Shown one piece after another: positions 1 through 64,000 of a stretch of DNA of 64,000 nucleotides. Source of the DNA: a virus (taxonomy: Duplodnaviria; Heunggongvirae; Uroviricota; Caudoviricetes); the IMG/VR virus record IMGVR_UViG_3300028832_000101, positions 49,380-113,379 of that record; one strand, given 5' to 3'. The translations under genes and the position numbers were made by a program. How positions within the stretch are numbered: position 1 is the stretch's first letter; each line of letters starts with the position of its first letter. The notes under the pieces were generated by a model, which was not told the origin of the DNA, did no database searches, and was given only the letters and a program-made list of their open reading frames with translations.

Positions 1-56
1 TTTGTTAATTAAATTTTATAATATTTTTTTATAATAATCAATTACTATTCTTTAAA

Positions 57-85
57 TTGACATTATTAAAAATTTTTGTTATAAT
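57..85 (+). promoter_or_regulatory. sigma70-like promoter TTGACA-N17-TATAAT upstream of first early gene
   Basis: ttgaca at 57-62, 17 nt spacer, tataat at 80-85. Confidence 0.5.
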
Positions 86-211
86 CGCGTGCGTTCCTTA
101 TTATATATATGTTTTTTATTAAAAAATATTATAATGTTGACAAAAGAAAATATTTATTTTAATTTATATATAAGATGATATTCATAAATATTTCTAAAAT
201 ATTATCTTTAT

Positions 212-240
212 TTGATAAAAAATTAAAAATATTATATAAT
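212..240 (+). promoter_or_regulatory. sigma70-like promoter TTGATA-N17-TATAAT
   Basis: ttgata 212-217, 17 nt spacer, tataat 235-240; a third weaker candidate (ttgaca 137-142) lies between. Confidence 0.5.
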
Positions 241-297
241 ATAAATATAAAATTATATATTGCAAAAAACTTTTGCTAGAGAGGAGAAGGGACAAGA

Positions 298-654
298 GTG
301 AATATACAACAAAGTAGATTTTTCTGTACAGAATGCGGGAGAGAAGGCGTCCCAATAATGAGACCTAAAGGGGCTCAAAGAGAATCTGGACATTTGAAAA
401 AATTGTATTGCATATATTGCCAAAAAGAAGTTAACCATGCGGAGATCCGAGAGAATGGAAATTATACCCTGGAAGATTTTCAACAAGAATTTAATCTAGG
501 AAGATTCAAAAATGGAGATAGAGAGGCAATTAGCGAATTGAGTGAATGCTCATGTGTACATTGTCCATTTAATGTTAATGGTCGTTGCTGGAATAGTAAT
601 AGAACAAATAACTGTGGACATAGAATAATAGAAAGAGATGATAATAATGAATAA
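298..654 (+). CDS. hypothetical Cys-rich zinc-ribbon protein (GTG start)
   Basis: ORF track; RBS gagaggagaaggg upstream; several CxxC pairs. Confidence 0.5.
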   Translation: MNIQQSRFFCTECGREGVPIMRPKGAQRESGHLKKLYCIYCQKEVNHAEIRENGNYTLEDFQQEFNLGRFKNGDREAISELSECSCVHCPFNVNGRCWNSNRTNNCGHRIIERDDNNE

Positions 655-1207
655 AATTTGGTTTACAAGCGATTTACACTTTGGACACGATAAAGAATTT
701 TTATATGGGCCTAGGGGTTTTAAGACAATAGGTGAACATGATAGAATGATTATCGCAAATTGGAATGAAATAGTTGCGCCAGATGATGAAGTATATATTT
801 TAGGAGATTTAATGCTTGGTAGCGATGAATATGGAATTAATTGTTTAAGTCATTTAAATGGAAAACTTCATATTATTTTTGGTAATCACGATGAATCTCA
901 TAGAAGAAGGTTATATTTTTTAGAATTAGAAAATGCTTCTTATCCAATTGCATTTGCAGAAAAACTAAAATATCAAAAATATGAATTTTTCTTATCACAT
1001 TATCCAACCTTAGTTCATCCTAAGTTAGATAATAAAAAGATATGGAACCTACATGGACATACACATTCTAAAGATAAATTCAGTGAATACCCTCATTGTT
1101 ATAATGTAGCCCTAGATGCTCATGACAATAGGCCAGTATCAATAGATGAAATCATTGAAGACATTAGAAATTTCAATAATAATAATATAAACAAGGAGGA
1201 AAACTAG
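638..1207 (+). CDS. calcineurin-like metallophosphoesterase
   Basis: motifs DLHFGH, GDL, GNHD. Confidence 0.7.
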   Translation: MIIMNKIWFTSDLHFGHDKEFLYGPRGFKTIGEHDRMIIANWNEIVAPDDEVYILGDLMLGSDEYGINCLSHLNGKLHIIFGNHDESHRRRLYFLELENASYPIAFAEKLKYQKYEFFLSHYPTLVHPKLDNKKIWNLHGHTHSKDKFSEYPHCYNVALDAHDNRPVSIDEIIEDIRNFNNNNINKEEN

Positions 1208-1208
1208 T

Positions 1209-1655
1209 ATGATAAAATGGACTTTAAAATATAGTTTTTATGACTCTATTTCTGGAGTATCAGAAGCACATATAAATACTAATTTAGGAACTTTTAAAGG
1301 TAAAGCATTTTTACATGAAGAAGATGAAGATATTGAATCAAAATTTCAAGGTTGTAAATATGCAGAAATGCGTGCTGTATCTAAATATGTTAGTGCATTA
1401 ATAAAAAATGCTCAAATAAAATATGATACTTTATTAAGTTTAACTAATGATTTTCAAAACATAAATATATATAGAGAAAATAAATATACTAAAATTTTAA
1501 AAAATAAATTAGATAATGCTTATAATAATCTTAAAAATTTAAAAGAATATAAACAAAATTTAGATAAGAATATTTATAAGATAATGTCTGGATACAGAGA
1601 AGAAGTTAATAGCTTTAGAAAAGAAATAAAAGAAAGACAAGAGCCAACTAATTAG
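1209..1655 (+). CDS. hypothetical protein
   Basis: ORF track, tight coupling to neighbours. Confidence 0.45.
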   Translation: MIKWTLKYSFYDSISGVSEAHINTNLGTFKGKAFLHEEDEDIESKFQGCKYAEMRAVSKYVSALIKNAQIKYDTLLSLTNDFQNINIYRENKYTKILKNKLDNAYNNLKNLKEYKQNLDKNIYKIMSGYREEVNSFRKEIKERQEPTN

Positions 1656-1684
1656 TAGTTGACTCTCTTTCTAGTTAGGAGCTG

Positions 1685-2218
1685 ATGAAAATGAATAGAA
1701 AAATAATTAAACTATATACTGATGGGGCATGTAGCGGAAATCCTGGCATAGGTGGTTGGAGTTGTGTTAACTATGATGCTAAGAATAATACTATATGGGA
1801 TGCATATACAGGTCAAGATGATTGGGATAAACCTGAAACCACTAATAATAGAATGGAATTAAAAGGATTAATACAAGCATTAAAACTAGCCACTACAAAA
1901 TATAAAGATTGTGATGTTCTTATATATTGTGATAGTTCATATGTAGTTAATACTTTTAATGAATGGATTAGAACCTGGGCCCGCAATAACTGGATTAATA
2001 GTTCAAAAGAACAAGTTAAAAATTTAGATTTAATGAAACAAATATATGATTATGCTATTGTTGAATTTCCAAATTATGGAGTATATAAAGTAGCAGGTCA
2101 TAATAATGAAATAGGAAATGAATTAGCAGATGCTTATGCTGTTGCGGCAAAAAATAGTGATGCAACAAAATTAGCCAAAATTTTAAAAGAAAATAATATT
2201 ACTCTAGCCATAGAGTAA
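1685..2218 (+). CDS. ribonuclease H
   Basis: YTDGACSGNPGIGGW, NNRMELKGLIQAL and DSSYVVN motifs typical of RNase HI. Confidence 0.75.
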   Translation: MKMNRKIIKLYTDGACSGNPGIGGWSCVNYDAKNNTIWDAYTGQDDWDKPETTNNRMELKGLIQALKLATTKYKDCDVLIYCDSSYVVNTFNEWIRTWARNNWINSSKEQVKNLDLMKQIYDYAIVEFPNYGVYKVAGHNNEIGNELADAYAVAAKNSDATKLAKILKENNITLAIE

Positions 2219-2222
2219 TTTT

Positions 2223-2251
2223 TTGATTTTAGAGGAAAATTTTGATATAAT
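2223..2251 (+). promoter_or_regulatory. promoter TTGATT-N17-TATAAT with extended -10 TG
   Basis: ttgatt 2223-2228, tataat 2246-2251. Confidence 0.5.
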
Positions 2252-2284
2252 ATATATGATAAAACTTTAGGAAGGAGAAAAGAA

Positions 2285-4204
2285 ATGACTGATAAAAACA
2301 CTTATACAGAAACATCGATTGAATCATTGTCACCTCTTGAATTTACTCGTCTTAAACCAGGAGTATATGCTGGTGATACAACTTATTCAACTCAATTATT
2401 AGTTGAAATTGTATCTAATGCTGTTGATGAATTCAGATTAGGACATGGTTCTACGATTGATGTAACTATTATCAATAAAGATAAAGATACATTAATAAAA
2501 GTTAGAGATTATGGTCAAGGATTTATTCCTAATTCTTTTAGGGATGATGGTAAGACTATACTTGAAGCTGCATTTAGTGTACTTAATACATCTGGTAAAT
2601 ATCGTGAAGATGGTACTTATCAAGGAACATCATTAGGTTCTTTTGGTATTGGTTCAAAAATTACAACATTCTTATCACATTATCTAGAAGTAACAACTTA
2701 TAGAGATGGTAAGTATGAATACATTAAATTTGATGAAGGTGAATTTAAAGAAAGAAAAGAAGGAACATATACTGATAAAACTCTAACAGGTACAGAAGTT
2801 ATATGGACTCCAAGTGAACAATTCTTTACTCACACATCAGTAGAAGAATCTAAGATAAAAGATTTATTTAATACTATTACTTGTCTATGTCCTGGATTAA
2901 CTATCAATTTAGATATAGATGGACAAAAAATTAAATATATATCTGAAAATGGTATTAATGATTTAGTTGATGAAGCAGTAAGAGGAAAAGAAATTATCAC
3001 TAATAGATTTAACTTAAAATATGAAGAAGGAAAAGAAAAATTAGATATGGTATTAACATATACATCTAATTATTCTTTAAATTTAATTCCTTATGTTAAC
3101 ACAGGTTTAACAGAAAAAGGACCTCATATTACACAAGTTAAAACAGTTATCACAAGAGAATTTAATAAATTCTTTAAAGATAAGAAATGGCTAAAAGATA
3201 AAGAAGAAAATTTAACAGGTGATGATATCCAAGAAGGTATGTATATAGTATTTAACTTAACAGCCTCTAATGTGGCATATGATGCACAAGTTAAATCAAC
3301 AGTAACAAAATTAGATATGAGTAATTTTGCTAATGTTATTGCTACAAATCTTCAATATTGGTTAGCTAATAATGAAAAAGAAATTAAAGTAATCTTTGAT
3401 AAAGCGGCAGCAGCTCGTAAAGCAAGAGAAGCCGCAAAATCTGCAAGAGAAAGAGTTAGAGAAAATAATAAGAAAAAAGAAAAGGCTCTTAAATTTGATA
3501 GTAAATTAGCAGATTGTTATTCAAAAGATAGAAGTAAATGTGAAATATATATTACAGAGGGTGATTCAGCTTCTGGAAACTTAAAGTCAGCTAGAAATAA
3601 TGAGTTCCAAGCGGTAATGCCTATTCGTGGTAAAATATTAAACACACAAAAAGCAAGTTTAGATAAAATACAAAAGAATGCAGAAATTATGACAATGATT
3701 GATGCTTTTGGATTATATATTGATACTAAAACTATGCAAGTTACTTATAATAAAGATAGTTTAAGATATGGTAAAATTATAATTGAATCAGATGCCGATG
3801 TTGATGGCGCCCATATTAAGAACTTATTCTATACTTTTATATGGAACTTCTGTCCTCAATTAATTGAAGATGGATATGTATATGCAGGTGTTCCACCATT
3901 ATATAAAGTTACAATAGGAAAAGAATATAAATATATTAAAAATGATGAAGAACTAGAAGCATTTAAAAAGACAATAGGCGATAAAAAAATAACTGTTAAT
4001 CGTATGAAAGGTTTAGGCGAAATGTCTGTTGACGAAACAGAAGAAACATTAACCGATCCTGATAATAGAATTATCAAACAAATAACAGTTGAAGATGCGG
4101 AAGCCGCAGATAAATTATTTAATGATTTAATGGGTACTGGTGTTGTCGCAAGAAAAGATTTTATAAAAGAACATAGTAAGGAGGCTACATATAATGCAGA
4201 ATAA
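2285..4204 (+). CDS. type IIA topoisomerase ATPase subunit (GyrB/ParE/T4 gp39-like)
   Basis: GHKL ATPase N-terminus; EGDSASGNLKSARN...QAVMPIRGKILNTQKA toprim motif. Confidence 0.85.
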   Translation: MTDKNTYTETSIESLSPLEFTRLKPGVYAGDTTYSTQLLVEIVSNAVDEFRLGHGSTIDVTIINKDKDTLIKVRDYGQGFIPNSFRDDGKTILEAAFSVLNTSGKYREDGTYQGTSLGSFGIGSKITTFLSHYLEVTTYRDGKYEYIKFDEGEFKERKEGTYTDKTLTGTEVIWTPSEQFFTHTSVEESKIKDLFNTITCLCPGLTINLDIDGQKIKYISENGINDLVDEAVRGKEIITNRFNLKYEEGKEKLDMVLTYTSNYSLNLIPYVNTGLTEKGPHITQVKTVITREFNKFFKDKKWLKDKEENLTGDDIQEGMYIVFNLTASNVAYDAQVKSTVTKLDMSNFANVIATNLQYWLANNEKEIKVIFDKAAAARKAREAAKSARERVRENNKKKEKALKFDSKLADCYSKDRSKCEIYITEGDSASGNLKSARNNEFQAVMPIRGKILNTQKASLDKIQKNAEIMTMIDAFGLYIDTKTMQVTYNKDSLRYGKIIIESDADVDGAHIKNLFYTFIWNFCPQLIEDGYVYAGVPPLYKVTIGKEYKYIKNDEELEAFKKTIGDKKITVNRMKGLGEMSVDETEETLTDPDNRIIKQITVEDAEAADKLFNDLMGTGVVARKDFIKEHSKEATYNAE

Positions 4205-6515
4205 TGATATTTTAAATGAGTTAAGTACAAACTTTATTGAATATGCTGTTGCGGTTAACACAGATCGTGCTATTCCAGATGCAACTTCTGGGTTAAAACC
4301 AGTAGCCCGTAGATTACTATGGGGAGCTTTTGAAAGAGGCTATACATCAAGTAAACCTCATGTTAAGTCTGCAAAAATAGTTGGAGATGTAATGGGTACT
4401 TACCATCCACATGGTGATTCATCTATTTATGGAGCTCTTGTAAGATTATCTCAACCTTGGGTTATGAGATACCCACTTATAGATTGGCATGGTTCTAATG
4501 GTAATATTGATGGCGATGGTCCTGCAGCGATGCGTTATACAGAATCTAGACTATCAAAATTAGCAGAAGATGGTATGTTAAAAGGAATTAAGAAAAGAAA
4601 TGTAGATTTTATTCCTAACTACTCTGAAGACTGTGAAGAACCAGTTACATTACCTGCTATATTCCCTAACTTATTATGTAATCCAAACACTGGTATTGGT
4701 GTAGCTATGGCTTGTAATTTTGCTCCACATAATTTATGTGAAGTAGCTCAAGCTATATATGATTACATTGATGGTAAAGAACCTATGTTACCAGGTCCAG
4801 ATTTTCCAACAGGTGGATTAATTATTAATATGAATGATATTCCAAATATTATGAAAACAGGACATGGTAGTGTAAAAGTTAGAGCTAAATATAATGTAGA
4901 AAAACAAAATATAGTATATTATGAAATTCCATATGGAACTTCTACTGAAGCACTTATTGCGGAAATCGGTGAAGTAGCTGAAAATGATATTCCTGATATT
5001 ATAAATATTAGAAATGAAAGTAATAAAAAAGGTTTAAGAATTGTTGTTGAGTGCGCAAAAGGAGCTAATCCAGATGCAATAGCAGGTAAATTATTTGCAA
5101 AAACTAATTTACAAAGTAGTTTTTCATATAATCAAGTTGCTTTAATAAATAAAACTCCAACAGAAGTTAACTTAAAAGATTGTATTAAATTATATTTAGA
5201 CCATAATGTAAATTGTTTAATTAAGGAAACTGAATTTGATTTACATGCTGCGGAAGCCCGCCTTGAAATTGTTGAAGGTTTATTAAGAGCATTAGAAGAT
5301 ATTGATAATATTATTGCATTTATTAAAAAATCTGAATCTAGTGCTGCCGCAAAAGAAGGTTTAATTAAAGAATATAAATTTACTGAACCTCAAGCTAAGT
5401 CTATTGTAGCTATGAGATTAGGTTCTCTTGCTAAATTAGAAAAAGTAGAATTAAATGAAGAAAAAAATGGTTTAGTAAAAGATATAGAAGAATTTAATAA
5501 AATTTTATCTTCTAATGAATTACAAGTTAATATAATAAAAGAAAGATTAGAAGAATTAGTTAAAAAATATGGTGATAAAAGAAGAACTGAATTAGCTCAA
5601 ATTGAAATCCCAAAAGAAGATAAAGAAATTGTTGCAGTAATTCCTGAAGATGTTGTTGTAATGGTATCTCAAACAGGTGATGTTAAGCGTATTCCTAAAT
5701 CTAACTTCAGAGCGCAAAGAAGAGGCGGAAAAGGAATTAAGTCAGAGGAAGAAGCAATTTTAACTACAATTAAAACTAATACTATTGATAATTTATTAGT
5801 ATTTACTAATAAAGGAAAAATGTATAAAATATTAGTAGATAAACTTCCTGTTGGAACAAATGCTTCAAAAGGACAAAATGTTGCTAGTTTAGTTACTATG
5901 GATACAGATGAGAAAGTAATAGCCGCTGCAAGTTTAGATAGAGATACTGATGCTGAATATGTAGTATTTGTGACTAAACAAGGTCTATTTAAGAAAACAT
6001 TGCTAAGTGAATATAAGAGTATTAAAAAATCTACTGGAACTCAAGCGATTAAATTAAAAGATGGCGACAGTATATCTAATGTAGTGTTTATGAAAGATGA
6101 AGAATTTATGATATTTACTAAATTAGGTATGGCTATTAGATTTACTACTACTGATATTAATCCAATAGGTAGAGTAACTAGTGGAGTAAAAGGTATTAAC
6201 TTAATTGATGGAGACGAAGTTATAAGTAGTTTTGCTATTACTGATAAGAGTAAAAATATAGCAATTATAGGTAAAAATGGTTATGGAAAGAAAAGTAGTT
6301 TAGATGAGTTCTCTTCTCAAGGTCGAGGAGGTAAAGGACTTAAACTTGGATCTGAAATAGCTGGTGCCGCATTAATAAATGATGAAGATAATTTATTATT
6401 ATTAGGTAAACCTAATAGTATATGTATATCATGTGCGGAAATGCCTGTTCAAGGTAGAGCTACTCTAGGTGTTAAGCTAGCACAAAACGAAATTAAAAAT
6501 GTTGTTATTGTGTAA
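4194..6515 (+). CDS. type IIA topoisomerase DNA breakage-reunion subunit (GyrA/ParC-like)
   Basis: 773 aa; GyrA-like N-terminal region (VARRLLWGAFERG), immediately follows B subunit with 4-codon overlap. Confidence 0.85.
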   Translation: MQNNDILNELSTNFIEYAVAVNTDRAIPDATSGLKPVARRLLWGAFERGYTSSKPHVKSAKIVGDVMGTYHPHGDSSIYGALVRLSQPWVMRYPLIDWHGSNGNIDGDGPAAMRYTESRLSKLAEDGMLKGIKKRNVDFIPNYSEDCEEPVTLPAIFPNLLCNPNTGIGVAMACNFAPHNLCEVAQAIYDYIDGKEPMLPGPDFPTGGLIINMNDIPNIMKTGHGSVKVRAKYNVEKQNIVYYEIPYGTSTEALIAEIGEVAENDIPDIINIRNESNKKGLRIVVECAKGANPDAIAGKLFAKTNLQSSFSYNQVALINKTPTEVNLKDCIKLYLDHNVNCLIKETEFDLHAAEARLEIVEGLLRALEDIDNIIAFIKKSESSAAAKEGLIKEYKFTEPQAKSIVAMRLGSLAKLEKVELNEEKNGLVKDIEEFNKILSSNELQVNIIKERLEELVKKYGDKRRTELAQIEIPKEDKEIVAVIPEDVVVMVSQTGDVKRIPKSNFRAQRRGGKGIKSEEEAILTTIKTNTIDNLLVFTNKGKMYKILVDKLPVGTNASKGQNVASLVTMDTDEKVIAAASLDRDTDAEYVVFVTKQGLFKKTLLSEYKSIKKSTGTQAIKLKDGDSISNVVFMKDEEFMIFTKLGMAIRFTTTDINPIGRVTSGVKGINLIDGDEVISSFAITDKSKNIAIIGKNGYGKKSSLDEFSSQGRGGKGLKLGSEIAGAALINDEDNLLLLGKPNSICISCAEMPVQGRATLGVKLAQNEIKNVVIV

Positions 6516-6611
6516 CAACATTTTTTTATTGCGATTTTAAATTTGAAAATAAAAAAAAATTATTATATAATATATATAGAAAAAATAAAAGGAAAGGAGG
6601 AATTATGTATG

Positions 6612-8531
6612 ATAGATAATAATTTAAGTGAAATAAGACAATTAATAGATAAATTAAATTATTATACTAAATTATATGATGAAGGTCATCCTGAGATTTC
6701 TGATATAGAATGGGATAATTTATATTTTAAATTACAAAAATTAGAAAATCAATATCATACATATTGTGAAGATAGTCCTACTCAAAAAGTTAATTTTCAA
6801 GTAGTAAATAAACTAAATAAAGTAGAACATAATCACCCTATGCTTTCTTTGGATAAAACAAAAGATATGGATGTAATTAAATCTTTTATAGCAGGAAAAG
6901 AATTTATATGTATGGCAAAAATGGACGGGTTGACTTGTTCATTAACATATCAAAATGGACAACTAGTTGCCGCAGAAACTCGCGGAAATGGAATTGTCGG
7001 AGAAGATATTTTACATAATGCTTTACAAGTAAAAAACATTCCTAATAAAATTGATTTTAAAGATAAATTAGTTGTAGATGGAGAAATAATATGCACATAT
7101 AGTGATTTTGAACCATTTGCAGAAGAATATAAAAATCCTAGAAATTTTGCATCTGGTAGTATAAGATTATTAGATAGTAAAGAAAGTTCTAATAGAAGAT
7201 TATCTTTTGTTGCTTGGGATTGTATTGAAGGATATAATGATAAATATTACTTAAGCACAAAATTAGCGTGGTTAAATCTATTAGGATTTACTATCGTCCC
7301 TTGTTTTGCTTATGGTATTCCATATACCACAGTTCATTTTGATGAAGATATAGAAGAATTAAAAAATAGAAGTAAAAGATTAGGGTATCCAATAGATGGC
7401 TTAGTATTTAAATATGATAATTGTGATGAATATAATACCGCAGGTAGAACTGACCATCATTTTAAAGGCGGAATAGCATATAAATTTTATGATGAAGAAT
7501 ATGAAACAACTCTTCAAGATATAGAATGGAGTATTGGAAGAACAGGAATTCTTACTCCTGTTGCTATATTTGACCCTGTGGATATAGATGGAACTGAAGT
7601 TTCAAGAGCAAGTTTACATAATGTAAGTGTTATGACAGAAATATTAGGACAACCTTACAAAGGACAAAAGATAAAAGTATTTAAAGCAAATATGATTATT
7701 CCTCAAATCTCTTGGGCTGAAATTAAACCACTTACTATATCTACATTCAGATGTGAAAAATGTCCATTATGTGGAGAAAGAACCGTTCTTAAAAATAATG
7801 ATGGAGTTATGACATTATATTGTAGTAATCCAGATTGCGAAGGAAAGTTAATAAACCGTTTAGACCACTTTTGTGGTAAAAAAGGTTTAGATATAAAAGG
7901 GCTCTCAAAGGCAACTCTCGAGAAACTTATTGACTGGAGTTGGATTTCTAGTTATATGGATATATATAATTTAGAAAACTTCTCAAACGAATGGAAAAAC
8001 AAAACTGGCTTTGGTGAAAAATCAGTAGAGAGGATCTTGAGCGCCCTTGAACAAAGTAAAAATACAACATTAGATAAAGTAATTGCGGCAGCAGGTATTC
8101 CATTAATTGGAACGAGAGTCGCAAAAGATTTATCTCAATACTATTCTTCATGGGAAGACTTTAGAAAAGAAACAAATTTTGAGAAATATGATGGTATTGG
8201 ACCTGAAATGAATAACTCATTATTAAACTTTGATTATACTGAAATAGATAAAGTAATTCCTTATTTGAATATATCTGCAACAAATAATAATAAAGACAAT
8301 ACATTGCAAGATAAAGTTTTTTGTATAACAGGCAAATTACATATATGGAAGAATAGAGATGAATTAATTAAAAGTATTGAATCTATGGGCGGAAGAGTAG
8401 TAGGCTCTATGAGTAGTAAAGTTGACTATTTAGTTAATAATGATATTAATTCAACTTCTGCAAAAAATAATGCGGCTAAACAAGCAGGTATTCCAATTAT
8501 AACAGAAGAAGAATTGCAATCTATGATTTAA
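6612..8531 (+). CDS. ligA: NAD-dependent DNA ligase
   Basis: LigA adenylation region, four-Cys zinc finger (CEKCPLCG...CSNPDC), HhH and BRCT-like C-terminus; ATG at 6612 with RBS aaggaaaggagg (track start 6543 is an in-frame extension). Confidence 0.8.
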   Translation: MDNNLSEIRQLIDKLNYYTKLYDEGHPEISDIEWDNLYFKLQKLENQYHTYCEDSPTQKVNFQVVNKLNKVEHNHPMLSLDKTKDMDVIKSFIAGKEFICMAKMDGLTCSLTYQNGQLVAAETRGNGIVGEDILHNALQVKNIPNKIDFKDKLVVDGEIICTYSDFEPFAEEYKNPRNFASGSIRLLDSKESSNRRLSFVAWDCIEGYNDKYYLSTKLAWLNLLGFTIVPCFAYGIPYTTVHFDEDIEELKNRSKRLGYPIDGLVFKYDNCDEYNTAGRTDHHFKGGIAYKFYDEEYETTLQDIEWSIGRTGILTPVAIFDPVDIDGTEVSRASLHNVSVMTEILGQPYKGQKIKVFKANMIIPQISWAEIKPLTISTFRCEKCPLCGERTVLKNNDGVMTLYCSNPDCEGKLINRLDHFCGKKGLDIKGLSKATLEKLIDWSWISSYMDIYNLENFSNEWKNKTGFGEKSVERILSALEQSKNTTLDKVIAAAGIPLIGTRVAKDLSQYYSSWEDFRKETNFEKYDGIGPEMNNSLLNFDYTEIDKVIPYLNISATNNNKDNTLQDKVFCITGKLHIWKNRDELIKSIESMGGRVVGSMSSKVDYLVNNDINSTSAKNNAAKQAGIPIITEEELQSMI

Positions 8532-8570
8532 TACTTTGATGTTTTAAAAATTTTCGTATATAATATAAAT

Positions 8571-8768
8571 ATGAAAGATAAAGAAAAAAAGAAAAAAATT
8601 AAATCAATAGCTCAACAAATTTCACAATTGGAAAATAAGTGTCGTATAGATTCGGTTAACCAACTTAAGTATATGGCAGAAATGCAACAATTAATTGAAA
8701 ATCTTTCATTAGAAGAGTTATTGGAGATTGATGAATATATAATTGAAAGCAAATGTTTGAAAAAATAA
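8571..8768 (+). CDS. hypothetical small protein
   Basis: ORF track, own promoter-like TATAAT upstream. Confidence 0.4.
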   Translation: MKDKEKKKKIKSIAQQISQLENKCRIDSVNQLKYMAEMQQLIENLSLEELLEIDEYIIESKCLKK

Positions 8769-8830
8769 AAATTTTTAGTTATAATATTCATATAAAATAA
8801 AATAAGAAAAAAGAAGAGGAGAAAAAGATT

Positions 8831-9097
8831 ATGTTAAAACCAAATAGTAAATTAGTTTATGATTATGTAAAAGCAAATGGAGCAAATAATATTACTGCAG
8901 CTGATATCGCTGAAGGAACTGGACTTCCAGTAAGAAGCGTTAATGGTATCGTTACATCTGCATTCCAAAGAAAAGGTTTAATGGAAAGAATTGCTGCTGA
9001 AGTTGAATTAGAAGATGGAACTCACAAAACAGTTAAATTTATTAAATTAACTGCTGAAGGTGAAGCATTCGATCCTGAAGCTGAAGACGCTGAATAA
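8831..9097 (+). CDS. hypothetical acidic small protein, possible winged-helix DNA binder
   Basis: ORF track; strong RBS aagaggagaaaaag. Confidence 0.4.
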   Translation: MLKPNSKLVYDYVKANGANNITAADIAEGTGLPVRSVNGIVTSAFQRKGLMERIAAEVELEDGTHKTVKFIKLTAEGEAFDPEAEDAE

Positions 9098-9117
9098 TTT
9101 TAAATAAACAGGAGAAG

Positions 9118-9150
9118 GAGTTGGGCATAGCTCAACTTCTTTTTAATTAG
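9118..9150 (+). terminator. intrinsic terminator hairpin agttgggcatagctcaact + T-run
   Basis: inverted repeat followed by tctttttaatt. Confidence 0.5.
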
Positions 9151-9159
9151 GAGAATATT

Positions 9160-10086
9160 ATGAGAATTTTATTTTTATTAATAGGTATTATTGGTGTTAT
9201 TTTATGTATAATAGCATTTTTAAGAATAAAAGATACTAATGATAATAATAAAAAAATAGAAGAAGAAAATAAAAAATTATTAAAAGATAAAGAGATTATA
9301 GAAAAAGAAATAAAACTTTTAATTTTACAAAAAGAATATACACAAGAAGATTTGAATAAAATTAAAAATCTAACTTCTGATATGAATAAAGGCGCTTATG
9401 AAGCATTCTCTCAATACTGTGATACTTTAGATACAGAATATAATGTTATCGAACAAGAGTATGATAACACGACGAATGAATTAAAAACTGCATATGATAA
9501 CTTGCAAGATACATTAATGAGCAAGATAGAGATTGTGCAAAAAGAATTGGATAAAATTTCCGCAACCCGTGCCGCCGCATTAGAAGCTCAATTAAAAGAA
9601 CAAGAGGTAAAGAATAAACAATCTTTCTATTGTCCTCAAATTCCTGAAGATGAGTTAAGAGATGCTAAGACATTAAAAGATATAGAATATAAATTGAACA
9701 ATCCAAGAGTATTAAGAATGCTTATATGGCAAACTTATTATCAAAAGCCAATGAACCAAGTATGTGCAAATGTATTAGGTGCGGCAACCGCAGATATATG
9801 TGGTATATATAAAATTACCAACCAATTAAATGATTTAGTATATATAGGTCAAGCTGTTGATATGTCAACTCGTTGGAAAAATCATGCTAAAGCTGGATTA
9901 GGAATAGATACCCCGCAAGGAAATAAATTATATAAAGCAATGAAAGAAGATGGATTAGAGAATTTCTCTTTTGAATTATTAGAAAAATGTAAAAGAGAAG
10001 AATTAGATGAGAAAGAAAAATATTATATTTCTTTATATCAATCTGACCAATTTGGATATAATTCTAATTCAGGAATTAGTAAATAG
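9160..10086 (+). CDS. membrane-anchored coiled-coil protein with C-terminal GIY-YIG nuclease domain
   Basis: N-terminal hydrophobic helix ILFLLIGIIGVILCIIAFL; GIYKITNQLNDLVYIGQ...R..NH motif. Confidence 0.65.
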   Translation: MRILFLLIGIIGVILCIIAFLRIKDTNDNNKKIEEENKKLLKDKEIIEKEIKLLILQKEYTQEDLNKIKNLTSDMNKGAYEAFSQYCDTLDTEYNVIEQEYDNTTNELKTAYDNLQDTLMSKIEIVQKELDKISATRAAALEAQLKEQEVKNKQSFYCPQIPEDELRDAKTLKDIEYKLNNPRVLRMLIWQTYYQKPMNQVCANVLGAATADICGIYKITNQLNDLVYIGQAVDMSTRWKNHAKAGLGIDTPQGNKLYKAMKEDGLENFSFELLEKCKREELDEKEKYYISLYQSDQFGYNSNSGISK

Positions 10087-10240
10087 ATTATATACCCTCG
10101 ATAGCCAGGGTAGGTAATTTTGACAGTAAAAAAATTTTTTGCTATAATAATAATAGAAATAATTAAATCATAAAGATAAATTAAATGAATTAAATTATTT
10201 TAAAAAGAAAAGAAAATATTTAGTAAAGGAGAAAAAGATT

Positions 10241-11191
10241 ATGAGAAAACCACAAAACACAGAAAGAGTAGAAGGATATATTTATCAACATGATTTAACA
10301 GTTAAACAAGTTCAAAATCAATCTAGTGATAATTTTGGTAAAGATTTTATCGCAGGTAATATTGAAGTTGCAACTGATGATGAATGCTTAAATGTTATTA
10401 AAGTTCATTTTACTTATGTAACTCCAACAAATAAATCTGGAGCAGAAAATAGAACTTATAGCGTTTTAAAGAAAATAATTGATGAAAATAAAACTATAAC
10501 TGCTGTTGGTAAAGAAAATGCTACAAAAGTTAGAATTGATACAGCTTTAGCATTAAATGATTTTTATAATCAAAATGATGAATTAGTATCAGCAAAAACT
10601 AATGAAGGTGGATTTGTTACAATTATTAATGAATTAGGAGAACCTAAAGAAAGAAATAGATTCACAGTTGATATGGTTATAACTGGAGTAACTCATGTAG
10701 ATGCTGACGCAGAAAAGAAAATTGACGAACATGCTTTAGTTAGAGGAGCAATCTTTAACTTTAGAAATGATTTATTACCTGTTGAATTTAAAGTAAAAAA
10801 TGCAGAAGGTATTAAATATTTTGAAGGATTAGGCGCAACTAATGCAGAACCTATCTATACTAAAGTTTGGGGAGATATAGTATCTGAAACTACTACTACA
10901 ACTCAAGAAGTTGAAAGTGCTTTTGGAGAAGCTGCAGTAAGAACTTATAGAAACACTTCTAAAGAATGGGTTATTACTGGAACTGCAAAAGTACCATATG
11001 ACTTTGGTGATGAAAGTATTTTAACTGCTGATGAATTACAAAAGGCTAGTGCTGATAGACAAGTATATTTAGCTGATATAAAGAAAAGAGCAGACGAATA
11101 TAAAGCAAGTAGAGCCGCAGGAACTACTACTACAACAACTAGTGAAACTGCTGCAACTACAGCTACTAAAACAGCCGGATTTAGTTTCTAA
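10241..11191 (+). CDS. hypothetical protein, possibly phage ssDNA-binding protein
   Basis: position between nuclease and Sak4-like ATPase; poly-Thr C-terminal tail; no diagnostic motif. Confidence 0.45.
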   Translation: MRKPQNTERVEGYIYQHDLTVKQVQNQSSDNFGKDFIAGNIEVATDDECLNVIKVHFTYVTPTNKSGAENRTYSVLKKIIDENKTITAVGKENATKVRIDTALALNDFYNQNDELVSAKTNEGGFVTIINELGEPKERNRFTVDMVITGVTHVDADAEKKIDEHALVRGAIFNFRNDLLPVEFKVKNAEGIKYFEGLGATNAEPIYTKVWGDIVSETTTTTQEVESAFGEAAVRTYRNTSKEWVITGTAKVPYDFGDESILTADELQKASADRQVYLADIKKRADEYKASRAAGTTTTTTSETAATTATKTAGFSF

Positions 11192-11230
11192 TCCGCTGTT
11201 TTGGTTTATATGTAGGAAGGAGTTTTAACA

Positions 11231-12256
11231 ATGGCTATAGATTTATTAAATTTACAACCTCATAAAGTTAGCCGCGATTTACGTGGATATTCAGTATTCT
11301 TTTATGGAGAGCCAAAAAGTGGTAAAACAACTACTGCCGCACATTTCCCAGAAGCATTACTTTTAGCATTTGAAAAAGGTTATAATGCTATTCCAGGAAT
11401 TATGGCACAACCAATTAATAAATGGTCTGAATTTAAACAAACTTTAAGAGAATTAGAAAAACCTGAAATTAAAGAAAAATTTTCAACTATAATTATAGAT
11501 ACTGCCGACATTGCTTATGACTATTGTACTAAGTATATATGTGATAATGCTAAGCGTCCTGATGGCGGATTTGGTGTTGATTCAATAAGTGATATTGGAT
11601 ATGGTAAAGGTTATGGTATGGTTAGTCAAGAATTTGACGATAGTTTAAGAAAAATTGTTCAAATGGACTATGGTCTAGTATTAATTAGTCATGCTACTGA
11701 TAAAACATTTACTAATGAAAATGGAGCTGAATACAATCAAATCGTTCCAACATTAGATAAAAGAGCTACTAATATAGTTTCTCGTATGGCAGATATTATT
11801 GGATATTCAAGAGTAGTTACAACTGATGAAGGCGACAAAACAATGCTATTCATGAGAGGTACTAACAGATATATGGCTGGATCAAGATTTAAATATACTC
11901 CAGATTATATTGAATTTAATTATAAAAATCTTACTGATGCTATTGCAAACGCAATTGATGAACAAGCAAAAGAAGATGGTGGTCAATATTTCACAGAAGA
12001 AAGAAGCAATTTATATGTTTCAAAAGAAGAAGAATTAGATTTTGACCAATTAATGAATGAATTCCAAGACTGCGTAAATAGAATGATAAAAGACGCTGGT
12101 GAAAGTTTTGAAGAAAAGTATTCACCTAGAATTACTCAAATCACTGAAAAATATTTAGGTAGAGGAAATAAAGTAAGTCAATGTTCAAGAGAACAAGTTG
12201 AGGCTTTATCATTAATAGTAGCAGATTTAAAAGAATTAGAAAAACAAGCTATTTAA
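11231..12256 (+). CDS. RecA-family / Sak4-like (AAA_24) recombination ATPase
   Basis: Walker A FFYGEPKSGKTT. Confidence 0.7.
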   Translation: MAIDLLNLQPHKVSRDLRGYSVFFYGEPKSGKTTTAAHFPEALLLAFEKGYNAIPGIMAQPINKWSEFKQTLRELEKPEIKEKFSTIIIDTADIAYDYCTKYICDNAKRPDGGFGVDSISDIGYGKGYGMVSQEFDDSLRKIVQMDYGLVLISHATDKTFTNENGAEYNQIVPTLDKRATNIVSRMADIIGYSRVVTTDEGDKTMLFMRGTNRYMAGSRFKYTPDYIEFNYKNLTDAIANAIDEQAKEDGGQYFTEERSNLYVSKEEELDFDQLMNEFQDCVNRMIKDAGESFEEKYSPRITQITEKYLGRGNKVSQCSREQVEALSLIVADLKELEKQAI

Positions 12257-12261
12257 TATAT

Positions 12262-12287
12262 AGGACGCCTTTTAAGGCGTCTTTTTG
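12262..12287 (+). terminator. intrinsic terminator aggacgcc-ttttaa-ggcgtct + TTTTT
   Basis: perfect 7 bp GC stem then T-run. Confidence 0.6.
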
Positions 12288-12313
12288 ACTTTTCTTTAAT
12301 TAAATGGTATAAT
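12285..12313 (+). promoter_or_regulatory. promoter TTGACT-N17-TATAAT
   Basis: ttgact 12285-12290, tataat 12308-12313. Confidence 0.6.
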
Positions 12314-12350
12314 ATATATGAAGAAAAAAGTATAGTTTGGAGGTGCGGCA

Positions 12351-12863
12351 ATGGCTAAACTATTAGCAAAATGTTTTTATTGCGGAGAGCAATTTGACCG
12401 AAACCAAGAAGAATGGGTTGCAATTAATGCTCGTAGATATGCACATAAAAAATGTCATGAAGTTGCACAGTCAGAAAAGACTCAAGATGAAATTGATTAT
12501 GAGGCATTGACTAATTATATTAAACAAAAATTTAATATGCAAACTATATCTGCAAAAATAACAAGACAAATAACTGACTATAAAAAGCAATATAACTTTA
12601 CATATAGTGGTATGTTGAAATCTCTTATGTGGTGGTTTGATGTTAAACATAACTCTACAGAGGGAACAAATGGCGGAATAGGTATCTTACCTTATATTTA
12701 TCATAATGCAGAAACATATTATTATGGTTTATATATAGCACAACAAGCTAATAAAGGAAAGGTATTAAAGAAAAGGGTTGAGGAAATTGAAATAGCTCCT
12801 CCTCAAGTATATGTACCGCCACCAAAATTATTTAATATAGAGGAGGAAGAAAATGAAGAGTAA
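12351..12863 (+). CDS. hypothetical zinc-binding protein
   Basis: CFYCGEQFD...HKKCHE. Confidence 0.5.
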   Translation: MAKLLAKCFYCGEQFDRNQEEWVAINARRYAHKKCHEVAQSEKTQDEIDYEALTNYIKQKFNMQTISAKITRQITDYKKQYNFTYSGMLKSLMWWFDVKHNSTEGTNGGIGILPYIYHNAETYYYGLYIAQQANKGKVLKKRVEEIEIAPPQVYVPPPKLFNIEEEENEE

Positions 12864-14391
12864 GTTTATAGATATACCATCAATTGTGCAAGTTATAGGA
12901 AATATATATAATAATCCAAATTTATTAGATAATGAAAAATATACTTTTTATGAAGAAGATTTTCCAAATGAATTTCATAAAATAATATTTGGTTCTATAT
13001 ATAATCTTCATGTTATGGGAGCAAAAGAAATAACTATTAATGCTATTGAAGATTATTTATATAATAGACCAACTTCAAATGGAGTATATCAAACTAATAA
13101 AGGTAGAGAATATTTACAAAAAATTAGTGAAGAAGTTCAAATATCTACTTTTGATTATTATTATAATAGAATGAAAAAATTTACTTTATTAAGAGAATAT
13201 GATAAAGTAGGTTTAGATTTAAAGTGGTTATATGATCCAGATAATATATTAGACAGTAAGAAAAAACAAGCACAAGAGGATTGGTTAGATAATACATCAC
13301 TTGAAACTATTGCTGAAACAATAGATAAAAAAATAACTGAAATAAAATTAAAATATGTAGATGGTACAGATGAAGAATATGTACAAGCTGGAGATAATAT
13401 AGAGGAATTAATTGATAGATTACAAAAAAGTCCAGAAATAGGATATCCATTATATGGTCCTCTAGTAAACACAGTAACTCGTGGTGCAAGATTAAAAAAA
13501 CTATATCTTCGTAGTGCGGCAACTGGTGTTGGTAAAACTCGTGCTATGATTGCAGATGCTTGTAATATAGCTTGTGACCAAATATATAATTTAGAAACTA
13601 ATGAATGGGAATTAAATGGAACTAAAGAGCCTACATTATTTATCACAACAGAACAAGAAGTTGATGAAATTCAAACAATGATGTTAGCTTTCTTAAGTGG
13701 AGTTAATGAAGCTCATATTATATATAATCATTATGAAGAAGGAGAGTTAGACCGTGTTATTCAAGCGGCAAAACTTATTAAATCATCTCCGCTTCATATT
13801 AAAAGATTACCTGATTTTAGTTTACAAGATATTGAAAATGCAATTAAGTTTGGTATTCATGAGTGGGGAGTTAGATATGTATTCTTTGATTACTTACATA
13901 CCTCTTTAAAAATCTTAGGTGAAGTATCTTCTAAAGCTGGAATAAAAGGTTTAAGAGAAGATAATGTATTATTTATGATAGCAATAAGATTAAAAGATAT
14001 ATGTAATGAATATGGTGTATTTATAATGACAGCAACACAATTAAATGCAGAATATACAACAGCTCAACAATATGACCAAAACTTATTAAGAGGTGCTAAA
14101 TCTATTGCAGATAAAATTGACTATGGTGCAATTATGTTACAAACTTCGCAAGAAGATAAGGATGCACTTAAACCTATATTAGCACAACAAAATTTACCTG
14201 CTCCTGATATAAAAATGTCAGTATATAAGAATAGACGCGGGCAATATAAAGATATATTATTATGGTGTAAAGCAGATAGAGGAACTTGTAGAATTGAACC
14301 TATGTTTGCAACAGATTATCAATATCAAGTAATTGATTTACCAGATTTAAAAATTAAAATTAATCCTAGCATATCAGCTAGTGCATTTTAG
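12853..14391 (+). CDS. DnaB-like replicative helicase
   Basis: RecA-like C-terminal domain with Walker A SAATGVGKTRAM. Confidence 0.8.
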   Translation: MKSKFIDIPSIVQVIGNIYNNPNLLDNEKYTFYEEDFPNEFHKIIFGSIYNLHVMGAKEITINAIEDYLYNRPTSNGVYQTNKGREYLQKISEEVQISTFDYYYNRMKKFTLLREYDKVGLDLKWLYDPDNILDSKKKQAQEDWLDNTSLETIAETIDKKITEIKLKYVDGTDEEYVQAGDNIEELIDRLQKSPEIGYPLYGPLVNTVTRGARLKKLYLRSAATGVGKTRAMIADACNIACDQIYNLETNEWELNGTKEPTLFITTEQEVDEIQTMMLAFLSGVNEAHIIYNHYEEGELDRVIQAAKLIKSSPLHIKRLPDFSLQDIENAIKFGIHEWGVRYVFFDYLHTSLKILGEVSSKAGIKGLREDNVLFMIAIRLKDICNEYGVFIMTATQLNAEYTTAQQYDQNLLRGAKSIADKIDYGAIMLQTSQEDKDALKPILAQQNLPAPDIKMSVYKNRRGQYKDILLWCKADRGTCRIEPMFATDYQYQVIDLPDLKIKINPSISASAF

Positions 14392-14408
14392 GAAAGGAGG
14401 ATGCGGCG

Positions 14409-15506
14409 ATGGATAGTAAAGAACAATTAGAACAAATAAAAAATGACTTGACAGTAGAACAAATTTTTGATTTACTAATGACATTAGGGGCAGATCCAGT
14501 TCAACATGGAGATATGATAATGGCAAGAACCATATGTCATGGCGGAAATAGTCATAAACTTTATTATTATGATAATACAAAACTATTTAGATGTTATACT
14601 GAATGTAGTGATACATTTGATATATTTCAACTTATAGTTAAAATTGAATCTACCAATGGCCGCAAGTTCTCCCTACCACAAGCATTAAAATATGTAATTA
14701 ATTATTTTAATTTAAGTATAGAAACTAAAAATTTTACAAATGATGATGACCAACTTCAAGATTGGCAAATTTTAAATAGATATGACAAAATTTTAAACAC
14801 TGAAAATAAAGAAGAGAAAAAGGTAGAAATGAAAATATATGATGACAAAATATTAACATATCTACCTCACCCTCGTATCTTACCTTGGGAAGAAGAAGGT
14901 ATAACTAAGGAGGTTATTAAATCTCATAATATATGTTATAATCCATCTTCTCAAGCAATAGTTATTCCTCATTATGATATTAATAATAATTTAATAGGAA
15001 TAAGAGAAAGAACATTAATAAAAGAAAATGAAATATATGGTAAATATAGACCAACATATTTAAATCATCAAATGTATAATCACCCATTAGGATTTGCACT
15101 TTATAATTTAAACAATAGCAAAGATAATATTAAAAGAACTAAAAAAGCAATTATATTTGAAGGAGAAAAATCTCCGTTATTATTTGCAAGTTATTTTGGT
15201 GAAGAAAATGATATAACAGTTGCAGTGTGCGGAAGTTCATTCTCAAGTTATCAAATGAAATTATTATTAGATTTAGGTGTTGAAGAAGTGATTATAGCTT
15301 TTGATAAACAATTTCAAGAATTAGGAGATAAAGAACATATAGGTTGGGTTAAAAAATTAAAAGATATAAATAAGAAATATAGTCCTTATGTTAAAATTAG
15401 TTATATGTTTGACAAATGGGGATTATTGGGCTATAAATCTAGTCCTATTGATGAAGGGAAAGAAAAATTTTTAGAATTATTTGAAAAAAGATTTAGTATA
15501 GAATAG
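14409..15506 (+). CDS. DNA primase (CHC2 zinc finger + TOPRIM)
   Basis: CHGGNSHKLYYY...FRCYTEC zinc finger; EGEKSPLLFAS TOPRIM. Confidence 0.75.
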   Translation: MDSKEQLEQIKNDLTVEQIFDLLMTLGADPVQHGDMIMARTICHGGNSHKLYYYDNTKLFRCYTECSDTFDIFQLIVKIESTNGRKFSLPQALKYVINYFNLSIETKNFTNDDDQLQDWQILNRYDKILNTENKEEKKVEMKIYDDKILTYLPHPRILPWEEEGITKEVIKSHNICYNPSSQAIVIPHYDINNNLIGIRERTLIKENEIYGKYRPTYLNHQMYNHPLGFALYNLNNSKDNIKRTKKAIIFEGEKSPLLFASYFGEENDITVAVCGSSFSSYQMKLLLDLGVEEVIIAFDKQFQELGDKEHIGWVKKLKDINKKYSPYVKISYMFDKWGLLGYKSSPIDEGKEKFLELFEKRFSIE

Positions 15507-15516
15507 AGGTTATAAT

Positions 15517-17313
15517 ATGAAATATAAATTAATAAAAGAAATAGATGAAAAATTATCTCCAATTCAACAAATACTTTTTAATCGTGGAATCCAATTGAGC
15601 GAAATACATCATTATCTAAATACAACAGATAATGATATTTGTAGTGCGGAAATGTTTGGTTCTGAGGTTATTAAGAGTGCTGCGACAGTATTAATAACTG
15701 CAGTTAAAGAAGAAAAAGACATGCTAGTTTTAGTTGATTGCGATTGTGATGGATATACATCTGCCGCAATATTTATAAATTATTTATATGATTTATTTCC
15801 TGCTTATGTAGATAATCATTTAAAATTTTTCTTACATGAAAATAAAACTCATGGATTAAGTGATTGTCTTGAATATATAGAAAATAATGATTTTAAATTA
15901 ATTGTTATTCCAGATGCAGCAAGCAATGATTATGAATATCATAAAAAATTAAAAGAAGAAGGTAGAGATATTATTATCTTAGACCACCATGAAGCCCCTC
16001 AAGTATCTGAGGATGCTATTGTTATAAATAATCAATTAAGTAATTATCCTAATAAACAATTATCAGGTGCTGGAGTGGTATGGCAATTCTGTAGATATTT
16101 AGATACTTTACTTGGTGGAAATAATGCAGACCAATATATTGATTTAGCTGCACTAGGTAATTGTGGAGACATGATGAGTTTAAAATCGATCGAGACTAAG
16201 CATATCATCACCAAAGGTTTCCGCAGTGAAAATATTAAAAATCCATTTATATATGGAATGGCTGAAAAAAATAGTTATTCATTAGGAAATAAAATAACTC
16301 CTATTGGAGCAGCATTTTATATAGTTCCTTTTGTTAATTCTATGGTTAGAAGTGGAACATTAGAAGAAAAAGAATTACTTTTTAAATCAATGTTAAAATC
16401 AGAAGCATTTAAAGAAATACCTTCTAATAAACGCGGACATGCTATAGGAGAAATGGAAAAATTAGTAGACCAAGCATTAAGATGCGCTACTAATGTTAAA
16501 AATAGACAAACAAGAGAACAAGATAAAGGAATGGAACTAGTTGTAAATAGAATTGAAGAAAACAATATGATGGAACATAAGGTTCTTATATTCTTATTAG
16601 AGCCAGGACAAGTAGATCCAAATATTGCAGGTTTAATAGCAAATAAAATAATGGCTAAATATCAAAGACCAACATTAATGTTAACTAAACATATAACACA
16701 AGTAGATGCTATTGACCCAGATGAAAATATTCATTATGATGTAGTATATAGCGGATCTGCTCGTGGATATGCTAGATCTGGAGTAGACAATTTTAAAGAT
16801 ATATGTGAAGAAACTGGTTTAGTAGAATATGCACAAGGACATCAAAATGCTTTTGGTATTGCAATTAAACAAGAAAATATTAAAGATTTTATTGCGGCAA
16901 CAGATGAAGCCTTAAAAGATATGCAATCTGAACCAGTATACTATGTTGATTATATATTTAAAGGTGTTGATGTAAAACCTGAAACTATTTTAGATATAGC
17001 TGGATTAGGAGATATATGGGGCCAAGATATAGATGAAAGTTTGATTTGTGTAGAAAATTTAAAAGTTACAAAAGAAAACTTAACACTTATGTCTCCTGAT
17101 AAAAAACCTACATTAAAAATTACATTACCAAATAAATTAAGTTTTATTAAATTTGGTAGTTCTCAAGAAGAATATGATAAATTGTGTACTGAAGGATATG
17201 TAGAAATTAATATCATTGGCAAATGTAATGCTAATGAATGGAATGGAAATGTTAATCCGCAAATATTAATTGAAGATTATGAAATTATAGGACAAAGTAA
17301 ATACAATTTTTAA
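15517..17313 (+). CDS. DHH-family phosphoesterase, RecJ-like ssDNA exonuclease
   Basis: DCDCDGYTSAAI and LDHHE motifs. Confidence 0.75.
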   Translation: MKYKLIKEIDEKLSPIQQILFNRGIQLSEIHHYLNTTDNDICSAEMFGSEVIKSAATVLITAVKEEKDMLVLVDCDCDGYTSAAIFINYLYDLFPAYVDNHLKFFLHENKTHGLSDCLEYIENNDFKLIVIPDAASNDYEYHKKLKEEGRDIIILDHHEAPQVSEDAIVINNQLSNYPNKQLSGAGVVWQFCRYLDTLLGGNNADQYIDLAALGNCGDMMSLKSIETKHIITKGFRSENIKNPFIYGMAEKNSYSLGNKITPIGAAFYIVPFVNSMVRSGTLEEKELLFKSMLKSEAFKEIPSNKRGHAIGEMEKLVDQALRCATNVKNRQTREQDKGMELVVNRIEENNMMEHKVLIFLLEPGQVDPNIAGLIANKIMAKYQRPTLMLTKHITQVDAIDPDENIHYDVVYSGSARGYARSGVDNFKDICEETGLVEYAQGHQNAFGIAIKQENIKDFIAATDEALKDMQSEPVYYVDYIFKGVDVKPETILDIAGLGDIWGQDIDESLICVENLKVTKENLTLMSPDKKPTLKITLPNKLSFIKFGSSQEEYDKLCTEGYVEINIIGKCNANEWNGNVNPQILIEDYEIIGQSKYNF

Positions 17314-17371
17314 TTGATAATATAATAAAAAAATGTTATAATATTTATATAAAGTAAAGGCGGTATGGATA

Positions 17372-17644
17372 ATGAAAGAAAAAGAAGAAAAAGTATATGA
17401 CAATTATTATTGTGTTATAGATGGATATATAGATACTATTGTCGGTCCATACCCTAAAATGGTCTTCATCCCTGGAAGAGTACTCGCAATTGAGTATTGT
17501 GCTTTAAGTTGTTTATTATATGATTTTGAAACTTATTTAGAAGAACATGGATATGATGAACTATTAGCAAGATTAAAAGATTATAAAATGGATGCAGACG
17601 AAATGATTAAAGAAAGTGAGGCATATAATGATTTCGCTCAATAA
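17372..17644 (+). CDS. hypothetical protein
   Basis: ORF track. Confidence 0.45.
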   Translation: MKEKEEKVYDNYYCVIDGYIDTIVGPYPKMVFIPGRVLAIEYCALSCLLYDFETYLEEHGYDELLARLKDYKMDADEMIKESEAYNDFAQ

Positions 17645-18830
17645 AAAGCAATTAGAAGGACTTGACCTTGCTGTAGCTAGATATAGAAGCGGAGAAAAGA
17701 CAACTATTATATCTGGGTATGCGGGAACTGGTAAGTCAACATTGGTTAAATTCATTATTGCCGCATTAGAAGAAGATGGAATAGATCCAGATAAAGATGT
17801 TGTATATACATCCTTTACTGGAAAAGCAACTCAAGTCTTACAAAAGAAAGGTAATAAAAATGTAAGTACATTACATAAATTATTATTTGAATTTTATCCT
17901 AGACCAGATGGAACATTCTTCCGTAGACCTGTTTCTATGATACCATATAAAATAGTTATAGTAGATGAATGTAGTATGGTGCCAAAAGATTTATTAAAAA
18001 GATTAGCAAGTTATAAAGTTCATATTATATGTTTAGGAGATCCAGGTCAGCTACCTCCGATAAATAAAGATGAAGATAATCACTTATTAGATATTCCTCA
18101 TATATTCTTAGATGAGATTATGAGACAAGAGGAACAAAGTGAAATTATAAAACTTACAATGGATATAAGAGAAGGTAAACCTCTTAATCATTTTATTGGA
18201 AATGAAGTTCAAATACTAGATAAAGAAGAACTTACAACAGGAATGTTACAATGGGCAGACCAGATAATTTGCTCTACTAATGCAACTAGAGTGGCACTTA
18301 ATAAGCAAATGAGAGATTTATTAGGACATGGAGATAGTCCAGAAGATGGAGATAAAGTAATTTGTTTAAGAAATTATTGGGATATTGGTAGTGAAGATGG
18401 GTCGCCCCTAGTTAATGGAACAATAGGATATTTAGAAAATAGTTTTAATAATTTTATAAAGATACCTGCTTATGTTACAGGCGGCAGGTTATCTCAAATA
18501 GATACTGTTATGGGAAATTTTAAAGTTGATGATGATATGACAGTATTTAATAATTTAACAATGGATAAAAAAATGATTCTTGAAGGTGAGCCTACATTAA
18601 ATTGGAAAGAAAGTTATAAATTAAGTAATAATAAAAAATTCTTAAATAGTTTACCTTTAAGTTTTACATATGGGTATGCGATAACTGCTCATAAGTCGCA
18701 AGGCTCAGAATGGGATAATGTACTCGTTATTGAGGAAGGCTTCCCTTTTGATAAAGAAGAGCACAAAAGATGGTTGTATACTGCGGCAACTAGAGCCGCT
18801 AAAAAACTAGTCATTATAAGAAAGGGTTAG
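17628..18830 (+). CDS. RecD-like ATP-dependent DNA helicase
   Basis: Walker A ISGYAGTGKST; ATG 17628 preceded by agtgagg RBS (track GTG start 17616). Confidence 0.75.
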   Translation: MISLNKKQLEGLDLAVARYRSGEKTTIISGYAGTGKSTLVKFIIAALEEDGIDPDKDVVYTSFTGKATQVLQKKGNKNVSTLHKLLFEFYPRPDGTFFRRPVSMIPYKIVIVDECSMVPKDLLKRLASYKVHIICLGDPGQLPPINKDEDNHLLDIPHIFLDEIMRQEEQSEIIKLTMDIREGKPLNHFIGNEVQILDKEELTTGMLQWADQIICSTNATRVALNKQMRDLLGHGDSPEDGDKVICLRNYWDIGSEDGSPLVNGTIGYLENSFNNFIKIPAYVTGGRLSQIDTVMGNFKVDDDMTVFNNLTMDKKMILEGEPTLNWKESYKLSNNKKFLNSLPLSFTYGYAITAHKSQGSEWDNVLVIEEGFPFDKEEHKRWLYTAATRAAKKLVIIRKG

Positions 18831-18841
18831 GTGAAATTGTA

Positions 18842-19090
18842 ATGAGTAGATATAAATTAAAAGAAGTAAAAGATGATAGATGGGCTATATGGTATTTAGA
18901 TTTTGGTACAACTAAAAGAAATAAATTAGGTTGTTATAAAATCTTTGATTTATATTCAAGTTGTAGAAAATATAAATTTGCATTTAGATATAAACCTAGA
19001 GAAGGACAAACACAAGTTCAAAGTGATAATGCAATAATTGATAGAACTATATTTAATTTTAATAAACCTAGAAATACTTTTTTTAGATAA
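18842..19090 (+). CDS. hypothetical protein
   Basis: ORF track. Confidence 0.4.
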   Translation: MSRYKLKEVKDDRWAIWYLDFGTTKRNKLGCYKIFDLYSSCRKYKFAFRYKPREGQTQVQSDNAIIDRTIFNFNKPRNTFFR

Positions 19091-19154
19091 GAGCGGAAAC
19101 CGCGGTTATGAATAATAGCCTCGGTTTTTAACCGTTATAGAGAGGAGATTGATT

Positions 19155-19655
19155 ATGAAAGTTAGAACTAGTTATTTTTATCAAATAAGAAATTTTAAAC
19201 CTAATATGATACCTATGTCTACTGCATTATCAGATCCAGCTTGGTATCATAATAATCAAGATAAAAATTGTATCTTTAAAGATAAAAGAGGAATATTAAA
19301 TGGTCTCCGCCTTAATCCAATCATAGTTCAAGGCAATTGTGGACATGTATGTCCTTGTGAAAACAGAGACCCAGAACATTGTCCTCTTACAAAAGATTAT
19401 GAATTTGAATTAGACTTAATTGATTTTGATAAAATGTATAAAGCTATGGAAGTTTTTTGTAATGACTATTGCCGCCAAGAAGGCATAAAAGAAGAACCTA
19501 TAGCTGTTTTAATAGTGTATGAAACTCCAGATAATCTATGTAGTGAAAGAAAAAGTATTCAAAAATTATTTAATAAGCATGGAATAGAATGTAAAGAGCT
19601 AGATTATCCAATACAAACTCTAGCCACGATTAAACATGAACCATTTGAATTTTAA
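19155..19655 (+). CDS. hypothetical Cys-rich protein
   Basis: NCGHVCPCENRDPEHCPL; RBS agaggag. Confidence 0.5.
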   Translation: MKVRTSYFYQIRNFKPNMIPMSTALSDPAWYHNNQDKNCIFKDKRGILNGLRLNPIIVQGNCGHVCPCENRDPEHCPLTKDYEFELDLIDFDKMYKAMEVFCNDYCRQEGIKEEPIAVLIVYETPDNLCSERKSIQKLFNKHGIECKELDYPIQTLATIKHEPFEF

Positions 19656-19698
19656 ATAATTTTGTTGTATAATATATATAAAGAAAGAAGGTTTTATT

Positions 19699-22600
19699 AT
19701 GGGAAATAGATTTGAAGTGCACTCACATACATATTATAGCAACATCAGATTGTTAGACTCAATTAATCGTCCTAAAGATTTAATTAATAGAGCGATTGAG
19801 TTAGGTTTATCAGGTATTGCAATCACAGATCACGAGGCAATATGTTCTCACCCTGAGATAAACTTCTATCAAGATGAAATTAAAGAAGCACATCCTGATT
19901 TTAAAATAGCATTAGGAAATGAAATATATTTAACTGATAATAGAGAAAAAGGACAAAGATATTATCACTTTATTTTGATAGCAAAAAATAAAGAGGGACA
20001 TAGAGCATTAAGAGAATTATCCTCAAGAGCTTGGATGAATAGTTATTGGGATAGAGGTCTTGAAAGAGTTCCAACATTAAAAAGTGATTTAGAAGAAATA
20101 TTAAAAAAATATCCTAATTCATTAATAGGAACAACAGCATGTCTTGGTGGAGAATTATCAGTTAACACATTAGAGTTAATTAGATGTGAAACAACAGGAG
20201 ATGAAAATGGTGCGGCGATCGCCCATAATAATATAGTTAACTTCTTACTTTGGTGTAAGGAAGTGTTTGGTGATGGTAATTTTTATATTGAATGTGCACC
20301 AGGTGCCAGCCGCGATCAAATATTAGTTAACAAGAGATTTCCTGCTATTGCAAAAGCATTTGGTTTAAAAATGGTTGTTGGTTCAGATGCGCATTATCTT
20401 AAAAAAGAAGATAGATATGTTCACAAAGCATATTTAAACTCTAAAGGGGGAGAACGTGAAGTAGACGAGTTCTATGAATATGCATACCTACAAGATAATG
20501 ATGAAATTAAAACTAACTTATATGCATCTGAATTTAGTGATGATTTTATAGAACAAATGTTTAATAATAGTTATGAAATATATGAAAAGATAGAAAATTA
20601 TAGTTTAGCTCATGCACAAACTATTCCTAAGGTAGAAGTAGCTAATTATGAAAGAAAATTAGATACATCAATGAATAATTATCCTATCTTACAAGGAATG
20701 TTGAATGATGAAGATAAAGTAAATAGATATTGGGTAAATAAATGTTTAGAAAAATTAAAAGAAAAAGATATTTATAATGAAACATATTTAAGTAGACTTG
20801 AAGAAGAAGCAGATATAAAGCAAACAATTAGTGAAAAGTTAGGAACTAATATGTTTAGTTATCCTATAACTTTACAACATTATGTAGATTTATTCTGGGA
20901 ATGCGGCAGTATCGTAGGTGCTGGTCGTGGTTCAAGTTGTTCAGGTCTTAACCATTATTTATTAGGTATAACTCAACTAGACCCAATCCAATGGAATCTT
21001 CCATTCTGGAGATATTTAAATAAAGAGAGAGTTGAGTTAGGTGATATAGATTTGGATTTATGTCCAAGTAAACGTCCTAAAATTTTAAATGAAATTAAAA
21101 AAGAAAGAGGACAAAACTTTAATAAAGATATAGATGATTTAAGTAGAAAGAATTTAGGTTGTACTTTAATAGCAACATTTGGTACAGAGGGAACTCGTTC
21201 AACAATCTTAACCGCTTGCCGCGGATATAGAAGTGAAGATTTCCCAGATGGTATTGATGTTGATACTGCACAATATTTATCATCATTAATCCCAAGTGAA
21301 CGTGGTTTCTTATGGAGCTTAAGTGATGTTGTAAATGGAAATGAAGATAAAGATAGAAAGCCAATTAAATCATTTATAAATGAAGTTAATCAGTTCCCAG
21401 GATTATTAGATATAATGATGGGTATTGAAGGATTAGTTAATAAAAGAAGTTCACATGCATCAGGAGTAATCTTATTTGATGAAGATCCATATGAATTTGG
21501 TTCTTTTATGAGAACTCCAAAAGGTGAGGTTATCACAGCATATGATCTACATATGTGTGAAGCATGTGGAATGACAAAATATGACTTCTTAGTAACAGAA
21601 GTTCAAGATAAATTAGCAGAAGCAATTAGAATGTTGCAAGACTATGGAGAAATTGAAGACGATTTAACTCTAAGAGAGGTTTATGATAAATATTTTCATC
21701 CAAGTGTACTACCTATTGAAGAGGATAAATATTGGAAAGTTATTCAAGAAAATAGTATTTTAAATTTGTTTCAATTTGATAGTGATGTAGGTAGTCAAGC
21801 CGCAAAAAAGATTAAACCATCTAATATGATGGAGTTGGCAGATGCAAATGGTTTAATGAGATTAATGACCGCAGAAAAAGGTCAAGAGTCTCCAATGGAT
21901 AAATATATTAGATTTAAAAATAATATAGATTTATGGTATAAAGAAATGGACGGATATGGTCTTACAAAAGAAGAACAAAAAACTTTAGAGCCATATTTTA
22001 AAAGTTCACATGGTGTACCACCATCACAAGAGCAATTAATGAAAATGTTAATGGATGAAAATGTTTGTAACTTTAGTTTAAAAGATGCAAATGCCGCCCG
22101 TAAAATTGTTGGTAAAAAGCAAATGAGTAAAATCCCTGGATTAAAGGCGCAAGTATTAGAACAAGCTAAATCTCCAAACTTAGGTAGATATGTATGGACT
22201 TGCGGTATTGGTCCACAAATGGGTTATTCATTTAGTATTATTCATGCTCTTGCATATAGTTTCATTGGTTTTCAAACTGCATATATAGCAACTAGATGGA
22301 ATCCTATATATTGGAACACAGCATGTTTAGTTGTTAATAGCGGAAGTCTTGAAGAAGAAAGTGATTTTGAAGAAGATGAAGATGGATTTGTTGTTGAAAA
22401 GAAAGAAAAGACAACAGATTATAGTAAAATAGCAAAAGCATTAAGTGATATTATAAACAAAGGAATTAAAGTTAGTTTAGTTGATATAAATAAGTCTGAT
22501 TATAGTTTTGAACCTGATGTTGATAATAATGAAATATTATTTGGTATGAAAGCATTAAGTAATGTTGGAGGCCCTATAATAGAACAAATTAAAGCTGGTC

Positions 22601-23649
22601 GTCCATATGCGGGAATAGCTGACTTTATGGCAAAATGTCCATTAAATAAAAGTGCGATGATTAGTTTAATTAAAGGTGGTGCTTTTGATAAAGTAGATGA
22701 AAAATATGCGGTTGCCGCAGGTGTAGAAACAAGAATTTGGACTATGACATATTATTTATCTAAAGTATGTGATGCTAAGAAAAGATTAACTCTACAAAAC
22801 TTTAATGGTTTATTGCAACATGATTTAATCCCAGAAGAATTAGATTTTCAAAAAAGAACATTTAATTTTAATAAATATTTAAAAGCATCTCAAAAAGTTG
22901 GTAAATATTATGTATTTAATCAACCTTGTGAAGAATTTTATAATAAATATTTTGATATGGACCAACTAGAAGTAATAAATGGTTATACATGTATTCTTCA
23001 AACTAGATGGGATAAAATGTATCAAGATACAATGGGAGTCGCTAGAGACTACCTTCAAGAACATCAAGAAGAAATGTTAAAGAAATTTAACACAATGTTA
23101 TTTAAAGAATGTTGGGATAAATATGCTCAAGGAAATATCTCCGCATGGGAGATGGAAGCATTATGTTTCTACTATCATGAACATGAACTAGCACATGTAA
23201 ATAATTTAAAATATGGTTTAATAGATTTCTTTGAACTTCCACCTAATCCAGAAGTGGATACAATGTTCAAAAGAAATGGAAAAGAAATTCCTATATTTAA
23301 AACTTATAAAATAGTTGGAACAGTAATAAATAAAAATGATAATAAAAATAGTATAACATTATTAACTACAAATGGAGTAGTTCCTATTAAGTTCACAAAA
23401 GAATATTTTGCAATGTTCAATAGACAATTAAGTGAACTTGGAGAAGATGGAGTGAAACATGTTGTTGAAAAAGGTTGGTTTACAAGAGGAACGAAAGTAT
23501 TAGTAACTGGATTTAGAAGAGATGATACTTTCGTATCAAAAACTTATACAAAAACTTCAACACATCAATTATATAAAATTGAAGAAGTATATAATAATGG
23601 TGATATAAAATTAACTCATGAAAGAGGGAATGCGGCAGACCTTGGTTAG
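19699..23649 (+). CDS. DNA polymerase III alpha subunit (PHP domain + polymerase core), 1316 aa
   Basis: N-terminal PHP motif HSHTYYS...ITDHE; length and order typical of DnaE/PolC-family replicase. Confidence 0.85.
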   Translation: MGNRFEVHSHTYYSNIRLLDSINRPKDLINRAIELGLSGIAITDHEAICSHPEINFYQDEIKEAHPDFKIALGNEIYLTDNREKGQRYYHFILIAKNKEGHRALRELSSRAWMNSYWDRGLERVPTLKSDLEEILKKYPNSLIGTTACLGGELSVNTLELIRCETTGDENGAAIAHNNIVNFLLWCKEVFGDGNFYIECAPGASRDQILVNKRFPAIAKAFGLKMVVGSDAHYLKKEDRYVHKAYLNSKGGEREVDEFYEYAYLQDNDEIKTNLYASEFSDDFIEQMFNNSYEIYEKIENYSLAHAQTIPKVEVANYERKLDTSMNNYPILQGMLNDEDKVNRYWVNKCLEKLKEKDIYNETYLSRLEEEADIKQTISEKLGTNMFSYPITLQHYVDLFWECGSIVGAGRGSSCSGLNHYLLGITQLDPIQWNLPFWRYLNKERVELGDIDLDLCPSKRPKILNEIKKERGQNFNKDIDDLSRKNLGCTLIATFGTEGTRSTILTACRGYRSEDFPDGIDVDTAQYLSSLIPSERGFLWSLSDVVNGNEDKDRKPIKSFINEVNQFPGLLDIMMGIEGLVNKRSSHASGVILFDEDPYEFGSFMRTPKGEVITAYDLHMCEACGMTKYDFLVTEVQDKLAEAIRMLQDYGEIEDDLTLREVYDKYFHPSVLPIEEDKYWKVIQENSILNLFQFDSDVGSQAAKKIKPSNMMELADANGLMRLMTAEKGQESPMDKYIRFKNNIDLWYKEMDGYGLTKEEQKTLEPYFKSSHGVPPSQEQLMKMLMDENVCNFSLKDANAARKIVGKKQMSKIPGLKAQVLEQAKSPNLGRYVWTCGIGPQMGYSFSIIHALAYSFIGFQTAYIATRWNPIYWNTACLVVNSGSLEEESDFEEDEDGFVVEKKEKTTDYSKIAKALSDIINKGIKVSLVDINKSDYSFEPDVDNNEILFGMKALSNVGGPIIEQIKAGRPYAGIADFMAKCPLNKSAMISLIKGGAFDKVDEKYAVAAGVETRIWTMTYYLSKVCDAKKRLTLQNFNGLLQHDLIPEELDFQKRTFNFNKYLKASQKVGKYYVFNQPCEEFYNKYFDMDQLEVINGYTCILQTRWDKMYQDTMGVARDYLQEHQEEMLKKFNTMLFKECWDKYAQGNISAWEMEALCFYYHEHELAHVNNLKYGLIDFFELPPNPEVDTMFKRNGKEIPIFKTYKIVGTVINKNDNKNSITLLTTNGVVPIKFTKEYFAMFNRQLSELGEDGVKHVVEKGWFTRGTKVLVTGFRRDDTFVSKTYTKTSTHQLYKIEEVYNNGDIKLTHERGNAADLG

Positions 23650-23685
23650 AGAATTTTAAGCTGAGGTCTCCGCAAGGAGGTTTAT

Positions 23686-23916
23686 ATGAAAACAGTAATT
23701 AAACATGGCTATCAAATCAGAATGCATACAATATGTCCCTATTGCGGATGTGAGTTTACATACGAAAGTCAAGATATAATTGCAACACCTATAATTTCTA
23801 ATCATTCATCAACTAATTATGTATATTCGCCAGGTGCTTATGTTACCTGTCCAGATTGTGGAGCAATGCTTTACATATCAATTTATTTCCCTTATAAATA
23901 CCCACAAATAACTTGA
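23686..23916 (+). CDS. hypothetical zinc-ribbon protein; ends at TGA in standard code, would read through to TAA near 23949 under table 4
   Basis: CPYCGCEF...CPDCGAML; only early-region ORF terminated by TGA. Confidence 0.45.
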   Translation: MKTVIKHGYQIRMHTICPYCGCEFTYESQDIIATPIISNHSSTNYVYSPGAYVTCPDCGAMLYISIYFPYKYPQIT

Positions 23917-23932
23917 ACTACGAGGGCAATAT

Positions 23933-24496
23933 ATGACCAATCATTATAAGATTATAGCATTATTTGGACCAAGTGGAAGTGGCAAAGATACACTTGCAAA
24001 AATATTGGCAGAACGAAAAGATATAAATGAAATAGTTAGTTGTACTACTCGCCCTATGCGAGATTATGAAAAAGATGGAGTTGACTATCATTTTTTAACT
24101 AATGAAGATTTTGCAAAAAAAGTTTTAGACGGTAGTATGTTAGAAGCTACTAGCTTCCGTGACTGGTTTTATGGAACGCCTATTGATTCTCTAAAAGAAG
24201 ATAAAATAAATGTAGGAGTATTTAATATACAAGGTATTGATTGTTTATTAAAAGATAATAGATTAAAAATATACCCTATATATGTTGCTTGTGAAGATAA
24301 ACTTCGTTTGCAACGTGCTCTTGATAGAGAAGTAAATCCAGATTGTGAAGAAATTTGTCGCCGCTTTTTAACAGATTTACAAGATTTTGAAGATATACCT
24401 TTTGAGTATTATACTCATTATAATGGCGCAAAGGTCGATCCAAACTGGATTATTCCAGACCTTATAGAGCAAGATATCTTAAGCAAAGTAGATTAA
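23933..24496 (+). CDS. deoxynucleoside monophosphate kinase / guanylate-kinase-like P-loop kinase
   Basis: P-loop FGPSGSGKDTL. Confidence 0.6.
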   Translation: MTNHYKIIALFGPSGSGKDTLAKILAERKDINEIVSCTTRPMRDYEKDGVDYHFLTNEDFAKKVLDGSMLEATSFRDWFYGTPIDSLKEDKINVGVFNIQGIDCLLKDNRLKIYPIYVACEDKLRLQRALDREVNPDCEEICRRFLTDLQDFEDIPFEYYTHYNGAKVDPNWIIPDLIEQDILSKVD

Positions 24497-24577
24497 TCTA
24501 TATGAACTGGAATTTATAATAAGATAGAGGGTATTTTTAAACCACTCGAAATAATTTATATACTGAGGAGGTTGACT

Positions 24578-26908
24578 ATGAATGTCATTAAAAGAGATGG
24601 AAGAATTGTAGAATTCGATCCAACAAAAATTCATAACGCAATTTTAGCAGCTTTTAAGAGCGTTGATGGAGAAATTACTGATTATGCAATAGATAAAGCT
24701 GAAAATATTGCAAGCTATATTGAAGGATATTATTTAGATGTTGACGAAACACCTAGTATTGAAGATATCCAAGATTTAGTTGAAAAAGGATTAATGGCAA
24801 CAAAAAGAAAAGATGTTGCTAAAGAATATATCCTTTATAGAGAAGAAAGAAATAAAAAAAGACAATTTAATTCTTCTCTAATGAAAAATGTAAAAGAAAA
24901 AATTGAAGCATCAGATGTTCAAAATCAAAATGCAAATGTTGACGAGCATTCATTTGGTGGCCGCATGGGTGAAGCTAGAAGTGAAGTTATGAAAAACTAT
25001 GCATTAAATTATATTGTATCTGATATGGCAAGAGAAAATCATTTAAATAATGAAATATATATTCATGATTTAGATAGTTATGCAGTTGGTATGCACAATT
25101 GTTTAACTGTACCTTTTGACCATTTATTAGCAAATGGTTTTAACACTAGACAAACTGATGTTAGACCTGCGCGTTCTATTAATACTGCATTTCAATTAGT
25201 AGCAGTTATATTTCAATTACAATCATTACAACAATTTGGCGGCGTTAGTGCAAGTCATTTAGACTGGACTATGGTACCTTATGTTAGATTAAGTTTCATT
25301 AAACATTGGAAAGATGGTTTAAAATATTGTGAAGATGATGGTTGAGGTGGATTTGCTAAAGAGGATATGCCAGAAGGAGTTTGGGATAGATTATGCTCAT
25401 ACTATAAAAATAATGCTGATAGACAGGTTGTAATAGATAAAAATAATTGGTCTGATAAATATTTACAATCTTTAGGTATTGAAAATCCTTTCTTTAAAGA
25501 AAATCCGAGAGCCTATCGATATGCTATGGATATGACTGAAAAAGAACTAATGCAAGCTGTACAAGGAATGTACCACAATTTAAATACATTACAATCTAGA
25601 AGTGGAAATCAATTACCTTTTACTTCAATTAACTATGGTACTTGTACTTTACCTGAAGGTAGAATGGTTACAAAAGCATTATTAGAGGGTAGTATTGAAG
25701 GTGTTGGTAAAGTTAGAAAAACTCCAATATTCCCATGTGGTATATTCCAATGCATGAAAGGCGTTAATCGTGAACCTGGAGATCCTAACTATGATTTATT
25801 TCAATTAGCCTTAGAGTCAACAGCTCAAAGATTATACCCTAATTATGTTAATGTAGACTGGTCAGTAAATGCGGGTTATGATAGAAATGATCCTAAAACA
25901 TATGTATCTACAATGGGATGTAGAACTTATAATGGTGCAGATATAAATGCAGATGAAGGCGTTAATCCTCAAACTAAGGATGGCCGCGGAAATATATGCC
26001 CTGTTACAATTATTATGCCTACTATTGCAATGTTAGCAAAAGGTGATGATGAAATCGGTCAAGTAGATATTGAAAAATTTATGATGATGCTTGATGATAA
26101 AATTCATGAGGCTAAAGATATGCTAATTGAAAGATATAAATATATTATTAGCCAAAATCCTAACTCAGCTAAGTTTATGTATGAAAACAATTGTATGTTA
26201 GGTTATGACGGCAAGACAGTAGAAAGTGCTATGAAACATGGTACATTGGCTCTTGGTCAAATTGGTCTTGCAGAAACATTACAAATATTAATTGGTAAAG
26301 ACCATACAACACCTGAAGGTATGGAACTTGCTAAAAGAATTGAACAATTATTTAAAGATAGATGTGCTGAATTTAAAAAAGAATATAAATTAAATATAGG
26401 TGTATATTATACTCCTGCAGAAAATTTATGTTATACATCTATGAAGAAATTTAAAAATAGATATGGAGAAATTCCTAATGTAAGTGATAGAGATTACTTT
26501 ACTAATAGTATTCATGTTCCAGTATGGAAACAAATGAGCCCTTTTGAAAAAATTGATATTGAAAGTCAATTAACTGGATACAGCAATGCTGGATGTATTA
26601 CTTACATTGAATTAGATGGTGGAGTTAAACATAATCTAAAAGCATTAGAACAAATTGTTGATTATGCTATGGATAAAGATATTCCTTATTTTGCAGTTAA
26701 TATTCCAAATGATACTTGTTTAGATTGCGGATATACAGATGAATTTAATGATAAATGTCCTATATGTGGCAGCAGCCATATACAACAACTTAGACGCGTA
26801 ACAGGATACTTAACAGGAGATTATAAAACTGCATTTAATAAAGGTAAACAACAAGAAACAGAACAAAGAGTAAAACATTCTGACTCTTTAGAGGGATGGA
26901 ATGATTAG
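24578..26908 (+). CDS. nrdD: anaerobic ribonucleoside-triphosphate reductase (one in-frame TGA=Trp at 25346-25348)
   Basis: ATP-cone N-terminus; C-terminal CLDCGY...CPICGS zinc site and glycyl-radical RRVTGYLTG; the two track ORFs 24572-25345 and 25367-26908 are in one frame joined by TGA. Confidence 0.85.
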
Positions 26909-27392
26909 AATAGCAGGGATTAATGATAATGATGTTGTTAATGGAGAAGGCATCTGCGTAAGTGTATTCTTACAAGGATGTCCTTTCCATTGCCCTGGTT
27001 GTCATAATCCTGAAACTTGAAATTCAGAAGGCGGAAAAGCCTGGTATGAAGACGAATTAATTGAACATATTATAAAATTAATTGGTGCTAATAATATACA
27101 AAGAGGCTTAAGTATCTTAGGTGGAGAAACATTAGATACTGATGATAAAAGAGAATTTATAAAACAATTAATCTATAAAGTAAGAGATAAATATCCTACA
27201 ATAGTAATTGCATTATGAACAGGATATACTTTTGAAGAATTACAAAAAGATTTAGGAGTAAATTATATATTACATAATATAGATTATTTAATAGATGGTC
27301 CTTTCATATTGGCAGAACGAGATATAACTTTGAAATGGCGCGGCAGCCGCAATCAAAGAATTATAAATATGAAAGAATTAAGGAGGAAATAA
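26901..27392 (+). CDS. nrdG: anaerobic RNR activating enzyme (radical SAM), two in-frame TGA=Trp
   Basis: GCPFHCPGCHNPETW with W encoded by TGA at the universally conserved T-W position. Confidence 0.85.
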
Positions 27393-27394
27393 AT

Positions 27395-28345
27395 ATGAAT
27401 GAACCTATTGATATAGTGCTAACATATGTAGATAGTACAGATAAACAATGGCAAAAATCATTTAAACAAATGCAAAATAAAGAAGTAAGAAAAGGAATCT
27501 TAGATAAAAGTGATTGTCAAGCTTTTGGAGAAGATAGATTTAGAGATTGGAATACTTTAAAATATTGGTTCCGTGGAGTAGAACAAAATTGTCCATGAGT
27601 AAATAAAATATTTTTTATAGTTCAATCTGAAAGTCAAATTCCAGAATGGTTAGATACAACAAATCCAAAATTAAGAATCGTATATCATAAAGAATATATC
27701 CCTAGTAGACTATTACCTGTATTTAATAGTAGACCTATTGAATTATATACTTGTAAAATAAAAGATTTATCTAAAAATTATATTAGATGTAATGATGATT
27801 GTTATTTTATTAACCCTGTTGAAGAAGAAAGATTCTTTAGAAATAACAAACCTGTTTTACCAGACAATAAAAGAGAATTTAAATTTTTCAATGCTGAAGG
27901 TAAAGGAGCTCCATTCTGGGGTGCATTAAATAATAATATGACAATAGAACAAGAATATTTAAAAGGTAGAGATTATAATTATGGTATTGCTCATTTACAA
28001 ACTCCTTGTGATAAAGAGTTTGAATTAGAAATACTAAATAAATATTATGGAGATATATTAAAAAGAAATAGTTATAGTCATTTTAAAAATGAAAAACAAT
28101 ATAATGTATTTTTATATGATAATTTAGAAAGATTATGTGATAATGCTATAATTGATGAAAATGTATATGAAAATTGTAGTTATTTATTCTTAAATCCAGA
28201 GCTTGATTATAACGAAGTAGGTAAAAAAATATTTGTTTGTCTTAATGATACTGATAAAGCAAATGAAAATTTTGATTTAGTATATGAACAATTACATACT
28301 TTCTTTGAAGATAAATTCCCTAATAAATCTTCATATGAAAAATAA
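27395..28345 (+). CDS. putative sugar-phosphate/glycosyl transferase with Stealth CR1/CR2-like motifs (one in-frame TGA)
   Basis: LTYVDSTDKQWQ and CNDDCYFINPV resemble Stealth conserved regions. Confidence 0.45.
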
Positions 28346-28378
28346 GACTTATTTAATTTTAAATAAGTCTTTTTTATT
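28346..28378 (+). terminator. intrinsic terminator aagacttatttaa-ttttaaataagtctt + T-run
   Basis: 13 bp inverted repeat then tttttattt. Confidence 0.6.
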
Positions 28379-28399
28379 TTAAATGAAAAGAGATGAATA

Positions 28400-28639
28400 T
28401 ATGTATTCTTGGGAGATAGCTCAATTTTTAGCTGAGCATAATTATTGTATTGGCGGAGATGATTTACTTTTTATCACTGATGTAAAACAACATCCGCAAC
28501 TATGTCGTATTAAATATGACCCTTTTAACAATAAATATGAAATGTGAGATTATGAAGGTAATTACTTTTGTTTTTATGTTATTCCTTATGAAGAAGCATT
28601 AGAACAGGGTTTGGTTAAAAAGAAAACTTTGAAAAAATA
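28400..28639 (+). CDS. hypothetical 79 aa protein (one in-frame TGA)
   Basis: open only under table 4. Confidence 0.4.
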
Positions 28640-28690
28640 AAAAATATATGATATAATATTTATATATAAAAGGAAAGAAGGATAAAATAG

Positions 28691-29155
28691 ATGATAAGAC
28701 CAATTTTTAAATATCCAAAGGATAAAGATATATTAACTACACCAAGTGTAGAAGTAACAGAATTTACTGAAGAAATTAAACAAACTATTAAAGATTTAAT
28801 AGATACAGTCCAAGCAAATAATGGAGCTGGCATTTCCGCAATTCAAATAGGAAAGCCATATCGTATTTGTGTAATTAACTGGGGTGGAATTCATGTTTTA
28901 GTTAACCCAGTAATTACAAGATCGAGAGGTGTCCATGTATTGAAAGAAGGATGTTTATCTGTACCTGGACTATATATTGAAACTCCAAGAGCACAAAAGG
29001 TATGGGTCACTGCTCTAGATGAAAATGGACAAGAGTATGAATTAGCAGAAGGCGGAAATACTAGTTATATTATTCAACATGAGTTAGACCACTTTGAAGG
29101 AAAATGTAGTTTATTTGTTGCATATGATGCAATGATGTCACAAAAGGAGAATTAA
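28691..29155 (+). CDS. def: peptide deformylase
   Basis: GAGISAIQIG, EGCLSVPG, HELDHFEG motifs. Confidence 0.8.
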   Translation: MIRPIFKYPKDKDILTTPSVEVTEFTEEIKQTIKDLIDTVQANNGAGISAIQIGKPYRICVINWGGIHVLVNPVITRSRGVHVLKEGCLSVPGLYIETPRAQKVWVTALDENGQEYELAEGGNTSYIIQHELDHFEGKCSLFVAYDAMMSQKEN

Positions 29156-29156
29156 T

Positions 29157-29735
29157 ATGAATATAATATCTAAATTTTTTAAAACTAGACAACAAAGAAA
29201 AGCATTTAGAAAATTTCTTGATAAACATAAAAAGAATATTTTAAAAGCATATTATGAAATGCTTAATTGTCAAGACCTTGAGTGGATAATGCAAGATCCA
29301 GTTATGTTAGATATTTTATGGGAGAGAGTTCTTACTCATGATGACAGTAAATATGAAGAAGATGAATTTGAATGTTATAGAAAACATTATTTCCCAATAG
29401 ATAAAAAAGAATATATAGAAAATGAAAAAGAGTTTGAAGAAGTATGGTTTAGACATATTCATAATAATGACCATCATTGGCAAGCTAGAACTGATTGGGA
29501 AGACGAATATTTTGATATAAATACTGAGGCGGCATGTCTTGAAAATATAATTGACTGGCTTGCAGTTGGTTATGAATTAAATGACCGCCCAATTGATTAC
29601 TATGAAGCTCATAAAGATGAGATTGATTTACCACCTAAACAAATCCAATTTATAGAAAGATGTATTTATCAAGGAATTGATAAAGATTATATAGAAATGA
29701 GAGATAGTATATATGATGTCTGGAATCGTATATAA
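29157..29735 (+). CDS. hypothetical protein, possible HD-domain phosphohydrolase
   Basis: LTHDDSKYE and HIHNNDHHW His/Asp clusters. Confidence 0.4.
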   Translation: MNIISKFFKTRQQRKAFRKFLDKHKKNILKAYYEMLNCQDLEWIMQDPVMLDILWERVLTHDDSKYEEDEFECYRKHYFPIDKKEYIENEKEFEEVWFRHIHNNDHHWQARTDWEDEYFDINTEAACLENIIDWLAVGYELNDRPIDYYEAHKDEIDLPPKQIQFIERCIYQGIDKDYIEMRDSIYDVWNRI

Positions 29736-29810
29736 TTTATTAATGTTTCTATTTGGATTAATATTAGGATGGTTTCTCGGAGCTTTATCTGATGAATAGA
29801 GGTGAAATAA

Positions 29811-30215
29811 ATGAAGTTCTTTAAAAACAAAAAGAAAAAAGAAACAAAACAAATTGCAATGGGAACTTTATATGATTTAAATAAAAGTATTGTAGAAAAA
29901 AATATAGATGCTTTATCTGAAGAAGATATGCAAAATAAAAAGAATTTAATTATTAAATTTTTAGAAGATACTGATAATATTTATTATATGTTATTATGTA
30001 ATGATAGAAAAGATTATACAGTATTTCATCATTTAGATACTAATATAGAATGTTTACAAGATGTTTTAATTGATGAATGTTTACCTAACCGCGGTTATAC
30101 TAAATCAATTGAACTAACTAAAAATAATGATGCTATTGAAATATGGATCTCAATTGATGGAGATAGTTATTGTTACTATTTCTTCCCATATGATGAAGCT
30201 ATAATAGAATGTTAG
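29811..30215 (+). CDS. hypothetical protein
   Basis: ORF track. Confidence 0.45.
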   Translation: MKFFKNKKKKETKQIAMGTLYDLNKSIVEKNIDALSEEDMQNKKNLIIKFLEDTDNIYYMLLCNDRKDYTVFHHLDTNIECLQDVLIDECLPNRGYTKSIELTKNNDAIEIWISIDGDSYCYYFFPYDEAIIEC

Positions 30216-30225
30216 GAGGATTTAT

Positions 30226-30489
30226 ATGAATAGTTATATTATTATTAATTTAAAAAACTTTACTTTTGCTCATGAAATCTATGTATTTAATGAAGAAAAT
30301 GAAGTTCTTACTAAAACACAATGTTCTATGGGAAATCTTGCGGAAACAGTTGCTGAATATAGTAATTTATATAGAGCAAATAAAGTTAAAATTATGGGAA
30401 AGAATGCTTTCTCTAAAAAACTAGGTCAAGAGATAACTCAAACAAGTTTAGCTAAATATGAATTAAAAATAGATGTAGAATATATTTAG
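30226..30489 (+). CDS. hypothetical protein
   Basis: ORF track. Confidence 0.4.
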   Translation: MNSYIIINLKNFTFAHEIYVFNEENEVLTKTQCSMGNLAETVAEYSNLYRANKVKIMGKNAFSKKLGQEITQTSLAKYELKIDVEYI

Positions 30490-30499
30490 GAGGGATAAA

Positions 30500-30751
30500 A
30501 TGAAATATTTATTAGAAACTACTGAAAATTATAGAGTTGATAATGAAGCAGAAGCAAAAGAATTAATTGAAAAGGCTAAAAAAGGTGATAGTTATATTTT
30601 AAAAAAATATACTTCACAATATAAAGAAAGAAAACAAAAAGGCGAAGTAATAGATGCTTGGTATAGAGTTACATTAGTAAAAGTATTTACTGATGAAAAA
30701 GAACCTGATACACAAGTTGAAATTACTTATGATAATGGGAGTGCATTCTAA
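30500..30751 (+). CDS. hypothetical protein
   Basis: ORF track. Confidence 0.4.
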   Translation: MKYLLETTENYRVDNEAEAKELIEKAKKGDSYILKKYTSQYKERKQKGEVIDAWYRVTLVKVFTDEKEPDTQVEITYDNGSAF

Positions 30752-31239
30752 TGTTTGGGGAAATGTTTGTGAATGGCGTTAAAGTCAATCAGGGGCCTAC
30801 CATTCAAGGAATTAATTATACTAAACTAAGAGACGATGCACATGAACCAACTCAAGGTAGCGCGTTTGCCGCGGGTTATGATTTATATGCTGCTATTGAT
30901 GAAGAGGTTGCAATTCCTCCTCATCAAACAGTAAAAATTGGTACAGGTTTATCTTTTGAATTACCTGAATATACCTTTGGAGCAATCTTCGCTAGATCTG
31001 GGTTAGCCACAAAACAAGGCTTACGTCCTGCAAATTGTGTAGGAGTTTGTGATAGCGATTATCGTGGAGAATACATAGTTGCTATACATAATGATGGAGA
31101 TGTTGGACAATTTATCCAACCAGGAGATAGAATTGCTCAATTAGTCATTATGCCTTATATTCCTGTTACTTTTGTAGAAACTAAAAATTTAAGTGAAACA
31201 GAACGCGGCGATGGTGGTTTTGGTTCAACAGGAAAATAA
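30751..31239 (+). CDS. dut: dUTP diphosphatase
   Basis: AAGYDLYA, ARSGLATKQGL, RGDGGFGSTG motifs. Confidence 0.8.
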   Translation: MFGEMFVNGVKVNQGPTIQGINYTKLRDDAHEPTQGSAFAAGYDLYAAIDEEVAIPPHQTVKIGTGLSFELPEYTFGAIFARSGLATKQGLRPANCVGVCDSDYRGEYIVAIHNDGDVGQFIQPGDRIAQLVIMPYIPVTFVETKNLSETERGDGGFGSTGK

Positions 31240-31271
31240 TAAAAATTAGACGGAAAGGAAGGAATTAGGAG

Positions 31272-32735
31272 ATGGATTTAATTTTTATTGGAATTGGACT
31301 TGCAGTTATTGCAATATTACTTATTATACTTATTGGAGGATATGTTAAATGTCCACCTGATATGGTTTACATTATATCTGGTTTAAGAAAGAAACCTAGA
31401 GTTATTATTGGAAAAGCGACTATTAGAATACCTTTTTTAGAAAGAGTAGATAAATTAACATTAGAGTTAATTCAAATTGATGTTAAAACTCATAATGTTC
31501 CAACATCTGATTTCATTAATGTAGATGTTGACGCAGTTGCGAATGTTAGAATTCCAAATGACCCTGAGTTAATTCAAGTTGCCGCAAGACACTTCTTAAA
31601 TCAAAAATCAGACTATATCGCAAAAAATGTAAAAGAAGTACTTGAAGGAAATATGCGTGAAATCATTGGACAAATGAACTTAGTTGCTCTTGTTAATGAT
31701 AAACAATTATTCTCACAAAAGATACAAGAAAATGCAAAAGATGATATTAAAAATATCGGTCTTGAAATTGTTAACTTAAATGTACAAAACTGTACTGATG
31801 ACAATGATGCTATTGTTAATTTAGGTATTGACAATTTAGTTAAAATACAAAAGGCGGCTAAAATTGCAAAGGCTCAAGCTGAAAAAGAAATTAAAGTTGC
31901 GGAAGCCGCTGCTGATGAAGAAGGAGCTCGTGCTCGTGCAGAAGCAGATGCTAAAATAGCAGAACAACAAAAAGATTTACAAATTAAAAAAGCTGAATAT
32001 AAAATTGAGCAAGATAAAAAACAAGCGGATGCGGATGCTGCTTATGAAATTCAAAAGGCAGTTCAACAAAGAACTATTAATGAAAATGAAGTAGCCGCAG
32101 AAGTTGCTAAAACTGAAAAAACAACTGAATTAAAAGAAAAACAAGTTTCTTTAAGAGAAAAAGAACTTGAAGCTGAAATTAAGAAACAAGCTGATGCTGA
32201 AAGATATGCTGCGGAAATCCAAGCTGAAGTAGATAAAGTTCGTGCTGTAAAGGCAGCTGAAGCAGAAGCTCAAGCTAGAATCGCTCGTGCTGATGCAGAG
32301 AAAGAAGCTAACATTAAAGAAGCTGAAGGTATCCGTGCTAAATTACAAGCAGAAGCTGATGGTAAAAAAGCAATCTTACTAGCTGAAGCAGAGGGTGTTC
32401 GTGCTAAAGCACTTGCTGAAGCTGAAGGTATTGAAAAGAAAGCAGAAGCTCAAAAGAAAATGGGTGAAGCATCTATCGTTGAAATGATTATGACTGCTTT
32501 ACCACAAGTTGCAAAAGAAGTATCTGCTCCATTAGCTAATGTAGATAATATCACTATGTATGGTGATCAATCTACTGAGTTTATTGAAAACAATACACAA
32601 AAAATAGATAAAGTATTAAAAGTTGCTCAAGATAGTTTAGGACTAGATTTAAAGAGTCTTGTAGCAGGTTTTGCCGCAAATAAAGTTATACAAACAAATA
32701 AAGAAAAGAAAAATGAAAAAGACTTAGAAAATTAA
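31272..32735 (+). CDS. SPFH/band-7 (flotillin-like) membrane protein with long Ala/Glu/Lys-rich coiled coil
   Basis: N-terminal TM, SPFH core, EA-rich repeats. Confidence 0.7.
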   Translation: MDLIFIGIGLAVIAILLIILIGGYVKCPPDMVYIISGLRKKPRVIIGKATIRIPFLERVDKLTLELIQIDVKTHNVPTSDFINVDVDAVANVRIPNDPELIQVAARHFLNQKSDYIAKNVKEVLEGNMREIIGQMNLVALVNDKQLFSQKIQENAKDDIKNIGLEIVNLNVQNCTDDNDAIVNLGIDNLVKIQKAAKIAKAQAEKEIKVAEAAADEEGARARAEADAKIAEQQKDLQIKKAEYKIEQDKKQADADAAYEIQKAVQQRTINENEVAAEVAKTEKTTELKEKQVSLREKELEAEIKKQADAERYAAEIQAEVDKVRAVKAAEAEAQARIARADAEKEANIKEAEGIRAKLQAEADGKKAILLAEAEGVRAKALAEAEGIEKKAEAQKKMGEASIVEMIMTALPQVAKEVSAPLANVDNITMYGDQSTEFIENNTQKIDKVLKVAQDSLGLDLKSLVAGFAANKVIQTNKEKKNEKDLEN

Positions 32736-32750
32736 TCTAAGTCTTTTTTG
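32719..32750 (+). terminator. intrinsic terminator gacttag...ctaagtc + TTTTTT overlapping stop of SPFH gene
   Basis: inverted repeat and T-run. Confidence 0.55.
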
Positions 32751-32776
32751 ATGAAATAAAAAATTCAGAGTATAAT
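32748..32776 (+). promoter_or_regulatory. promoter TTGATG-N17-TATAAT
   Basis: ttgatg 32748-53, tataat 32771-76. Confidence 0.45.
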
Positions 32777-32812
32777 ATAGAAAAGAAGGATTATGGGTTA
32801 GGAGGTTTAAAT

Positions 32813-33472
32813 ATGAAAATATTAGTTTTAAGTTGTGATAAAAATGATGATACTTTTGAAGCATTTCATCATTGTATGGAAAAATATTATCCAGAACATC
32901 CAGAAATAATATATGCAACTGAAACAATAATTAACCCCTATTACAAAACAATTACTAAAAAATATCCTTTAAATTTATGAACTAAAAGAATAAGAGAAAC
33001 AGTTCAAGAAATTGAAGATGATAAAATATTATTAATGATAGATGATTGTTTTATTAGAGAACCTGTTGACACTCAAAGAATTGAATATTTAAATGGAGTT
33101 TTAAAAGGAAATATAGCAATGTTTAATTTTGAAAAATCATTTGATGCAAGTGATGAAGAAACAGATATTATAGGGATAAAGAAAAGAAAACACCCTTCTA
33201 TCTATGAAGTTAGTTTATTATGTGGTTTATGACAAAAACAAGCATTAATAGACATACTTCAAGATGATAGCGATCCATGGACGGTAGAAGGAAATCAAAA
33301 AACTCACGGCTATGATTTTTATATTAATAGCGGAGATTATATTATAAACTGGGGATATGAAACATGAAGACCTGCAGGTTTATTTAAAGGTTTATGGTGT
33401 AAAGAGGTTGTTGACTTTTTTAAAAAAGAAGGAGTTGAAATAGATTATGGAAAAAGAGGATTTGCTGATTAG
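32813..33472 (+). CDS. hypothetical protein related to C-terminal half of the Stealth-like gene (three in-frame TGA)
   Basis: MIDDCFIREPV echoes CNDDCYFINPV of 27395-28345; three standard-code fragments in one frame. Confidence 0.45.
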
Positions 33473-34043
33473 TATAATAACTCCTTATTATAATACTTTA
33501 AAACAAACAAAATCTTTGGCTAAAGTATTAGAACCACAATTAACAGAAGATATAGAATGAATTATAATAGATGATGGATGTCATGAAACTGAATTAGATA
33601 CTATAAAAGCAACAGTTATTCATTTAGAGAATAATAGTGGCGGAGGAAGCGTTCCAAGAAATGTAGGCCTAGATACCGCAAAAGGTAAATATATTTTATT
33701 TATAGATAGTGATGATATGATAAAAAGAGATTATATTGAAACAATAGTTAAGAAAATAAAAACTGAAGATTTTGACTATTGTTATTTTGGTTGAGAATCT
33801 CATGCTTTTCATATAATCATAACAGACCAACCGCCTGCATGAAATTGTAGTATTTGAAATTGTATATATAAGAGAGAATTAATAGGTGATATTAGATTTA
33901 ATCCCGATTTAAGAATTGGAGAAGACCATGAATTTAATAATAAAGTAAGACATGGTAAGTGCGCACATATCCCTAAAATTCTATATTATTATAGTGATAC
34001 TCCTAATTCTTTAATAAAGCGAGGTAGTAAAGATGTTTTATAA
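33447..34043 (+). CDS. family 2 glycosyltransferase (four in-frame TGA)
   Basis: LISIITPYYN...IIIDDGC...FIDSDD GT-A fold motifs. Confidence 0.7.
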
Positions 34044-35148
34044 TAATATTTATTATTTTTATTATCTTTCAGATATAGGTGGAACTGAAACCTTTTTATA
34101 TGAATTATCAAAAAAATATTGTAATTATGATTTAACCATTATATATAGATATGCAGACCCTAGACAATTGGAAAGATTAAGAAAATATGTAAGATGTGTA
34201 GAATTTGTAGATGGTATGGTTATTAGATGTAAAAATGCTTTCTTTAATTATGGAATAGATATTATTGATAATGTAGAAGCAACAGATTTTTATACTTTCG
34301 TTATCCATGCTGACTATGAAGATATGAAAAATAGAGGACAATTATCAAGTAAGATACCTGACCATCCTAAATTGAATAGATGGATCGCGGTAAGTAAGCG
34401 TGCAGCTCAAGGCTTCCATGCAGTAACAGGAAAAAAAGTAGAAGTATGTTATAATCCTTATGAAATTAGAAAGCCTAATAAAGTTTTAAATTTAATTTCC
34501 GCAACTAGATTATCAAAAGAAAAAGGTAAAGATAGAATGATTCAATTTGCAAAACTATTAGATAAAGCTGGTATTAAATATATATGAACCATCTTTACGA
34601 ATGATAAGAATGAAATTAAAGATAATCCAAATATTATATATATGAAACCTAGATTAGATATTTTAGATTATATTGCTAATGCAGATTTTCTAGTTCAGCT
34701 ATCTGATAATGAAGGTTTTTGTTATAGTGTAGTTGAATCATTATGCGCGGGAGTCCCTGTTATAGTTACTCCATGCCCTGTATTTGATGAAATAGGTTTA
34801 ATTGATGGAGAAAATTGTTGGAAAGTTCCTTTTGATGTTACAGGATTTGATCCACGTAAATTGATAGATAAACCATTAAAATTTAAATACACTCCACCTG
34901 CAGATTCTTGGGATAAATATTTAAATAATGCACCTAGCACATGGCAAGAAGAATTACATACTAAATATAAAGTAATGGCTACTAGTGCTTATAAAGATAA
35001 TCATATTTCAGATAGCCAGTTACGTAAAACTCCAGAGCCTGGAGACACATGGTGGGTTACTCCAGAAAGATTAAGAATCTTGCTAGGAGAAAATTCTAAA
35101 AGAATAAAATTTGTAAAAGTAGTTGAGAAAGTCGTTTCAGAAGAATAA
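34033..35148 (+). CDS. GT-B fold glycosyltransferase (GT4/GT1-like), one in-frame TGA joins track ORFs 34033-34587 and 34642-35148
   Basis: SDNEGFCYSVVESLCAGVPVI motif. Confidence 0.7.
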
Positions 35149-35220
35149 TCAACTACTTTTTTCTTTTGCGCGTCTTGAAAATTTTTGTTATAATGTAAGT
35201 AAGAGAAGGAGATGACTCAA

Positions 35221-35718
35221 ATGATATTACTATCTTTAGATTTATCAACAAAGAGCTCTGGATGAGCAATCTTTGAAGATGGTTTTTTAAAAGATTCAGG
35301 ATGTATAGCATCTTCATCTACTGATTTACTAAAAAGAATTAATATAATGATAGATGGGATTAAAACAATAGTAGAAAAATATAATCCTAATAAAGTAATT
35401 GCAGAAGAAGTTAGACCTGAAAATGGTATGCAAAATTTAAAAACACATAGAGCGTTAATGTGGTTACAAGGCGGAATTGCTTTAATGCTATATGATTATA
35501 ATAAAAAATTAGAAATGGAATTAATATATCCTAGTTCATGGCGTGCGGCAATTGGTATTAAAACTGGTCGCGGCATTAAAAGAACTACTTTAAAAGAAAA
35601 AGATATTCAATTTGTAAAAGAAAATTATAATTTAGATGTTAATGATGATGAGGCGGATGCTATTTGTATTGGTTATTCACAATGTCATGATATAGAAACA
35701 GAAATAAATTGGGACTAA
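35221..35718 (+). CDS. RuvC-like Holliday junction resolvase (one in-frame TGA)
   Basis: LSLDLSTKSSGWAIF and DEADAICIGY catalytic motifs. Confidence 0.6.
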
Positions 35719-35742
35719 AATTAAAAATTTTTAAAAGATATG

Positions 35743-35772
35743 AACACTTTATCATAAAAAGTGTTTTTTTAA
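35743..35772 (+). terminator. intrinsic terminator aacacttt-loop-aaagtgtt + T-run
   Basis: 8 bp stem, tttttt follows. Confidence 0.5.
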
Positions 35773-35801
35773 TTTTCCTGCCAAATTTTAAGCAAATAAA
35801 A

Positions 35802-35838
35802 AAAGCACACTATTAAAAGTGTGCTTTATTTTTTTTTA
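35802..35838. terminator. bidirectional intrinsic terminator agcacact-attaaa-agtgtgct flanked by A-run and 12 nt T-run, at the convergence point of the two modules
   Basis: perfect inverted repeat; stop of minus-strand gene 35836-38 abuts it. Confidence 0.65.
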
Positions 35839-38682
35839 TAATTTTGTTTCTACTTGCGTTGCCGCAATAGTCATATTTCCACTAATTGAAAGTGGAATTG
35901 AGAATGTAGACATCATAAAGTCTCCATGAATATCATCTTGTTCAGATGTAACTGATATTCTTGTATTTGGTTCTAAATGATAAATAGGAATAGTAGTTAT
36001 ATTAATATTACTATTATAATTTGTATGTGCCCATAATAAATTTTTAATTTCATTAAAACAACTATTATGAAGTCCACCTATTACTATCATTTCATATATA
36101 GTAGGTTCTACAATACAATAATCTTGATTACGTTCTTCACACCATTGTGCTTGTTCTTCTGCTGTTTCATCATTTTTTATAATAACAATATCTGGAACTT
36201 CAGATTCAAAAACGCAATTATAATCATCACTATTTTTAGTAATACTTCTTCTTCCTATATTTTTTACACTAAATTGATCGATTACTGTATCGCTATCAAT
36301 AAAATCTAATCAATAATTAACATCCCAAGGATTATCTTTAACTTCTTTATAAAAATCTCCTACAAAAATTAAATCTCCACTTACATCATCAATATAATAG
36401 TCTGCCATTAAATTATATAATTTAGGTCATTCTGCAGCTAACTCTGCATAATAATAATTACTTTCTAAACCCAAAGCTTCTGCAGCGACCCCTTCAAGGT
36501 ATAACTCAGAGCGCCAATCAGTCGCTTGAACTTTAACTACAGGAGTATTAGTATAAGGAAGATATTCATATTGTTGAGCTAATAAATCATTTTTATCTTC
36601 TTCATATGTAATAGTTAAATTATCTATCTCTTCTTGAATAATATTTATTTCATTTTGAATTACAGCGATTTCAGCCCCATCTTGTTCAATTTCTGCATCA
36701 ATTGGAGCTAATTCTTCTTCTACCGGAATTAATTCTTCTTCTAAAAGTTCAATATCTTCTTCAAGTTCATTAACCCTTTCTTCTAGTAAATCTATATCTT
36801 CTTGATAATTATTGGCCCTTTGTTGAGCTGCATTCTTAATAAGTGTTGCATCTTCAATTTCTTGTTCTAATTCTGCTTTTCTTACTGGATCAGTTTCAAC
36901 TTCCCATTCTGCAGTTAATGTTGCTATTAGTTCCTCTTGAGTTGTTACAATTTCTAATTGTTCATTTTTTAATCCAGTAACTCTTGTAATTTCATTATTA
37001 ATAATAACTTTAGTTTCTTCTAAATCATTTATTTGTTTTTCAAGTAATTGTTTTTTATTTCTTAACAATATACTTCCTGATATTAATCCATTAATATCAC
37101 TTTGGATTGTATTGATTGTATTTTGTTTAGTTTGAATTTGTGTATTATAAGGCCTAATATTATCTTCATAATCAGCTTGTAAAGCAATTAATTCAGCCTG
37201 GATATGTCTATAATGCGTTGAATTTGTATCCAATCCTCAAATTCATTGAGTTCCATTACTTGTACTTCAATATACATAATTGAATTCACCGATTGAAGGG
37301 AAATCGCTTACAGAATTATATTGAAGATAAGGTCCGTTATCAAGAGATACATAAGCATTTAACTCACTATCTCATTTATATATAATTCCAGTATTTTCAT
37401 CTAGATAGAATATTCCATCTACTCCAGTTGAAGGAAAATGTGCAAAATTCATATATTTAATAGGACATTTTGCTTTTGTTAATCCATCTGCGGGGTCTTG
37501 ATAAAAAAATACTTCATATATATTTCCTGTTTGAGGTTTATTATCAATAGCTAAATGATAACGAATAGGCACTTTATAACCATCTGCATTTTCTTTTATT
37601 CCTCATACGACAAAATCATTTTTAATTCTATTGTATTGAGGACTATGTGAAAAACTAATAACTAATTGACTATCATCAAAACTATACATTGCTTTTCCTT
37701 TTGAGATATCAATTACATAATCATTATTTGTAATATTTTTTATATCTACTGTTGCTTGAGTAGTATTTAAATAATTTTTAATTTCTTGGAAAATAAAATT
37801 TCCATCTTTATCATAATAATATTCATAATTACCTAATGTATTTTTTATTTTGTCAAGAATAGTACAAACATTATCTCCCGCATTCGCATTTAGTTCTCCT
37901 GGATAAGTAAAATCAGTATAAATAAAACCAACATCTTGTCCATAAGCAAATTCTTGAACTATTCCAAATTCTAATGCTTCTGCTTTTGAAGTTGTAAATT
38001 TATGTTCTGTCCCATTTGTAGCTAAATAAAGTGGATTTGATCCAGTCCACTTCATTACTTGTTTTACTTTTTCATCTATATCATTTATAATAATTTTTCC
38101 TAATTGTTCATTTCCAAAATGATTAACCAATTCTCTAATAATCATTGATATTGTTGGTCTTGAAGTATATATTTCTCCTGTTGCAGTATTTACTGTATCA
38201 TATTTATCTAATGTTACTGCGGAAGTAATTACTCCTCCGCATTCTCCATTTAATAAACACATTTTGTCTTTAAATTGTGCAGATAATGTAGTTCCTTGGC
38301 CTAAAGAACTACTGATACTACAAGAGGTAATTACATATGTTCCTTGCGGATACCATAAAATAGGATAATCTGTATATTTATCTGTTGTATTTTCAATTCC
38401 AATTTCTATAAAAACTTTTTTATTTATAGAGATTAAATTATTCGCATCAGTTATTTTTCCTGTTGATACGTCCTTTACATTCATTGTTAAATTACAAGTT
38501 CTACGAACGGAAGAATTCCCATTAACTGAGATACTTCCGCTTGTAGCAATACCTTGAATTTCTTGTAAAGGTTTTTCATTTCAATCTAACAAAATAATTT
38601 TAATATATTGTTTTTGTAAATGTTGTAAATCAACTTCATATAGGAAATTGTCATCTTTTAAATAAGGATATATCTTTTTCAT
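35836..38682 (-). CDS. large tail-associated structural protein (about 948 aa) with central coiled coil; possibly tail tip/lysin-like; about 10 in-frame TGA
   Basis: track ORFs 35836-36090, 36427-37233, 37372-37572, 37603-38484 share one frame and are bridged only by TGA codons (codon-by-codon checked); ATG 38680-82 with RBS gaaggagaataat. Confidence 0.55.
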
Positions 38683-38683
38683 A

Positions 38684-41053
38684 TTATTCTCCTTCAACAG
38701 GATCTATTAAAGGTGTATTATTTTCACTAACTGAAATTTTATTAAATACTCTATTTTGATTATCCCATAAATATAAATCTTCATTATCTGCATAAATTTC
38801 TCTGTTACTATGTGACTGAGCAATAAGCTCATTAGGTCTATCATTCCATAAAGGAACTGAAATAAGATTATAATTTGAGCGTTCAGAATTTCATAAATAA
38901 CATTGATTTTCAAAGATATATAATACATGGTCTTTTCCTTCAGCAGGGAATTCTTCAATACTATCAATAAACACAACTCTTTGAATTGCGGAAATAGTAG
39001 GTTCACTGCTTCCACCACCTGAAATAGCAGGACCTTTATTAGTGGTGCTTATAATATTATATTTTCCATAATTTTCTCAATTGCACTCATCAACTTCATA
39101 TGCAGTAGATTGAAAATTTCATAATCTACGTCCTAAAGTTTGATTAGGTTGGAATGAGATATTCATTAATCTAACTAAGAAATTTCCTTCAGATGGACTA
39201 CGGAATAATTTTACCCCATCATCATATAAGAAATTTGAAACCTTTTCTCTAAAGAATCTTTCTCAAATAAAATCATTATAATATTTAATATCTTTCTTTT
39301 CATTATATTCTTCATAAATATTTAAATTATCTTGATAAACTTCTTTTTTTGTAATAAATAAGCCATCTTCATCCATTGCAGAAGCAATTAAACCATTTAA
39401 AGGAAATTGAACATAATCTACAAAACCATTTCTTTTAATAAAAGGATATTTACTTCCTATTGTATCTACTTTTGATTCTTGTATTGTTCTTTGGAATGAA
39501 GTAATTGAAGGATTAAATTTAATTTTTAATTGTTTATCTCCACTTGTTAAGAATATATCTTCAAAATAACAACAAATAGGTTCTTGGAAAAAGTACATCT
39601 CTGTTCGATTACCTTCTGGAGTAATTCCTTGAACTCCATATAAATAAAATATTCCATTTTCAACAGTATAATCAAACCAAGTAAAATCTATATTTCTAGC
39701 TTCTTTATATGAAGCAGTATATATATCATCTCATATATTATAATTGTCTTTACTACTAGCTCTTCTTATTACAATCTTTCCTGTATATGGATTTGTTAAA
39801 GTTTTAGATCTAGTTATACGCATACCAATTCTACCATTTTCTTCATCCATATAAGGTTTAACTCTTAATCCTAAATCAGTTTGAATTGCAGGTAAAACTG
39901 AAATATAATATGTTTTAGTATCAGTAAATAAATTACTAGTAACGTAAGTAAAAGTAAAACGATATGTATGTTCAGCTTTAAACCAATATTTAATAGTATA
40001 ATTAAAATTATTTATATCAGTAAAATCATTTGAATAAATATCTCCGCTATCTAATAGTAAAGTATCTTCACTATTATATACTTTAATACGATAAAATTTC
40101 AATGTTTCAGTTTCATTAGGATTTGCAAAACTTATTTTACCGATAACTTGAGTATTTATAATACTATCATAAATATCAATAATACCGCCTTCATCATAAT
40201 CTTTCATTTCAACAGTAGGTTCTGAAATACCTCTAATTAAACATACAGTAGACCATTCACTAAAATTATCTAAATTTATAGATAACCATTCATTTATGGA
40301 TTGTACTGCATCCTCATCAGATAAATTAATACCTGGGTCAGTAGCATTAACAGAAGTAAATCTAATTTGAACTTTATAATAAGTATCAATATCAAAATTA
40401 TTTCCATTTAAATCTTCAGGTTTAATTTCAATATAATATTTATCATTAGTTTCTCTTTCTTCATCTATTTGAATTTGTTTTAACATTATTCCAGATGGAT
40501 ATTTTATAGAATGTAAAACATTTTTATTTGTATTTTGATTTCTTACAGTTATTTGTGCGTTTTGTATTTCTTCTAAATCATTATACATTGATAATGAAAA
40601 ATAAACTCTACATATATATTTATCATCAGTAGTTGTTACTGTCTGAAAAGTTGCTCTTTTAGAAATTTCAGTTGGCTCTGGTTTTGTGGCAAAGAAAATT
40701 GCTTCAGTTAATGTTTCAGTAGAAGAGCCTTCTAATAAAGCATCTAATAAATTTTTATATTGAATATGAAGTAATCTTTCTTCTTCTATACGTTCAGGAT
40801 CTGCAGGATCTGGATAACGTTCTGCAATTTCTGCTAAAGCAGCTTCATATTCATCTCATAATTCTTCTACTCCAGAGATATCCGAATTTGTAATAAATTG
40901 GTCAACAGCAGCTTCATATCTAATTACATCTGAATAAGAAGTAACTATATATGTTTTTGTAACTGTATGAATTCCACTTGAATTATCTCCAACTAAAAAA
41001 GCTGGCATATATGTATCCACAATAGGTGGATATAAATTATTTGTTACTGCCAT
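38684..41053 (-). CDS. large structural (baseplate/tail) protein, about 789 aa, many in-frame TGA
   Basis: track ORFs 39263-39598, 39731-40588, 40856-41053 in one frame; gaps checked free of TAA/TAG; ATG 41051-53 with RBS aaaaggagag; stop TAA 38684-86 one nt before next ATG. Confidence 0.55.
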
Positions 41054-41079
41054 ATCTATCTCTCCTTTTATCTCAATCT

Positions 41080-41144
41080 TTTTTATCTTACTAAATAATA
41101 TTAAAAAACTAGTAAATAAATTATTTATATTAGGCCAAAATAAA
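41080..41144 (-). promoter_or_regulatory. conserved bipartite late-promoter-like motif, copy 1
   Basis: box B ATATTATTTAGTAAGATAAAAAA and box A TTTATTT(T)GGCCTAATAT with fixed spacing. Confidence 0.5.
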
Positions 41145-41145
41145 A

Positions 41146-41166
41146 AAGGAGCTATATAGCTCCTTC
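41146..41166 (-). terminator. intrinsic terminator aaggagctatatagctcctt + T-run on minus strand
   Basis: palindrome; contains stop codon of upstream gene. Confidence 0.6.
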
Positions 41167-42819
41167 TGGTTCATTTTTATTTACATGCCAAGCATTATCT
41201 TTTTTATAATATATTTTTTTTGCTTTAACTCATTGTCCATCTATTTTATACCAAGTTTTACCTTTTACTCATTGGCCATCTATTTTTATATATGCGGCCG
41301 CCTGATCTGCAGGTGTATTAACAATAATATTAGATGAAATAATTTCAGTATCTTCTCCTGAAGTTCCTTCATGTAATGCTTTTACTTTAACTTTTAAAGT
41401 ATATTCAGTTTCTTCAGTAAGTCCATCAAAATCATAAGAATTGCTTGTTTGATATGTTGTTCATGTTTCTCCTGCGTCTAAACTAAAACTATAATTTAAA
41501 GTTCTAGAAGGAGTAATAACAGCATCAATAGTAGTAGTAAAACTAAAAGGCAATAAATTAGAAATTTCAACTGAATTAATAATAGGAACTGGTAAAGTAG
41601 TTGAAAAAGTTACTGGACTATTTACTGTAGTAGTTGTACCTCCAGGATTAGTTACACTTAAGTAAATATTATAATTTGAATCAGCATCTAATCCTGTAAT
41701 TGTTCCTATTGTAGAAGTTCCTAAATTTAAACTAGAATAATTAGTTTCATTTGTTTTTTTATAGTATAGAGTATAGTTATTTATATTTAAACCATCTGCG
41801 GCAACCGCAACAGTAATACTATTATTAGTACTAGATTGATAAGTTATAGATAAATTACTTGGTTCAATTGTACTAAAACTTAAAATAACTGTTTTACCAT
41901 ATTCTATTGTTCCTGAGGTTGCTGCAGAACCGCTTGCAATTCCATTATATCTATATCCGGGTTTTGCGGTAATTTCTTCTACAGAGTATGATAAATTATA
42001 TGGTTGAGAAGTACAACAATCATTTGAATTACGAGTAATTCAAGAATTATTAACCTTAACACTAGCAGTCCCATAATCTCCTAAATTTCCACTTACTACG
42101 CCGCCATCCAATTGACCATTTAAATCTAAAGTATAATTTTTATATCTTGTTCAAACTTTTGTAACTCCGCCATCAAAATATTTTCTATATCTTCCGCTGC
42201 CAATATCAGTAGCATTTTCAACTCGATCAAATTCTAGATTATCACGTTTAATATCTATATTATAAATCTCGAAATATGATGTTTCATAATATGTAAATGT
42301 TCCAGGTTGATCTCATAAGTTATCATATGAGGCATCAATTTCAGATACATATACTGACATTGTTCCTACATCTTGCGTTTCTCTATCATCAGGAGTAACG
42401 ATATTAATATTATTTCAATTTCTTCTACGAGAATCAAAAACAACTCCACAACGATAGTTATTAATATTTGACACTCCTGAACCTTCAACAGTTAAAATAT
42501 AAGTAGCTCCATTTACAATACCTGAAATTTGTCAATTACTAAGTCCTGTTCAGTCTCCTTCTGAGTAATTTTTCCCCCAGTAAACGGATTTATTTCCATA
42601 AGTTAATGAATATGAAAAATCTTGAACGACAGTATCTCCGTCATACCTTCTTAAATGAACAGTTCCACCTGTACTTTGAGTATCTTGGTTTCCCCCACTT
42701 TTATAACCACTAATTTTTTCAATAGTAATAGAACCATTATAATTATTATTATATTGAACTCTAGTATATCCAGTATAACTTCCTAAACTCCCAGAGCCCA
42801 AATATTGTAAATTTGCCAT
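41152..42819 (-). CDS. receptor-binding/tail fibre-like protein, about 555 aa, FN3/Ig-like middle and C-terminal cell-wall-binding-like repeats
   Basis: ATG 42817-19 with RBS taggaggtg; C-terminus ...AAAYIKIDGQWVKGKTWYKIDGQWVKAKKIYYKKDNAWHV; middle not fully verified. Confidence 0.5.
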
Positions 42820-42832
42820 AAATTAGCACCTC

Positions 42833-43783
42833 CTAAATTGATGGAGGTAAATCTTCTATTAAGATATATATATCCCCATTCTTTCCTAAGCTTCCTGAAG
42901 GAGTTGTTGAGCCATAATATGCTTTTGTTGTTTCTGAAAGTATTTTATCAGATGTTCATATACTATTAATATTTGCAGTATTATCAACAGGATATCCACT
43001 AACAGCTTGAGAATTTAATACTACACCAGCTCCACCTGCATCAACATAATCTGCTTTATTCATATCTCCAGTCCCATCTTCAATAGAAGCTGTAGTTGTT
43101 CCTTCTAAGTCTGTAAGAGTAATGGTTGCTGTTCTTCCGCTTTTTGAAACTGACGCGGATGGACAATATCCTCTATCCCCAGTATCACCTTTTGGCCCTT
43201 TTATATTTACTGCAGTTGGATTTACTAATCCTTTATCATTAGTCCAATGAATTACTCCTTCATTGTCTATATAAGGAATAAAAGTTGCTCCATTATCTCC
43301 CATATATGTTGGAATATATTGATATTCAGTATTTCCATTTGTAAAAGTATAAGTTATCTTAGTCCATAAAAATTTTCCTGGATCAACAGTAATAAAAGTA
43401 TTACTTCAAGTACCAGTAGGTATGGTTGTACTATTATTACCTTGTTGATATTGCATAGTAATTGAATTAACAAAATCTCCATCTTTAGCTTTATAAACAT
43501 TAAGATATGTTATGTATTCAGAACCATCTGAATATGTATAAGTAATTTTTTGCCATAAATATTGTCCTTGTTCAACTTCTACAATAGTATCAGACCAATC
43601 TCCAACAGGGATTTGTGTTGGACTTGTTCCTGCCAAATATTGAATTTTAGTAGAAACAATTCCCCTTCCATCATCTCCCTTTACACATATATCAAAATCT
43701 AAATCATTATCTTTATTATAAATTTCTATATCAAAAGCAGTATCTACTTCAAGAGGTTCATACATTACAGTATCAGTTGCCAT
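42833..43783 (-). CDS. tail fibre-like protein with short collagen-like GPKGDTGDRG segment, about 316 aa
   Basis: track ORFs 42956-43303 and 43406-43783 same frame joined through TGA; stop TAG 42833-35 checked. Confidence 0.5.
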
Positions 43784-43785
43784 AA

Positions 43786-44139
43786 TTATACCTCCACTTC
43801 TCCAGCTTCAGGCCAAAGAGTAAAGATTTTTGGCCCATTTTTATCATAGCCGATTAAAGTAGTATCTCCATTTAATTCAATTTCATACCAATAATCAACA
43901 GAGTTATTTTTTAAAGGCTCTCCAATTTGAGTGTCTTGAGATGTTAATTCAAGATCAATAGCATCAGTATTTTCAGTTATATCAAATCTTTTTTGAAAAA
44001 TAACATTACTATAATCTCCATTTTGACAAATTGAAAATAAAATATAATCTCCAAATCTAAAAACATCTGAATTATTAATTAAATGAATACTTCCCTTATC
44101 TCCCCTATTGATATAAATATGTTTATTTTTAATTTCCAT
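43786..44139 (-). CDS. hypothetical 117 aa protein
   Basis: intact in standard code; RBS aaaggagaga. Confidence 0.55.
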   Translation of the reverse strand: MEIKNKHIYINRGDKGSIHLINNSDVFRFGDYILFSICQNGDYSNVIFQKRFDITENTDAIDLELTSQDTQIGEPLKNNSVDYWYEIELNGDTTLIGYDKNGPKIFTLWPEAGEVEV

Positions 44140-44171
44140 ATTATCTCTCCTTTTATATCTTGCGGCGGCCG

Positions 44172-44765
44172 CTATTTATTTTCTTTATGATTTTCGTCTA
44201 TTGCTTGGTAAATATGTGGTGGAACTATAATATCATGTGCTTTAGCCCATTTATTAAATTCACTAGTCATATACCAATCTCCATGCAAACTTACAAAATA
44301 TGTTTCAGCAAGTTTTAAAATTGTATCTATATTTTCAGGTTGTTGTTCTAAAATCATTAATAATTGAATTCTTAAAGTGTCTTTTCTAGTCTCTTGTGCA
44401 TTTTCAATTAAAAATTTTACATCATCTTTAAACATATCAATACGTTTATCAGAATCTTCTTTGTTTTGTTTTACGATTTCTCTTGTCTCTTGAAGAGCTT
44501 TAGTGAAATCTTCTCTTGCTTTATGTTCATATTTAATTATTTCTGCATGAGTATATTTAGCTTGTTTATCAACATAAAAAGAAACAAGTAATAAAACTAT
44601 TCCTAGAAATGCAAAAATACTATATGTTAATTCTGGAGAAGTATTTAAAACTTTGACTACAAAAGTCGCAGAAACTCCAACAGCGGCAAGTACTCCTGCA
44701 ACTCTTGCCCATATTGTTTTTATATCATTTCAAGGAGTTTTTATTTTTTCATCTTCGTTGTTCAT
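44172..44765 (-). CDS. putative holin-like membrane protein, 197 aa, two TM helices
   Basis: N-terminal hydrophobic segments VAGVLAAVGVSATFVV and IFAFLGIVLLLVSFYV; RBS ggaggagg; one in-frame TGA. Confidence 0.45.
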
Positions 44766-44792
44766 TTATATTTTTCCTCCTCCAAAATATAT

Positions 44793-44856
44793 TTTTTATC
44801 TTACTAAATAATATAAAAGTTTGTTTATATTAATTATACATATTAGGCCAAATAAA
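44793..44856 (-). promoter_or_regulatory. conserved bipartite late-promoter-like motif, copy 2
   Basis: identical box B; box A TTTATTTGGCCTAATAT; same 46 nt register. Confidence 0.5.
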
Positions 44857-44858
44857 AA

Positions 44859-44887
44859 AAGATAGATAGTTAAAATCTATCTATCTT
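44859..44887 (-). terminator. intrinsic terminator aagatagatag-ttaaaat-ctatctatctt + T-run (minus strand)
   Basis: 11 bp stem; contains stop of gene 44886-46643. Confidence 0.6.
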
Positions 44888-46643
44888 AACTTCAACCATT
44901 TTCAGCTAAAGTTGTTCATTCAGAATAAGTTTTACATTTATTTTGTTGTGTAGAACTTAATCCAATATAAGTTAGTGTCTTAGTTCCAGTATAGTCGCTT
45001 GTTAAAGTTGCTAAAGAAGCTAAAATATTATGCAAACTTGTATCACTAAGTTTAGTACAACTACTAAACATATATTGACATGTTTTTGCTTTTGGCATAT
45101 TTATTACTGGAACACTATCTAATTTACTACAACTTTTAAACATAGAATTAAAATTAGTACAAATTGGAGTTAAAATTGTACTTGGAATATCTGTTATTTC
45201 GGAACAAGAATTAAACATATAACTACAATTTGTGCATTTAGATAAATCTAAACTACTAGGTATTGATATTAATTTACTACAATAATTAAACATATAACTA
45301 CAATTTGTAGCTTTAGATAAATCTAAATTACTATAAATATTAGTTAACGCCCTACAATAATAGAACATATTTGATAATGAACCAGTACAATTAGATGTAT
45401 TTATTCCACTTGGAATAGTAGTTAATAATTGACAGCTATAAAACATATAAGAAGCTTGTGTTAAACTAGGTAAGTTTATTGTAGAAAGAGTCGTTAATTT
45501 TGGGCAATAATTAAATAAACTGTTAGCATTAGTACAATTTGGAAGATTTAAAGGGATAGACATTTGTTCTAAATTTGAACAACTTGAAAACATCCCACTA
45601 ACAGATGTAGTTGTACTTGGAATAGTTAATGAATTACTATCTATTTGTTTTAATGCTGAACAACCTAAAAACATATTACTAAAATCAGTACCAGAAGATG
45701 TATTTATATTTTTAACTTGTTGTAATTTAGTACAATTATAAAACATTTGAGAAACAATTGTTGCAGATGAACAATCAATATTTTCAACTTTTATAAGATT
45801 ATTACAATTATAAAACATTTGAGAAACATTTGTGGCGGTAGAAAGATTAATATTATTTACTTCTTCTAAAGCAGTACATCCATAACAAAATTGTCTTCCT
45901 GATGTACTTTGACATAAAGGCATATTTATATTAGATAATTTTTTTAAATTAGTATAATTTTTAAATCATGTTGAAATAGTTGAAGTAACACTTGCAAGAT
46001 TATATCCATCTATTTCTTCTACTGTTGTTGGGAAAAATTTAATTCCTGAAGTTAAACCTGATAAATTTATATTATATACTTTTTTTATATTAGAACAATT
46101 ATAAAACATAGAACTCACATCATTATAATTAGTTATCTGAGACAAATTAATATCTTTAATAATTTCTAAGTTTGTACAATTTTGATACATATAAGAACAT
46201 CTAACTGCTTGAGAAAAATCAAGAGCAGGAGTTTCTTTTAAACCAGTACATCCACTAAACATGCCATAAAAATCTCTTCCTTTTGAAGTATCTAACGTTC
46301 CTGCAGGAATTTTTTCCAAGCTTTGACATTTATTAAACATATAATTAAAAGTTATTCCATTTGAAGTATTTATAACTGGAATATATTTTAAATTTTTACA
46401 ATTAGTAAATAAATAAGAAAAGTCATCAAGAGTGCTATAATTACAATTTTTTATAAAAGATGCATCTTCAAATAAAGAATTTCCAAATTTTATTTTATTA
46501 GAAATAGCAGAAGGAGTAGATGAAGTATTGATAATAGTATCTGCCATATCTCTAGGTTTATATACAGCATTCAAATTGTTAGTTTTAATTCTTAATGCAT
46601 CAGCAATATCTGTTAAACTATTTTCATCTATTAAAACATTCAT
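44886..46643 (-). CDS. BspA-type leucine-rich repeat (LRR_5-like) Cys-rich protein, about 585 aa
   Basis: repeated NMFxxCxxLxxI units; track ORFs 44916-45923 and 45966-46643 bridged by TGA; RBS aaggaggt. Confidence 0.6.
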
Positions 46644-46658
46644 ATTTTAAACCTCCTT

Positions 46659-47786
46659 CTAATATCCTGTAGTCCAGCCCATGGCTTCTAATGCCGCCCA
46701 ATTTGATAAAGATGTACATGTAGTAGCTTGACTTTGAGAAAGTCCTATATGAGCTAAAGTTTTAGTTCCTGTGTAATTAGTTGCTGTTGAAAGTGTTTGT
46801 AAAATATTATTTAGACTAGTGCTTGTAAGATTTGGACATCCAGAAAATATGTCCATTAAAGAATATTGATTTACAACATTTGGAATACTAAAAGCAGGAA
46901 TATCTCTAAGCGCATCGCAATAAGCAAACATATCTTCTATATCTTCTGCAGCGGGAATCGTAATAGAGCTAACTGACACAAGATTATAACAATCTAGAAA
47001 TGAACAATTAAATCCAGTTGCTTTTGGAGCATTTAAAGATGGAATTGAAGTTAAACCATGGCAAGATACACAAATATTATCCAAATTAATCGCCTCTGGT
47101 AAACTTCAATTAGGGAAAGTAATTAAACCGCATCCTTGAAAAGTGCCATCAAAATCTTGTCCTTTAGAAACATTGTAAACAGGAATAGTTGTTAAATTAC
47201 TACATCCTGCAAACATTCATCGAAAGCTTGTTCCGTTAGAAAGATCAAAATTACTTGGAGAAGGAAGAGTAGTTAATTGAGAACAGTTTGCAAACATATT
47301 TGCAAAAATAGTTCCTTTTCCAACTCTCATTCCTTCAAAAGTTGTTAAATTATTACAAGCCTGAAACATGGTTCCAAAATTAGTACCATTTCCTGTTGGT
47401 AAAGAATTTCCTTGTGCTAAAGTTATTGTTTCTAGATTACTGCAACCTGAAAACATACCACTAAAATTTAAACCTGCATCAGCAGGAGTTGTACTTAAAT
47501 AAGGGAAAAAATTTGTTCCTACTCCAGTATTGGAAAACATGCCACTAAAGTCAGTTCTATTTCCAATAGGATTATTTGAAACCATATTAAACATATAAGC
47601 CATTGCAGAAAGGTCGCTTCCTGAATTCCCAAAACTTATAGTATTAATATCTGCTTGGGAAGAAGTTGAACTAATTGCATCTGCCATTTCTGCAGGTTTT
47701 AATTTTAAATATGGATTTCCTTTTACTGTTCTAATTGCATTTGCAATATTTTTTAAAGCAATTTCATTTACTCAAACATTTGCCAT
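46659..47786 (-). CDS. second BspA-type LRR protein, about 375 aa
   Basis: track ORFs 46659-47084 and 47217-47687 merge via TGA; ATG 47784-86 overlaps stop of upstream collar gene. Confidence 0.55.
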
Positions 47787-48430
47787 TAATATTCAACCTC
47801 ATTCCCATTTATATTGCTATTAAATAAATTATTTATATACGCGCAACTATAAGCATCTGTTGTACTTGTAGAAAAATCATCTACTACATTTGAGAATGTT
47901 GCAACAGTATTTTTCGCTTTAATTAAATAATTTACTACAATATATGGTTGTAAGTTTGTATGAGCTTCATCTCCTCCAGTATTATTTGATGTTACTGTTG
48001 CTGATACATGATCTGGACCATCTGCAGGTGGATATTGTCCTGGGTTAGATGTAAAATTTTGATCATCAACAGTTCCTAAATAAGTACTATGAGAATGACT
48101 AGGTATTTGAGAAACAGTTAAAGTAACTTCTTTTACTCCTCCTATTTCTCCAAGCGTATCAAATTCTGTCTGAGTTAAATCTAATCCAACTCCAACTCTA
48201 CCTTTTTTATTAGGTATATTAAATGTAGTACTTCCATCTCCAGCTCCATAAGTTGTTCCTATTACATCAAATAATTCATTATATTCAGTTCTACTTATTG
48301 CACTACCATCACATATTAATCAACCAGTAGGAATAGAAGAACCATAAAATTCAATCCCAGTTCCAATAGCCATACTATCAAGAGCTTTTATTGCAAGATC
48401 TACTCATTGTCCATTGTATTTAAATTTCAT
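47786..48430 (-). CDS. phage tail collar domain protein, 214 aa
   Basis: IPTGWLICDGSAISRTEYNELFDVIGTTYGAGDGSTTFNIPNKKGR...SHSHS...NLQPYIVVNYLIKA; both in-frame TGA fall on conserved Trp. Confidence 0.7.
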
Positions 48431-48444
48431 AATCTGTCCTCCTC

Positions 48445-51400
48445 CTATAATGATGATGATGCTTTTGTATATTCTAATACTATAAATATTTTATCAAAGG
48501 TGTCTGTAAAAGTAGTTACAGAAGTTCCTAGATTAATATATATTTTAAGATTATCTATATCAAAAGAACATTTATCTCTTGTAGAATTATAATATCCTAA
48601 TTTAGCATATCCAACAGGAAGGTCTTCTTCAGCTGGATATCTTAAATATGAATGAGTATAATCTATAAAAATCATATCTGCCCCAAGATTTGATATATCA
48701 ACCTCATTATTTGAAGATGTAATAATATCGTTTGGATCATATTCAACACATATTCTATAAATAGGTTTTCCATCAATTCATATTTTATTAGTTAAAGTTT
48801 CAGTAGTAGAGAATACATCTGGTTCACTACCTCCACCACCACTTGCAGAAGATACTTCATTTGGATTAATCCATAAAATTGCGTTTCCAGTTGGTTGAGT
48901 AGTAGATATTGAAATTTCATTATTGTCAGATGCAGCAATATGTAAAGAATTTGCTGTTCTTGTTATATAATACATTTCATTGCGTTTTGTTGTATTATTA
49001 AATATATATGCAAGAGCAGGTTTATTTAAAATCATATTATCTCAATCCCCTATAATCAAAGAGTTTGCAGGGAATGTAAAAGTTGTAGATTGAGAAGTTT
49101 GTGTATCTGTATAAGTAATTGTTATTGGAGATTTTACTATTGTAGCAGAAGAATTAAATAATTGTTCATTATTAGTTACAGAATCAACTACATTTATTCT
49201 AAGATTTAAATCTATGGCGTCTACAGGGGATTCATCTGTAAATATAGTAGTATTTGTAACATTTGAACCATTATATGTGAACATTTTATATCCATAATCA
49301 CTAACTACAATAAATGTTATATAAGGTTCATCTGGATCTGCAGTAAAATTATAACAACAAATTGCAGATTTTGCTCCAAAATCTATATATCTAGAATCTC
49401 CAACTCTTATGCGGAAGCTTGCGCCTCCACCTCCGACAACATAATAATGAATTCCTCTAGGAAAATCTACAGGTCCATAAGCACCATTAATAGTTTCAAA
49501 AAGAATTCCATCTGTATTAGAAATAACATTATTTGCATCTATATTGATTCCAGTACCAGCAGTATAACTAATATCTCCAAGTTCAATTTTGTTTTTAGTT
49601 ATAGTTCCAGTTACCCAAGTTGTAGGATCATTTCCTGATAAAATAAATTCATAATAATAAGTATCTCCAGCAGTCTCATTTAAAATTCCTAAATTTCCAA
49701 TAATAGTAAATACCATTTTGTCTGTCGTATCTCCTGAAGCCTCTCCATGAGAATAAGGTACATAATAATTTTCTGACTTTTGTAAAGTAGTATTTATATT
49801 CGAATATTGTAAATATAATTGTTCATTCATACTAGCAGATTGTAACGAAGCTAAATTAGAATAAACTGTTCCTTTATTATCAGTTGCATTTATAGTAAAA
49901 GTTCCATTAACAGCATCTATAGATAAAATTGGCATAAAAATTGCTTCATCTTTATGTGTACTAGTTGTCTTTGTATAAGTTTTTGTACTACTTGCCACAG
50001 TTAAATTTACAGAAGTAAAGACATCTTGCCCTACACTTGGAGCCTGATATGGTAAAGTAGTTGAAAATATTGCAGTGTTATTTGTACTTATATTTAATAA
50101 AGGAATATATAAAAATACATTTGTACTTTTTTGTCATTTACCAATAACTTGGTATCCTTGAGAAACTAATGTAGCAATTTCTGTTCCAGTATAATTAGTT
50201 GCATTATTACTATCTAAAGTAACAATAGCAGTAGGTTTAATATCATAATCAGTTCCGAAATCAGCTTGAGTCATTGCGGAAGCCGCAGTTACATGACCTT
50301 CTGCATTAGTAGTTATTTTATATAAATCACTTGTAAATGCACTACCTTTTGCAGTTGCATGGTCATATGCAATTTTACCTCTATCTCCACGATATGCAGT
50401 TGATTCAGTTTCTCCTAAAGCCAAATCTGAAGCTACTACAACATATATAGAACCTGACCATCTATAAGATTTATTAGTAGATAAATCTACATATATTTTA
50501 CCTGATTCTGGAGTAATCTCTGTTGTATAAGTAGATTCTTTATAGAATTTACCATCTGTTAAATTATAATAACCTTCAATAATATCATCTACATAAGCAG
50601 GTAATTGCGAGCTAGGAACCTTTCCAGAACTATCAAGAGTAGCAATTCCATTAGCTTGACCTAATTTTGCATTGTCTGCAGGAGTAAAACCTAATGCAGC
50701 AATTATTGAATTTGAGCTTACTTCATTCCAATATTCATATTCTAAACTATCTTTTGATAAATAATAAATTTTATTATAGTCGCCAACGGAAAATAATAAA
50801 TTTGCTATTCCCATATTACCATAATCTGTATTTAAAAAATTATAAGTCATATAACCTAATTTATCAGTTTTTAAGAAAGCTCCATTTTTTAATATACAAG
50901 TTGCCTCTCCATCAAAACCATCAAATTCAGGTAAAGCAATTCTATCTTTCCATTCTTGGAAAATATAATTACTATTATTTTCAATATAACTCTTTATAGG
51001 TAAAGTATTATCTTTATAGAAAGTGAATTTATTTATTGTTCCAAAAATAGTTGTACCTGGACAATATTCTCCCCAAGAGTCTTCATACTCTAAAAAATTA
51101 ATACCTCTTACATCAATATTTACATTACAAACATCTGGATAAACATAATATGTTTTAATTTTATCTGGGTCAAAAATAATAATTTCATTATCTTCATTAT
51201 CACCATCTTTATAAGTTTCAGAATTTCCATTACTATCAATGACAGTCCATCCACTATTTGATAAATTTAAAATTGCATAACTATTAGCAGGGATTGCATA
51301 AATAGGAACAACTACATCAGTTCCATAGCTTGTCTTTCCTTTAAATAACCAAAAACGAGTAATATTTTGTCTACCTTCATAAACAAAAGTAATTCCTCAT

Positions 51401-52020
51401 CTAATAGAAGAATCCACATCATTATCAACATATGCAGAAGTAGTCCATTCAATAGAGGTTGGATTTCCTATCTCATTAAATTCTCCAGCATTAATTCTTA
51501 CATTCATTATTTCTTTTCAATTAGATATATATTTTCCTCTAATATTGGCATTAGAACTATTTCCTTGTAAACTATGTAATTCATTTATGTTTTGTTTTAA
51601 ATTTGAAATTGTATATAGACCAGTTGCAGTTGTATCTTCTGAACGTCTATTAGGATTTATAATCTCAGGTAGATCTGCTAAACTAGATACATGACCGCCA
51701 TATATAATTGAATCATATAAATTATATATATCTTCAAAACTAATTTTTTCTTGAATTGCATTAGTTAAAAAATATATCATATAATTTATTTCGCCTTTGT
51801 CATAATAATTAGCTAAATTACTTACCATTCTAGTAATATAATTACTACCATTATCTAACTCTGCAACATCAGTAGGCATAATTTGAATTCGTTGCTCTGA
51901 ATCTAAATCAAGATAAATTAATTTTTTGTCTGTTATAAAAAATATATTTCCTTTTTCCTTATCATAAGTTGCTAATTCATTATAAGCAATTCTATAAGGT
52001 TTAAAAATATCTTGTGCCAT
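48445..52020 (-). CDS. very large structural protein, about 1191 aa (tail fibre/host-specificity-like)
   Basis: track ORFs 48445-48675, 48778-49035, 49042-49998, 50134-50850, 51517-52074 all one frame with TGA at every junction checked; ATG 52018-20 with RBS aaaggagg. Confidence 0.5.
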
Positions 52021-52094
52021 TTTTAATCCTCCTTTTATATCTATGCGGTGGCCGGTTAAAAGATTCTTAGACAAGGCTCCCGCAATATTTTTTA

Positions 52095-52159
52095 TTTTTT
52101 ATCTTACTAAATAATATTAAAAATTAATTAAATTCATTAGTTATTTTAGGCCAAATAAA
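52095..52159 (-). promoter_or_regulatory. conserved bipartite late-promoter-like motif, copy 3
   Basis: identical box B; box A TTTATTTGGCCTAAAAT. Confidence 0.5.
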
Positions 52160-52161
52160 AA

Positions 52162-52181
52162 AGATAGTATCTCTACTATCT
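52162..52181 (-). terminator. intrinsic terminator agatagtatctctactatct + T-run (minus strand)
   Basis: contains stop of GT2 gene. Confidence 0.55.
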
Positions 52182-53255
52182 ATAATCATCTTTTGTGCAC
52201 AAGTTTATTCTAATATTATTTTGTTTATATTTTTTTGGTATTTTCTTTTGTATCTTTTTTAAATCTTCTTCTTCATATATTGATGCATTTAAATCTTTAA
52301 CATATTGATCTATTGTATATTCTTCAGCTTCACCATCATATTGAATTTCATTTAAGAAAGCTTTAAAATCCTCTACTGGAATTATTCTTTTTATTTTAGG
52401 TAAATAGCATAAATGATAAAATTTATAACAATAGTATTTAGCTTGGTCTATAAAGAATTGTTTTTTAGATTTTACTATCTCTTTTAATACATCATAAAAA
52501 TCTAATAATCTATAACAAAAGAAATAGATTTCATCTTCTTCTTTAATATTATCTAATCCACCTTGTTCTAAAACATAAATTGAACTATCTACCATTCCGC
52601 AAATACTTCTATCTATTAAGAATTGTTTATCATTACCACGTACTAATGAATCTTTATGGTATGCTCAAAAATAAGTTGGAGTATTTATTACACCAAGAGA
52701 CTCTCCTTTATAAAAACTTTTCATTTCAAATAACATATTAAATCCAACATCTTCATTAGCTCTAAAAGGCGGAAACCATATATTATTATCTTCAATAAAA
52801 TTTCTTCTATATAATCTTGCAAATACATGAGAGTCAACTTCACCATTGATAGCGCCAAATTCACAATTCTCATTTTCTTCTAATATATCAGACCTTAAAA
52901 CAATTAATTGTTTATTATCTTCCATTATTCCTAACATTTGCTCTAATGATTTAGGTAATATTAAATAATCATCAGCATCAACAAACATTATATAATCATT
53001 TTTAGTATTTTTCATACCCTGATTTCTAGCTTCACCAGGCCCGCAATTCTTATCTAATTTAATTTCTTTTATATCCATAAAATTAGAAAATAATTTAATA
53101 GTATCTTGATAATCTCCTTCAGGACAACAATCATTAACAATAGTAACATCTACTTTATCAATAATAGATTGTATTGCTATTGAATGTAAAGTTTTTTCTA
53201 TTGTCTTATGTGCTTTATAGGCGGGAATTATTATATCTATTTTTTTATCTTTCAT
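52176..53255 (-). CDS. family 2 glycosyltransferase embedded in tail module, about 359 aa
   Basis: IIIPAYKAHKTIEKTLHSIAIQS, VNDCCPEG, FVDADDYL; track ORFs 52176-52595 and 52665-53255 joined by TGA. Confidence 0.65.
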
Positions 53256-53295
53256 ATAAAGCCTTCTTTCCTTATCTTTATTATATCATAAAATT

Positions 53296-53340
53296 CATAA
53301 AAGGTCAAAAAAAAAGACTACTGACTAACAGTCAATAGCT
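53296..53340 (-). terminator. intrinsic terminator gactgttagtc + T9 (minus strand)
   Basis: hairpin then ttttttttt. Confidence 0.5.
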
Positions 53341-53669
53341 CCTTTAAATTCAGGTAATGTTTTTAAATAATTATACCCATCTGTTACAGTAAAATCTTCA
53401 ACATATTCTGGTAACATATACCATTTTAATTCTTTAAAAGTATTACTTCCTTTTAGCCATAATTGTTCTTCTGCTGGAGTGATAGGTTCATCATTATCTA
53501 TTTTCTTTTGAATAACCTCAGCTTCAGCTTCTAATTCTCTTTTAGATTCATCTATATATGAGTATAATTGAATTCCTGTACTTTCATTTGTTTTATTTGT
53601 AATTTCATAAATTCTATGGTATGAAACCATAACTCCATTATATGCTTCTCTTTCTAATAATAAAGCCAT
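53325..53669 (-). CDS. hypothetical 114 aa protein
   Basis: intact ORF; RBS aaaggagg. Confidence 0.6.
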   Translation of the reverse strand: MALLLEREAYNGVMVSYHRIYEITNKTNESTGIQLYSYIDESKRELEAEAEVIQKKIDNDEPITPAEEQLWLKGSNTFKELKWYMLPEYVEDFTVTDGYNYLKTLPEFKGAIDC

Positions 53670-53683
53670 TTTAATTCCTCCTT

Positions 53684-54472
53684 TTATGCCGTTCTATTTC
53701 AAATATATACACAAACATAAGGTTCAATATTATCTGTATTACCTACATTTCCGCTAGGTGCTCCAGTAGTTCCAGCCGCAACAGTGTGAGTATGTGAACT
53801 TGTATGACTATGATTAAAACTATGATTATGAACCATTGTATGCGTATGATCTATTGAGTGTGTATGCCCATTTATACTATGAGTATGATTATATGTATGG
53901 CCATGTGAAAAATTCCACCATACATATCCCCAGAAGTCTGCATTTGTACCATCATGAGCATAACGTCTATTACCATCAGCCCAACCAATATAGATACCCG
54001 CAGCATCTGAATCACTTTGTCCATCTACGAACATTAATTGATCTGGTAATTCATCTCCTAGATTTCAAGATAAACCAGGGTCTGCAGCATCTAATCCTGG
54101 ATCTCTATCATCTGTATCAATAGATGCAGTTGATATTGTAGGACTTGTTGAACTTGAAGTTCCTGCAGCCGCTTGACTAACAGTAGGACTTGTACTACCT
54201 GATGTAATACTTATTGAGTGTGTATGCGCGGGAATGCTATAAGAACCATAACTAGTTCCTGCAGCATAAGTATGAGATGAATCTAATTGACCTGCGCCAA
54301 TTAATAGTCTACCTGCTCCATATGCAACCCATGTTCCACCAAATATAGAACCTGGATTTGTACTTGATGTAGAAATATATATACTTCCAATAGGATAAAA
54401 ATTATCTACATTTCAAATTTTTCCTGATATATGACTGTCTCCAGCCACAATTAAATCTTTTATAAATGCCAT
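53684..54472 (-). CDS. His-rich collar-domain tail protein paralog 1 (262 aa)
   Basis: N-terminus MAFIKDLIVAGD...YPIGSIYISTSSTNPGSIFGGTW, HTHSINGHTHSIDHTHT repeats, C-terminus EPYVCVYIWNRTA; RBS aggaggtg. Confidence 0.65.
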
Positions 54473-54484
54473 CTTCTACACCTC

Positions 54485-55276
54485 CTATGCTGTCCTTTTC
54501 CACATGTATACTCCGATACATGGTTGTAAGTTTCCTGAAGTTCCAGCTCCAGTAGATCCAGAAGTTCCTGTAAAAGTATGAGTGTGCGCAAAAGTATGAG
54601 TATGTGCTTCTATTGAATGTGTATGAGCACTTCCATGACTATGACTTGCGCTATGATGGTGACTGTATGAATGTCCATGATTTGCACTATGTGAGTGTCC
54701 CATCGCATATCTTATTTTTCTCCAAGAGTTACTTGATGTACCACTTGTTTTAAATTGATGGTAATCCGCAAAAGTAAACCAAATTCTTGAAGAACTATGT
54801 GAACCTTTTTGCGAACAGAAAAATCTTGTTGGAGAAGCAGCATCACCAGCTAATTCAGTACTACTTGTTGCTGAACTGTTTCCTGATGATGTACTTGAAT
54901 TTCCAGTATGTTCAGTCGTAGAACTTGAATTAAATGCATCTTTATTTGCTATTCCCATATCACCTGTGAGTGTCTCTGCAGCAGCCTCACTTGAAGTTGC
55001 AGAAATACTATGAGTATGGTCTTGTATATCTAAGGAACCGCCTTGTTCATTTGCGGCAATAGTTTTTGTTTTACTTTGCCCATCAGTTCCAGTCCCAACT
55101 CCCATTAATACTCTTCCAGTACTAAATACTTCTCAAGTACCACCAAAAATATCTCCTGGATTAGTTGAATTAGTTGATATATAAATAGAACCAATAGGAT
55201 AAATACTATCTACGAAATGCGCTTTTCCCGCAATTCTTAAATCTCCTTTTACTATTAAATCTTTAAAAAATGCCAT
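54485..55276 (-). CDS. His-rich collar-domain tail protein paralog 2 (263 aa)
   Basis: MAFFKDLIVKGD...YPIGSIYISTNSTNPGDIFGGT; GHSHSANHGHSYSHHHSASHSHGSAHTHSIEAHTHTFAHTHT; ends LQPCIGVYMWKRTA. Confidence 0.65.
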
Positions 55277-55292
55277 ATAAACCCCCTCTTTC

Positions 55293-56123
55293 CTAAGCCG
55301 TTCTCTTCCACATATATACACCTTGATAAGGTTGTAAATTATTTGCTGTGGTTTGGTATGTAATTGAAGGATGACCTGTAGAGCCTGAAATGGTATGACT
55401 ATGCGCGGCAATAGTATGGCTATGAGAGAATGTATGACTATGTGCAGCAACACTATGTGTATGTTCAGGAATTCTATGGTAATGACTAGGTACTGTATGA
55501 GAATGGGAAGGTAAACTATGATTATGAGACATATTAATATGCATATTTGCCCAACCATTTGTTGATGAACCACTGTCTTTAAATCTTCGATTACTACTCC
55601 ACTTAACAGCCGCTCTATCTCCACTGTTACTATAATAACACATATTATTACTTAAGTTATTTTGATGAGTCATGAAGATATTTCTTTGGTGGTCACCACT
55701 ATTACCACCTGCTCCAGACCAATTACCTGTTCCACCTGAAGTTCCGCCAGTATTCCCACTAGTTCCTCCACCAGTTAAGCCTTCAGTATTATCACCTGTA
55801 TTACCTGTCGTAGTTGAAGTAGTTGTATTATTTGCGGAAGTCATTGCCGCAAAACTATGAGTGTGTGTACCTATATTATAACTACCCCCTGTTGTTCCTC
55901 CAGTAAATGTTTTTGTAACACTATCTTTATCTGTATAACTACCTGCACCGATCAAAGAACGACCTTGTCCAAATGCTTCTCAAGTTCCTCCAAAAAGTTG
56001 ACTTGGATTTGTAGAGGCAGTAGACATATATATAGAACCTATTGGATACATACTTTCCAAAACGTTTATTTTTCCTATAAATCTGGCGTCTCCGCTGACA
56101 AATAAATCTTTTAAAATCGCCAT
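55293..56123 (-). CDS. His-rich collar-domain tail protein paralog 3 (276 aa)
   Basis: MAILKDLFVSGD...YPIGSIYMSTASTNP; HNHSLPSHSHTVPSHYHRIPEHTHSVAAHSHTFSHSHTIAAHSHT; ends LQPYQGVYMWKRTA. Confidence 0.65.
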
Positions 56124-56149
56124 ATCCTTCTACCTCCTTTTAATGAATT

Positions 56150-56212
56150 TCATATCCATTAAATATTATAAAAAATTGATTAAAATTGTTATTTATATTT
56201 GCCCAAATAAAA
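56150..56212 (-). promoter_or_regulatory. degenerate copy 4 of bipartite late-promoter-like motif
   Basis: box A TTTATTTGGGCAAATAT and diverged box B at the same 46 nt register. Confidence 0.4.
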
Positions 56213-56235
56213 AAAGATAGGCATAAGCCTATCTA
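56205..56235 (-). terminator. intrinsic terminator agataggcataagcctatct + T-run (minus strand)
   Basis: contains stop of gene 56229-56663. Confidence 0.55.
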
Positions 56236-56663
56236 GGAATCATACTAAAGTAATAATATACTTTATCTTCTTTTGCATCTTCATCACAAATAAAATCTTT
56301 ACTGAATTTAGCATAATATTCTACATTATCATTAAATAAATCATTGTAATCATTATAAGCACTATTCATTACGATTCAAAAGTCAACAGGTCTAATATTC
56401 TCATAATTATATTGTTTTCTTACTCCTTCAGTATCTTCAAGAGTTCATTTCATTCCATAAGGTTTCATATTTTCAATTAAACCTTTTGCTATTTCTTCGT
56501 TTAACACTTTGCCTTCAGACATTTCATATAATTTTCTTTCAATTTCTTCTTTATCAATAGCATTAGAATGCTCAATGATATGAGATATAAAATTAATTAA
56601 TTCATCTTTCTTATCATTATTATCTGAAGACATTATTTTACTGACATATTTTTTTATTTCCAC
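56229..56663 (-). CDS. hypothetical 144 aa protein (GTG start)
   Basis: track ORF 56445-56663 continues through TGA to TAG at 56229; RBS aggagg. Confidence 0.5.
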
Positions 56664-56675
56664 AATAGCCTCCTA

Positions 56676-57239
56676 TTATATTGATGTATAAGGACATTGA
56701 TAATAACAAGGAGGATTTAATACATATCTACCTTGTAAATTTAAAATTGAGTCAGTTGAGTTTTGAATAGCGGCAGTGATTGCTGCAGTTTGATTTGCGT
56801 TAGATAAAGCATCTCTAGTTGTTTGTAATTTATCACTTATTTCTCTAATATAGTTATCTTGGATCATTTGTCTAGTAGCATTTCCTTCTTGAGCAACTAG
56901 GTTGCCAATTGCGGCGATACTATTACTTAATTGTAATGACATATCTTTCATACTTACTAAATTATTATAAGCAGAGTTTAATACAGTATCAGTAATTCCA
57001 CATTGTCCTTGAGCTAATCCTCTGATTGCATTATCTTGAGATTGGAAATATAAGCTATTTTGTAAATCGCTTTGACCTAAAGCAGTTGCACTATTTCCCC
57101 AGAATCCTCCATTTCCACCAAATAATAAGATGAAAACGATAATTAATGCTAAAATACCATTTCCTCCAAATAATCCGTCTCCGCTACCTTTAGTTAATGC
57201 TAACACATCAGCAGCTGACATTCCTGTACTTTCATTCAT
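56676..57239 (-). CDS. Gly-rich membrane protein, 187 aa
   Basis: hydrophobic ILALIIVFILLFGG; RBS ggaagggga. Confidence 0.55.
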   Translation of the reverse strand: MNESTGMSAADVLALTKGSGDGLFGGNGILALIIVFILLFGGNGGFWGNSATALGQSDLQNSLYFQSQDNAIRGLAQGQCGITDTVLNSAYNNLVSMKDMSLQLSNSIAAIGNLVAQEGNATRQMIQDNYIREISDKLQTTRDALSNANQTAAITAAIQNSTDSILNLQGRYVLNPPCYYQCPYTSI

Positions 57240-57294
57240 TTTTCTTTCCCCTTCCTAAATATTATTTATTTATATATAATAAAAAGTTAGTTTC

Positions 57295-57519
57295 CTAACC
57301 TTTATTACCATTAATTAATCTAATCATTTGCGCAAGTTGTTCTTTACTTATTCCGCGTTCATTACACATCTTAGCGATAGCTTCCGCCTGTTCATTATTA
57401 GGTCTATTATTAATATTGTTAAAAAGTTGTAACTGTTGCGGATTTAGTAGACTTAACAACGCTTGTTGTGGTTGATTTGACATCATCACTTGCGACATTA
57501 GACTTTGTAGATTGACCAT
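57295..57519 (-). CDS. Gln-rich small protein, 74 aa
   Basis: RBS ggagggg; overlaps 3' end of next ORF. Confidence 0.45.
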   Translation of the reverse strand: MVNLQSLMSQVMMSNQPQQALLSLLNPQQLQLFNNINNRPNNEQAEAIAKMCNERGISKEQLAQMIRLINGNKG

Positions 57520-57877
57520 TTATAATCCCCTCCAACTCTTTCACTTTTGTTTCTAATTCTTCTATTTTTAAATCCTTTTCATCTTTAGGAATAATAATAT
57601 CATAACTTTTACTTATTGTTCCATCAACTTCTTTAATAGATATTTTCCCTTTATGTTCATCTATAAATAAAGTTTTTTTAGTAATAAGAATATTATTTAT
57701 ATCATCATCTTTTGTTAGATATTTTATTTCAATATCAGAAGAACTAGATGTATTAATGATATTTTGAACTGGAGCTTGTTGATTCATCAATCCTTGACTA
57801 TATTGATTTATCATATTTTCAATATTATCTTTTTGTCGATATAATTGATTAATCATTCCATTATAATTATAAGGCAT
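57419..57877 (-). CDS. hypothetical 152 aa protein with coiled-coil C-terminus
   Basis: RBS ggaagggga. Confidence 0.5.
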   Translation of the reverse strand: MPYNYNGMINQLYRQKDNIENMINQYSQGLMNQQAPVQNIINTSSSSDIEIKYLTKDDDINNILITKKTLFIDEHKGKISIKEVDGTISKSYDIIIPKDEKDLKIEELETKVKELEGIINGQSTKSNVASDDVKSTTTSVVKSTKSATVTTF

Positions 57878-57906
57878 ATAAATTCAATCCCCTTCCTAAA
57901 AACAAA

Positions 57907-57951
57907 AAACCGCACAGTAGAAGTTAACGAATTAATCTACTGTGCGGTTTA
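57907..57951 (-). terminator. strong intrinsic terminator accgcacagtaga...tctactgtgcggt + TTTTTTGTTTTT on minus strand
   Basis: 13 bp GC-containing stem; sits inside the leader of gene 57419-57877. Confidence 0.65.
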
Positions 57952-57955
57952 ATTT

Positions 57956-58020
57956 ATTTTCAATCCATTTCCAAGAGTAAAATCAATCCTTTTCCTTTGA
58001 AGTAAATTAATTCAATCCCT
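57956..58020. repeat. three direct repeats of TCAATCC(n)TT(T)CC spaced about 24-25 nt
   Basis: tcaatccatttcc, aatcaatccttttcc, attcaatccctctc. Confidence 0.5.
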
Positions 58021-58161
58021 CTCTAATTCGAGATTAAGAGAAAAAGATACATCAGAAATTCTTTCTTCTTTTCCCTTACATGTATATATGAATTTTAGCT
58101 TAGCCAAATTATAAAGATTGTCCCAAAGTTGTAAAAATTTTTGCTAAAATTTCATAGCTTA

Positions 58162-58809
58162 TTAAATTTCAATAAAATCATTAGCAACAATATCTTGATT
58201 TTGAAAAATTTTTGCTTTATCTGTAATAGATAAACTATCATTATCTATACGAAGATATACATCTAAATAACCTGTTGTAACAACAGCTTGGTTATATGCA
58301 GGAATCCCGCCATTATGTCTTGCAGAAGCCCCAAAAGCACCTCACCAATTTCCTTCAGTACCATTATTACAACAAATATAAGTATTTGCACTAGCTACTT
58401 TATATGCTCCTCCATAATTTGATGATGGTGTCGTATATCCTGTAGTTGTTATGAAAGTAATATTAGCTGGAGCAACATTACTATAAGTTGCTATATTAGG
58501 ATTATAATTTTGAACCCATCTAAATTTAGATTCATTTGCAGTATCAGTTGTTTTTTCTTTTACTAATATTTCTCATTTAGTAGCACTATCAAATAAATTA
58601 AATTGTGCCCATCTATTCGTATCTTTATATACTCCATTTGCAAAACTATCTGAATTAGAGAAAATATAAGATGCAGGATTATTATGATGCAATACTTGAA
58701 TTCATATAGAACCATCTGGTTCAGTAATAATTACTGGATTAATAGCAGTTTGAAAAGAATAATTATTCATATAATTATTATTCCATATTCCATTTTTATA
58801 TACACTCAT
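58162..58809 (-). CDS. hypothetical 215 aa structural protein, possibly lectin-like
   Basis: full manual translation; RBS aaggagg; CCNNGTEGNWWGAFG segment. Confidence 0.55.
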
Positions 58810-58811
58810 AA

Positions 58812-60590
58812 TTATTCCTCCTTAAATTCATATGCATACATATTATTTGCGTTATCTACAAAACCGGCAGTGTCATATAATTGTTTTACATCTGCGGCAG
58901 ATAATGCAGTTGCATATATACGGAAGTCAGATAAACTACCATAATTTTTTGTATTTCAGCCTGTTCCTGTATAAGTGTTTCCAATTGAATTATTTAATAA
59001 TGGAATAGTAGTATCTGTATAAGTATTTTTTGTTAAAGTTTGTTCAACTCCATTTAAATATCATTTTGCCGTTCCTTTATTAAATACATATACTGCATGA
59101 TATCAAGTTCCTGCTGTTAATAATGAACCTCCTGCAGTATATTTACTTCTATAAGCTCATAATCCACAACCTTCACAATTTGTTGCTATTCATAAACCAG
59201 CCCCGGCAGGATTGTTATAAGGAGACATTATGCAACAATAACCACCATTTGAAGCATTGGGTTTTACTCAAAAAGAAATAGTTAATTCAGCCATATCAGG
59301 TATAGATAAATCAGTTTTTAAACCATCAATTCCTGTTGCACAGCTACTTCCCCCATTATATCTTGGTGCGGTAGAGTCAAAATTCAACGTTCCAACTTTT
59401 GTAGCATTATATCCATTTCCGCTTACATCAGTAAGTATCATATTATCAAAACCTAATTTAGAATACATAACATCACTTGAATTTGGTATTCAATCTGTTG
59501 CAACCTCTCCAATTTCAATTTTAGGATGTCTATACTTTATTGTTCCAGTAGTATCTCTCATAAAGAAACTTACATTTAAACCAGCTATATCATAATTTGT
59601 AACAGTTACAGTACAACTATATTTTACTCATCCAGTTGTAACTGCTGTAGGGATAGTTTTTCCGCCATATCAATCTAATCACTGATTGCTTCCCCCTGTT
59701 GTAGTATTTCTTGTAACAGACAGTTCAAAACCAACTCAAGGATTTGTAGTACCAAAGGTAAGTGCTTCTGTAATTTTATATTCCATAGAAAAAGTCAATT
59801 TTTTATTTTTAAAATCAGTTAATCCTGCAGTATCCATTGTTTGTGAAAAACTTATTCCAGATGCTTGAAGAGTATCAGAATGAAAAGTTACTTCATCTCC
59901 ATCAAAAGTATAAATTCCTGCATTAGTTTTATTAGACCAATCACTATTTTTAATATAATTTTTACCAGCTCCCATCTCCTCCAATTTATAATGACAAACC
60001 AATCCCTTTGAAATTTCTTTTATTTGTTTACGAGATAGGCATTCATCATATACACGTAAATCATTCATTACTCCTGTAATGATATTATTATTTTCTCCTA
60101 TATGAAAATCGGTAATTAAATACCCGCCTAATCCAGTATCTGTGTATAATAGACTTCCATCTACATAGGTGTAGAGATTTGCACCATTATAACTTACACA
60201 ACAATGATGTCAAGTTCCTTTTTGGCTTTCTTCAATTAATACTCTTGTCGCCTGCGTAACCCCAAAAGGTGAATTATTATGAAAACTACATGCTCTTGTA
60301 GATTGTGTTGCTTCAAATCTAAATTGAGCAGCAGCAGTTCCATCTGCTTGTTTACAAGTAAATCCAAGAGAATCGGCTCAATCTGATGTACAGCTATCTA
60401 CTTTTAATCAAAAACATATTGTGAAATTATCTAACCTAGATAAATTAGTAAAAGTAATTCTAGGAGATAAACTTAAACCCTTTCCGATTTTTCCTCCATT
60501 AGAATATGTAGGAGTTCCTGATACTGATAAAAAATCTATACCTTGATTTTTTAAGTTACCATTAAGAGGCAACCATACTCGTAAAGCCAT
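58812..60590 (-). CDS. tandem LamG/concanavalin-A-like lectin domain protein, about 592 aa
   Basis: MALRVWLPLNGN..., MNDLRVYDECLSRKQIKEI and C-terminal LSDFRIYATALSAADVKQLY are LamG hallmark motifs; track ORFs 59736-60068 and 60408-60590 joined by TGA. Confidence 0.6.
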
Positions 60591-60601
60591 ATGATTACCT
60601 C

Positions 60602-63600
60602 CTAACTAAAGATAAATTCAATACATTTATCTGTTGAATTATATTGAACTGTTGCGGCAGATGTTAATCCAATCTTACCATTTCCAGTTGTTATTTTATT
60701 TGGGAAACTTGTATTTCCACTTGCGTCTAATAATGTAGCAGTTCTGGTTATTGTAGCAAAAACACCACTATATTGTCTAACATAAATAGGTTCATTACTA
60801 TCGTCTGCAGTAGCAATTTCTAACCAACCTGCATTAGCGGCAGTTGCTCCTGCGGCAATTCTACCATAATCATTATCCCCAGCTTTAAATTGAACTTGTC
60901 TAGTGCTTGTTCCACTATTGGCAAATAGTAAATCACCTGTCATAGTGTCTCCAGCTTTTAATACATAATCACTACCGCCACCTCCGCCAGTAGGAGCATA
61001 AATTTTTGTAGATGTGCCATTAATCTTAATAGTACCTATTTCAGTTCCTTCTGTTAAAGTTTGAGTAAATGAAGTAGTACCTGTATTTAAAATTGTTCCA
61101 CCTGTTGTTGGGAATGTATGAGTAGATTCAGCAGTGGCAGACGCTGTTGCTTTTACTGTCGCAAATCCAGCCTTTTCTGCATATATTCTAATTTCGCCAT
61201 ATTTATTTCCTGCAGTTTCTGTCGCAGTAGCATTTCCTAAAGAAAGAATTGATCTACCTGCAGCACTTGCAGTACCTTGTAAAGAATAATATCTTAAACC
61301 ATCATTAGCATTAACTCCATTGGTACCAGATGTAGCTGTATACCATGTAGGGTAATACCAAGTACCTGTTGTTGGATTAGTATTTGAAATAGTTACTTTA
61401 TTATTAGTATCTGTATAAACTCTTGTAGTCCAATTTCCCCAAGTTCCATTAGTACAATATCTTACATAAGAATTGTTTGGGTTATTTGCATTTGTAAAAA
61501 TTTGTCTTGTTATATAATCTGAAGTACTAGCTCATCTAATTACATCAACATCTAATAAGAAAGGTTTACCTGTAACCGGGATATTAGTTATATTATTAGA
61601 GCCCCCATCAGTTTTTTCAATATAATGCATACTATTAGGACTTCCCGCAGATAAGTTTAAAGTATTAATATCTAAAGTTTGACTTGAAATATCAATTCTA
61701 TCATAACCTTTTGCATAGAAAGCTCCTGTACTTGGATTTGCAGTAAAATTAACTGATTTATTTGAACCAGCAGTTTCAGTAGTATCATTAGCTGAATTAG
61801 ATAATAATAATCTATAAGCTGAAGCTGTTGTACTATTTGTTTGAGTTACTTTATTATTTGTATCAGTATAACAACTACTAGGAATTGTTCCACTTAACTT
61901 TGTAGCATCTAGTGTACTACTAGCAGTTAATGGAGTAATTGTATTACTTCCAAGAGTAATAACCCCACTAGCAATTTTCGCATCTGTAATTCCATAACCA
62001 CTTAAAGTTGTTGGATTAGTTCCCGCAGTAACGTGTCCTGTTGCATTAACAGTTACACTTCTATATGTTCCCGCGGTTACACCTGAATTGGCATGTGATA
62101 AAGTTCTAGTTCCACTAGTTGTAATTGCGGAAGTACTATCAATAGCAATAGGTGAAGTCGCTTTAATTGTGACACTCGTTACAGTTCCACTAGGTTCATC
62201 ACCTGAAGGAATTAATACCCAAGTATTAGCACTTGAAGTTTTTGAATCACATACAAATGTATCTCCAATTTTTGCAGCTTGGCTTGCATAAGTACCTGCA
62301 GTGATAACTTTATAAGTATCACCAACTGATGCACTACCATCAACAGGTAATGCAGTAATAGTACCATTTGTACCTAAACTACCTTTAAATACCATTGGAT
62401 CTGGTAAATTATCAATAGCAGTTTGAACAAAGGCAGTTGTTGCAATTTGTGTGGTATTTGTTCCTGCAGTAGCTGTTGGTGCAGTAGGAATACCATTAGA
62501 AATTCCAATTGCTTCTTTATATGTATTACTTACTGTATTACCTAAACTTAATTTAGCATTTGCATCATCAGTAGTACTGAATGTTGTAACACCAACATCT
62601 GCAGTAGTTGCCGAATAATCTACTTTAAATCCATCTGTAGAACCTGTTACTGTAAATAAATTTGTACTAGCTATTGTTCCACTTGAAGCAAGAGCACGAG
62701 TAATAGCACCTGTCATTGCTCCACCAGATTTTTTAAGATAAGTAGAATTAATTGCATTCCCATCACTATCATTAGTAGCTTTACCTGCACTAGTCGCATA
62801 AGGGACTGTAATTGATTGTGCATTTCCACTACTTGGCGTTAAAGTTATTTTATTATTAGTTGTATCTGCAGCTAAAGTATAAGTAGTATTATTATCTGTT
62901 CATGGAATATTAACTGATAATTTTCCATTTTTATCTAATCCTACTGCATATTGTTTATTTGCAGTAGAACCCATATCTACGGCTTCAAGAGTAGATTTAG
63001 TCTCACTCTTTAAATTTGCTTTAATTGTACCTGTTGTAGTAACATCTCCACCTGTTAAACCTGCTCCAGTAGAAACTTTAGTTACAGTACCTGTATTAGT
63101 TGTATAACCTTTACCTTCAACAAAAGAAGCAACCGCTTGAGATGTAGGTAAATTAGTACTTGTACTAGCTGCGGAAATTGAAGTATCTACAGCTTTAGCA
63201 CTTGCAGCCGCTAAAGTATATCCATTATAAGTTTTATTTGTTAATGCTTGTGTATCACTTAAATTAACAACTTGTTTACTATTACTATAAACATGTCCAT
63301 CAGTTCCAACATAAGCAGTATCTTGTGAATAAGTTTGTGGATTAGCTGCTTGAGATTTGGCTCCTACGATAAAAATTTTATCTGAAGTATCTGTTGAACC
63401 TGCAGTATTTTTTGTATCACTATTATTATCAGTAGAATGACTCATCCAAACCCAATATGTACCATCATACATATAATAAAGAATTCTGTTCGCATAACCA
63501 TAAGCAGTTGTATTAGTGCCTGTATTTCCAGCTCCACTATGAGTATTATTATACCAAATATTTTTAGCTCCTGTACTATTTACATTTAATGTTATAGGAC

Positions 63601-64000
63601 TATCAGTTGTAGAACTATAAGTGTTTGTATTTGTAAATTTAACTCCTACAATAGTACCTTTAGCTAATTCCCAACCTGTTGTATCTGCTAAAGTAACTTC
63701 TTTATTTCTTGTATCTGCAGCAGTACTACAAATACCATAGAATGCTCTACGATTGTTTGTATCGCTTCCAGGAATTCCTAAAGCAGTGATATCCGCTTTT
63801 GCAACAGCAGTAACTGACTTAATATGTCCTTCTGCAGTTGTTGCAATTTTATATAATCCGCTATCTGCGGCAGTTGTTAATCTATTACTATCAGTTGCAT
63901 GAGTATAGGCAGTATTTCCATAATCACCTCTATAAGCAGTTGTAGATGAAGTTCCTAAAGCTAAATTACTTGTTCCTGCACCTATATTAGTACGGGCATT
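60602..64000 (-). CDS. giant Thr/Ser/Gly/Asn-rich tail fibre protein, at least 1133 aa, 5' end beyond window
   Basis: track ORFs 60602-60943, 61532-62716, 62900-63472 one frame joined by TGA; C-terminal YVLKAGDTMTGDLLF tail-fibre repeat motif; stop TAG 60602-04 inside RBS of next gene. Confidence 0.5.

Follow-up and report, generated by a model that had tools for sequence, protein, structure and literature searches.

A terminator-linked, two-box cassette between the tail operons of a TGA-recoding phage is a candidate activator-dependent late promoter

How the late genes of large, uncultivated rumen phages are started, and by which factor, is the question raised by a two-box intergenic signal that recurs between the late operons of one such genome (~136 kb). 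The window (the whole stretch of DNA that was analysed, 64,000 nucleotides) carries tail, baseplate and tail-fibre genes on its minus strand at 35836–64000, where TGA is read as Trp. Copies of the signal (cassettes c1 to c4) divide this strand into operons, in the order [..56229], c4, [56123–52176], c3, [52020–44886], c2, [44765–41152], c1, [41053–35836]. The cassettes are intergenic and strictly strand-specific, and the genes that follow them, each the first of its operon, are structural (tail, baseplate, tail-fibre). The initial annotation had suggested a late promoter specific to the phage, or an element that depends on an activator; every test run agrees with that proposal, with support that is comparative, not experimental.

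A profile of the 76-nt unit (nhmmer) finds exactly four sites in the window (E 2e-15 to 5e-13; next match E 0.83), and alignment places all four of the minus-strand copies where the initial annotation had put them. Each is headed by a hairpin and T-run, as had been described; a terminator scan calls three of the four, and c3 has a stability of −8.1 kcal/mol. Cassette c1 (41079–41167) consists of a hairpin at 41148–41167, a T-run at 41142–41147, a box A core (GGCC-TAA) at 41130–41136 and box B at 41079–41101, followed by a ribosome-binding site (RBS; 41062–41066) and the ATG (41053) of a 789-aa tail protein. In c2 (44792–44887) the hairpin lies at 44859–44887, the GG of box A at 44848–44849 and box B at 44792–44814, upstream of a 197-aa membrane protein (ATG 44765) whose codon 12 is TGA. 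The corresponding features of c3 (52095–52181) are a hairpin at ~52162–52181, GG at 52151–52152 and box B at 52095–52117; its downstream gene (ATG 52020) encodes a protein of ~1190 aa with five in-frame TGA codons. The diverged c4 (56148–56234) has a hairpin at 56215–56234, box A TTTGGGCAAAT with GG at 56203–56204, and the box B variant TATAATATTTAAT-GGATATGAAA at 56148–56170; it precedes a His-rich tail-fibre paralogue (ATG 56123). The ATG follows box B at a distance, measured from its end, of 26, 27, 75 and 27 nt in c1 to c4, the 75-nt leader of c3 being G+C-containing.

Box B is, as had been noted, identical in the first three copies: the exact 23-mer ATATTATTTAGTAAGATAAAAAA occurs at 41079–41101, 44792–44814 and 52095–52117, three matches where 100 shuffles gave none. 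Box A by itself is without significance in the window (six matches at ≤3 mismatches, 2.9 expected). The register from the GG of box A to the ATTTAG of box B (G1 to G46) holds, while the spacer, previously given as 28 nt, measures 25 nt when the boxes are written as in the initial annotation. The fourth copy had been said to keep the register, and does so as far as TATAATATTTAAT, after which 1 nt is deleted.

Four copies proved too low a count. A fifth, diverged one lies in the window at 58073–58136 (minus strand; E 1e-8 with the family profile), and extending the motif search beyond the window recovered two more late-strand copies past the window end, ~1.1 and 8.3 kb away (L002 7607–7700 and 355–440). 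The fifth copy belongs to a second class (class II): it has no upstream terminator, its box A TTTGGGACAA has GGG at 58122–58124, and its box B CATATATACATGTAAGGGA (58073–58090) has GTAAG in the register of c1 to c3.

The cassette recurs in ~15 related phage genomes of 105–140 kb, in 50 distinct instances. All 63 matches of the family profile in the window and related loci are on the late-gene strand, and there is no site in the 36-kb early/replication half. The spacing between the boxes is fixed in 34 of the 35 distinct typical copies (that is, class I). Positions (idx) are counted starting at the leading G of box A. Box A has the invariant pattern GG-n-C and box B the pattern T-n-A-n-AT, in a fixed register; GG, C and AA of the former and T, A and AT of the latter are 89–100% conserved, and most of the 26 columns between conserved box positions show no conservation, so that the spacer sequence drifts. 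This pattern, in which two short blocks stay invariant and evenly spaced while the sequence between them varies, fits protein–DNA contacts. Such conservation is also what makes it extremely improbable that the cassettes are paralogous relics, with no sequence-specific function, left when an intergenic segment was duplicated as a shuffling or recombination cassette in an AT-rich genome, a disfavoured reading that could account for the near-identity of c1 to c3 inside one genome and for the AGATAG...CTATCT common to the hairpins of c2 to c4, but not for invariant positions kept across ~15 genomes with no more than 58–85% identity between flanking proteins and with wholly diverged spacers and hairpin stems, nor for an orientation that is the same in 63 of 63 matches.

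The upstream half of the typical copies is an intrinsic (Rho-independent) terminator. All 35 distinct typical copies have a terminator on one side and a gene start on the other; the class I hairpins have 8–14 bp and abut a T6–7 run in 29 of 30 copies examined, and the mean ΔG is −11.9 kcal/mol in typical copies vs. −2.4 in class II. Hairpin stem sequences are unrelated from copy to copy. In the typical copies the start codon lies 61–133 nt past the GG, at a median of 82 nt, and every Shine-Dalgarno sequence begins at idx 47, where box B ends, or later. The box A–box B region shows no pairs and no consensus fold in RNAalifold (mean MFE z-score +0.22), and the covariance models of Rfam 15 give no match at gathering score in the whole window.

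The cassettes do not resemble the early promoters, a contrast already drawn in the initial annotation. Early intergenic regions, on the other strand, carry TTGACA-17-TATAAT at 11–12/12, mostly with TG, whereas the best sigma-70/sigma-A matches in the cassettes average 8.2/12 with the −10 starting at any of 16 positions; that consensus was rejected, with the exception of class II copies, where a sigma-70-like TTTACA-16-TATAAT (58108–58135 in the window) overlaps box A. The hexamer at idx 37–42 (tATAtt) has A at 89% and T at 69%, with the invariant T and A at the −15/−13 equivalents, and in a few relatives TGnTATAAT or TGnTATTAT stands exactly at idx 34–42 (L006 1247, L026 11461). A sigma-54 promoter, with GG at −24 and GC at −12 spaced by 10 bp (TGGCAC-N5-TTGC), was also rejected: GG is invariant, but almost every copy has A/T 10–12 bp downstream of it, and the base that follows GG varies. 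The octamer known as the T4-type late −10 (TATAAATA) occurs at idx 8–15 in c1, c4 and several relatives, others matching at 6/8, in a context that is AT-rich; Pfam and PHROG scans of the window proteins showed no gp55/gp33 homologues. Box A forms a partial dyad (T13 T14 g G16 n C18 t A20 A21) in which 4/5 pairs are symmetric, and ATTTG-N2/3-CAAAT occurs in c4 and class II copies.

The signal would be read either by the host polymerase, together with an activator or a sigma factor, or by a phage polymerase. The interpretation that we favour, tentatively and with somewhat less than even confidence, is that the cassettes are terminator–promoter junctions from which tail and tail-fibre operons may be separately started in dependence on a phage-encoded factor. 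The hairpin and T-run would terminate the preceding late operon, and box A (TTgG-n-CtAA), fused to the T-run, would bind a phage-encoded late activator, probably as a dimer. Box B, ~33 bp downstream, would contribute T-n-A-t-ATA-tt as a −10-like core, with TTTAG/ATG and then purines as a conserved start region, and host RNA polymerase would start 6–8 nt past the core, at ~idx 46–50, which would place box A near −45. The existence and position of this start, like the role of box A as an activator site, are predicted from sequence comparison. Since there is no −35 element, the promoter would be inactive before the phage factor appears, so that tail and tail-fibre genes would be confined to late infection. 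Relatives of the phage are found in two rumen Erysipelotrichaceae metagenome-assembled genome contigs, one of which holds both cassette classes, and this setting makes a sigma-A-type host polymerase the natural default. In 9 of 13 phages the class II copy has a hairpin, its stems covarying, that begins at idx 41–47, where a 5'-terminal stem-loop would be expected if transcription starts near box B. Several points weigh against the activator model: the invariant T-n-A of box B is poorly aligned with −12/−11 of the sigma-A −10 hexamer; a −10-like block upstream of it (wATAAATAAT, idx 9–17), 25 bp away, could be the true −10; the centre of box A near −45 differs from the canonical activator positions of −41.5/−61.5; and the model does not demand a fixed fusion of box A to the T-run.

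Activator-dependent late promoters of this general kind have precedents. The C/Mor promoters of Mu (Plys, PI, PP, Pmom) and the Ogr/Delta promoters of P2/P4 (PP, PO, PV, PF) are activator-dependent and have no −35; in Mu and P2 the same late signal, with a −10-like element and a dyad-like site for a small activator, serves host polymerase at several operons. The cassettes likewise repeat per operon, without a −35 and with a dyad-like box at a fixed distance, but they differ in the box itself (TTgGnCtAA vs. TTAT-N6-ATAA or TGT-N12-ACA), in its centre near a presumed −45, in the fusion of box A to the T-run and in a low-G+C Gram-positive host. As in T4 middle promoters (MotA box at −30 with a sigma-70 −10, and AsiA) and SPO1 promoters dependent on the gp28 or gp33/34 sigma factors, a phage box would replace the −35 and give temporal control, although the box-to-core spacing of ~33 bp is far longer than −35/−10 or MotA-box geometry. 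Pfam and PHROG scans of the window proteins detected no activator, sigma factor or polymerase gene and no AsiA/MotA-like gene; the parts of the genome read (91 of ~136 kb) yielded neither a Mor/C or Ogr homologue nor any other candidate activator or phage polymerase.

It is rather unlikely, though the best placed of the alternatives, that the cassettes are instead promoters of a phage-encoded RNA polymerase, e.g., a YonO-type single-chain enzyme as in SPbeta. On this reading box B would be the promoter specific to that polymerase, extending across the start site, and box A would make an accessory contact further upstream. T7 and SP6 promoters are 23 bp long, and the end of box B resembles their TATAG-GGAGA and TATAG-AAGAG, respectively; box B, repeated exactly over 23 nt, has TAG and purines at its end and shares with them a conserved ~23-bp box ending TA(T)AG before a purine-rich start. 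T7-type promoters, however, have no upstream box at −45; the late operons here end in bacterial-type intrinsic terminators, and no T7-like polymerase was seen in the 91 of ~136 kb read. The phage is a distant relative of SPbeta: its DnaE matches YorL at 39% identity across 99% of its length, a YorF-family protein is present, and the replication modules are related. In SPbeta a dedicated system controls the late-gene strand, and YonO transcribes the late genes from a promoter upstream of a non-coding RNA, the promoter sequence being undefined in the literature (PMC5467207). The class II copy would also drive a non-coding leader, like that SPbeta promoter, and YonO-like genes are present in phages of Enterocloster, Thomasclavelia and Clostridium. 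SPbeta, however, has one late operon with one promoter and this clade has many cassettes. Against a YonO-type reader, tblastn (E ≤ 0.01) found no YonO-like ORF in the window, L002, L244, L248 and L250 (~91/136 kb), where the best match of a YonO profile was a negligible 9 bits, and tblastn or profile search found none in 41 related loci; the family profile, in turn, had no match at E ≤ 1 in about 80 yonO-bearing SPbeta-like loci (1.1 Mb). The late operons, moreover, end in hairpin/U-run terminators, to which the multisubunit enzyme of bacteria responds; YonO has no flap domain. If the reader were nonetheless a YonO-type polymerase, the cassettes would provide the first promoter consensus for enzymes of this family.

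A different emphasis is placed on the leader that follows the class II copy (57900–58072, minus strand), which has a 5' hairpin and four GGATTGA repeats. One of these repeats forms ATG-GAT-TGA-AAA-TAA at 57954–57968, and a strong hairpin and T-run (57904–57947) immediately precede the RBS of a 152-aa gene (ATG 57877). It is conceivable, if quite improbable, that this leader is an attenuator keyed to stop-codon recoding, while the motif itself would mark the regulon of a novel late-transcription factor. A conserved Met-Asp-TGA mini-ORF would precede the intrinsic terminator, and TGA would stop its translation early in infection; later, the phage tRNA(UCA) would read TGA as Trp, and translation towards or into the stem would open the downstream late genes. 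The clade concerned consists of rumen phages, related to SPbeta, that change their genetic code.

Alternatively, the −10-like block after box A (idx 9–17) might be the real promoter and box B a transcribed −10-like element ~25–30 nt downstream, at which sigma-containing polymerase would pause and a Q-like antiterminator would be loaded by lambda PR'/qut logic. The cassettes do share with lambda PR'-qut a promoter with a second −10-like element and a terminator-containing late region: two A/T blocks with conserved A–T pairs (columns 30–31 and 52–53) lie 22–25 bp apart, TATAAATA in c1 and c4 and TATAAT in c2 all fall at idx 8–17, and the typical cassettes are all in the terminator-rich late region. 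This arrangement is very unlikely. Lambda has a single site per genome and this genome at least seven, of which five lie in the window and two beyond it, and a processive antiterminator loaded once would make cassettes behind every terminator superfluous. In addition, the A at the −11 equivalent of the upstream block is just 69% conserved, the T-run occupies the place of a −35 in register, the class II hairpins start directly past box B rather than 25 nt into the transcript, and the 91 of ~136 kb read showed no Q-like gene.

An RNA-level element in read-through or upstream-started mRNA, such as an endonuclease processing, translation or stability site, would suit the strict strand specificity, the fixed place just before the RBS and the conserved TAG/ATG and purine-rich tail that adjoins the Shine-Dalgarno sequence in several copies. 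Its probability is likewise very small: box A, directly after an efficient-looking terminator, would rarely be transcribed, two short invariant blocks with a free spacer are typical of DNA recognition, and neither a consensus structure nor an Rfam match emerged from the searches described above.

The cassettes provide a candidate clade-wide late-control consensus for a widespread group of uncultivated rumen and gut phages of ~136 kb with TGA recoded to Trp, in which they mark late operon boundaries. They also give a handle on the responsible factor, through genes common to all motif-bearing genomes but missing from relatives that lack the motif. Relatives without recoding retain the cassettes too, so that the code switch can be separated, as a layer of its own, from late transcriptional control.

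Four minus-strand sites in the window, c1 (41079-41167), c2 (44792-44887), c3 (52095-52181), and the diverged c4 (56148-56234), carry the same parts in the same order, both on direct reading and in alignment: a hairpin is followed by 6-7 T, by box A [ATTT(T)GG(C/G)C(T/A)AA(T/A)AT], by an A/T-rich stretch of constant length, and by box B [(T/A)ATATTATTTAGTAAGATAAAAAA], which in c4 is replaced by TATAATATTTAAT-GGATATGAAA. A Shine-Dalgarno sequence and ATG lie downstream of box B at 26, 27, 75, and 27 nt in the four copies, respectively. The 23-mer of box B is exact in three copies and never occurs in shuffled sequence; matches to box A by itself are not significant in the window, and a whole-unit profile retrieves exactly these four sites (E 5e-13 to 2e-15; next match E 0.83). 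Reading, alignment, and profile thus confirm the recurring units described in the initial annotation, as well as their register from GG to ATTTAG, although the 28 nt given there as the distance between the boxes is 25 nt with the boxes as they were written.

The search of the genome and related phages that had been proposed with that description also extends it, with further copies found in the window, beyond its end, and in relatives. A fifth in-window copy (58073-58136; TTTGGGACAA ... CATATATACATGTAAGGGA) opens a 285-nt gap (58162-57877), lacks an upstream terminator, and has GTAAG at the register of c1-c3. Two more copies lie past the window end on the same contig (L002 7607-7700 and 355-440), both with the box B variant ATAGATTTAGAAG, which adjoins the ribosome-binding site. 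Relatives were collected via a 187-aa late protein that is conserved (encoded at window 56676-57239; 695 metagenome homologues), and the neighborhoods of its gene were taken from contigs 105-140 kb long in ENA, JGI, and IMG/VR. An iterated nhmmer profile yielded 63 cassette sites in the related loci and the window, all on the late-gene strand, with none on the opposite strand and none in the window's early half. Cassettes are present where the 187-aa protein matches the query at ~58% identity or above and absent from more distant relatives (L010, L027-L044); L002-L026, apart from L010, and L252 bear the motif. Searched exactly, neither box B nor box A+B had a match in IMG/VR; a loose degenerate pattern found mostly chance matches there, with true cassettes at ~14/118 loci among the matches listed. 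Neither megablast of the late region nor tblastn of the 187-aa protein gave a match among cultured phages. In searches for further sequence of this genome, a 79-aa early protein had no match among metagenome contigs, and a 468-aa protein had none in IMG/VR. A literature search found no previous description of the motif.

The 50 distinct instances form two classes. In class I (n = 35), the motif is fused to a terminator hairpin (mean dG -11.9 kcal/mol) that is conserved as structure, since the stem sequences are unrelated. Invariant or nearly invariant are GG-n-C-(T)-AA, A-T (alignment columns 30-31), TTT-T-n-A-t-A-T-A, and TAG/A-A; the 26 columns separating the two blocks are otherwise free, with spacing constant in 34/35 copies, and start codons lie 61-133 nt past GG (median 82). 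Class II (n = 15), to which the fifth copy belongs, has one instance per genome and no upstream hairpin; its box A, TTGGGACAAA, lies inside a sigma-70-like TTTACA-16/17-TATAAT, and box B reads CATATATA-n-ATG(T/A)A(A/G)G. Box A forms a partial dyad (TTgG-n-CtAA), which takes the form ATTTG-N2/3-CAAAT in class II and in c4.

The cassette is most likely a DNA signal for transcription initiation, because it has two short blocks of invariant sequence, set a constant distance apart by a free spacer, with strictly kept orientation and adjoining ribosome-binding sites. This comparative evidence supports a promoter interpretation, and with it the phage-specific late promoter or activator-dependent element put forward in the initial annotation. 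Transcription would start just past box B, near positions 46-50 counted from the first G of box A: no class I Shine-Dalgarno sequence starts earlier than position 47, at which box B ends; some relatives have a full extended -10 (TGnTATAAT/TGnTATTAT) at positions 34-42; and the onset of the class II hairpin, whose covarying stems start at positions 41-47 in 9/13 phages, fits a 5'-terminal stem-loop. Such a start would put the center of box A near -45 and leave no -35 element. Because a partial dyad would then occupy that position, we favor a model in which a phage-encoded dimeric activator at box A recruits host polymerase to a -35-less promoter. The same logic holds at late promoters that depend on Mu C or P2 Ogr, where an activator brings host polymerase to a promoter without a -35 element. 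The preceding terminator would insulate each operon, and its T-run, at the position of an UP element, may account for the fusion with box A. In kind the cassette would be ordinary, as a candidate late promoter that is phage-specific and attached to a terminator; its consensus is new.

The main rival to an activator-dependent host polymerase is that a phage-encoded single-chain polymerase of the YonO type reads the cassette. Late genes of SPbeta, the nearest studied relative, are transcribed by YonO, the promoter lying upstream of a non-coding RNA (PMC5467207), and a 23-bp invariant box with TAG and purines at its end would fit a phage polymerase. However, no YonO-like ORF occurs within the 91 kb read of this ~136-kb genome or in 41 related loci, and the motif profile has no match in the best 80 YonO-encoding SPbeta-like loci. 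Those best 80 loci, retrieved by YonO, include none from the clade of the window phage, a YonO homologue search returned only close Bacillus-type relatives among the matches listed, and no description of the YonO promoter sequence was found in the literature. Diverse YonO phages share a conserved block, such as GGAGATAATCGTCATAAGGGAG...CTAATTTCCACATAAAAGGG, between yonO and the HU-like yonN, ~150-250 nt past the yonO stop in the SPbeta-like loci L046, L065, L085, L094, and L101. Weaker are a lambda-Q-like arrangement, in which the upstream A/T block would serve as -10 and box B would cause pausing, and a role in RNA processing. An RNA structure is rejected, as the region from box A to box B has no consensus fold (MFE z-score +0.22); Rfam had no match anywhere in the window. 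The best sigma-A -35/-10 per cassette averages 8.2/12 at scattered positions, vs. 11-12/12 for TTGACA-17-TATAAT, mostly with TG extension, in early intergenic regions of the same phage, a difference that had been noted from the sequence, and a sigma-70 scan of the late region showed no enrichment (118 found vs. 130 expected). Sigma-54 is ruled out because the GC expected at -12, 10 bp past GG, is missing; the Bacteroidetes -33 TTTG/-7 TAnnTTTG promoter misfits in spacing and the host is Gram-positive; an SPO1-like TTAGA as -35 would leave the ribosome-binding site too close downstream; and both conservation and orientation exclude chance likeness in AT-rich DNA.

From 35.8 kb to the end of the window, the minus strand is coherent only with TGA as a sense codon: ORF coverage then increases from 0.77 to 0.88, and the longest ORF, 456 aa otherwise, reaches 1218 aa. 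At 35836-64000 (minus strand) and in some plus-strand genes in 24572-35718, TGA stands for Trp; plus-strand genes at 1-24 kb have no in-frame TGA. Compared with non-recoded relatives, TGA corresponds to Trp at 42/71 positions and mostly to aromatic residues at the remainder, the recoded genes being those for tail, baseplate, and tail-fibre proteins. Operons read with code 4 split exactly at the cassettes: one reaching 56229, then c4, 56123-52176, c3, 52020-44886, c2, 44765-41152, c1, and 41053-35836. Recoding differs among relatives: L006, L007, L023, and L024 are non-recoded and retain cassettes, and TAG may be recoded in L013/L015. On the plus strand lie genes for gyrase B/A, NAD ligase, DnaB, primase, and RecJ, as well as for a DnaE-type polymerase that shares 39% identity with SPbeta YorL across 99% of its length. 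The phage also has a YorF-family protein. Relative to the 137-kb ENA source contig, a near-identical JGI contig of 136,118 bp is circularly permuted, implying a circular map of ~135,991 bp.

Lysins of relatives are of CHAP or GH25/CW_7 type. The only two matches among species-representative genomes, the GTDB genome contigs L252 (CADACC010000011.1) and L253 (CADAWN010000024.1), one with both cassette classes, are binned into the rumen Erysipelotrichaceae MAGs RUG13160 and RUG13689, which suggests Erysipelotrichaceae as host family; binning by composition is an alternative account of these contigs.

At 53684-56123 (minus strand) lie three tail-fibre-like paralogues in tandem, His-rich (HxHxH repeat) and with similar N-termini, MA(I/F)(L/F/I)KDL(F/I)V.GD..., and weak Gp10_C and PHROG tail-fibre matches; ORF 55624-54485, as mechanically called, has a spurious 5' extension. 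In place of a cassette, the glycosyltransferase gene at 53255-52176 (minus strand) has a terminator-like hairpin of its own (53317-53339) together with a sigma-70 promoter that is near consensus and includes TG (TTGACC-17-TATAAT, 53280-53308); the gene looks like a host-promoter-driven insert within the late strand. The long c3 leader (52021-52094, minus strand) has a G+C-rich segment, GCGGGAGCC...CCGGCCACCGC, which is unusual in a genome of 28% G+C, with a similar segment in relative L004 (13420-13510), and may be a structured 5' UTR ahead of a ~1190-aa protein.

The class II copy would drive the ~170-nt leader that follows it (57900-58072, minus strand; in relatives, L004 9180-9340, L013 8510-8690, L018 9190-9360, and L026 9200-9370). 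The leader comprises a 5' hairpin with covarying stems, the conserved element AAAGGGAAATGGATTGAA, present in the window as four GGATTGA repeats, and a strong terminator before a 152-aa gene. The element forms an ATG-GAT-TGA mini-ORF in 9/12 TGA-recoded relatives and 0/4 non-recoded loci (two lineages), and in four phages the small ORF, with TGA as Trp, reaches, enters, or traverses the terminator stem. These features hint weakly at a recoding-sensing attenuator; however, Shine-Dalgarno-to-ATG spacing is very short, GGATTGA recurs also without ATG, L008, L012, and L014 lack the ORF, and L013/L015 have it without evident TGA recoding. The leader may be either such an attenuator or a protein-binding leader.

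Upstream of the window start, locus L248 of the same genome carries 24 tRNA genes on the leftward strand (6225-15545). One of them, 96 nt long with a long variable arm, has the anticodon UCA and is a candidate TGA suppressor. Also in the array are a tmRNA (12163-12536), a ROOL RNA (RF03087; 151.7 bits; 14909-15545), and, as a partial match, an OLE-like sequence (RF01071; 118.6 bits; 7349-7554).

Follow-up and report, generated by a model that had tools for sequence, protein, structure and literature searches.

Two paralogous leucine-rich repeat (LRR) proteins, gA and gB, are encoded within the tail-fibre module of this phage and share a putative transcription unit with its fibre gene; on balance we regard them as probable accessory host-adhesion (receptor-binding) subunits of the tail, made late in infection. 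The window, by which we mean the whole 64-kb stretch of DNA that was analysed, carries the two genes of a preliminary description side by side on the minus strand (Table 1), provided that TGA is read as tryptophan, a condition absent from that description. Because each gene contains three in-frame TGA codons (45966-45968, 44916-44918 and 44892-44894 in gA; 47772-47774, 47217-47219 and 47106-47108 in gB), both are intact only with TGA as a sense codon. Their paralogy is evident from a phmmer comparison (E 2.5e-43).

Table 1. Genes, protein parts and signals at and around the two LRR genes (coordinates within the window).
Feature	Position	Strand	Remarks
gA, LRR protein, 585 aa	44886..46643	(-)	TGA = Trp; stop TAA at 44886-44888
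gA N-terminal module, residues 1-45	46509..46643	(-)	motif L..IADALR.K......KP..MAD.I
gA C-terminal cap, residues 529-585	44889..45059	(-)	2 TGA at conserved Trp columns
Tandem duplication within gA	45204..45370		period 75 nt, 2.2 copies, 81% matches; Tandem Repeats Finder
Second tandem duplication within gA	45702-45854		period 72 nt; Tandem Repeats Finder
gB, LRR paralogue, 375 aa	46659..47786	(-)	TGA = Trp; stop TAG at 46659-46661
gB N-terminal module, residues 1-45	47652..47786	(-)	non-repeat; weak PHROG hints only
gB C-terminal cap, residues 317-375	46662..46838	(-)	...SLNNIL..L..ATNYTGTKTL..IGLS..QA..C..LSNW.ALEAMGWTTGY
gC, tail-collar-domain protein, 214 aa	47786..48430	(-)	2 in-frame TGA
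gD, tail-fibre-like, ~1200 aa (1209)	48445..52074	(-)	5 in-frame TGA; directly upstream of gC
gK, family-2 glycosyltransferase-like	52176..53255	(-)	first gene of putative transcription unit
Shine-Dalgarno AAGGAGG	46652..46658	(-)	strong; 8 nt before gA ATG; directly after gB TAG
Intrinsic-terminator-like hairpin	44859..44887	(-)	11-bp stem, then T run; starts at gA stop

Each protein begins with an N-terminal module and ends with a C-terminal cap, between which lie about 19 DUF285/PARCEL repeats in gA and about 10 partly degenerate ones in gB, whose cap ends in GWTTGY. The two had been described as consisting almost entirely of repeats of about 22 residues with regularly spaced cysteines. They are indeed made up mainly of tandem repeats, but the N-terminal module (about 45 aa) and the cap (about 57-59 aa) of each are non-repeat, and the period is in fact 24-27 residues with a mean of about 25, as the 75- and 72-nt duplications within gA also indicate; the 75-nt duplication is a recent gain of a repeat unit. 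The core x-M/L-F-x-x-C-x-x-L-x-x-I recurs in both proteins, with a cysteine in nearly all repeats but not in the first ones of gB, which are degenerate. Between gA and gB the N-terminal modules are 43% identical and the caps 52% identical, and neither kind of module has a significant match in Pfam or PHROGs. The N-terminal motif is also present in 16 of the 120 best gB matches.

To judge from profile scores, the family that fits both proteins best is DUF285/PARCEL, a sister of the LRR_5 family to which they had first been assigned. Pfam DUF285 (PF03382, gathering cut-off 25 bits) scores 176.5 bits over five stretches of gA and 38.3 bits in gB, and at an E value of 1.9e-52 the gA repeats are far beyond chance. 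Both proteins also pass the 30-bit cut-off of NCBIfam TIGR02167 (PARCEL repeat-containing surface protein), a model of a 26-residue repeat, with 65.8 bits for gA and 40.7 bits for gB. Pfam LRR_5 (PF13306), the profile proposed earlier as a check, reaches 29.3 bits in gB, barely over its gathering cut-off of 27.7 bits; in gA no LRR_5 match was returned at E ≤ 0.01.

The BspA-like part of that assignment holds for the fold: gA and gB are predicted to be LRR solenoids of the BspA-like kind, gB by way of a homologue and its sequence profile. Structures were modelled for the TGA-free fragment 227-575 of gA and for P0137, a full-length homologue that is 39% identical to gB over its full length (alignment A1). 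The AF2 model of the gA fragment has a pLDDT of 92.2 and a pTM of 0.90, and that of P0137 (pLDDT 91.2) consists of helices, an LRR region and a helical cap, the N-terminal module being helical at low confidence and the cap helical with a pLDDT of 97-99. Foldseek places the BspA-type LRR_5 crystal structures 4gt6, 4fs7 and 4h09 first for both models, with TpLRR also among the top matches, so that structure prediction, which had been suggested as a check, returned an LRR solenoid. Among tail spikes the usual repeat fold is the beta-helix, and a fibre or spike of that kind would be in keeping with the modest TM-scores of the models to LRR crystal structures (0.3-0.5). Such scores are, however, expected, because solenoid curvature differs, and TM-scores to viral LRR models in BFVD are 0.55-0.71. 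All significant sequence and fold matches in the PDB are LRR: the profile search against PDB sequences returned LRR proteins only, the top 50 Foldseek matches of the gA model are all LRR, and no beta-helix stands among the top 50 for either gA or P0137. A beta-helix, the outcome named at the outset as one that would overturn the LRR reading, is therefore scarcely credible here and was rejected.

Features of the wider sequence show that the phage reads TGA as tryptophan in its late genes. With code 11, open reading frames cover 72% of the window, a share that rises to 92% with code 4, and for the region 36-64 kb the difference is 58% versus 95%. When 143 family members are aligned, the gA codon at 44892-44894 falls in a column that is tryptophan in all 143, and the one at 44916-44918 in a column with 58 tryptophans and 49 tyrosines. 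The 64-kb window encodes no tRNA; a tRNA with a UCA anticodon, a candidate suppressor tRNA, lies outside it, on a JGI contig that bears an identical GyrB-like gene and a stretch of tail genes 100% identical to the window. Two public contigs match the window at 100% identity throughout the 20.6 kb of tail genes that were compared. A megablast search of the phage collection with positions 40-52 kb gave no match. Read with table 11, the gA/gB region yields fragments of 225, 335, 156 and 141 aa, and it is as these same fragments (225, 335, 156 and 141 aa) that the two genes are called on the identical ENA and JGI contigs. Standard gene callers split such genes in stop-codon-recoded phages, leaving their tail modules under-annotated in public databases.

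The tail-module location given in the preliminary description is confirmed by PHROG matches to collar, fibre and host-specificity proteins around gA and gB, as are the collar domain of the upstream gene and the overlap of its stop with the gB start. The product of that gene, gC, matches Phage Tail Collar (PF07484, E 8.6e-21) and Gp10_C (E 9.4e-10) in Pfam and the tail protein phrog_9116 (E 1.9e-52) in PHROGs, and the junction sequence joins its TAA and the gB ATG as TAATG. A spacer of 14 nt containing AGGAGGAGG separates gC from gD, which matches phrog_38707 and the minor tail protein phrog_1446. At the head of the unit, gK is identified by GtrB-like PHROGs and by Glycos_transf_2 on an identical contig, and upstream of it are a terminator-like hairpin (53339-53317) and then a promoter-like site (53308-53280). 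The hairpin at the gA stop marks the other end of the transcription unit, and the whole looks like one operon of glycosyltransferase, fibre, collar-domain protein, gB, gA and terminator.

Right behind fibre and collar genes is also where chaperone genes classically lie, as for T4 gp38 and P2 gpG, and gA and gB might be tail-fibre assembly factors resembling the Tfa/gp38 class, which would bind nascent fibre or collar, perhaps through the conserved cap, and would present no receptor-binding surface. We consider this quite unlikely: the proteins are large (375-585 aa) and come as two paralogues per phage, searches of Pfam and PHROGs linked them to none of the known Tfa or gp38 families, and widely varying repeat numbers together with recent duplications fit a diversifying ligand-binding function better.

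A hydropathy scan found no signal peptide, lipobox or membrane segment in gA or gB, the maximum Kyte-Doolittle 19-residue means being 0.72 and 1.09, and because there is no export signal the virion is the obvious route to the cell surface. Proteins without a signal peptide would equally stay in the cytoplasm until lysis, as expected of non-virion LRR effectors. Such effectors, expressed late, would work within the infected cell, for example by attaching to a host protein in takeover or anti-defence, or would be set free by lysis and stick to surfaces such as mucus, debris or neighbouring cells. The LRR is a general-purpose binding scaffold, and DUF285 genes are numerous in the giant virus AaV and occur outside tail modules, as in Butyrivibrio phage Bo-Finn, where one lies by the small terminase gene. 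Effectors nonetheless seem to us rather unlikely, since gA and gB are translationally coupled to the collar-domain gene in a putative transcription unit with the fibre gene, and members of the family lie repeatedly beside or near tail-fibre genes, one of them being fused to baseplate protein I. The Bo-Finn gene by the small terminase also counts against a tail-adhesin reading.

It is very improbable that gA and gB are moron genes for a BspA surface adhesin of bacterial type, exported to the host cell surface as a lysogenic-conversion factor. The NCBI family name includes the term “surface protein”, in bacteria DUF285 repeats belong to lipoproteins or surface proteins (PMC2996958), and one homologue adjoins an integrase. 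Against this stand the result of the hydropathy scan, the need for TGA suppression, by which translation would be limited to the late, recoded phase, and the location of both genes inside a fibre transcription unit in a 64-kb window that holds no integrase. On the grounds of export, suppression and location, the exported adhesin was rejected.

Used alone as a query, the gB cap retrieved 1,115 cluster representatives from clusters defined at 50% identity, 244 of them at E ≤ 1e-10, and among the 150 matches listed it lies at the protein C-terminus or no more than 3 residues from it. Family members are 83-1288 aa long, and their repeat number varies widely. The five homologue contexts that were sampled all belong to phages or prophages, and three of the five adjoin tail genes. 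Homologues with the same cap are located in late modules of phages. One follows directly on a Phage_fiber_rpt gene with a stop/start overlap in a prophage, and a second has fibre genes upstream of it and an endolysin gene downstream. A third has SPbeta-type tail genes (YomU/V/X) upstream, is immediately preceded by an unannotated 687-aa gene and comes before a CHAP lysin, and a fourth adjoins an integrase at the end of a late module. The contig of the first prophage has a cluster member labelled Saccharibacteria. The C-terminus is the most conserved part of the gA/gB family, which counts against an adhesin, as receptor-binding proteins usually have a conserved N-terminus and a variable C-terminus.

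Peptide-pattern searches of IMG/VR with gB, gC and full-length gI found no related loci, probably because the patterns included tryptophan, partly TGA-encoded, or because the relatives are too divergent. With a tryptophan-free 100-aa piece of gI, five relatives (L014-L018) were found in IMG/VR, all related TGA-recoded phages in which the baseplate genes gI-gJ are conserved. An LRR gene is present in the upstream flank of one of the five (L018), within about 8.5-10 kb, a span that may miss more distant LRR genes, and in the remaining four that place is taken by other genes. Pairs of LRR genes in tandem are seen again in further phages. The slot occupied by gA and gB is cassette-like, varying among relatives that share a conserved baseplate.

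The proposed working of gA and gB as accessory tail adhesins, from their presence in the virion and docking by the N-terminus to the binding of a ligand and its kind, is inferred and runs as follows. Both proteins would be produced late in infection by a phage in which TGA encodes tryptophan in late genes, and their shared helical N-terminal module would dock them onto the complex of fibre, collar or baseplate. Binding of a host-surface ligand would fall to the variable surface of the LRR, with the conserved helical cap sealing the core of the solenoid, and two paralogues of unequal length may confer two binding specificities. A protein receptor had been suggested at first; since LRRs are able to bind glycans and lipids as well as proteins, the ligand could be any of these. 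It counts against the adhesin reading that receptor-binding proteins of the canonical type are trimeric fibres or spikes, while LRR solenoids are usually monomers, and that literature searches turned up only annotations and one proposal, but no phage receptor-binding protein of LRR fold whose structure or function has been determined.

More tentatively, proteins with the GW(TTGY) cap may form a widespread, unnamed class of phage host-recognition proteins, probably built as a monomeric LRR solenoid rather than as a trimeric fibre or spike. Such a class would number 1,115 or more clusters defined at 50% identity and would combine lineage-specific N-terminal docking modules with a universal C-terminal cap. 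It would serve phages of very different kinds, among them TGA-recoded Agate-like gut phages, SPbeta-like phages, small temperate phages and the Saccharibacteria-labelled prophage contig. If these proteins are tail adhesins, the LRR would add a scaffold that is neither fibre nor spike to the known receptor-binding repertoire of phages, one that is modular, expandable repeat by repeat and already in use for protein engineering (repebodies). Their recognition could also improve host prediction and the detection of receptor-binding proteins in uncultured gut phages.

At the level of the whole genome rather than of the LRR proteins, the phage resembles the TGA-recoded “Agate” phages (Borges et al., bioRxiv 10.1101/2021.08.26.457843), a likeness of genome features. 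It extends to a genome of about 136 kb from a gut metagenome, clearly early replication genes (298-23649) in standard code, in-frame TGA that is heaviest in structural genes, a GC-skew switch and a UCA-anticodon tRNA on a related contig.

Among bacterial proteins, the described members of PARCEL/DUF285 are surface lipoproteins or membrane proteins, and the name PARCEL derives from a dyad symmetry of the DNA, often with opposite-strand ORFs (Roske et al. 2010, PMC2996958). gA and gB share with this family tandem 25-26-residue repeats with an MFxxCxxL core and a patchy distribution linked to mobile elements, but differ in lacking an export signal and in their added N-terminal module and GW(TTGY) cap. 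No such dyad symmetry was detected in the DNA of the two genes: inverted 7-9-mers within 150 nt, scored as exact k-mers, were at the level of synonymous-codon and codon-permutation shuffles, and no opposite-strand ORF of at least 80 aa is present in 44886-47786. The closest solved folds and PDB sequence relatives are the BspA-type LRR_5 structures (4gt6, 4fs7, 4h09; TpLRR 6mlx), which are likewise LRR solenoids with a Cys/Phe core, but share a sequence identity of 15-19% and are bacterial surface proteins, none of them viral.

The view that LRR adhesin repeats are uncommon as receptor-binding modules of phages was overstated, given dozens of examples in BFVD, the C-cap clusters and a Klebsiella baseplate protein I fusion; phage LRR proteins are already widely annotated, and gA and gB add to a known kind. 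The BFVD entries with the gA fold come from phages and giant viruses and are named “BspA family LRR surface protein”. Examples occur in Aeromonas phages D3 and LAh10, Klebsiella phage N1M2, AaV and uncultured Myoviridae, and further ones are Sphingomonas phage PAU gp103 and Vibrio phage pir03 ORF200/287. Found by tblastn and phage-encoded like gA and gB, they agree in fold but are mostly much larger, multi-domain and from jumbo phages; functional characterisation of those named was not found in the literature.

A precedent in genomic setting is “tail protein I” (YP_009882546.1) of the Klebsiella P2-like prophage ST16-OXA48phi5.4, which has DUF285 repeats in a baseplate/tail-fibre locus and whose gene adjoins one for a tail collar fibre. 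In that protein (1008 aa, about 25% identity) baseplate protein I carries the LRR as a C-terminal fusion, whereas gA and gB are separate polypeptides with an N-terminal module of their own. A second parallel is offered by Goslar (Chimalliviridae), whose DUF7941 “fibre cloud” proteins bear LRR or beta-helix C-terminal domains, host recognition being proposed for the LRR-bearing virion proteins (bioRxiv 10.64898/2026.04.21.720040). Although DUF7941, the attachment module, is said to be exclusive to chimalliviruses, the proposed logic is the same as the one suggested for gA and gB: an N-terminal module would attach the protein to the virion, and LRR or carbohydrate-binding domains behind it would recognise the host.

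The preliminary description had placed two leucine-rich-repeat (LRR) protein genes, gA and gB, side by side within the tail module; both genes are real, but their dependence on TGA recoding had been overlooked, each frame containing three in-frame TGA codons. With translation table 11 the interval 44886-47786 yields four minus-strand ORFs of 335, 225, 141 and 156 aa, and translation of either gene is continuous save for stop codons, the internal ones all being TGA. The last two TGA codons of gA fall within the C-terminal cap, the conserved non-repeat end of this protein family, in columns that hold Trp in 143/143 members (44892-44894) and in 58/143 (44916-44918; Tyr in 49), and gB uses TGG at the same two positions. 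Judged from sequence, TGA is a Trp codon in gA and gB. As both genes need TGA suppression, their translation can occur only late, once recoding is under way. Public gene calls on two contigs identical to the window (L003, L004) split the pair into fragments of 225, 335, 156 and 141 aa, and in the JGI record TGA is read through in some neighbors, such as the 214-aa collar gene, and not in gA or gB, so that database annotation of the tail genes of recoded phages is inconsistent.

Features of the LRR genes and of the surrounding phage genome (window positions, except for the tRNA)
Feature	Position	Strand	Description
Replication genes	298-23649	+	
Strand convergence	~35718-35836		
Late genes	35836-63472	-	
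197-aa protein gene	44172-44765	-	right after the LRR operon's terminator
11-bp hairpin, then T run	begins at gA stop	-	sequence read
gA	44886-46643	-	585 aa with TGA as Trp; true stop TAA
gA in-frame TGA	45966-45968, 44916-44918, 44892-44894	-	codon scan
AAGGAGG	8 nt upstream of gA ATG	-	sequence read
gB	46659-47786	-	375 aa with TGA as Trp; true stop TAG
gB in-frame TGA	47772-47774, 47217-47219, 47106-47108	-	codon scan
gC	47786-48430	-	next upstream of gB; Collar and Gp10_C domains
gK	52176-53255	-	family-2 glycosyltransferase (GtrB-like); heads putative transcription unit of fiber, collar and LRR genes
His-rich paralogues	53684-56123	-	three in tandem, upstream of gK
592-aa gene	58812-60590	-	virion-structural-like
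UCA-anticodon tRNA	499-594 of contig L001		96 nt

The sense use of TGA as Trp lies mainly in the late genes of this phage. Coverage of the whole window by ORFs of 100 aa or longer is 72% with code 11 versus 92% with code 4, and between 36 and 64 kb it is 58% versus 95%. The plus-strand replication genes, whose products are GyrB/GyrA-like proteins, an NAD-dependent ligase, DnaB, a RecJ-like protein and PolIII-alpha, contain no in-frame TGA, one ORF with an ambiguous start excepted; plus-strand genes at 23.7-35.7 kb hold 0-4 apiece and the minus-strand late genes as many as 14 per gene. The window's strongest preference for the recoded codon is that of the 592-aa gene, with 14 in-frame TGA versus 2 TGG. 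Where the plus- and minus-strand gene blocks converge the GC skew flips sign, consistent with a terminus of replication or a replichore boundary like that reported in Agate phages.

In a comparison of 20.6 kb of tail genes, the window matches two contigs, one from ENA (137,249 bp) and one from JGI (136,118 bp), at 100% identity, and its GyrB-like gene is present on both. There is no tRNA in the window. A UCA-anticodon tRNA is carried by L001 (JGI contig Ga0400026_0000021) about 9.5 kb upstream of the GyrB-like gene, within a tRNA cluster and adjoining a tRNA-Trp(CCA); labelled "SeC" by ARAGORN, it is a candidate suppressor of TGA. At 96 nt it is unusually long, which suggests a long variable arm and makes it less than obvious which amino acid it carries.

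The core repeat motif, x-[ML]-[FY]-x-x-C-x-x-[LI], has 16 strict copies in gA and 5 in gB, and a relaxed scan gives 17 and 10; counting degenerate copies missed by the scan, we estimate ~19 repeats in gA. Nearly every repeat has one core Cys, of totals of 30 in gA and 12 in gB. The copies are spaced 24-27 residues apart and gA contains two young DNA duplications whose units measure 75 and 72 nt (80-81% identity, Tandem Repeats Finder), so the period is ~25 residues rather than the 22 first reported. The DNA dyad symmetry that is a trait of PARCEL repeats was not detectable here in counts of exact inverted 7-9-mers.

The assignment to the BspA/LRR_5 type stands as far as the fold is concerned, but DUF285/PARCEL is the better family label. 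gA matches Pfam DUF285 (PF03382) with an E value of 1.9e-52, and gB scores 38.3 bits against DUF285 and 29.3 bits against LRR_5 (cut-off 27.7). Both match NCBIfam TIGR02167, "PARCEL repeat-containing surface protein," and phrog_9915, with gA also matching phrog_22899, the function of both PHROGs being unknown. A sequence search of the PDB with gA on its own finds 4fs7, and with the family profile 38 chains, all LRR proteins, with 4fs7 and 4gt6 on top. Structure was modelled for the TGA-free fragment 227-575 of gA (74-sequence alignment; pLDDT 92.2, pTM 0.90), and the fold of gB was read through P0137, a full-length homologue with which it shares 39% identity in alignment A1 (pLDDT 91.2). For both models the BspA-type crystal structures 4gt6, 4fs7 and 4h09 rank first in Foldseek against the PDB, TpLRR being 5th for gA and 14th for P0137. 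The top 50 are LRR proteins throughout, and the beta-helix fiber fold that had been named as the alternative does not appear among them.

Nor are the proteins almost entirely repeat, as had been supposed. The P0137 model begins with three short low-confidence helices, followed by the solenoid and a helical C-terminal cap (pLDDT 97-99). With gA as query, thousands of generic DUF285 proteins are retrieved at 28-40% identity. The search with gB tells more, 110 of its 120 best matches ending in a near-invariant cap (...SL.NIL..L..ATSYTGTKTLKYIGLS..QATTCTTLSNW.A..AGWTTGY). The N-terminal motif of gA and gB, L..IA.AIR.K.G....P..MA.AI, is shared by 16 of these 120, the remaining family members having N-terminal regions of other types. 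The 59-residue gB cap alone retrieves 1,115 cluster representatives (50% identity) from a search space of 1.84 billion, and 244 of them reach E<=1e-10; in the 150 matches listed it lies at the C-terminus or within 3 residues of it, in proteins of 83-1288 aa. Neither the cap nor the ~45-aa N-terminal module is represented in Pfam or PHROGs. No other gene in the window belongs to the family; between gA and gB the N-terminal modules share 43% identity and the caps 52%. The two proteins belong not to a rarity, as first thought, but to a large phage-borne family, already annotated and functionally uncharacterized.

The reported overlap with the collar gene is confirmed, the gC stop TAA overlapping the gB ATG in TAATG. 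Farther upstream of gC are gD, a fiber-like gene of ~1200 aa, and gK, with a terminator-like hairpin and a sigma-70-like promoter match (11/12) in front of it; downstream of the pair are host-specificity-like and baseplate-like genes. gK may glycosylate fibers or modify the host surface. The His-rich (HxHxH...) paralogues match tail-fiber and short-fiber-tip PHROGs and, together with gC, gD, gG and the LRR pair, would give this phage an unusually rich putative host-recognition set. The 197-aa protein, by eye two hydrophobic helices and then a charged helical region, is strongly conserved in the IMG/VR relative L014 (E 1.6e-81) and may be a late protein of holin-like or membrane-associated type.

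Cap-bearing homologues were found in phage or prophage context in all five sampled. P0214 has a stop/start overlap with a preceding Phage_fiber_rpt gene, with an integrase near, in a prophage bordered by host genes (its cluster includes a sequence labelled Saccharibacteria). P0132, on a 122-kb contig, has fiber genes upstream, an endolysin downstream and a second LRR paralogue adjacent. P0161 follows SPbeta-type tail genes (YomU/V/X), directly behind an unannotated 687-aa gene, and is followed by a CHAP lysin; P0139 closes a late module and adjoins an integrase, and P0175 has a glycosyltransferase and another DUF285 gene nearby. Five IMG/VR relatives (L014-L018; 105-131 kb, GC mostly low at 0.26-0.33, late genes with in-frame TGA) keep the baseplate genes gI-gJ, and the 8-10 kb upstream of these is wholly different among them. 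Positions 1-8800 of these loci include 761-1478-aa proteins without a match to the window. Only L018 has a gA/gB homologue in this stretch (514 aa, ending AAGWTY); it adjoins a gK-like glycosyltransferase gene, and in L013 a GT2 gene also lies near LRR genes. The variable stretch looks like a swappable, hypervariable host-range cassette.

Neither gA nor gB contains a hydrophobic segment fit for a signal peptide or anchor. Given this, the late-only TGA suppression, the operon structure and the repeated placement beside fiber genes, the pair is best read as accessory tail-attached adhesins, for which we infer virion incorporation, a docking partner and a ligand. Roles as non-virion effectors or as fiber-assembly factors are less probable, and a role as exported moron adhesins, which the missing export segment disfavors, is improbable. 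As tail adhesins, gA and gB would dock through their N-terminal helices on fiber, collar or baseplate and bind a host-surface ligand with the LRR face, the cap closing the solenoid.

In its genome-level features the phage fits the TGA-recoded "Agate" type of gut phage, resembling the Agate phages of Borges et al. in late-gene TGA recoding, ~136 kb size, GC-skew switch and, here on a related contig, a UCA-anticodon tRNA. DUF285/PARCEL repeats are variable surface-protein modules of Mollicutes and other microbes, tied to mobile elements (PMC2996958); annotations of them exist for Vibrio phage pir03 (PMC7765460) and other jumbo phages, and for the giant virus AaV. BFVD holds many same-fold phage proteins under BspA-type names (TM-scores 0.55-0.71). 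We found no demonstration in the literature of receptor binding by an LRR protein of this kind, and LRR-bearing virion proteins of phage Goslar have been put forward as host-recognition elements (2026 preprint, bioRxiv 10.64898/2026.04.21.720040). The cap-bearing LRR family may be a general non-fiber class of phage receptor-binding protein. Among cultured phages, a P2-like Klebsiella prophage has DUF285 repeats as the C-terminus of its baseplate protein I, beside its collar fiber, whereas the DUF285 gene of Butyrivibrio phage Bo-Finn adjoins the small terminase instead.

Follow-up and report, generated by a model that had tools for sequence, protein, structure and literature searches.

An essentially phage-restricted family 2 glycosyltransferase linked to the tail module and to DUF285 proteins in gut and rumen phages

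Phage-encoded glycosyltransferases are known to modify the O-antigen or teichoic acid of the host, and dedicated bacterial protein glycosyltransferases are typically encoded beside their adhesin, flagellin, or pilin substrates. Since 2023, mycobacteriophage capsids and tail tubes have also been known as glycosyltransferase targets, according to the account in PMC11600133; this cites Freeman et al. 2023 for the modification of virion proteins by mycobacteriophage glycosyltransferases, and describes an O-methyltransferase gene of the cluster O mycobacteriophages that precedes the glycosyltransferases modifying the capsid and tail tube. DNA-modifying phage glycosyltransferases are likewise described (PMC12619734), and an account of stop-codon-recoded gut phages proposes that recoding regulates their late and lytic genes (bioRxiv 10.1101/2021.08.26.457843).

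We describe here a family 2 glycosyltransferase (GT) gene, at 52176..53255 on the minus strand of a 64,000-nucleotide stretch of phage DNA (the window), whose protein we tentatively suggest glycosylates tail-fibre or receptor-binding proteins. New beyond the original prediction for this gene are its predicted own transcription unit, its membership of a phage-restricted subfamily linked to DUF285 proteins, and its closest solved folds.

Enzyme identity and closest folds

The GT reading frame (ATG at 53255, TAG at 52178-52176, minus strand; 1080 nt) codes for 359 aa, with a GT-A domain at residues ~1-205 and a C-terminal helical domain at ~210-359; the identical 359-aa protein is already recorded on a 136-kb JGI contig. 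The prediction of a GT2 enzyme with the DxD motif FVDADDYL is borne out, in that Pfam PF00535 (family 2 glycosyltransferase) matches residues 8-121 with an E value of 1.5e-19 (71 bits against a cut-off of 23.3) and the motif occupies residues 91-98. In an alignment of 35 homologues D93, D95, and D96 are invariant across the GT subfamily, and R165-A166-N167-E168-D169, which HMMER aligns to the active-site region of TarS, is invariant or nearly so. Both the GT-A Rossmann-like fold and the DxD metal/nucleotide-sugar motif that define GT family 2 are present. No transmembrane segment or signal peptide was found in the GT (the top 19-residue Kyte-Doolittle mean is 1.06), nor any domain beyond the GT-A and helical subdomain, including a match to a tail-attachment or fibre domain. 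The protein is predicted to be a soluble, cytoplasmic, metal-dependent GT-A (GT2) enzyme that would transfer a single sugar from a nucleotide-sugar donor.

Leloir-type GT-A enzymes require a nucleotide-sugar donor, which is cytoplasmic, and this bears directly on the suggestion in the original prediction that the GT might be a virion-borne enzyme, packaged or tail-mounted and active extracellularly or during entry. The one point in favour of such a role is that the gene lies among tail genes, whereas the need for a cytoplasmic metabolite as donor, the makeup of the protein as a GT-A plus helical subdomain alone with no virion-attachment domain, and the presence of a non-late promoter of its own all argue against it. 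We regard this option as highly improbable and set it aside.

The closest solved folds are those of Staphylococcus aureus TarS, prophage TarP, and Listeria monocytogenes RmlT (PDB 5tze, 6h1j, and 8bz4), which act on wall teichoic acid and are most similar overall, including the helical subdomain after GT-A, together with CgT, which acts on an adhesin O-glycan; all are single-sugar GT-A enzymes acting on polymers. Because these structures include TarS, TarP, and RmlT, TarP-like modification of a wall polymer of the host is a serious rival to tail-protein glycosylation, and one that we consider a substantial possibility. The substrate of the GT would then be nascent wall teichoic acid, or another wall polymer of the host that acts as receptor; masking it with a sugar would block superinfection or keep progeny from sticking to debris and already-infected cells, and the receptor-binding protein and the masking enzyme would travel as a cassette. 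TarS is the best PDB sequence match of the GT (1.6e-16), TarP is a phage-encoded precedent (tblastn matches in S. aureus phages), the PHROG matches of the GT fall in 'GtrB-like O-antigen conversion' families, and the GT is not the only glycan enzyme of the phage, which also codes for a Stealth protein, another GT2, and a GT4.

We note, however, that the GT is merely 15-20% identical to TarS, TarP, and RmlT and is without their trimerisation and C-terminal domains, ending at residue 359 after the helical subdomain where TarS (572 aa) and RmlT (624 aa) run well past the aligned region. It is also encoded among the tail genes of apparently non-integrating phages and not in a lysogeny module, whereas TarP adjoins an integrase gene (phiN315 position 1771-2352) and not tail genes. 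A weak argument points the same way: the family is acidic (net charge -4 to -17) and on the acceptor side has few conserved basic residues, since K278 is the sole one in the C-terminal domain, where Gln, Tyr, Asp, Asn, and Cys make up most of the conserved positions, and a polyanionic ribitol-phosphate groove would suggest otherwise.

Two other enzyme types are comparable with the GT. The bacterial CgT/GalT1 of Streptococcus parasanguinis (PDB 5hea), which we take to extend the O-glycan of the serine-rich-repeat adhesin Fap1, is 20% identical to the GT and has no counterpart of its C-terminal helical domain. GtrB-type serotype-conversion glycosyltransferases are alike in the GT2 N-terminal domain (weak matches to PHROG 22739 and 841, at 2.3e-8 and 2.3e-6), but the GT has no C-terminal transmembrane helices, the PHROG match spans residues 4-120 only, and GtrA/GtrC partners were found at none of the loci examined. 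NCBIfam gives generic N-terminal GT2 similarity alone, far under every equivalog cut-off.

Transcription unit and recoded reading frame

The GT had been placed inside the tail-fibre operon, downstream of the fourth copy of a late motif. The order is as stated, but copy 4 (~56170-56151) is divergent, with more than three mismatches, and a terminator at 53317..53339 (minus strand; a 10-bp stem then T9; -13.8 kcal/mol, z -4.2) intervenes, closing the upstream Gp10_C/114-aa unit and setting the GT gene apart from the operon that would be under the control of copy 4. Between this terminator and the GT start codon is a predicted sigma-70-type promoter, TTGACC-17 nt-TGaTATAAT (53280..53308, minus strand; 11/12 matches with an extended -10), with 24 nt from the end of the -10 box to the ATG. 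It is of the type that precedes the early and replication genes of the phage and differs from the late motif.

At its other end the gene runs into a terminator of its own (52152..52181, minus strand), composed of AGATAGTA-GAGA-TACTATCT and then TTTTTTATTT. The hairpin (52181-52162) is followed by T6 and has a fold energy of -9.5 kcal/mol (z -3.0), and the TAG of the GT lies in its 5' arm, in agreement with the claim that the stop codon sits inside the terminator. The late motif said to follow is also there, as an exact copy of TATTATTTAGTAAGATAAAAAA in the GT-fibre gap (52095..52116, minus strand), before the gene for a 1191-aa fibre. The window has three exact copies of this sequence, where chance would give 0.06, all of them on the minus strand, intergenic, and 5' of structural genes, and it is a putative late promoter. 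The GC-rich leader at 52030-52070, 5' of the fibre gene, folds no better than shuffled sequence (z -1.1), and Rfam over the whole window returned no family at its gathering score.

With terminators on both sides and a predicted near-consensus sigma-70 promoter, the GT gene is not simply a member of the tail-fibre operon, and the succession of terminator, promoter, gene, and terminator marks it as a predicted transcription unit of its own in this phage. The early-type promoter and flanking terminators are consistent with TarP-like action on the host wall, as is the occurrence of near-consensus promoters in six other lineages; a like design is found 5' of the GT gene in L011, L030 and L046 (12/12 + TG), L041 (12/12), and L008 (11/12 + TG). 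Where the upstream gap is at least 50 nt, 7 of the 15 GT genes have such a near-consensus promoter, compared with 10.6% of control gaps (Fisher p 0.0013). Against this, the GT gene of most lineages lacks a promoter and is predicted to share a transcript with late tail genes, which would be poor timing for wall remodelling.

The same layout is that of a moron, a mobile promoter-gene-terminator cassette in a permissive tail-region site, which would have no fixed tie to tails or receptors and whose product would act on another host glycan, for example exopolysaccharide, capsule, or a small molecule. The GT gene has the predicted promoter and terminator, apart from the surrounding operon, that are expected of one; its GC content (0.244) is slightly under that of the late block (0.296), it lies at the tail/lysis boundary in many lineages, and its NCBIfam matches are merely those of a generic GT2. 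A moron of this kind nonetheless appears improbable, as the GT is kept at the same place, with its promoter conserved, in relatives with a 38-40% identical GT (L011, L030, and L032), is strongly associated with a single tail-protein family whichever of the two is taken as the starting point, and shares its recoded codon use with neighbouring late genes. Presence is not sporadic, and the phage restriction of the family argues against recent acquisition from a host.

The GT reading frame is intact solely when TGA is read as Trp, and full-length translation of the GT depends on that reading. Under table 11 it is split into two pieces (52665-53255 and 52176-52595) because of a single in-frame TGA (W197; 52665..52667, minus strand), at a column that is Trp in >90% of the 35 aligned homologues. 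Reading TGA as Gly (code 25) was dropped because the aligned homologue column is Trp. For ORFs of at least 100 aa, code 4 raises the summed ORF length of the window from 15,708 aa under table 11 to 21,415 aa, a measure that over-calls recoding in GC-rich loci and was replaced by non-overlapping coding density, which rises from 0.66 to 0.91 in the fibre region. TGA accounts for none of the 49 Trp codons in the early genes (n=16, 358-17313), for one of the two in the GT gene of this phage, and for all of those in the GT genes of the code-4 relatives L030 (5/5) and L032 (5/5), with neighbouring tail genes alike; the phage uses recoded TGA mainly in its middle and late genes.

This distribution, with TGA standing for Trp, occurring predominantly in late and structural genes, and absent from early ones, is comparable with that of stop-codon-recoded gut phages (bioRxiv 10.1101/2021.08.26.457843). 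The likeness touches the genome background and not the GT itself, and the tRNA search of the whole window found no tRNA and hence no suppressor to account for the recoding. For the GT, the full use of TGA for Trp in L030 and L032 excludes prophage expression in a standard-code host, a further argument against a TarP-like role. There is also a lesson for annotation, since calling genes with table 11 breaks up not only the GT gene but also the majority of the late genes in this phage.

Tail-module context and DUF285 linkage

Members of the GT subfamily are encoded in the tail or distal-tail module in all 35 non-redundant lineages, as judged from gene order and checked with Pfam in four contexts. 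These lineages range in GC content from 25 to 51%, use codes 11, 4, and 15, and have both baseplate-bearing and tape-measure-type gene orders. As a rule the GT gene points the same way as the genes around it, and often there is an overlap or a very short spacing between it and the tail gene before it (-44 to +29 nt); in many lineages such genes have no promoter-like site, and co-transcription with the upstream tail gene is predicted for them. The tail/lysis boundary, a classical site for accessory genes, is also common, with a holin or endolysin gene adjoining the GT in L005-7, L011, and L030. The earlier argument from position for a structural-module role is in this respect strengthened by the link to the tail module in every lineage, and weakened by the predicted sigma-70 unit in this phage and by the weight of the TarP-like rival.

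The subfamily is uncharacterised and essentially phage restricted. Among 185,579 species-representative genomes there are six matches, each on a MAG contig whose gene order is phage-like, and with bacterial genomes so nearly free of the family, lysogenic conversion is unlikely, which also counts against TarP-like action. A megablast search of 44000-58000 against the phage collection gave no close relative, and tblastn of the GT against the same collection gave solely distant matches (<37% identity), mostly in the N-terminal half.

The most consistent partners of the GT are DUF285/BspA-type LRR proteins. A DUF285/LRR_5 protein, confirmed by Pfam, is encoded within five genes of the GT in 25 of the 35 lineages and adjacent to it in 19, and directly upstream of the GT in three of the six MAG matches and one gene away in a fourth. 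Queried in the reverse direction, 21 of 41 IMG/VR DUF285 loci have a GT-family gene within a 6-kb flank, starting just after the DUF285 match in nearly all cases. We note that about half of the phage DUF285 loci are without a GT, and the enzyme is therefore not an obligatory maturation factor. In the phage described here, the DUF285 genes are three to four genes from the GT and not adjacent to it.

The constant placement of the gene beside tail proteins in 35 lineages is also difficult to reconcile with DNA glycosylation, in which the sugar would be placed on hypermodified bases for restriction evasion. This has a precedent in the DNA-modifying phage glycosyltransferases described in PMC12619734 and would suit the early-type promoter of the GT, but the recoded, late-type codon use speaks against it and nucleotide-modification genes are linked at none of the loci examined, such that we give it very little credence.

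The mycobacteriophage systems offer a parallel. As there, the GT is phage encoded within or next to structural genes (35/35 lineages), sometimes with a methyltransferase, which here takes the form of a Methyltransf_24/TylF-type domain fused to the GT in L044 and L048. In contrast to the mycobacteriophages, there is a single GT, its link is to distal tail or LRR proteins, the phages are low-GC ones from gut and rumen, and any glycan here is putative.

Candidate acceptors among the tail proteins

We favour, still tentatively, glycosylation of tail-fibre or receptor-binding proteins over TarP-like masking of the host wall, to which we assign a slightly lower likelihood. The tail context, two-way DUF285 linkage, phage restriction, late-type codon use, and methyltransferase fusion support the tail-protein reading, and the early-type sigma-70 unit, the tail/lysis boundary, the non-adjacent DUF285 genes of this phage, the DUF285 loci without a GT, and the lack of a clear acceptor residue count against it. 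The subfamily is genetically coupled to the distal-tail/receptor-binding module, particularly to DUF285/BspA-type LRR (PARCEL-repeat) proteins. In the mechanism we propose, the GT of this phage would be transcribed as its own unit from the host-type sigma-70 promoter, and within the infected cell the enzyme would modify at least one tail-fibre or receptor-binding protein, either ahead of tail assembly or in the course of it. Such a role would resemble those of both the bacterial protein glycosyltransferases and mycobacteriophage virion glycosylation, and in this uncultured phage virion protein glycosylation is putative.

In this phage the candidate substrates are of three kinds: the DUF285 proteins encoded at 44886-47786, the fibre of 1191 aa, and the Gp10_C paralogues, which are rich in Ser/Thr. 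The first comprise a DUF285/PARCEL-repeat tail protein of 585 aa with 30 Cys (44886..46643, minus strand; PF03382 with an E value of 1.9e-52, NCBIfam TIGR02167) and a DUF285/BspA-type LRR tail protein of 375 aa (46659..47786, minus strand; PF03382 and PF13306), which by clustering and phmmer belongs to the family that accompanies the GT subfamily in most lineages. A 214-aa tail collar-domain protein follows at 47786..48430 (minus strand; PF07484 Collar with an E value of 8.6e-21, plus Gp10_C, and PHROG tail families). The 1191-aa fibre-like protein (48445..52020, minus strand), directly downstream of the GT and a single gene on the JGI contig, has no Pfam match.

Comparison of DUF285 repeat positions with and without an adjacent GT gave modest differences (Ser/Thr at position -4 of 0.30 versus 0.09, uncorrected for relatedness), and no clear acceptor residue emerged from it. 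Literature searches on DUF285/BspA-like proteins, whether as components of phage tails or as partners of a GT, turned up nothing relevant. It is possible, although on balance doubtful, that the GT and a DUF285/BspA-type LRR protein form a mobile 'adhesin plus modifying enzyme' cassette spreading among unrelated gut and rumen phages that differ in genetic code (11, 4, and 15) and in gene order (baseplate-bearing and tape-measure-type). Glycosylated receptor-binding proteins would in that case be common among Firmicutes gut phages, far beyond the actinophages for which virion glycosylation is known, with possible effects on host range, resistance to proteases, or immune recognition.

Should a tail protein prove to be the acceptor, virion glycosylation would extend to the receptor-binding proteins of gut phages, with a bearing on host-range prediction, gut phage stability, and the immune recognition of therapeutic phages. 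If it is instead a host wall polymer, this would be a lytic-phage cassette of a receptor-binding protein and a receptor-masking enzyme, and would provide a useful rule for receptor prediction. Whichever the acceptor, the DUF285-GT pair is a two-protein system approachable without the uncultured phage.

The region upstream of the GT gene codes for three His-rich paralogues with Ser/Thr-rich inserts, of 262, 263, and 276 aa (53684..56123, minus strand; genes at 53684-54472, 54485-55276, and 55293-56123), with a Ser+Thr content of 0.24-0.29. Two of them match Gp10_C (PF21939), and the middle one has no Pfam match on record. The original prediction placed the GT between three His-rich collar proteins and the 1191-aa fibre; the placement stands, although a 114-aa ORF intervenes and the outer two paralogues, the ones included in the scan, have no match to the Collar domain. 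That ORF (53325..53669, minus strand), directly upstream of the GT and absent from the original prediction, gives a weak match to PHROG 18037, a family of unknown function.

The glycosyltransferase gene and its genetic code

The glycosyltransferase (GT) gene at 52176-53255 (minus strand) is split by an open reading frame (ORF) listing under table 11 into minus-strand fragments at 52665-53255 and 52176-52595; a single in-frame TGA at 52667-52665 breaks it, and both fragments are one gene. In an alignment of 35 homologues this column is Trp in >90% of sequences, so the codon is read as Trp and Gly is rejected. The exact 359-aa protein is already recorded on five contigs, one of them a JGI metagenome contig of 136 kb. 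It matches Pfam PF00535 (E 1.5e-19, 71 bits, cut-off 23.3), and FVDADDYL, the motif by which it was predicted to be a family 2 GT, occupies residues 91-98 with D93, D95, and D96 invariant in the alignment, confirming that assignment. Also conserved are NDCCPxG, a C-terminal NN..CG motif, and RANED at positions 165-169, placed by the HMMER alignment opposite the active-site region of TarS; the helical C-terminal domain keeps Gln, Tyr, Asp, and Cys at conserved positions. Against NCBIfam, the protein scores below the cut-off of every equivalog.

The confident AF2 model (pLDDT 89, pTM 0.88) has TarS, RmlT, and TarP as its first-ranking Foldseek matches in the PDB (TM 0.52-0.62 over about 350 columns), and its best viral structural matches are uncharacterized gut-phage proteins. 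No transmembrane segment was found in the protein. As modeled, the fold says that this would be a soluble enzyme adding sugar to a polymeric acceptor, and it leaves teichoic acid unseparated from protein or protein-linked glycan as that acceptor. The structural relatives point toward a TarP-like enzyme acting on a host wall polymer, which we consider possible but doubtful; the protein is acidic with few conserved basic residues, which speaks weakly against it.

TGA is a sense codon throughout the window: ORFs of 100 aa or more add up to 15,708 aa with TGA as a stop and to 21,415 aa with TGA read through, the fiber region gains in non-overlapping coding density (from 0.66 to 0.91), and no gene ends in TGA. 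Sixteen plus-strand genes at 358-17313, including gyrase-like, ligase-like, and helicase-like proteins recognized by eye from their translations, use TGA in 0/49 Trp codons, and the late block (35836-63472, minus strand) has about 70 TGA codons. This distribution fits a phage that recodes only its middle and late genes and infects a standard-code host, and the same pattern is described for stop-codon-recoded gut phages infecting such hosts (bioRxiv 10.1101/2021.08.26.457843). No tRNA genes were found within the window. One of the two Trp codons in the GT gene is TGA, and in two relatives reading TGA as Trp (L030 and L032) all five are, as in the adjoining tail genes. Full-length GT is therefore producible only in the recoded state, which argues against prophage expression in a standard-code host and so also against wall-polymer modification.

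Tail-module position and a recurring DUF285 partner

Sequence searches recover full-length homologues in at least 120 clusters, none of them named; those listed are 354-409 aa and 32-40% identical. Genomic contexts came from encoding-contig lookups and 36 IMG/VR loci, with genes called at each locus under the code that fitted it best. The GT gene lies within the tail module in 35/35 nonredundant lineages as judged by gene size and order, with Pfam confirmation in the four annotated contexts looked up; these lineages range from 25 to 51% GC and use codes 11, 4, and 15. The predicted structural-module position thus holds, and the link is far more general than could be known from one sequence.

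Clustering of the neighbors shows one family no more than five genes away from the GT in 25/35 lineages. This partner is a DUF285/BspA-type LRR family (Pfam PF03382 and PF13306; NCBIfam PARCEL repeat), adjoining the GT in 19 of the 35 and directly upstream in 18; the window has two such genes at 46659-47786 and 44886-46643 (minus strand). A reverse search from DUF285 proteins finds a GT-family gene in the 6-kb flank at 21/41 IMG/VR loci, nearly all starting just after the DUF285 match, and 11 of these 21 belong to a more divergent GT branch absent from the first search. DUF285-GT is thus a recurring pair. We found no description of it in the literature, and this conserved pairing of a GT2 with DUF285 tail proteins is previously undescribed. 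The family also occurs in phages (L015, L024/L026, L042, and L047) for which only reading TAG as a sense codon (code 15) raises coding density, and the module therefore crosses three genetic codes. Among 185,579 species-representative genomes there are six matches, all on metagenome-assembled genome (MAG) contigs with phage-like gene order; DUF285 is directly upstream in three and one gene away in a fourth. This sample and the reverse search, which are independent, both agree with the clustering. The family is therefore nearly phage-restricted, and its rarity in bacterial genomes weighs against a wall-polymer acceptor.

Tail-protein glycosylation is the reading we tentatively prefer, while holding it short of probable. 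It is favored because the tail-module position is constant across unrelated phages, the GT is tightly coupled to one tail-protein family, and the family is restricted to phages and shows late-type recoding. Genes for bacterial adhesin, flagellin, and pilin glycosyltransferases typically adjoin those of their substrates, and the GT-tail-protein coupling resembles this arrangement. In L044 (518 aa) and L048 (521 aa) the GT has a Methyltransf_24/TylF-type methyltransferase domain of some 190 aa fused to its N terminus, suggesting that the sugar product there is methylated. These fusions further favor tail-protein glycosylation because they parallel cluster O mycobacteriophages, in which an O-methyltransferase accompanies virion-modifying glycosyltransferases (PMC11600133).

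In L005-L007 (8000-9013, minus strand, and neighbors), one or two tyrosine-recombinase genes (Phage_integrase) on the opposite strand lie directly between the tail genes and a 286-aa/GT pair, an arrangement that may be a tail-fiber inversion switch.

Transcription of the glycosyltransferase gene

The GT gene was originally placed between three His-rich collar proteins and a 1191-aa fiber (48445-52020, minus strand). The order stands, except that a 114-aa ORF (53325-53669, minus strand) intervenes before the GT gene; the His-rich proteins are tandem paralogues (53684-56123, minus strand), two of which match Gp10_C, with no Collar match found among those scanned. A strong terminator at 53339-53317 (minus strand; 10-bp stem, T9, -13.8 kcal/mol, z -4.2) closes the upstream unit of three Gp10_C paralogues and the 114-aa gene. 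Nine bases beyond it is TTGACC-17 nt-TGaTATAAT (53308-53280, minus strand), matching 11/12 consensus positions with an extended -10 box and ending 24 nt before the ATG. The GT stop codon, TAG (52178-52176), lies within the 5' arm of the minus-strand terminator hairpin AGATAGTA-GAGA-TACTATCT followed by T6 (-9.5 kcal/mol, z -3.0), as had been proposed.

A sigma-70-type scan of the whole window at a threshold of at least 11/12 consensus positions finds plus-strand intergenic sites before replication and early genes at 57-85, 212-240, 6543-6571, 8757-8785, 10120-10148, 12285-12313, 17314-17342, and 28629-28657. The 28-kb late block has only two intergenic sites, one of them upstream of the GT gene, which therefore carries an early-type promoter while its neighbors carry the late motif. 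The 22-nt late motif TATTATTTAGTAAGATAAAAAA has three exact copies in the window (0.06 expected), all upstream of structural genes; the fourth copy originally counted is a divergent relative. The GT gene is thus predicted from sequence to be its own transcription unit in this phage, and the structural-module interpretation is partly supported: the tail-module link is real and general, whereas this copy appears transcriptionally autonomous.

The same design is found in L008, L011, L030, L032, L041, and L046, which like the window phage are low-GC and mostly large: the GT gene is flanked by 56- to 107-nt gaps and has a near-consensus sigma-70 promoter. Where 50 nt or more separate the GT gene from the gene upstream, 7/15 have such a promoter; the rate in control gaps is 10.6% (Fisher p 0.0013). 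In most other lineages the GT gene begins -44 to +29 nt from the end of the upstream tail gene, overlapping it or directly adjoining it; no promoter-like site was found before it, and small holin-like genes often lie downstream. Wall-polymer modification is favored by location at tail/lysis boundaries and, in the window phage and its relatives, by the early-type promoter and the insulating terminators, but promoterless late co-transcription in most lineages counts against it.

Near-perfect sigma-70 promoters of the form TTGACA-17-TGnTATAAT (57-85, 10120-10148, 12285-12313, 17314-17342, and 28629-28657, plus strand) suggest that host RNA polymerase is used unmodified for early transcription. 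Terminator-plus-promoter cassettes recur on the minus strand at 41054-41151, 44766-44885, 52021-52175, and 56124-56228, with an AGATAG...CTATCT hairpin, a T-run, TTTATTTGGCCTAA, about 30 nt, and then the late motif, which in the fourth is divergent from the 22-mer; an element TTTATTTGGTCTAA after the L011 GT gene resembles them. GC-rich leaders (GCGG...CCGC, then AGATATAAAAGGAG) at 52030-52070 and 44145-44165 (minus strand) directly precede the ribosome-binding sites of the 1191-aa fiber gene and a 117-aa gene and fold no better than shuffled sequence.

Other acceptors and glycan genes

Further glycan genes in the window also favor wall-polymer modification. An accessory function unrelated to either acceptor is unlikely, and DNA glycosylation is very improbable. 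The originally offered option of a virion-borne enzyme gained no support, and we regard it as scarcely credible.

The His-rich paralogues have long His-x-His runs (e.g., HTHSI and HSHT) and Ser/Thr/Gly-rich inserts that differ between copies; they may be metal-binding fiber tips and are possible candidate glycosylation substrates. Under code 4 an upstream in-frame ATG extends the middle Gp10_C paralogue to a 357-aa ORF (54485-55558, minus strand) overlapping the preceding gene, and the start at 55276 (263 aa, MAFFKDL...) agrees with the paralogues and the JGI gene call.

A second glycan-enzyme set, all with in-frame TGA, ends the plus-strand block: a Stealth CR2/CR4 protein of the hexose-1-phosphate transferase family (27335-28345), a 219-aa protein without a family match (32813-33472), a 198-aa GT2 (33447-34043), and a 371-aa GT1/GT4 (34033-35148). 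Between the replication genes and this second GT cluster is a 487-aa SPFH/flotillin-like membrane protein (31272-32735, plus strand), an unusual kind of phage cargo.

What the first reader, a model, noticed from the sequence alone, without database searches (positions are those of the whole stretch)
53684..56123. Three tandem paralogous collar-domain proteins with extended His-X-His repeat tracts
Three adjacent genes of 262, 263 and 276 aa share a conserved N-terminus (MAxxKDLxVxGD...YPIGSIYxSTxSTNPGxxFGGTW) and a conserved C-terminus (NLQP(Y/C)xGVYMWKRTA).

The middles are Ser/Thr/Gly-rich and variable. Each carries long alternating His tracts, for example GHSHSANHGHSYSHHHSASHSHGSAHTHSIEAHTHTFAHTHT.

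The solitary collar protein at 47786-48430 has only a short SHSHS. HxH tracts in T4 fibre proteins coordinate metal ions in trimeric needles.

A triplicated, diversified His-zipper collar family suggests interchangeable receptor-binding tips or metal-dependent fibre assembly.
Basis: partly seen in the sequence, partly recalled or inferred. Interest (0 to 1): 0.7.

Follow-up and report, generated by a model that had tools for sequence, protein, structure and literature searches.

The report
Three histidine-ladder phage tail-fibre tips
Three neighbouring late genes of an uncultivated phage encode small tail-fibre tip proteins of the T4 gp10/gp37 design, whose conserved His-x-His ladders probably hold a row of metal ions that staple each trimer together; this is a clean new example of a known design, not a new kind of system.

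Summary
Genes A (55293-56123, 276 aa), B (54485-55276, 263 aa) and C (53684-54472, 262 aa) lie on the minus strand. They are each other's closest relatives at 39-45% identity.

All three match Pfam PF21939 (T4 Gp10_C) strongly and do not match PF07484 (Collar). Each has:
- a 24-aa N-terminal peptide;
- a split gp10-type "flower" core (first ~65 and last ~15 residues);
- a ~170-aa insert made of one proximal HxH, a Gly/Ser/Thr-rich arm, a ~45-aa hypervariable segment, and seven tandem xHxH[S/T]Φx repeats of 6-7 aa.

Every His is invariant among the paralogs and in orthologs down to 63% identity. In the His tract dN is ~0-0.04, while strain differences pile up in the hypervariable segment.

The topology copies the T4 gp37 tip, a collar domain with an inserted needle where seven HxH hold seven Fe ions. 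It also matches the SU10 short fibre.

Most likely these are three homotrimeric, metal-stapled receptor-binding tips. They are not swapped between strains, whereas neighbouring fibre genes are. Metal binding and trimer state remain untested. I rate this a new member of a known kind, of modest interest.

The parts
55293..56123 (-). Gene A, 276 aa (TGA = Trp at codon 48). Gp10_C-family fibre tip protein.
   Evidence: Pfam PF21939 E 5.4e-20, 73.2 bits. phmmer to T4 gp10 2FKK E 2.8e-4. SD AAAGGAGG upstream.
54485..55276 (-). Gene B, 263 aa (TGA = Trp at codon 48). Paralog of A at 45% identity.
   Evidence: PF21939 E 6.4e-18. SD AGAGGGGG. The longer ATG-started ORF running up to 55558 is a frame artefact overlapping gene A.
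53684..54472 (-). Gene C, 262 aa (TGA = Trp at codons 20, 136, 258). Paralog of A at 39% identity.
   Evidence: PF21939 E 6.3e-17 over residues 23-261. Identical to cluster representative P0121.
55383..55529 (-). A residues 199-247: seven tandem HxH repeats (SHNHSLP SHSHTVP SHYHRIP EHTHSVA AHSHTF SHSHTIA AHSHTIS). Proposed axial metal ladder.
   Evidence: His invariant in orthologs. dN 0-0.02.
54566..54700 (-). B residues 193-237: seven tandem HxH repeats with a 6-7 aa period.
   Evidence: dN 0.000 against dS 0.10-0.16.
53774..53908 (-). C residues 189-233: seven tandem HxH repeats with a 6-7 aa period.
   Evidence: Strain substitutions never hit a His.
55554..55694 (-). A residues 144-190: hypervariable segment between the Gly/Ser/Thr arm and the His ladder. 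Proposed distal receptor-contact knob.
   Evidence: Strain differences cluster here. dN 0.24-0.25, dS 0.51-0.55.
54725..54856 (-). B residues 141-184: the equivalent variable segment, less diverged than in A and C.
   Evidence: dN 0.07-0.08 in a window of residues 140-190.
53933..54064 (-). C residues 137-180: the equivalent hypervariable segment.
   Evidence: dN 0.18-0.20, dS 0.36-0.41 in a window of residues 140-186.
53325..53669 (-). 114-aa acidic protein, last gene of the apparent A-B-C unit. Candidate fibre accessory or chaperone; function not shown.
   Evidence: Follows the triplet in every related contig. Distant homologs sit immediately 3' of large tail-fibre genes in three other phage contigs. 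Its only family match is phrog_18037, of unknown function.
56215..56234 (-). Terminator-like hairpin plus T-run just upstream of gene A. It closes the preceding unit.
   Evidence: Region-wide, 5 terminator-like sites were found against 1.5 expected.
56165..56192 (-). Promoter-like site (ATAACA-16-TATAAT) upstream of gene A. Weak evidence.
   Evidence: Promoter-like sites are no more frequent than in shuffles, so this is only a consensus match.
53317..53339 (-). Terminator-like hairpin plus T-run straddling the stop codon of the 114-aa gene. It ends the A-B-C-114 unit.
47786..48430 (-). Solitary 214-aa Collar (PF07484) plus Gp10_C protein with one HxH. A related but distinct fibre tip outside the triplet.
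   Evidence: It lies in the block that is replaced in sister strain L012.

Best explanation
A, B and C are three separately translated late genes. They appear to form one transcription unit together with a 114-aa gene.

Each encodes a stand-alone tail-fibre tip:
- A 24-residue N-terminal peptide, conserved among the three, docks the protein to the tail. The partner is unknown.
- A gp10-type 'flower/collar' domain forms the trimer base. It is split into residues ~25-90 and the last ~15 residues.
- A ~170-residue insert leaves the base and returns to it as a long hairpin-like needle.

The insert has four segments:
- one HxH next to the core;
- an outgoing arm rich in Gly, Ser and Thr;
- a ~45-residue hypervariable knob, which would be the receptor-contact surface;
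- a returning arm of seven xHxH[S/T]Φx repeats.

In the trimer, the two His of each repeat from the three chains would point to the axis and bind one metal ion octahedrally, as Fe2+ is bound in T4 gp37. That gives up to eight ions per trimer, zipping the needle shut and making folding metal-dependent.

The three paralogs would form three homotrimers of equal stalk length with different knobs. The virion would then carry three extra binding specificities on one scaffold.

What is shown: gene structure, family membership, topology, conservation of the His residues and location of the variability. What is inferred: trimerisation, metal binding, receptor binding and homotrimer (rather than heterotrimer) state.
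For: Family membership:
- Pfam PF21939 scores 73.2, 66.5 and 63.3 bits against a cut-off of 27.
- PHROGs matches are tail and tail-fibre families.
- phmmer aligns both the N-terminal motif and the C-terminal strand to T4 gp10 (2FKK, E 2.8e-4).
- The family profile hits gp10 at 2.3e-19, SU10 short tail fibre gp16 (7Z47_I) at 4.9e-12 and the A-1(L) long fibre at 7e-6.
- The AF2 core has pLDDT 81-95.

Topology precedent:
- T4 gp37 D10 has the collar fold of gp12, also seen in regions of gp10 and gp11, and the needle D11 is an insertion into it.
- Seven Fe ions are bound along that needle, and the iron-binding His are essential (PMC6957217).
- T4 gp37 has exactly seven HxH in the tip, four of them in tandem on the returning arm. 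Lambda Stf has the same tandem GxHxH run.
- SU10 gp16 was described as resembling the gp37 tip and JUB59 C24, with two HxH pairs proposed to bind Fe2+ (PMC9509320).

Selection:
- All HxH His are invariant among A, B, C and orthologs at 92, 78 and 63% identity.
- In the His tract dN is 0-0.04 against dS of 0.10-0.30.
- The DNA shows at most weak tandem-repeat signal within the His tracts, so the tract is not recent slippage.
- The repeat pattern H-x-H-x-Φ places both His and a hydrophobic residue on the same face of a strand.

Variable knob: strain substitutions cluster in ~45 aa just before the ladder, with dN of 0.18-0.25 in A and C.

Family-wide pattern:
- 16 of 120 relatives, and 17 of the 150 best-scoring representatives, have tandem HxH runs of 4 or more.
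- The run lies on either arm, with a small-residue 7-mer repeat run on the other arm.
- The lengths of the two runs correlate (Spearman 0.60, n = 27, not corrected for phylogeny).

Context:
- The triplet sits inside a block of fibre and adhesin genes: Laminin_G_3, DUF285, Collar, and fibres of 956 and 1191 aa.
- The genes carry TGA codons, as late genes here do.
- Each has its own SD, and terminator-like sites flank the unit.

Origin: in 1.84 billion representatives, C is the closest relative of A outside A's own orthologs. The duplication is therefore lineage-specific.
Against: - No trimer model could be made. The monomer AF2 model is unreliable across the whole insert (pLDDT 41-58).
- There is no direct evidence for any metal, for its identity (Fe or Zn) or for virion incorporation.
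- Sequence homology to gp37 itself is not detectable (E 0.63). The gp37 parallel rests on architecture and published fold comparisons.
- The structural hits are weak outside gp10.
- The triplet is retained in every related contig, while adjacent fibre genes are exchanged in sister strain L012. It may therefore not be the main host-range determinant.
- A 24-aa N-terminus is short for a virion anchor, and no docking partner was identified.
- The central and tip domains of the closest 'solved' relative, SU10 gp16, were themselves AlphaFold models fitted into 7-15 Å maps (PMC9509320).
Confidence: 0.6

Rival explanations
1. They are structural baseplate connectors in the manner of T4 gp10 and gp11 (levers, pins or fibre sockets) rather than receptor-binding tips. 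The His ladder would only rigidify a strut.
For: - The matching Pfam family is named for a baseplate wedge protein.
- The best fold hits are gp10 and gp11.
- The triplet is part of the conserved backbone, while neighbouring adhesin genes are swapped.
- T4 genes 10, 11 and 12 are likewise sequential paralogs sharing this fold (PMC3004832).
Against: - The proteins lack everything N-terminal to the flower domain, which in gp10 (residues 1-400) makes the baseplate contacts.
- Substitutions concentrate in one exposed-looking segment.
- The closest characterised full-length relative is a short tail fibre with a predicted receptor-binding tip (PMC9509320).
- Many family members carry long fibre shafts N-terminal to this module.
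Confidence: 0.15
2. A, B and C co-assemble into one A·B·C heterotrimer. Each metal site would then be built from three different chains, and the tip would be asymmetric.
For: - All three keep exactly 1 + 7 HxH and the same segment order despite only 39-45% identity.
- They share N- and C-termini.
- They are adjacent in what looks like one transcription unit with similar SDs, which suits equimolar synthesis.
- A-B adjacency persists in a relative at 63% identity.
Against: - Repeat spacings differ: A is mostly 7 residues, B and C mostly 6. The distance from the first to the last tandem HxH is 41, 37 and 37 residues. In-register rungs would therefore need bulges.
- Arm and knob lengths also differ.
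- All characterised relatives (gp10, gp11, gp12, gp37, SU10 gp16) are homotrimers according to the literature read.
- An equal rung number is also explained by a shared length constraint.
Confidence: 0.1
3. The His ladder is functional but not a permanent metal site. It could be a pH- or metal-sensing switch whose protonation or ion loss triggers a conformational change on the cell surface, or a His-His stacking ladder.
For: - The His residues are under strong constraint, which does not specify the ligand.
- The 6-7 residue spacing is tighter than in T4 gp37, where it is 9-37 residues.
Against: Every experimentally examined HxH in related fibres and spikes binds Fe or Zn as a structural ion (PMC6957217; PMC9509320 citing T4 and JUB59; PMC11821841). 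Nothing here points to switching.
Confidence: 0.08
4. The tracts are low-complexity drift, or the genes are fragments or pseudogenes broken by TGA stops.
For: - Standard-code gene callers split the genes into pieces of 47, 206 and 220 aa.
- The middles are compositionally biased.
Against: - TGA falls on an invariant family Trp.
- Code 4 restores full-length matches to PF21939 from the N-terminal motif to the C-terminal strand.
- The His positions are invariant with dN near 0.
- None of 20,000 shuffles reproduces the HxH count.
Confidence: 0.02

Closest known systems
T4 gp10 C-terminal domain (Pfam PF21939 Gp10_C; PDB 2FKK, 5IV5)
   Same: - Direct sequence homology.
- The N-terminal motif YPIG.IY...NP...G.W..FGQG+.L.G and the terminal strand N.QPY..VY.W.R both align.
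- It is the best fold match.
   Different: - gp10 has ~400 further N-terminal residues that build the baseplate.
- Its insert is ~85 aa with no HxH motif.
- It acts as a lever and fibre socket, not a receptor binder.
- The proteins here are tip-only and carry an 8-HxH insert.
T4 gp37 long-tail-fibre tip, domains D10-D11 (PDB 2XGF), and lambda Stf C-terminus
   Same: - Same architecture: a collar/flower domain split by an inserted needle.
- One HxH next to the core, a Ser/Thr/Gly-rich outgoing arm, a variable tip, tandem (G)xHxH on the returning arm, then the closing strand (PMC6957217).
- Seven HxH bind seven Fe in gp37. Here there are eight HxH.
- The module size is similar (228 aa against 262-276 aa).
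   Different: - The gp37 base is the PF07484-type collar.
- Its HxH are spread over both arms at 9-37 residue spacing, whereas here seven sit on one arm at 6-7 residues.
- gp37 is the end of a 1026-aa fibre, not a free-standing gene.
Phage SU10 short tail fibre gp16 (PDB 7Z47 chain I)
   Same: - Near full-length profile match (E 4.9e-12).
- A small protein (267 aa) with HxH pairs and the same terminal strand.
- Described as a trimeric fibre whose tip resembles gp37 and JUB59 C24, with HxH proposed to bind Fe2+ (PMC9509320).
   Different: - SU10 gp16 has a 98-residue helical proximal domain that docks on the nozzle protein, and only two HxH.
- It is a single gene in a podovirus.
- Its central and tip domains are AlphaFold models fitted to low-resolution maps.
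T4 genes 10-11-12 (sequential paralogs sharing the flower motif)
   Same: Three adjacent genes on one transcript encode trimeric tail proteins derived from one primordial fold (PMC3004832).
   Different: - The T4 trio has diverged beyond sequence recognition and into different roles.
- A, B and C are still 39-45% identical with identical domain order, so this is a much younger, lineage-specific duplication.
T4 gp12 / PF07484 Collar-domain fibre tips ('microcystin-dependent protein' type)
   Same: - Related fold according to the literature.
- One HxH after the core. gp12 is the T4 zinc protein (reference list seen; the residue numbers are from my memory).
- The window's own 214-aa protein is of this type.
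   Different: PF07484 does not match A, B or C at E up to 1.

Membership tests
Pfam PF21939 Gp10_C (T4 gp10 C-terminal domain family) | Match to the family HMM above the curated gathering score | tested here: met
   73.2, 66.5 and 63.3 bits against a cut-off of 27. Orthologs in the database carry the same precomputed domain.
Pfam PF21939 Gp10_C (T4 gp10 C-terminal domain family) | Both halves of the split domain align to T4 gp10: the N-terminal YPIG...GxW...GxG+ segment and the C-terminal N.QPY..VY.W.R strand | tested here: met
   phmmer A against 2FKK: residues 14-66 and 252-275 align. Profile against gp10 E 2.3e-19 over the whole domain.
Pfam PF21939 Gp10_C (T4 gp10 C-terminal domain family) | gp10-like fold of the core | tested here: inconclusive
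   [not shown]
T4 gp10 as a baseplate wedge protein (functional membership) | N-terminal domains that bind gp7, gp11 and gp12 in the baseplate | tested here: not met
   Only 24 residues precede the domain. No other Pfam domain matches.
Pfam PF07484 Phage tail collar domain | Match to the Collar HMM | tested here: not met
   No hit for A, B or C at E up to 1. The solitary 214-aa protein hits at 8.6e-21.
gp37-type metal-stapled needle tip (T4 gp37 D10-D11, JUB59 C24) | Elongated domain inserted into a collar/flower domain | tested here: met
   About 170 aa lie between the two halves of the core. The definition comes from PMC6957217.
gp37-type metal-stapled needle tip (T4 gp37 D10-D11, JUB59 C24) | Several conserved HxH motifs per chain | tested here: met
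   Eight per chain, invariant in paralogs and orthologs. T4 gp37 has seven.
gp37-type metal-stapled needle tip (T4 gp37 D10-D11, JUB59 C24) | Homotrimer with each ion bound octahedrally by six His on the three-fold axis | not testable with these tools
   Only monomer prediction was available, and the insert has pLDDT 41-58.
gp37-type metal-stapled needle tip (T4 gp37 D10-D11, JUB59 C24) | Detectable sequence or fold homology to gp37 or C24 | tested here: inconclusive
   [not shown]
gp37-type metal-stapled needle tip (T4 gp37 D10-D11, JUB59 C24) | Variable receptor-contact tip between the two arms | tested here: met
   Strain substitutions concentrate in a ~45-aa segment before the His ladder. 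The receptor contact itself is not tested.
Tandem paralogous flower-motif genes (T4 10-11-12 type) | Sequential genes on one transcript encoding proteins with the same core fold | tested here: met
   The genes are adjacent with 12-16 nt spacers. Each has its own SD, and terminator-like sites occur only outside the unit. All three match PF21939.

The most novel reading that the evidence does not exclude
The seven 6-7-residue HxH repeats, all on one arm and packed against a Gly/Ser/Thr arm, may form a previously unresolved structural module. It would be a one-armed 'His zipper' holding about eight metal ions at roughly 2-nm intervals, denser than in any solved fibre.

The three paralogs may also co-assemble as an A·B·C heterotrimer, giving an asymmetric tip. 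In addition, their Ser/Thr arms may be glycosylated by the GT2 enzyme encoded two genes downstream.
Probability: 0.12. Interest if true: 0.6.

Novelty: new member of a known kind. Interest (0 to 1): 0.3.

Why it matters
If the model holds, these are about the smallest free-standing versions of the gp37-type needle tip: 262-276 aa, with no shaft. They would have a clearly delimited variable knob on a rigid metal-stapled stalk.

That would make them convenient for structural work on HxH metal ladders. It would also make them useful scaffolds for engineering receptor-binding proteins.

The model implies up to eight metal ions per trimer in each of the three paralogous tips. That bears on the idea that phage fibres sequester iron, here in a phage with an anaerobic ribonucleotide reductase, so probably from an oxygen-poor habitat.

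The practical lesson is that standard-code annotation cuts these genes into unrecognisable pieces, so this family is under-counted in TGA-recoded phages.

None of this overturns current understanding.

Tried and rejected
- Standard-code translation gives broken ORFs, so I rejected it in favour of TGA = Trp.
- The PF07484 Collar assignment is not supported for A, B or C.
- No cultured phage is closely related. There is no megablast hit in 50,697 phage records, and tblastn matches only the first ~80 residues.
- IMG/VR has only distant single-copy relatives.
I used ortholog P0001, which is 92% identical, instead.
- The monomer model was confident only in the core. It therefore says nothing about the ladder, and the fold searches are correspondingly weak.
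- The PDB holds no tight tandem HxH array. The nearest are SU10 gp16 and the A-1(L) long fibre, at non-significant scores.
- Recent DNA slippage was rejected as the origin of the repeats. The only array found is a degenerate 21-nt one.
- Recent horizontal acquisition does not explain the local GC rise to 0.37. The rise lies in codon positions 1 and 2, so it reflects amino-acid composition. GC3 stays low.
- The 114-aa downstream gene has no annotated family. Its few homologs follow large fibre genes that lack Gp10_C, so any chaperone role is only positional inference.
- A search for diverged orthologs of B found none.
- No tRNA, and hence no suppressor tRNA, lies in the window.
- The term 'His boxes' was not found in the paper library. 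That concept (Tétart and colleagues, T-even gp37) is cited from memory only.
Full report

Under the standard bacterial code the interval 53684-56123 contains only fragments of 111, 206 and 220 aa on the minus strand. Translating the whole interval shows that the first reading frame is interrupted at FGGT*EAFG. Reading TGA as Trp (code 4) restores three complete genes:
- A, 55293-56123, 276 aa;
- B, 54485-55276, 263 aa;
- C, 53684-54472, 262 aa.

The recoding is not a convenience:
- The TGA at codon 48 of A and B is the Trp of FGGTW, and that Trp is invariant in 120-123 aligned family members.
- C has TGA at three other Trp positions, including the near-invariant Trp of the C-terminal strand.
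- Across the window, ORFs of at least 100 aa hold 26,134 aa under code 4 against 19,206 aa under code 11.

Each gene has a strong Shine-Dalgarno sequence 6-9 nt before its ATG.

The shared N-terminus is as described. The shared C-terminus holds for A and B, while C ends in the variant NIEPYVCVYIWNRTA. Identity is 45% for A-B and 39% for A-C.

Each protein has 19-21 His arranged as exactly eight HxH motifs: one at residues 83-89 and seven in tandem at a 6-7-residue period. None of 20,000 composition-preserving shuffles reaches eight; the mean is 1.3-1.6.

The solitary protein at 47786-48430 has one SHSHS.

**2. What family are they?**

All three match Pfam PF21939 (Gp10_C, the C-terminal domain of the T4 baseplate protein gp10) at 63-73 bits against a cut-off of 27. 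None matches PF07484 (Collar) even at E = 1. The solitary 214-aa protein matches Collar at 8.6e-21, plus Gp10_C. PHROGs matches are tail and tail-fibre families.

Further matches:
- Protein A alone aligns to T4 gp10 in the PDB (2FKK, E 2.8e-4). Both its N-terminal motif (YPIG.IY...NP...G.W..FGQG+.L.G) and its last strand (N.QPY..VY.W.R) align.
- A profile of 120 homologs hits gp10 at 2.3e-19, the SU10 short tail fibre gp16 (7Z47_I) nearly full-length at 4.9e-12, Klebsiella phage KP1 gp10, and the A-1(L) long fibre. JUB59 C24 (6OV6) is a marginal hit at E 0.03.

AlphaFold2 on ortholog P0001 (92% identical) gives a confident core and nothing reliable for the insert. Core residues ~20-85 and 265-276 have pLDDT 81-95, while the insert has pLDDT 41-58.

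The family is very large: 8,487 50%-identity clusters at E up to 1e-3 among 1.84 billion representatives. Only two clusters score below 1e-30, namely A's own ortholog cluster and gene C itself. A, B and C are therefore each other's closest relatives, and the duplication is lineage-specific.

**3. Anatomy**

Each protein consists of:
- a 24-aa N-terminal peptide, conserved among the three;
- the first half of the flower core, ending in the family-wide HxH, whose two His are each conserved in at least 90% of relatives;
- a ~50-aa arm rich in Gly, Ser, Thr and Asn, with traces of 7-8-residue periodicity;
- a ~45-aa segment of ordinary composition;
- seven repeats of the form x-H-x-H-[S/T]-Φ-(x), which put both His and a hydrophobic residue on one face of a β-strand;
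- a short Gly/Ser/Thr linker;
- the closing strand of the core.

This is the arrangement published for the T4 long-tail-fibre tip. In T4, domain D10 (residues 811-881 and 1010-1026) has the collar fold of gp12, also seen in regions of gp10 and gp11. The needle D11 (882-1009) is an insertion into D10. Seven iron atoms are coordinated along the needle, and the iron-binding His are essential (PMC6957217).

I extracted T4 gp37 and found exactly seven HxH in the tip, at residues 883, 915, 929, 966, 980, 989 and 998. The first directly follows the collar half. The last four sit in tandem on the returning arm ([24 protein letters not shown]) before the closing ...NIAFNYIVRLA. Lambda Stf ends with the same kind of run.

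SU10 gp16, the nearest characterised relative by sequence, is described as a trimeric short fibre. Its central domain resembles the gp12 tip, and its distal domain resembles the gp37 tip and JUB59 C24. Two HxH pairs are proposed to bind Fe2+ (PMC9509320). Those two domains were AlphaFold models fitted to 7-15 Å maps.

The T4 tail review records that gp10, gp11 and gp12 share one primordial fold (the 'flower motif'), are adjacent in the genome and are made from one mRNA (PMC3004832).

**4. Are the His tracts conserved?**

Yes.
- In the alignment of A, B, C and A-type orthologs at 92, 78 and 63% identity, six of the seven tandem HxH are invariant columns, as is the proximal one. The seventh is obscured only by alignment gaps in B. 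The residues between the His vary.
- The same phage, or close strains of it, turned up in 15 metagenomic contigs of up to 137 kb. Every contig shown that is long enough carries the full triplet.
- Over 43325-63669 the window is 100% identical to an ENA contig of 137,249 bp.
- Between strains, the His ladder has dN of 0-0.04 against dS of 0.10-0.30, and no substitution touches a His.
- At the DNA level, only one degenerate 21-nt array (72% matches, in gene A) and a marginal 6-nt array (in gene C) overlap the His tracts. The ladder is therefore maintained by selection on the protein, not by recent slippage.
- The local GC rise to 0.37 comes from codon positions 1 and 2, meaning amino-acid composition. 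GC3 stays low, so recent foreign origin is not indicated.

**5. Where does variation go?**

Strain substitutions concentrate in the ~45-aa segment just before the ladder. In A and C that segment has dN of 0.18-0.25 and dS of 0.36-0.55. Elsewhere in those genes dN is about 0.05 or less. B shows the same pattern more weakly.

Raised dS together with raised dN suggests that short allele replacement contributes as well as point mutation. This is the pattern expected of a receptor-contact surface at the distal end of a hairpin-like needle.

The triplet as a whole is not a swappable cassette, however. In sister strain L012 (about 93% nucleotide identity) the block 50176-56333 is collinear and 92.5% identical. 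That block holds the triplet, the 114-aa gene, a GT2 glycosyltransferase and the first half of the 1191-aa fibre. By contrast, 44859-50176 is replaced by 5.6 kb of unrelated sequence. That replaced block holds the distal half of the 1191-aa fibre, the Collar protein and two DUF285 proteins.

A more distant relative, with an A ortholog at 63% identity, still has A followed by B.

**6. Family-wide view of the ladder**

HxH motifs are almost universal in the family; 119 of the 120 best word-indexed hits have at least one.

Tight tandem runs of four or more occur in a minority: 16 of 120 word-indexed hits, and 17 of the 150 best-scoring representatives. The longest has nine.

The run can lie on the outgoing or the returning arm. 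In either case the other arm carries a run of small-residue 7-mers such as PSNNTSG or GNTGAAS.

The lengths of the two runs correlate (Spearman 0.60, n = 27, p about 0.001). This test is not corrected for phylogeny and uses a crude definition, so I treat it as suggestive support for the two arms pairing along a stalk.

From geometry alone, 6-7 residues of extended strand span about 2 nm. Seven rungs therefore give a stalk of roughly 13-15 nm. T4 gp37 spreads its seven sites over about 46 residues of arm, which implies a similar spacing. This is inference, not measurement.

**7. Genomic setting**

The triplet lies in the late, minus-strand half of the window, among host-recognition genes:
- a 956-aa fibre;
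- a Laminin_G_3 protein;
- a 1191-aa fibre;
- the Collar protein;
- two DUF285 (BspA-like) repeat proteins;
- tail-tip proteins further on.

Terminator-like hairpins lie on the minus strand just before gene A (56215-56234) and straddling the stop codon of the 114-aa gene (53317-53339). The unit therefore looks like A-B-C-114. Terminator-like sites are enriched in the region (5 found against 1.5 expected). Promoter-like matches are not enriched.

The 114-aa protein has no annotated family. Its few distant homologs sit immediately 3' of large fibre genes in three other phage contigs with Gram-positive-type lysis genes. That is compatible with a fibre accessory or chaperone role but does not show it.

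The DNA polymerase is 39% identical to SPbeta YorL and to the polymerases of ~135-kb Enterococcus phages. The phage also encodes an anaerobic ribonucleotide reductase. I infer a large siphovirus-like phage of an anaerobic Bacillota host, but the host is not established.

**8. Most likely mechanism, and rivals**

Best reading (confidence about 0.6 for the whole chain of inference): these are three homotrimeric, stand-alone fibre tips. The split gp10-type domain makes the trimer base. The insert forms a needle whose axis is stapled by up to eight metal ions, each held by six His. The hypervariable segment forms the distal knob that touches the host. The short conserved N-terminal peptide docks all three to the same kind of site.

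Rivals:
- (a) Baseplate connectors rather than receptor binders (0.15). This is favoured by the family name, the gp10 and gp11 fold hits and the conservation of the triplet. It is disfavoured by the absence of any N-terminal baseplate domain and by the focused variability.
- (b) An A·B·C heterotrimer (0.1). This is suggested by the identical rung count and co-transcription. It is disfavoured by unequal repeat spacings (41, 37 and 37 residues from the first to the last tandem HxH) and by the homotrimeric precedent.
- (c) A His ladder that senses pH or metal rather than binding metal permanently (0.08).
- (d) Low-complexity drift or pseudogenes (0.02), which the data refute.

**9. Comparison with the known, and verdict**

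Membership in PF21939 is established. Membership in PF07484 is not.

The proteins work like the gp37, C24 and SU10 gp16 class of metal-stapled tips, by architecture and motif. Sequence homology to gp37 itself is not detectable (E 0.63).

Three features are less usual:
- the tip-only format;
- seven tightly spaced HxH on a single arm;
- a young three-fold tandem duplication, echoing the ancient T4 10-11-12 triplication.

No solved structure contains such a tight array. Even so, it is a quantitative extension of the tandem GxHxH runs of gp37 and Stf, and similar arrays occur in other unannotated family members.

I therefore rate this a new member of a known kind, of modest interest (0.3). It is right about fibre-tip identity, conservation of the tracts and the probable metal role. 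It is imprecise about the Pfam family, and wrong that the tips are the interchangeable elements.

Noticed in passing
Whole window; e.g. 55980-55982 (codon 48 of gene A) and 58812-60590 (14 TGA codons): TGA is recoded to Trp in a stage-biased way. Late minus-strand genes have 66 TGA against 66 TGG. Plus-strand genes have 15 against 109, and there are none in genes before ~23.6 kb apart from one at codon 5 of ORF 17592-18830 that probably lies upstream of the true start. No tRNA gene lies in the window. From memory, this fits the published pattern of stop-codon recoding restricted to late or lytic genes. Standard-code gene callers split A and B into pieces of 47 aa plus 206-220 aa in several public contigs.
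   Followed up: partly
27335-28345 (+), 33447-34043 (+), 34033-35148 (+), 52176-53255 (-): The window encodes four sugar-transfer enzymes: Stealth CR2/CR4, GT2, GT1 and GT2. All carry TGA codons, so they are probably made late. The last one lies directly after the A-B-C-114 unit and inside the block conserved with strain L012. O-glycosylation of the Ser/Thr-rich fibre arms is a speculative possibility.
   Followed up: partly
44859-50176 against L012 13460-19067: In sister strain L012 (~93% nt identity), 5.6 kb of unrelated sequence replaces this block. The block holds the distal half of the 1191-aa fibre, the Collar protein and both DUF285 proteins. The flanks are 92-95% identical. This looks like a host-range cassette exchange with a breakpoint inside the long fibre gene.
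   Followed up: partly
56333-57806: A 1.5-kb stretch is absent from strain L012. It covers three small genes: a 74-aa gene, a 187-aa predicted membrane protein and a 134-aa DUF7841 protein. It also reaches into the 3' part of a 152-aa gene. A more distant relative, L020, also goes straight from the 215-aa gene to gene A.
   Followed up: no
L003 2260-4527 (IMG/VR UViG_3300045988_139009): A 756-aa fibre carries 33 HxH motifs ('DHTHxxYA' every 12-25 residues along the shaft) and ends in a Gp10_C domain. His-ladder fibres can therefore be far longer than those in the window.
   Followed up: no
44886-47786 (-): Two adjacent DUF285 (BspA-like leucine-rich repeat) proteins of 585 and 375 aa share an N-terminal motif and a C-terminal '...YTGTKTL..IGLS...W..L...GW' ending. 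They form a second paralogous adhesin pair in the same module.
   Followed up: no
58812-60590 (-): A 592-aa Laminin_G_3 (concanavalin-like lectin) protein has 14 of its 16 Trp codons written as TGA, the highest density in the window. Its N-terminal part is diverged in strain L012.
   Followed up: no
19699-23649 (+), 24578-27392 (+): A PolC/DnaE-type polymerase is 39% identical to SPbeta YorL and to the polymerases of ~135-kb Enterococcus phages. Next to it lie genes that look like an anaerobic ribonucleotide reductase and its activase; I recognised these by eye and did not run them against Pfam. Together with related contigs of up to 137 kb, this suggests a large SPbeta-like phage of an anaerobic Bacillota host.
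   Followed up: partly
55133-55624 and 54485-55558 (-): Mechanical ORF calls produce a spurious 163-aa GTG ORF and a 357-aa ATG-started extension of gene B. Both overlap the 3' end of gene A in another frame. The real start of B is the ATG at 55276, which is preceded by an SD.
   Followed up: yes
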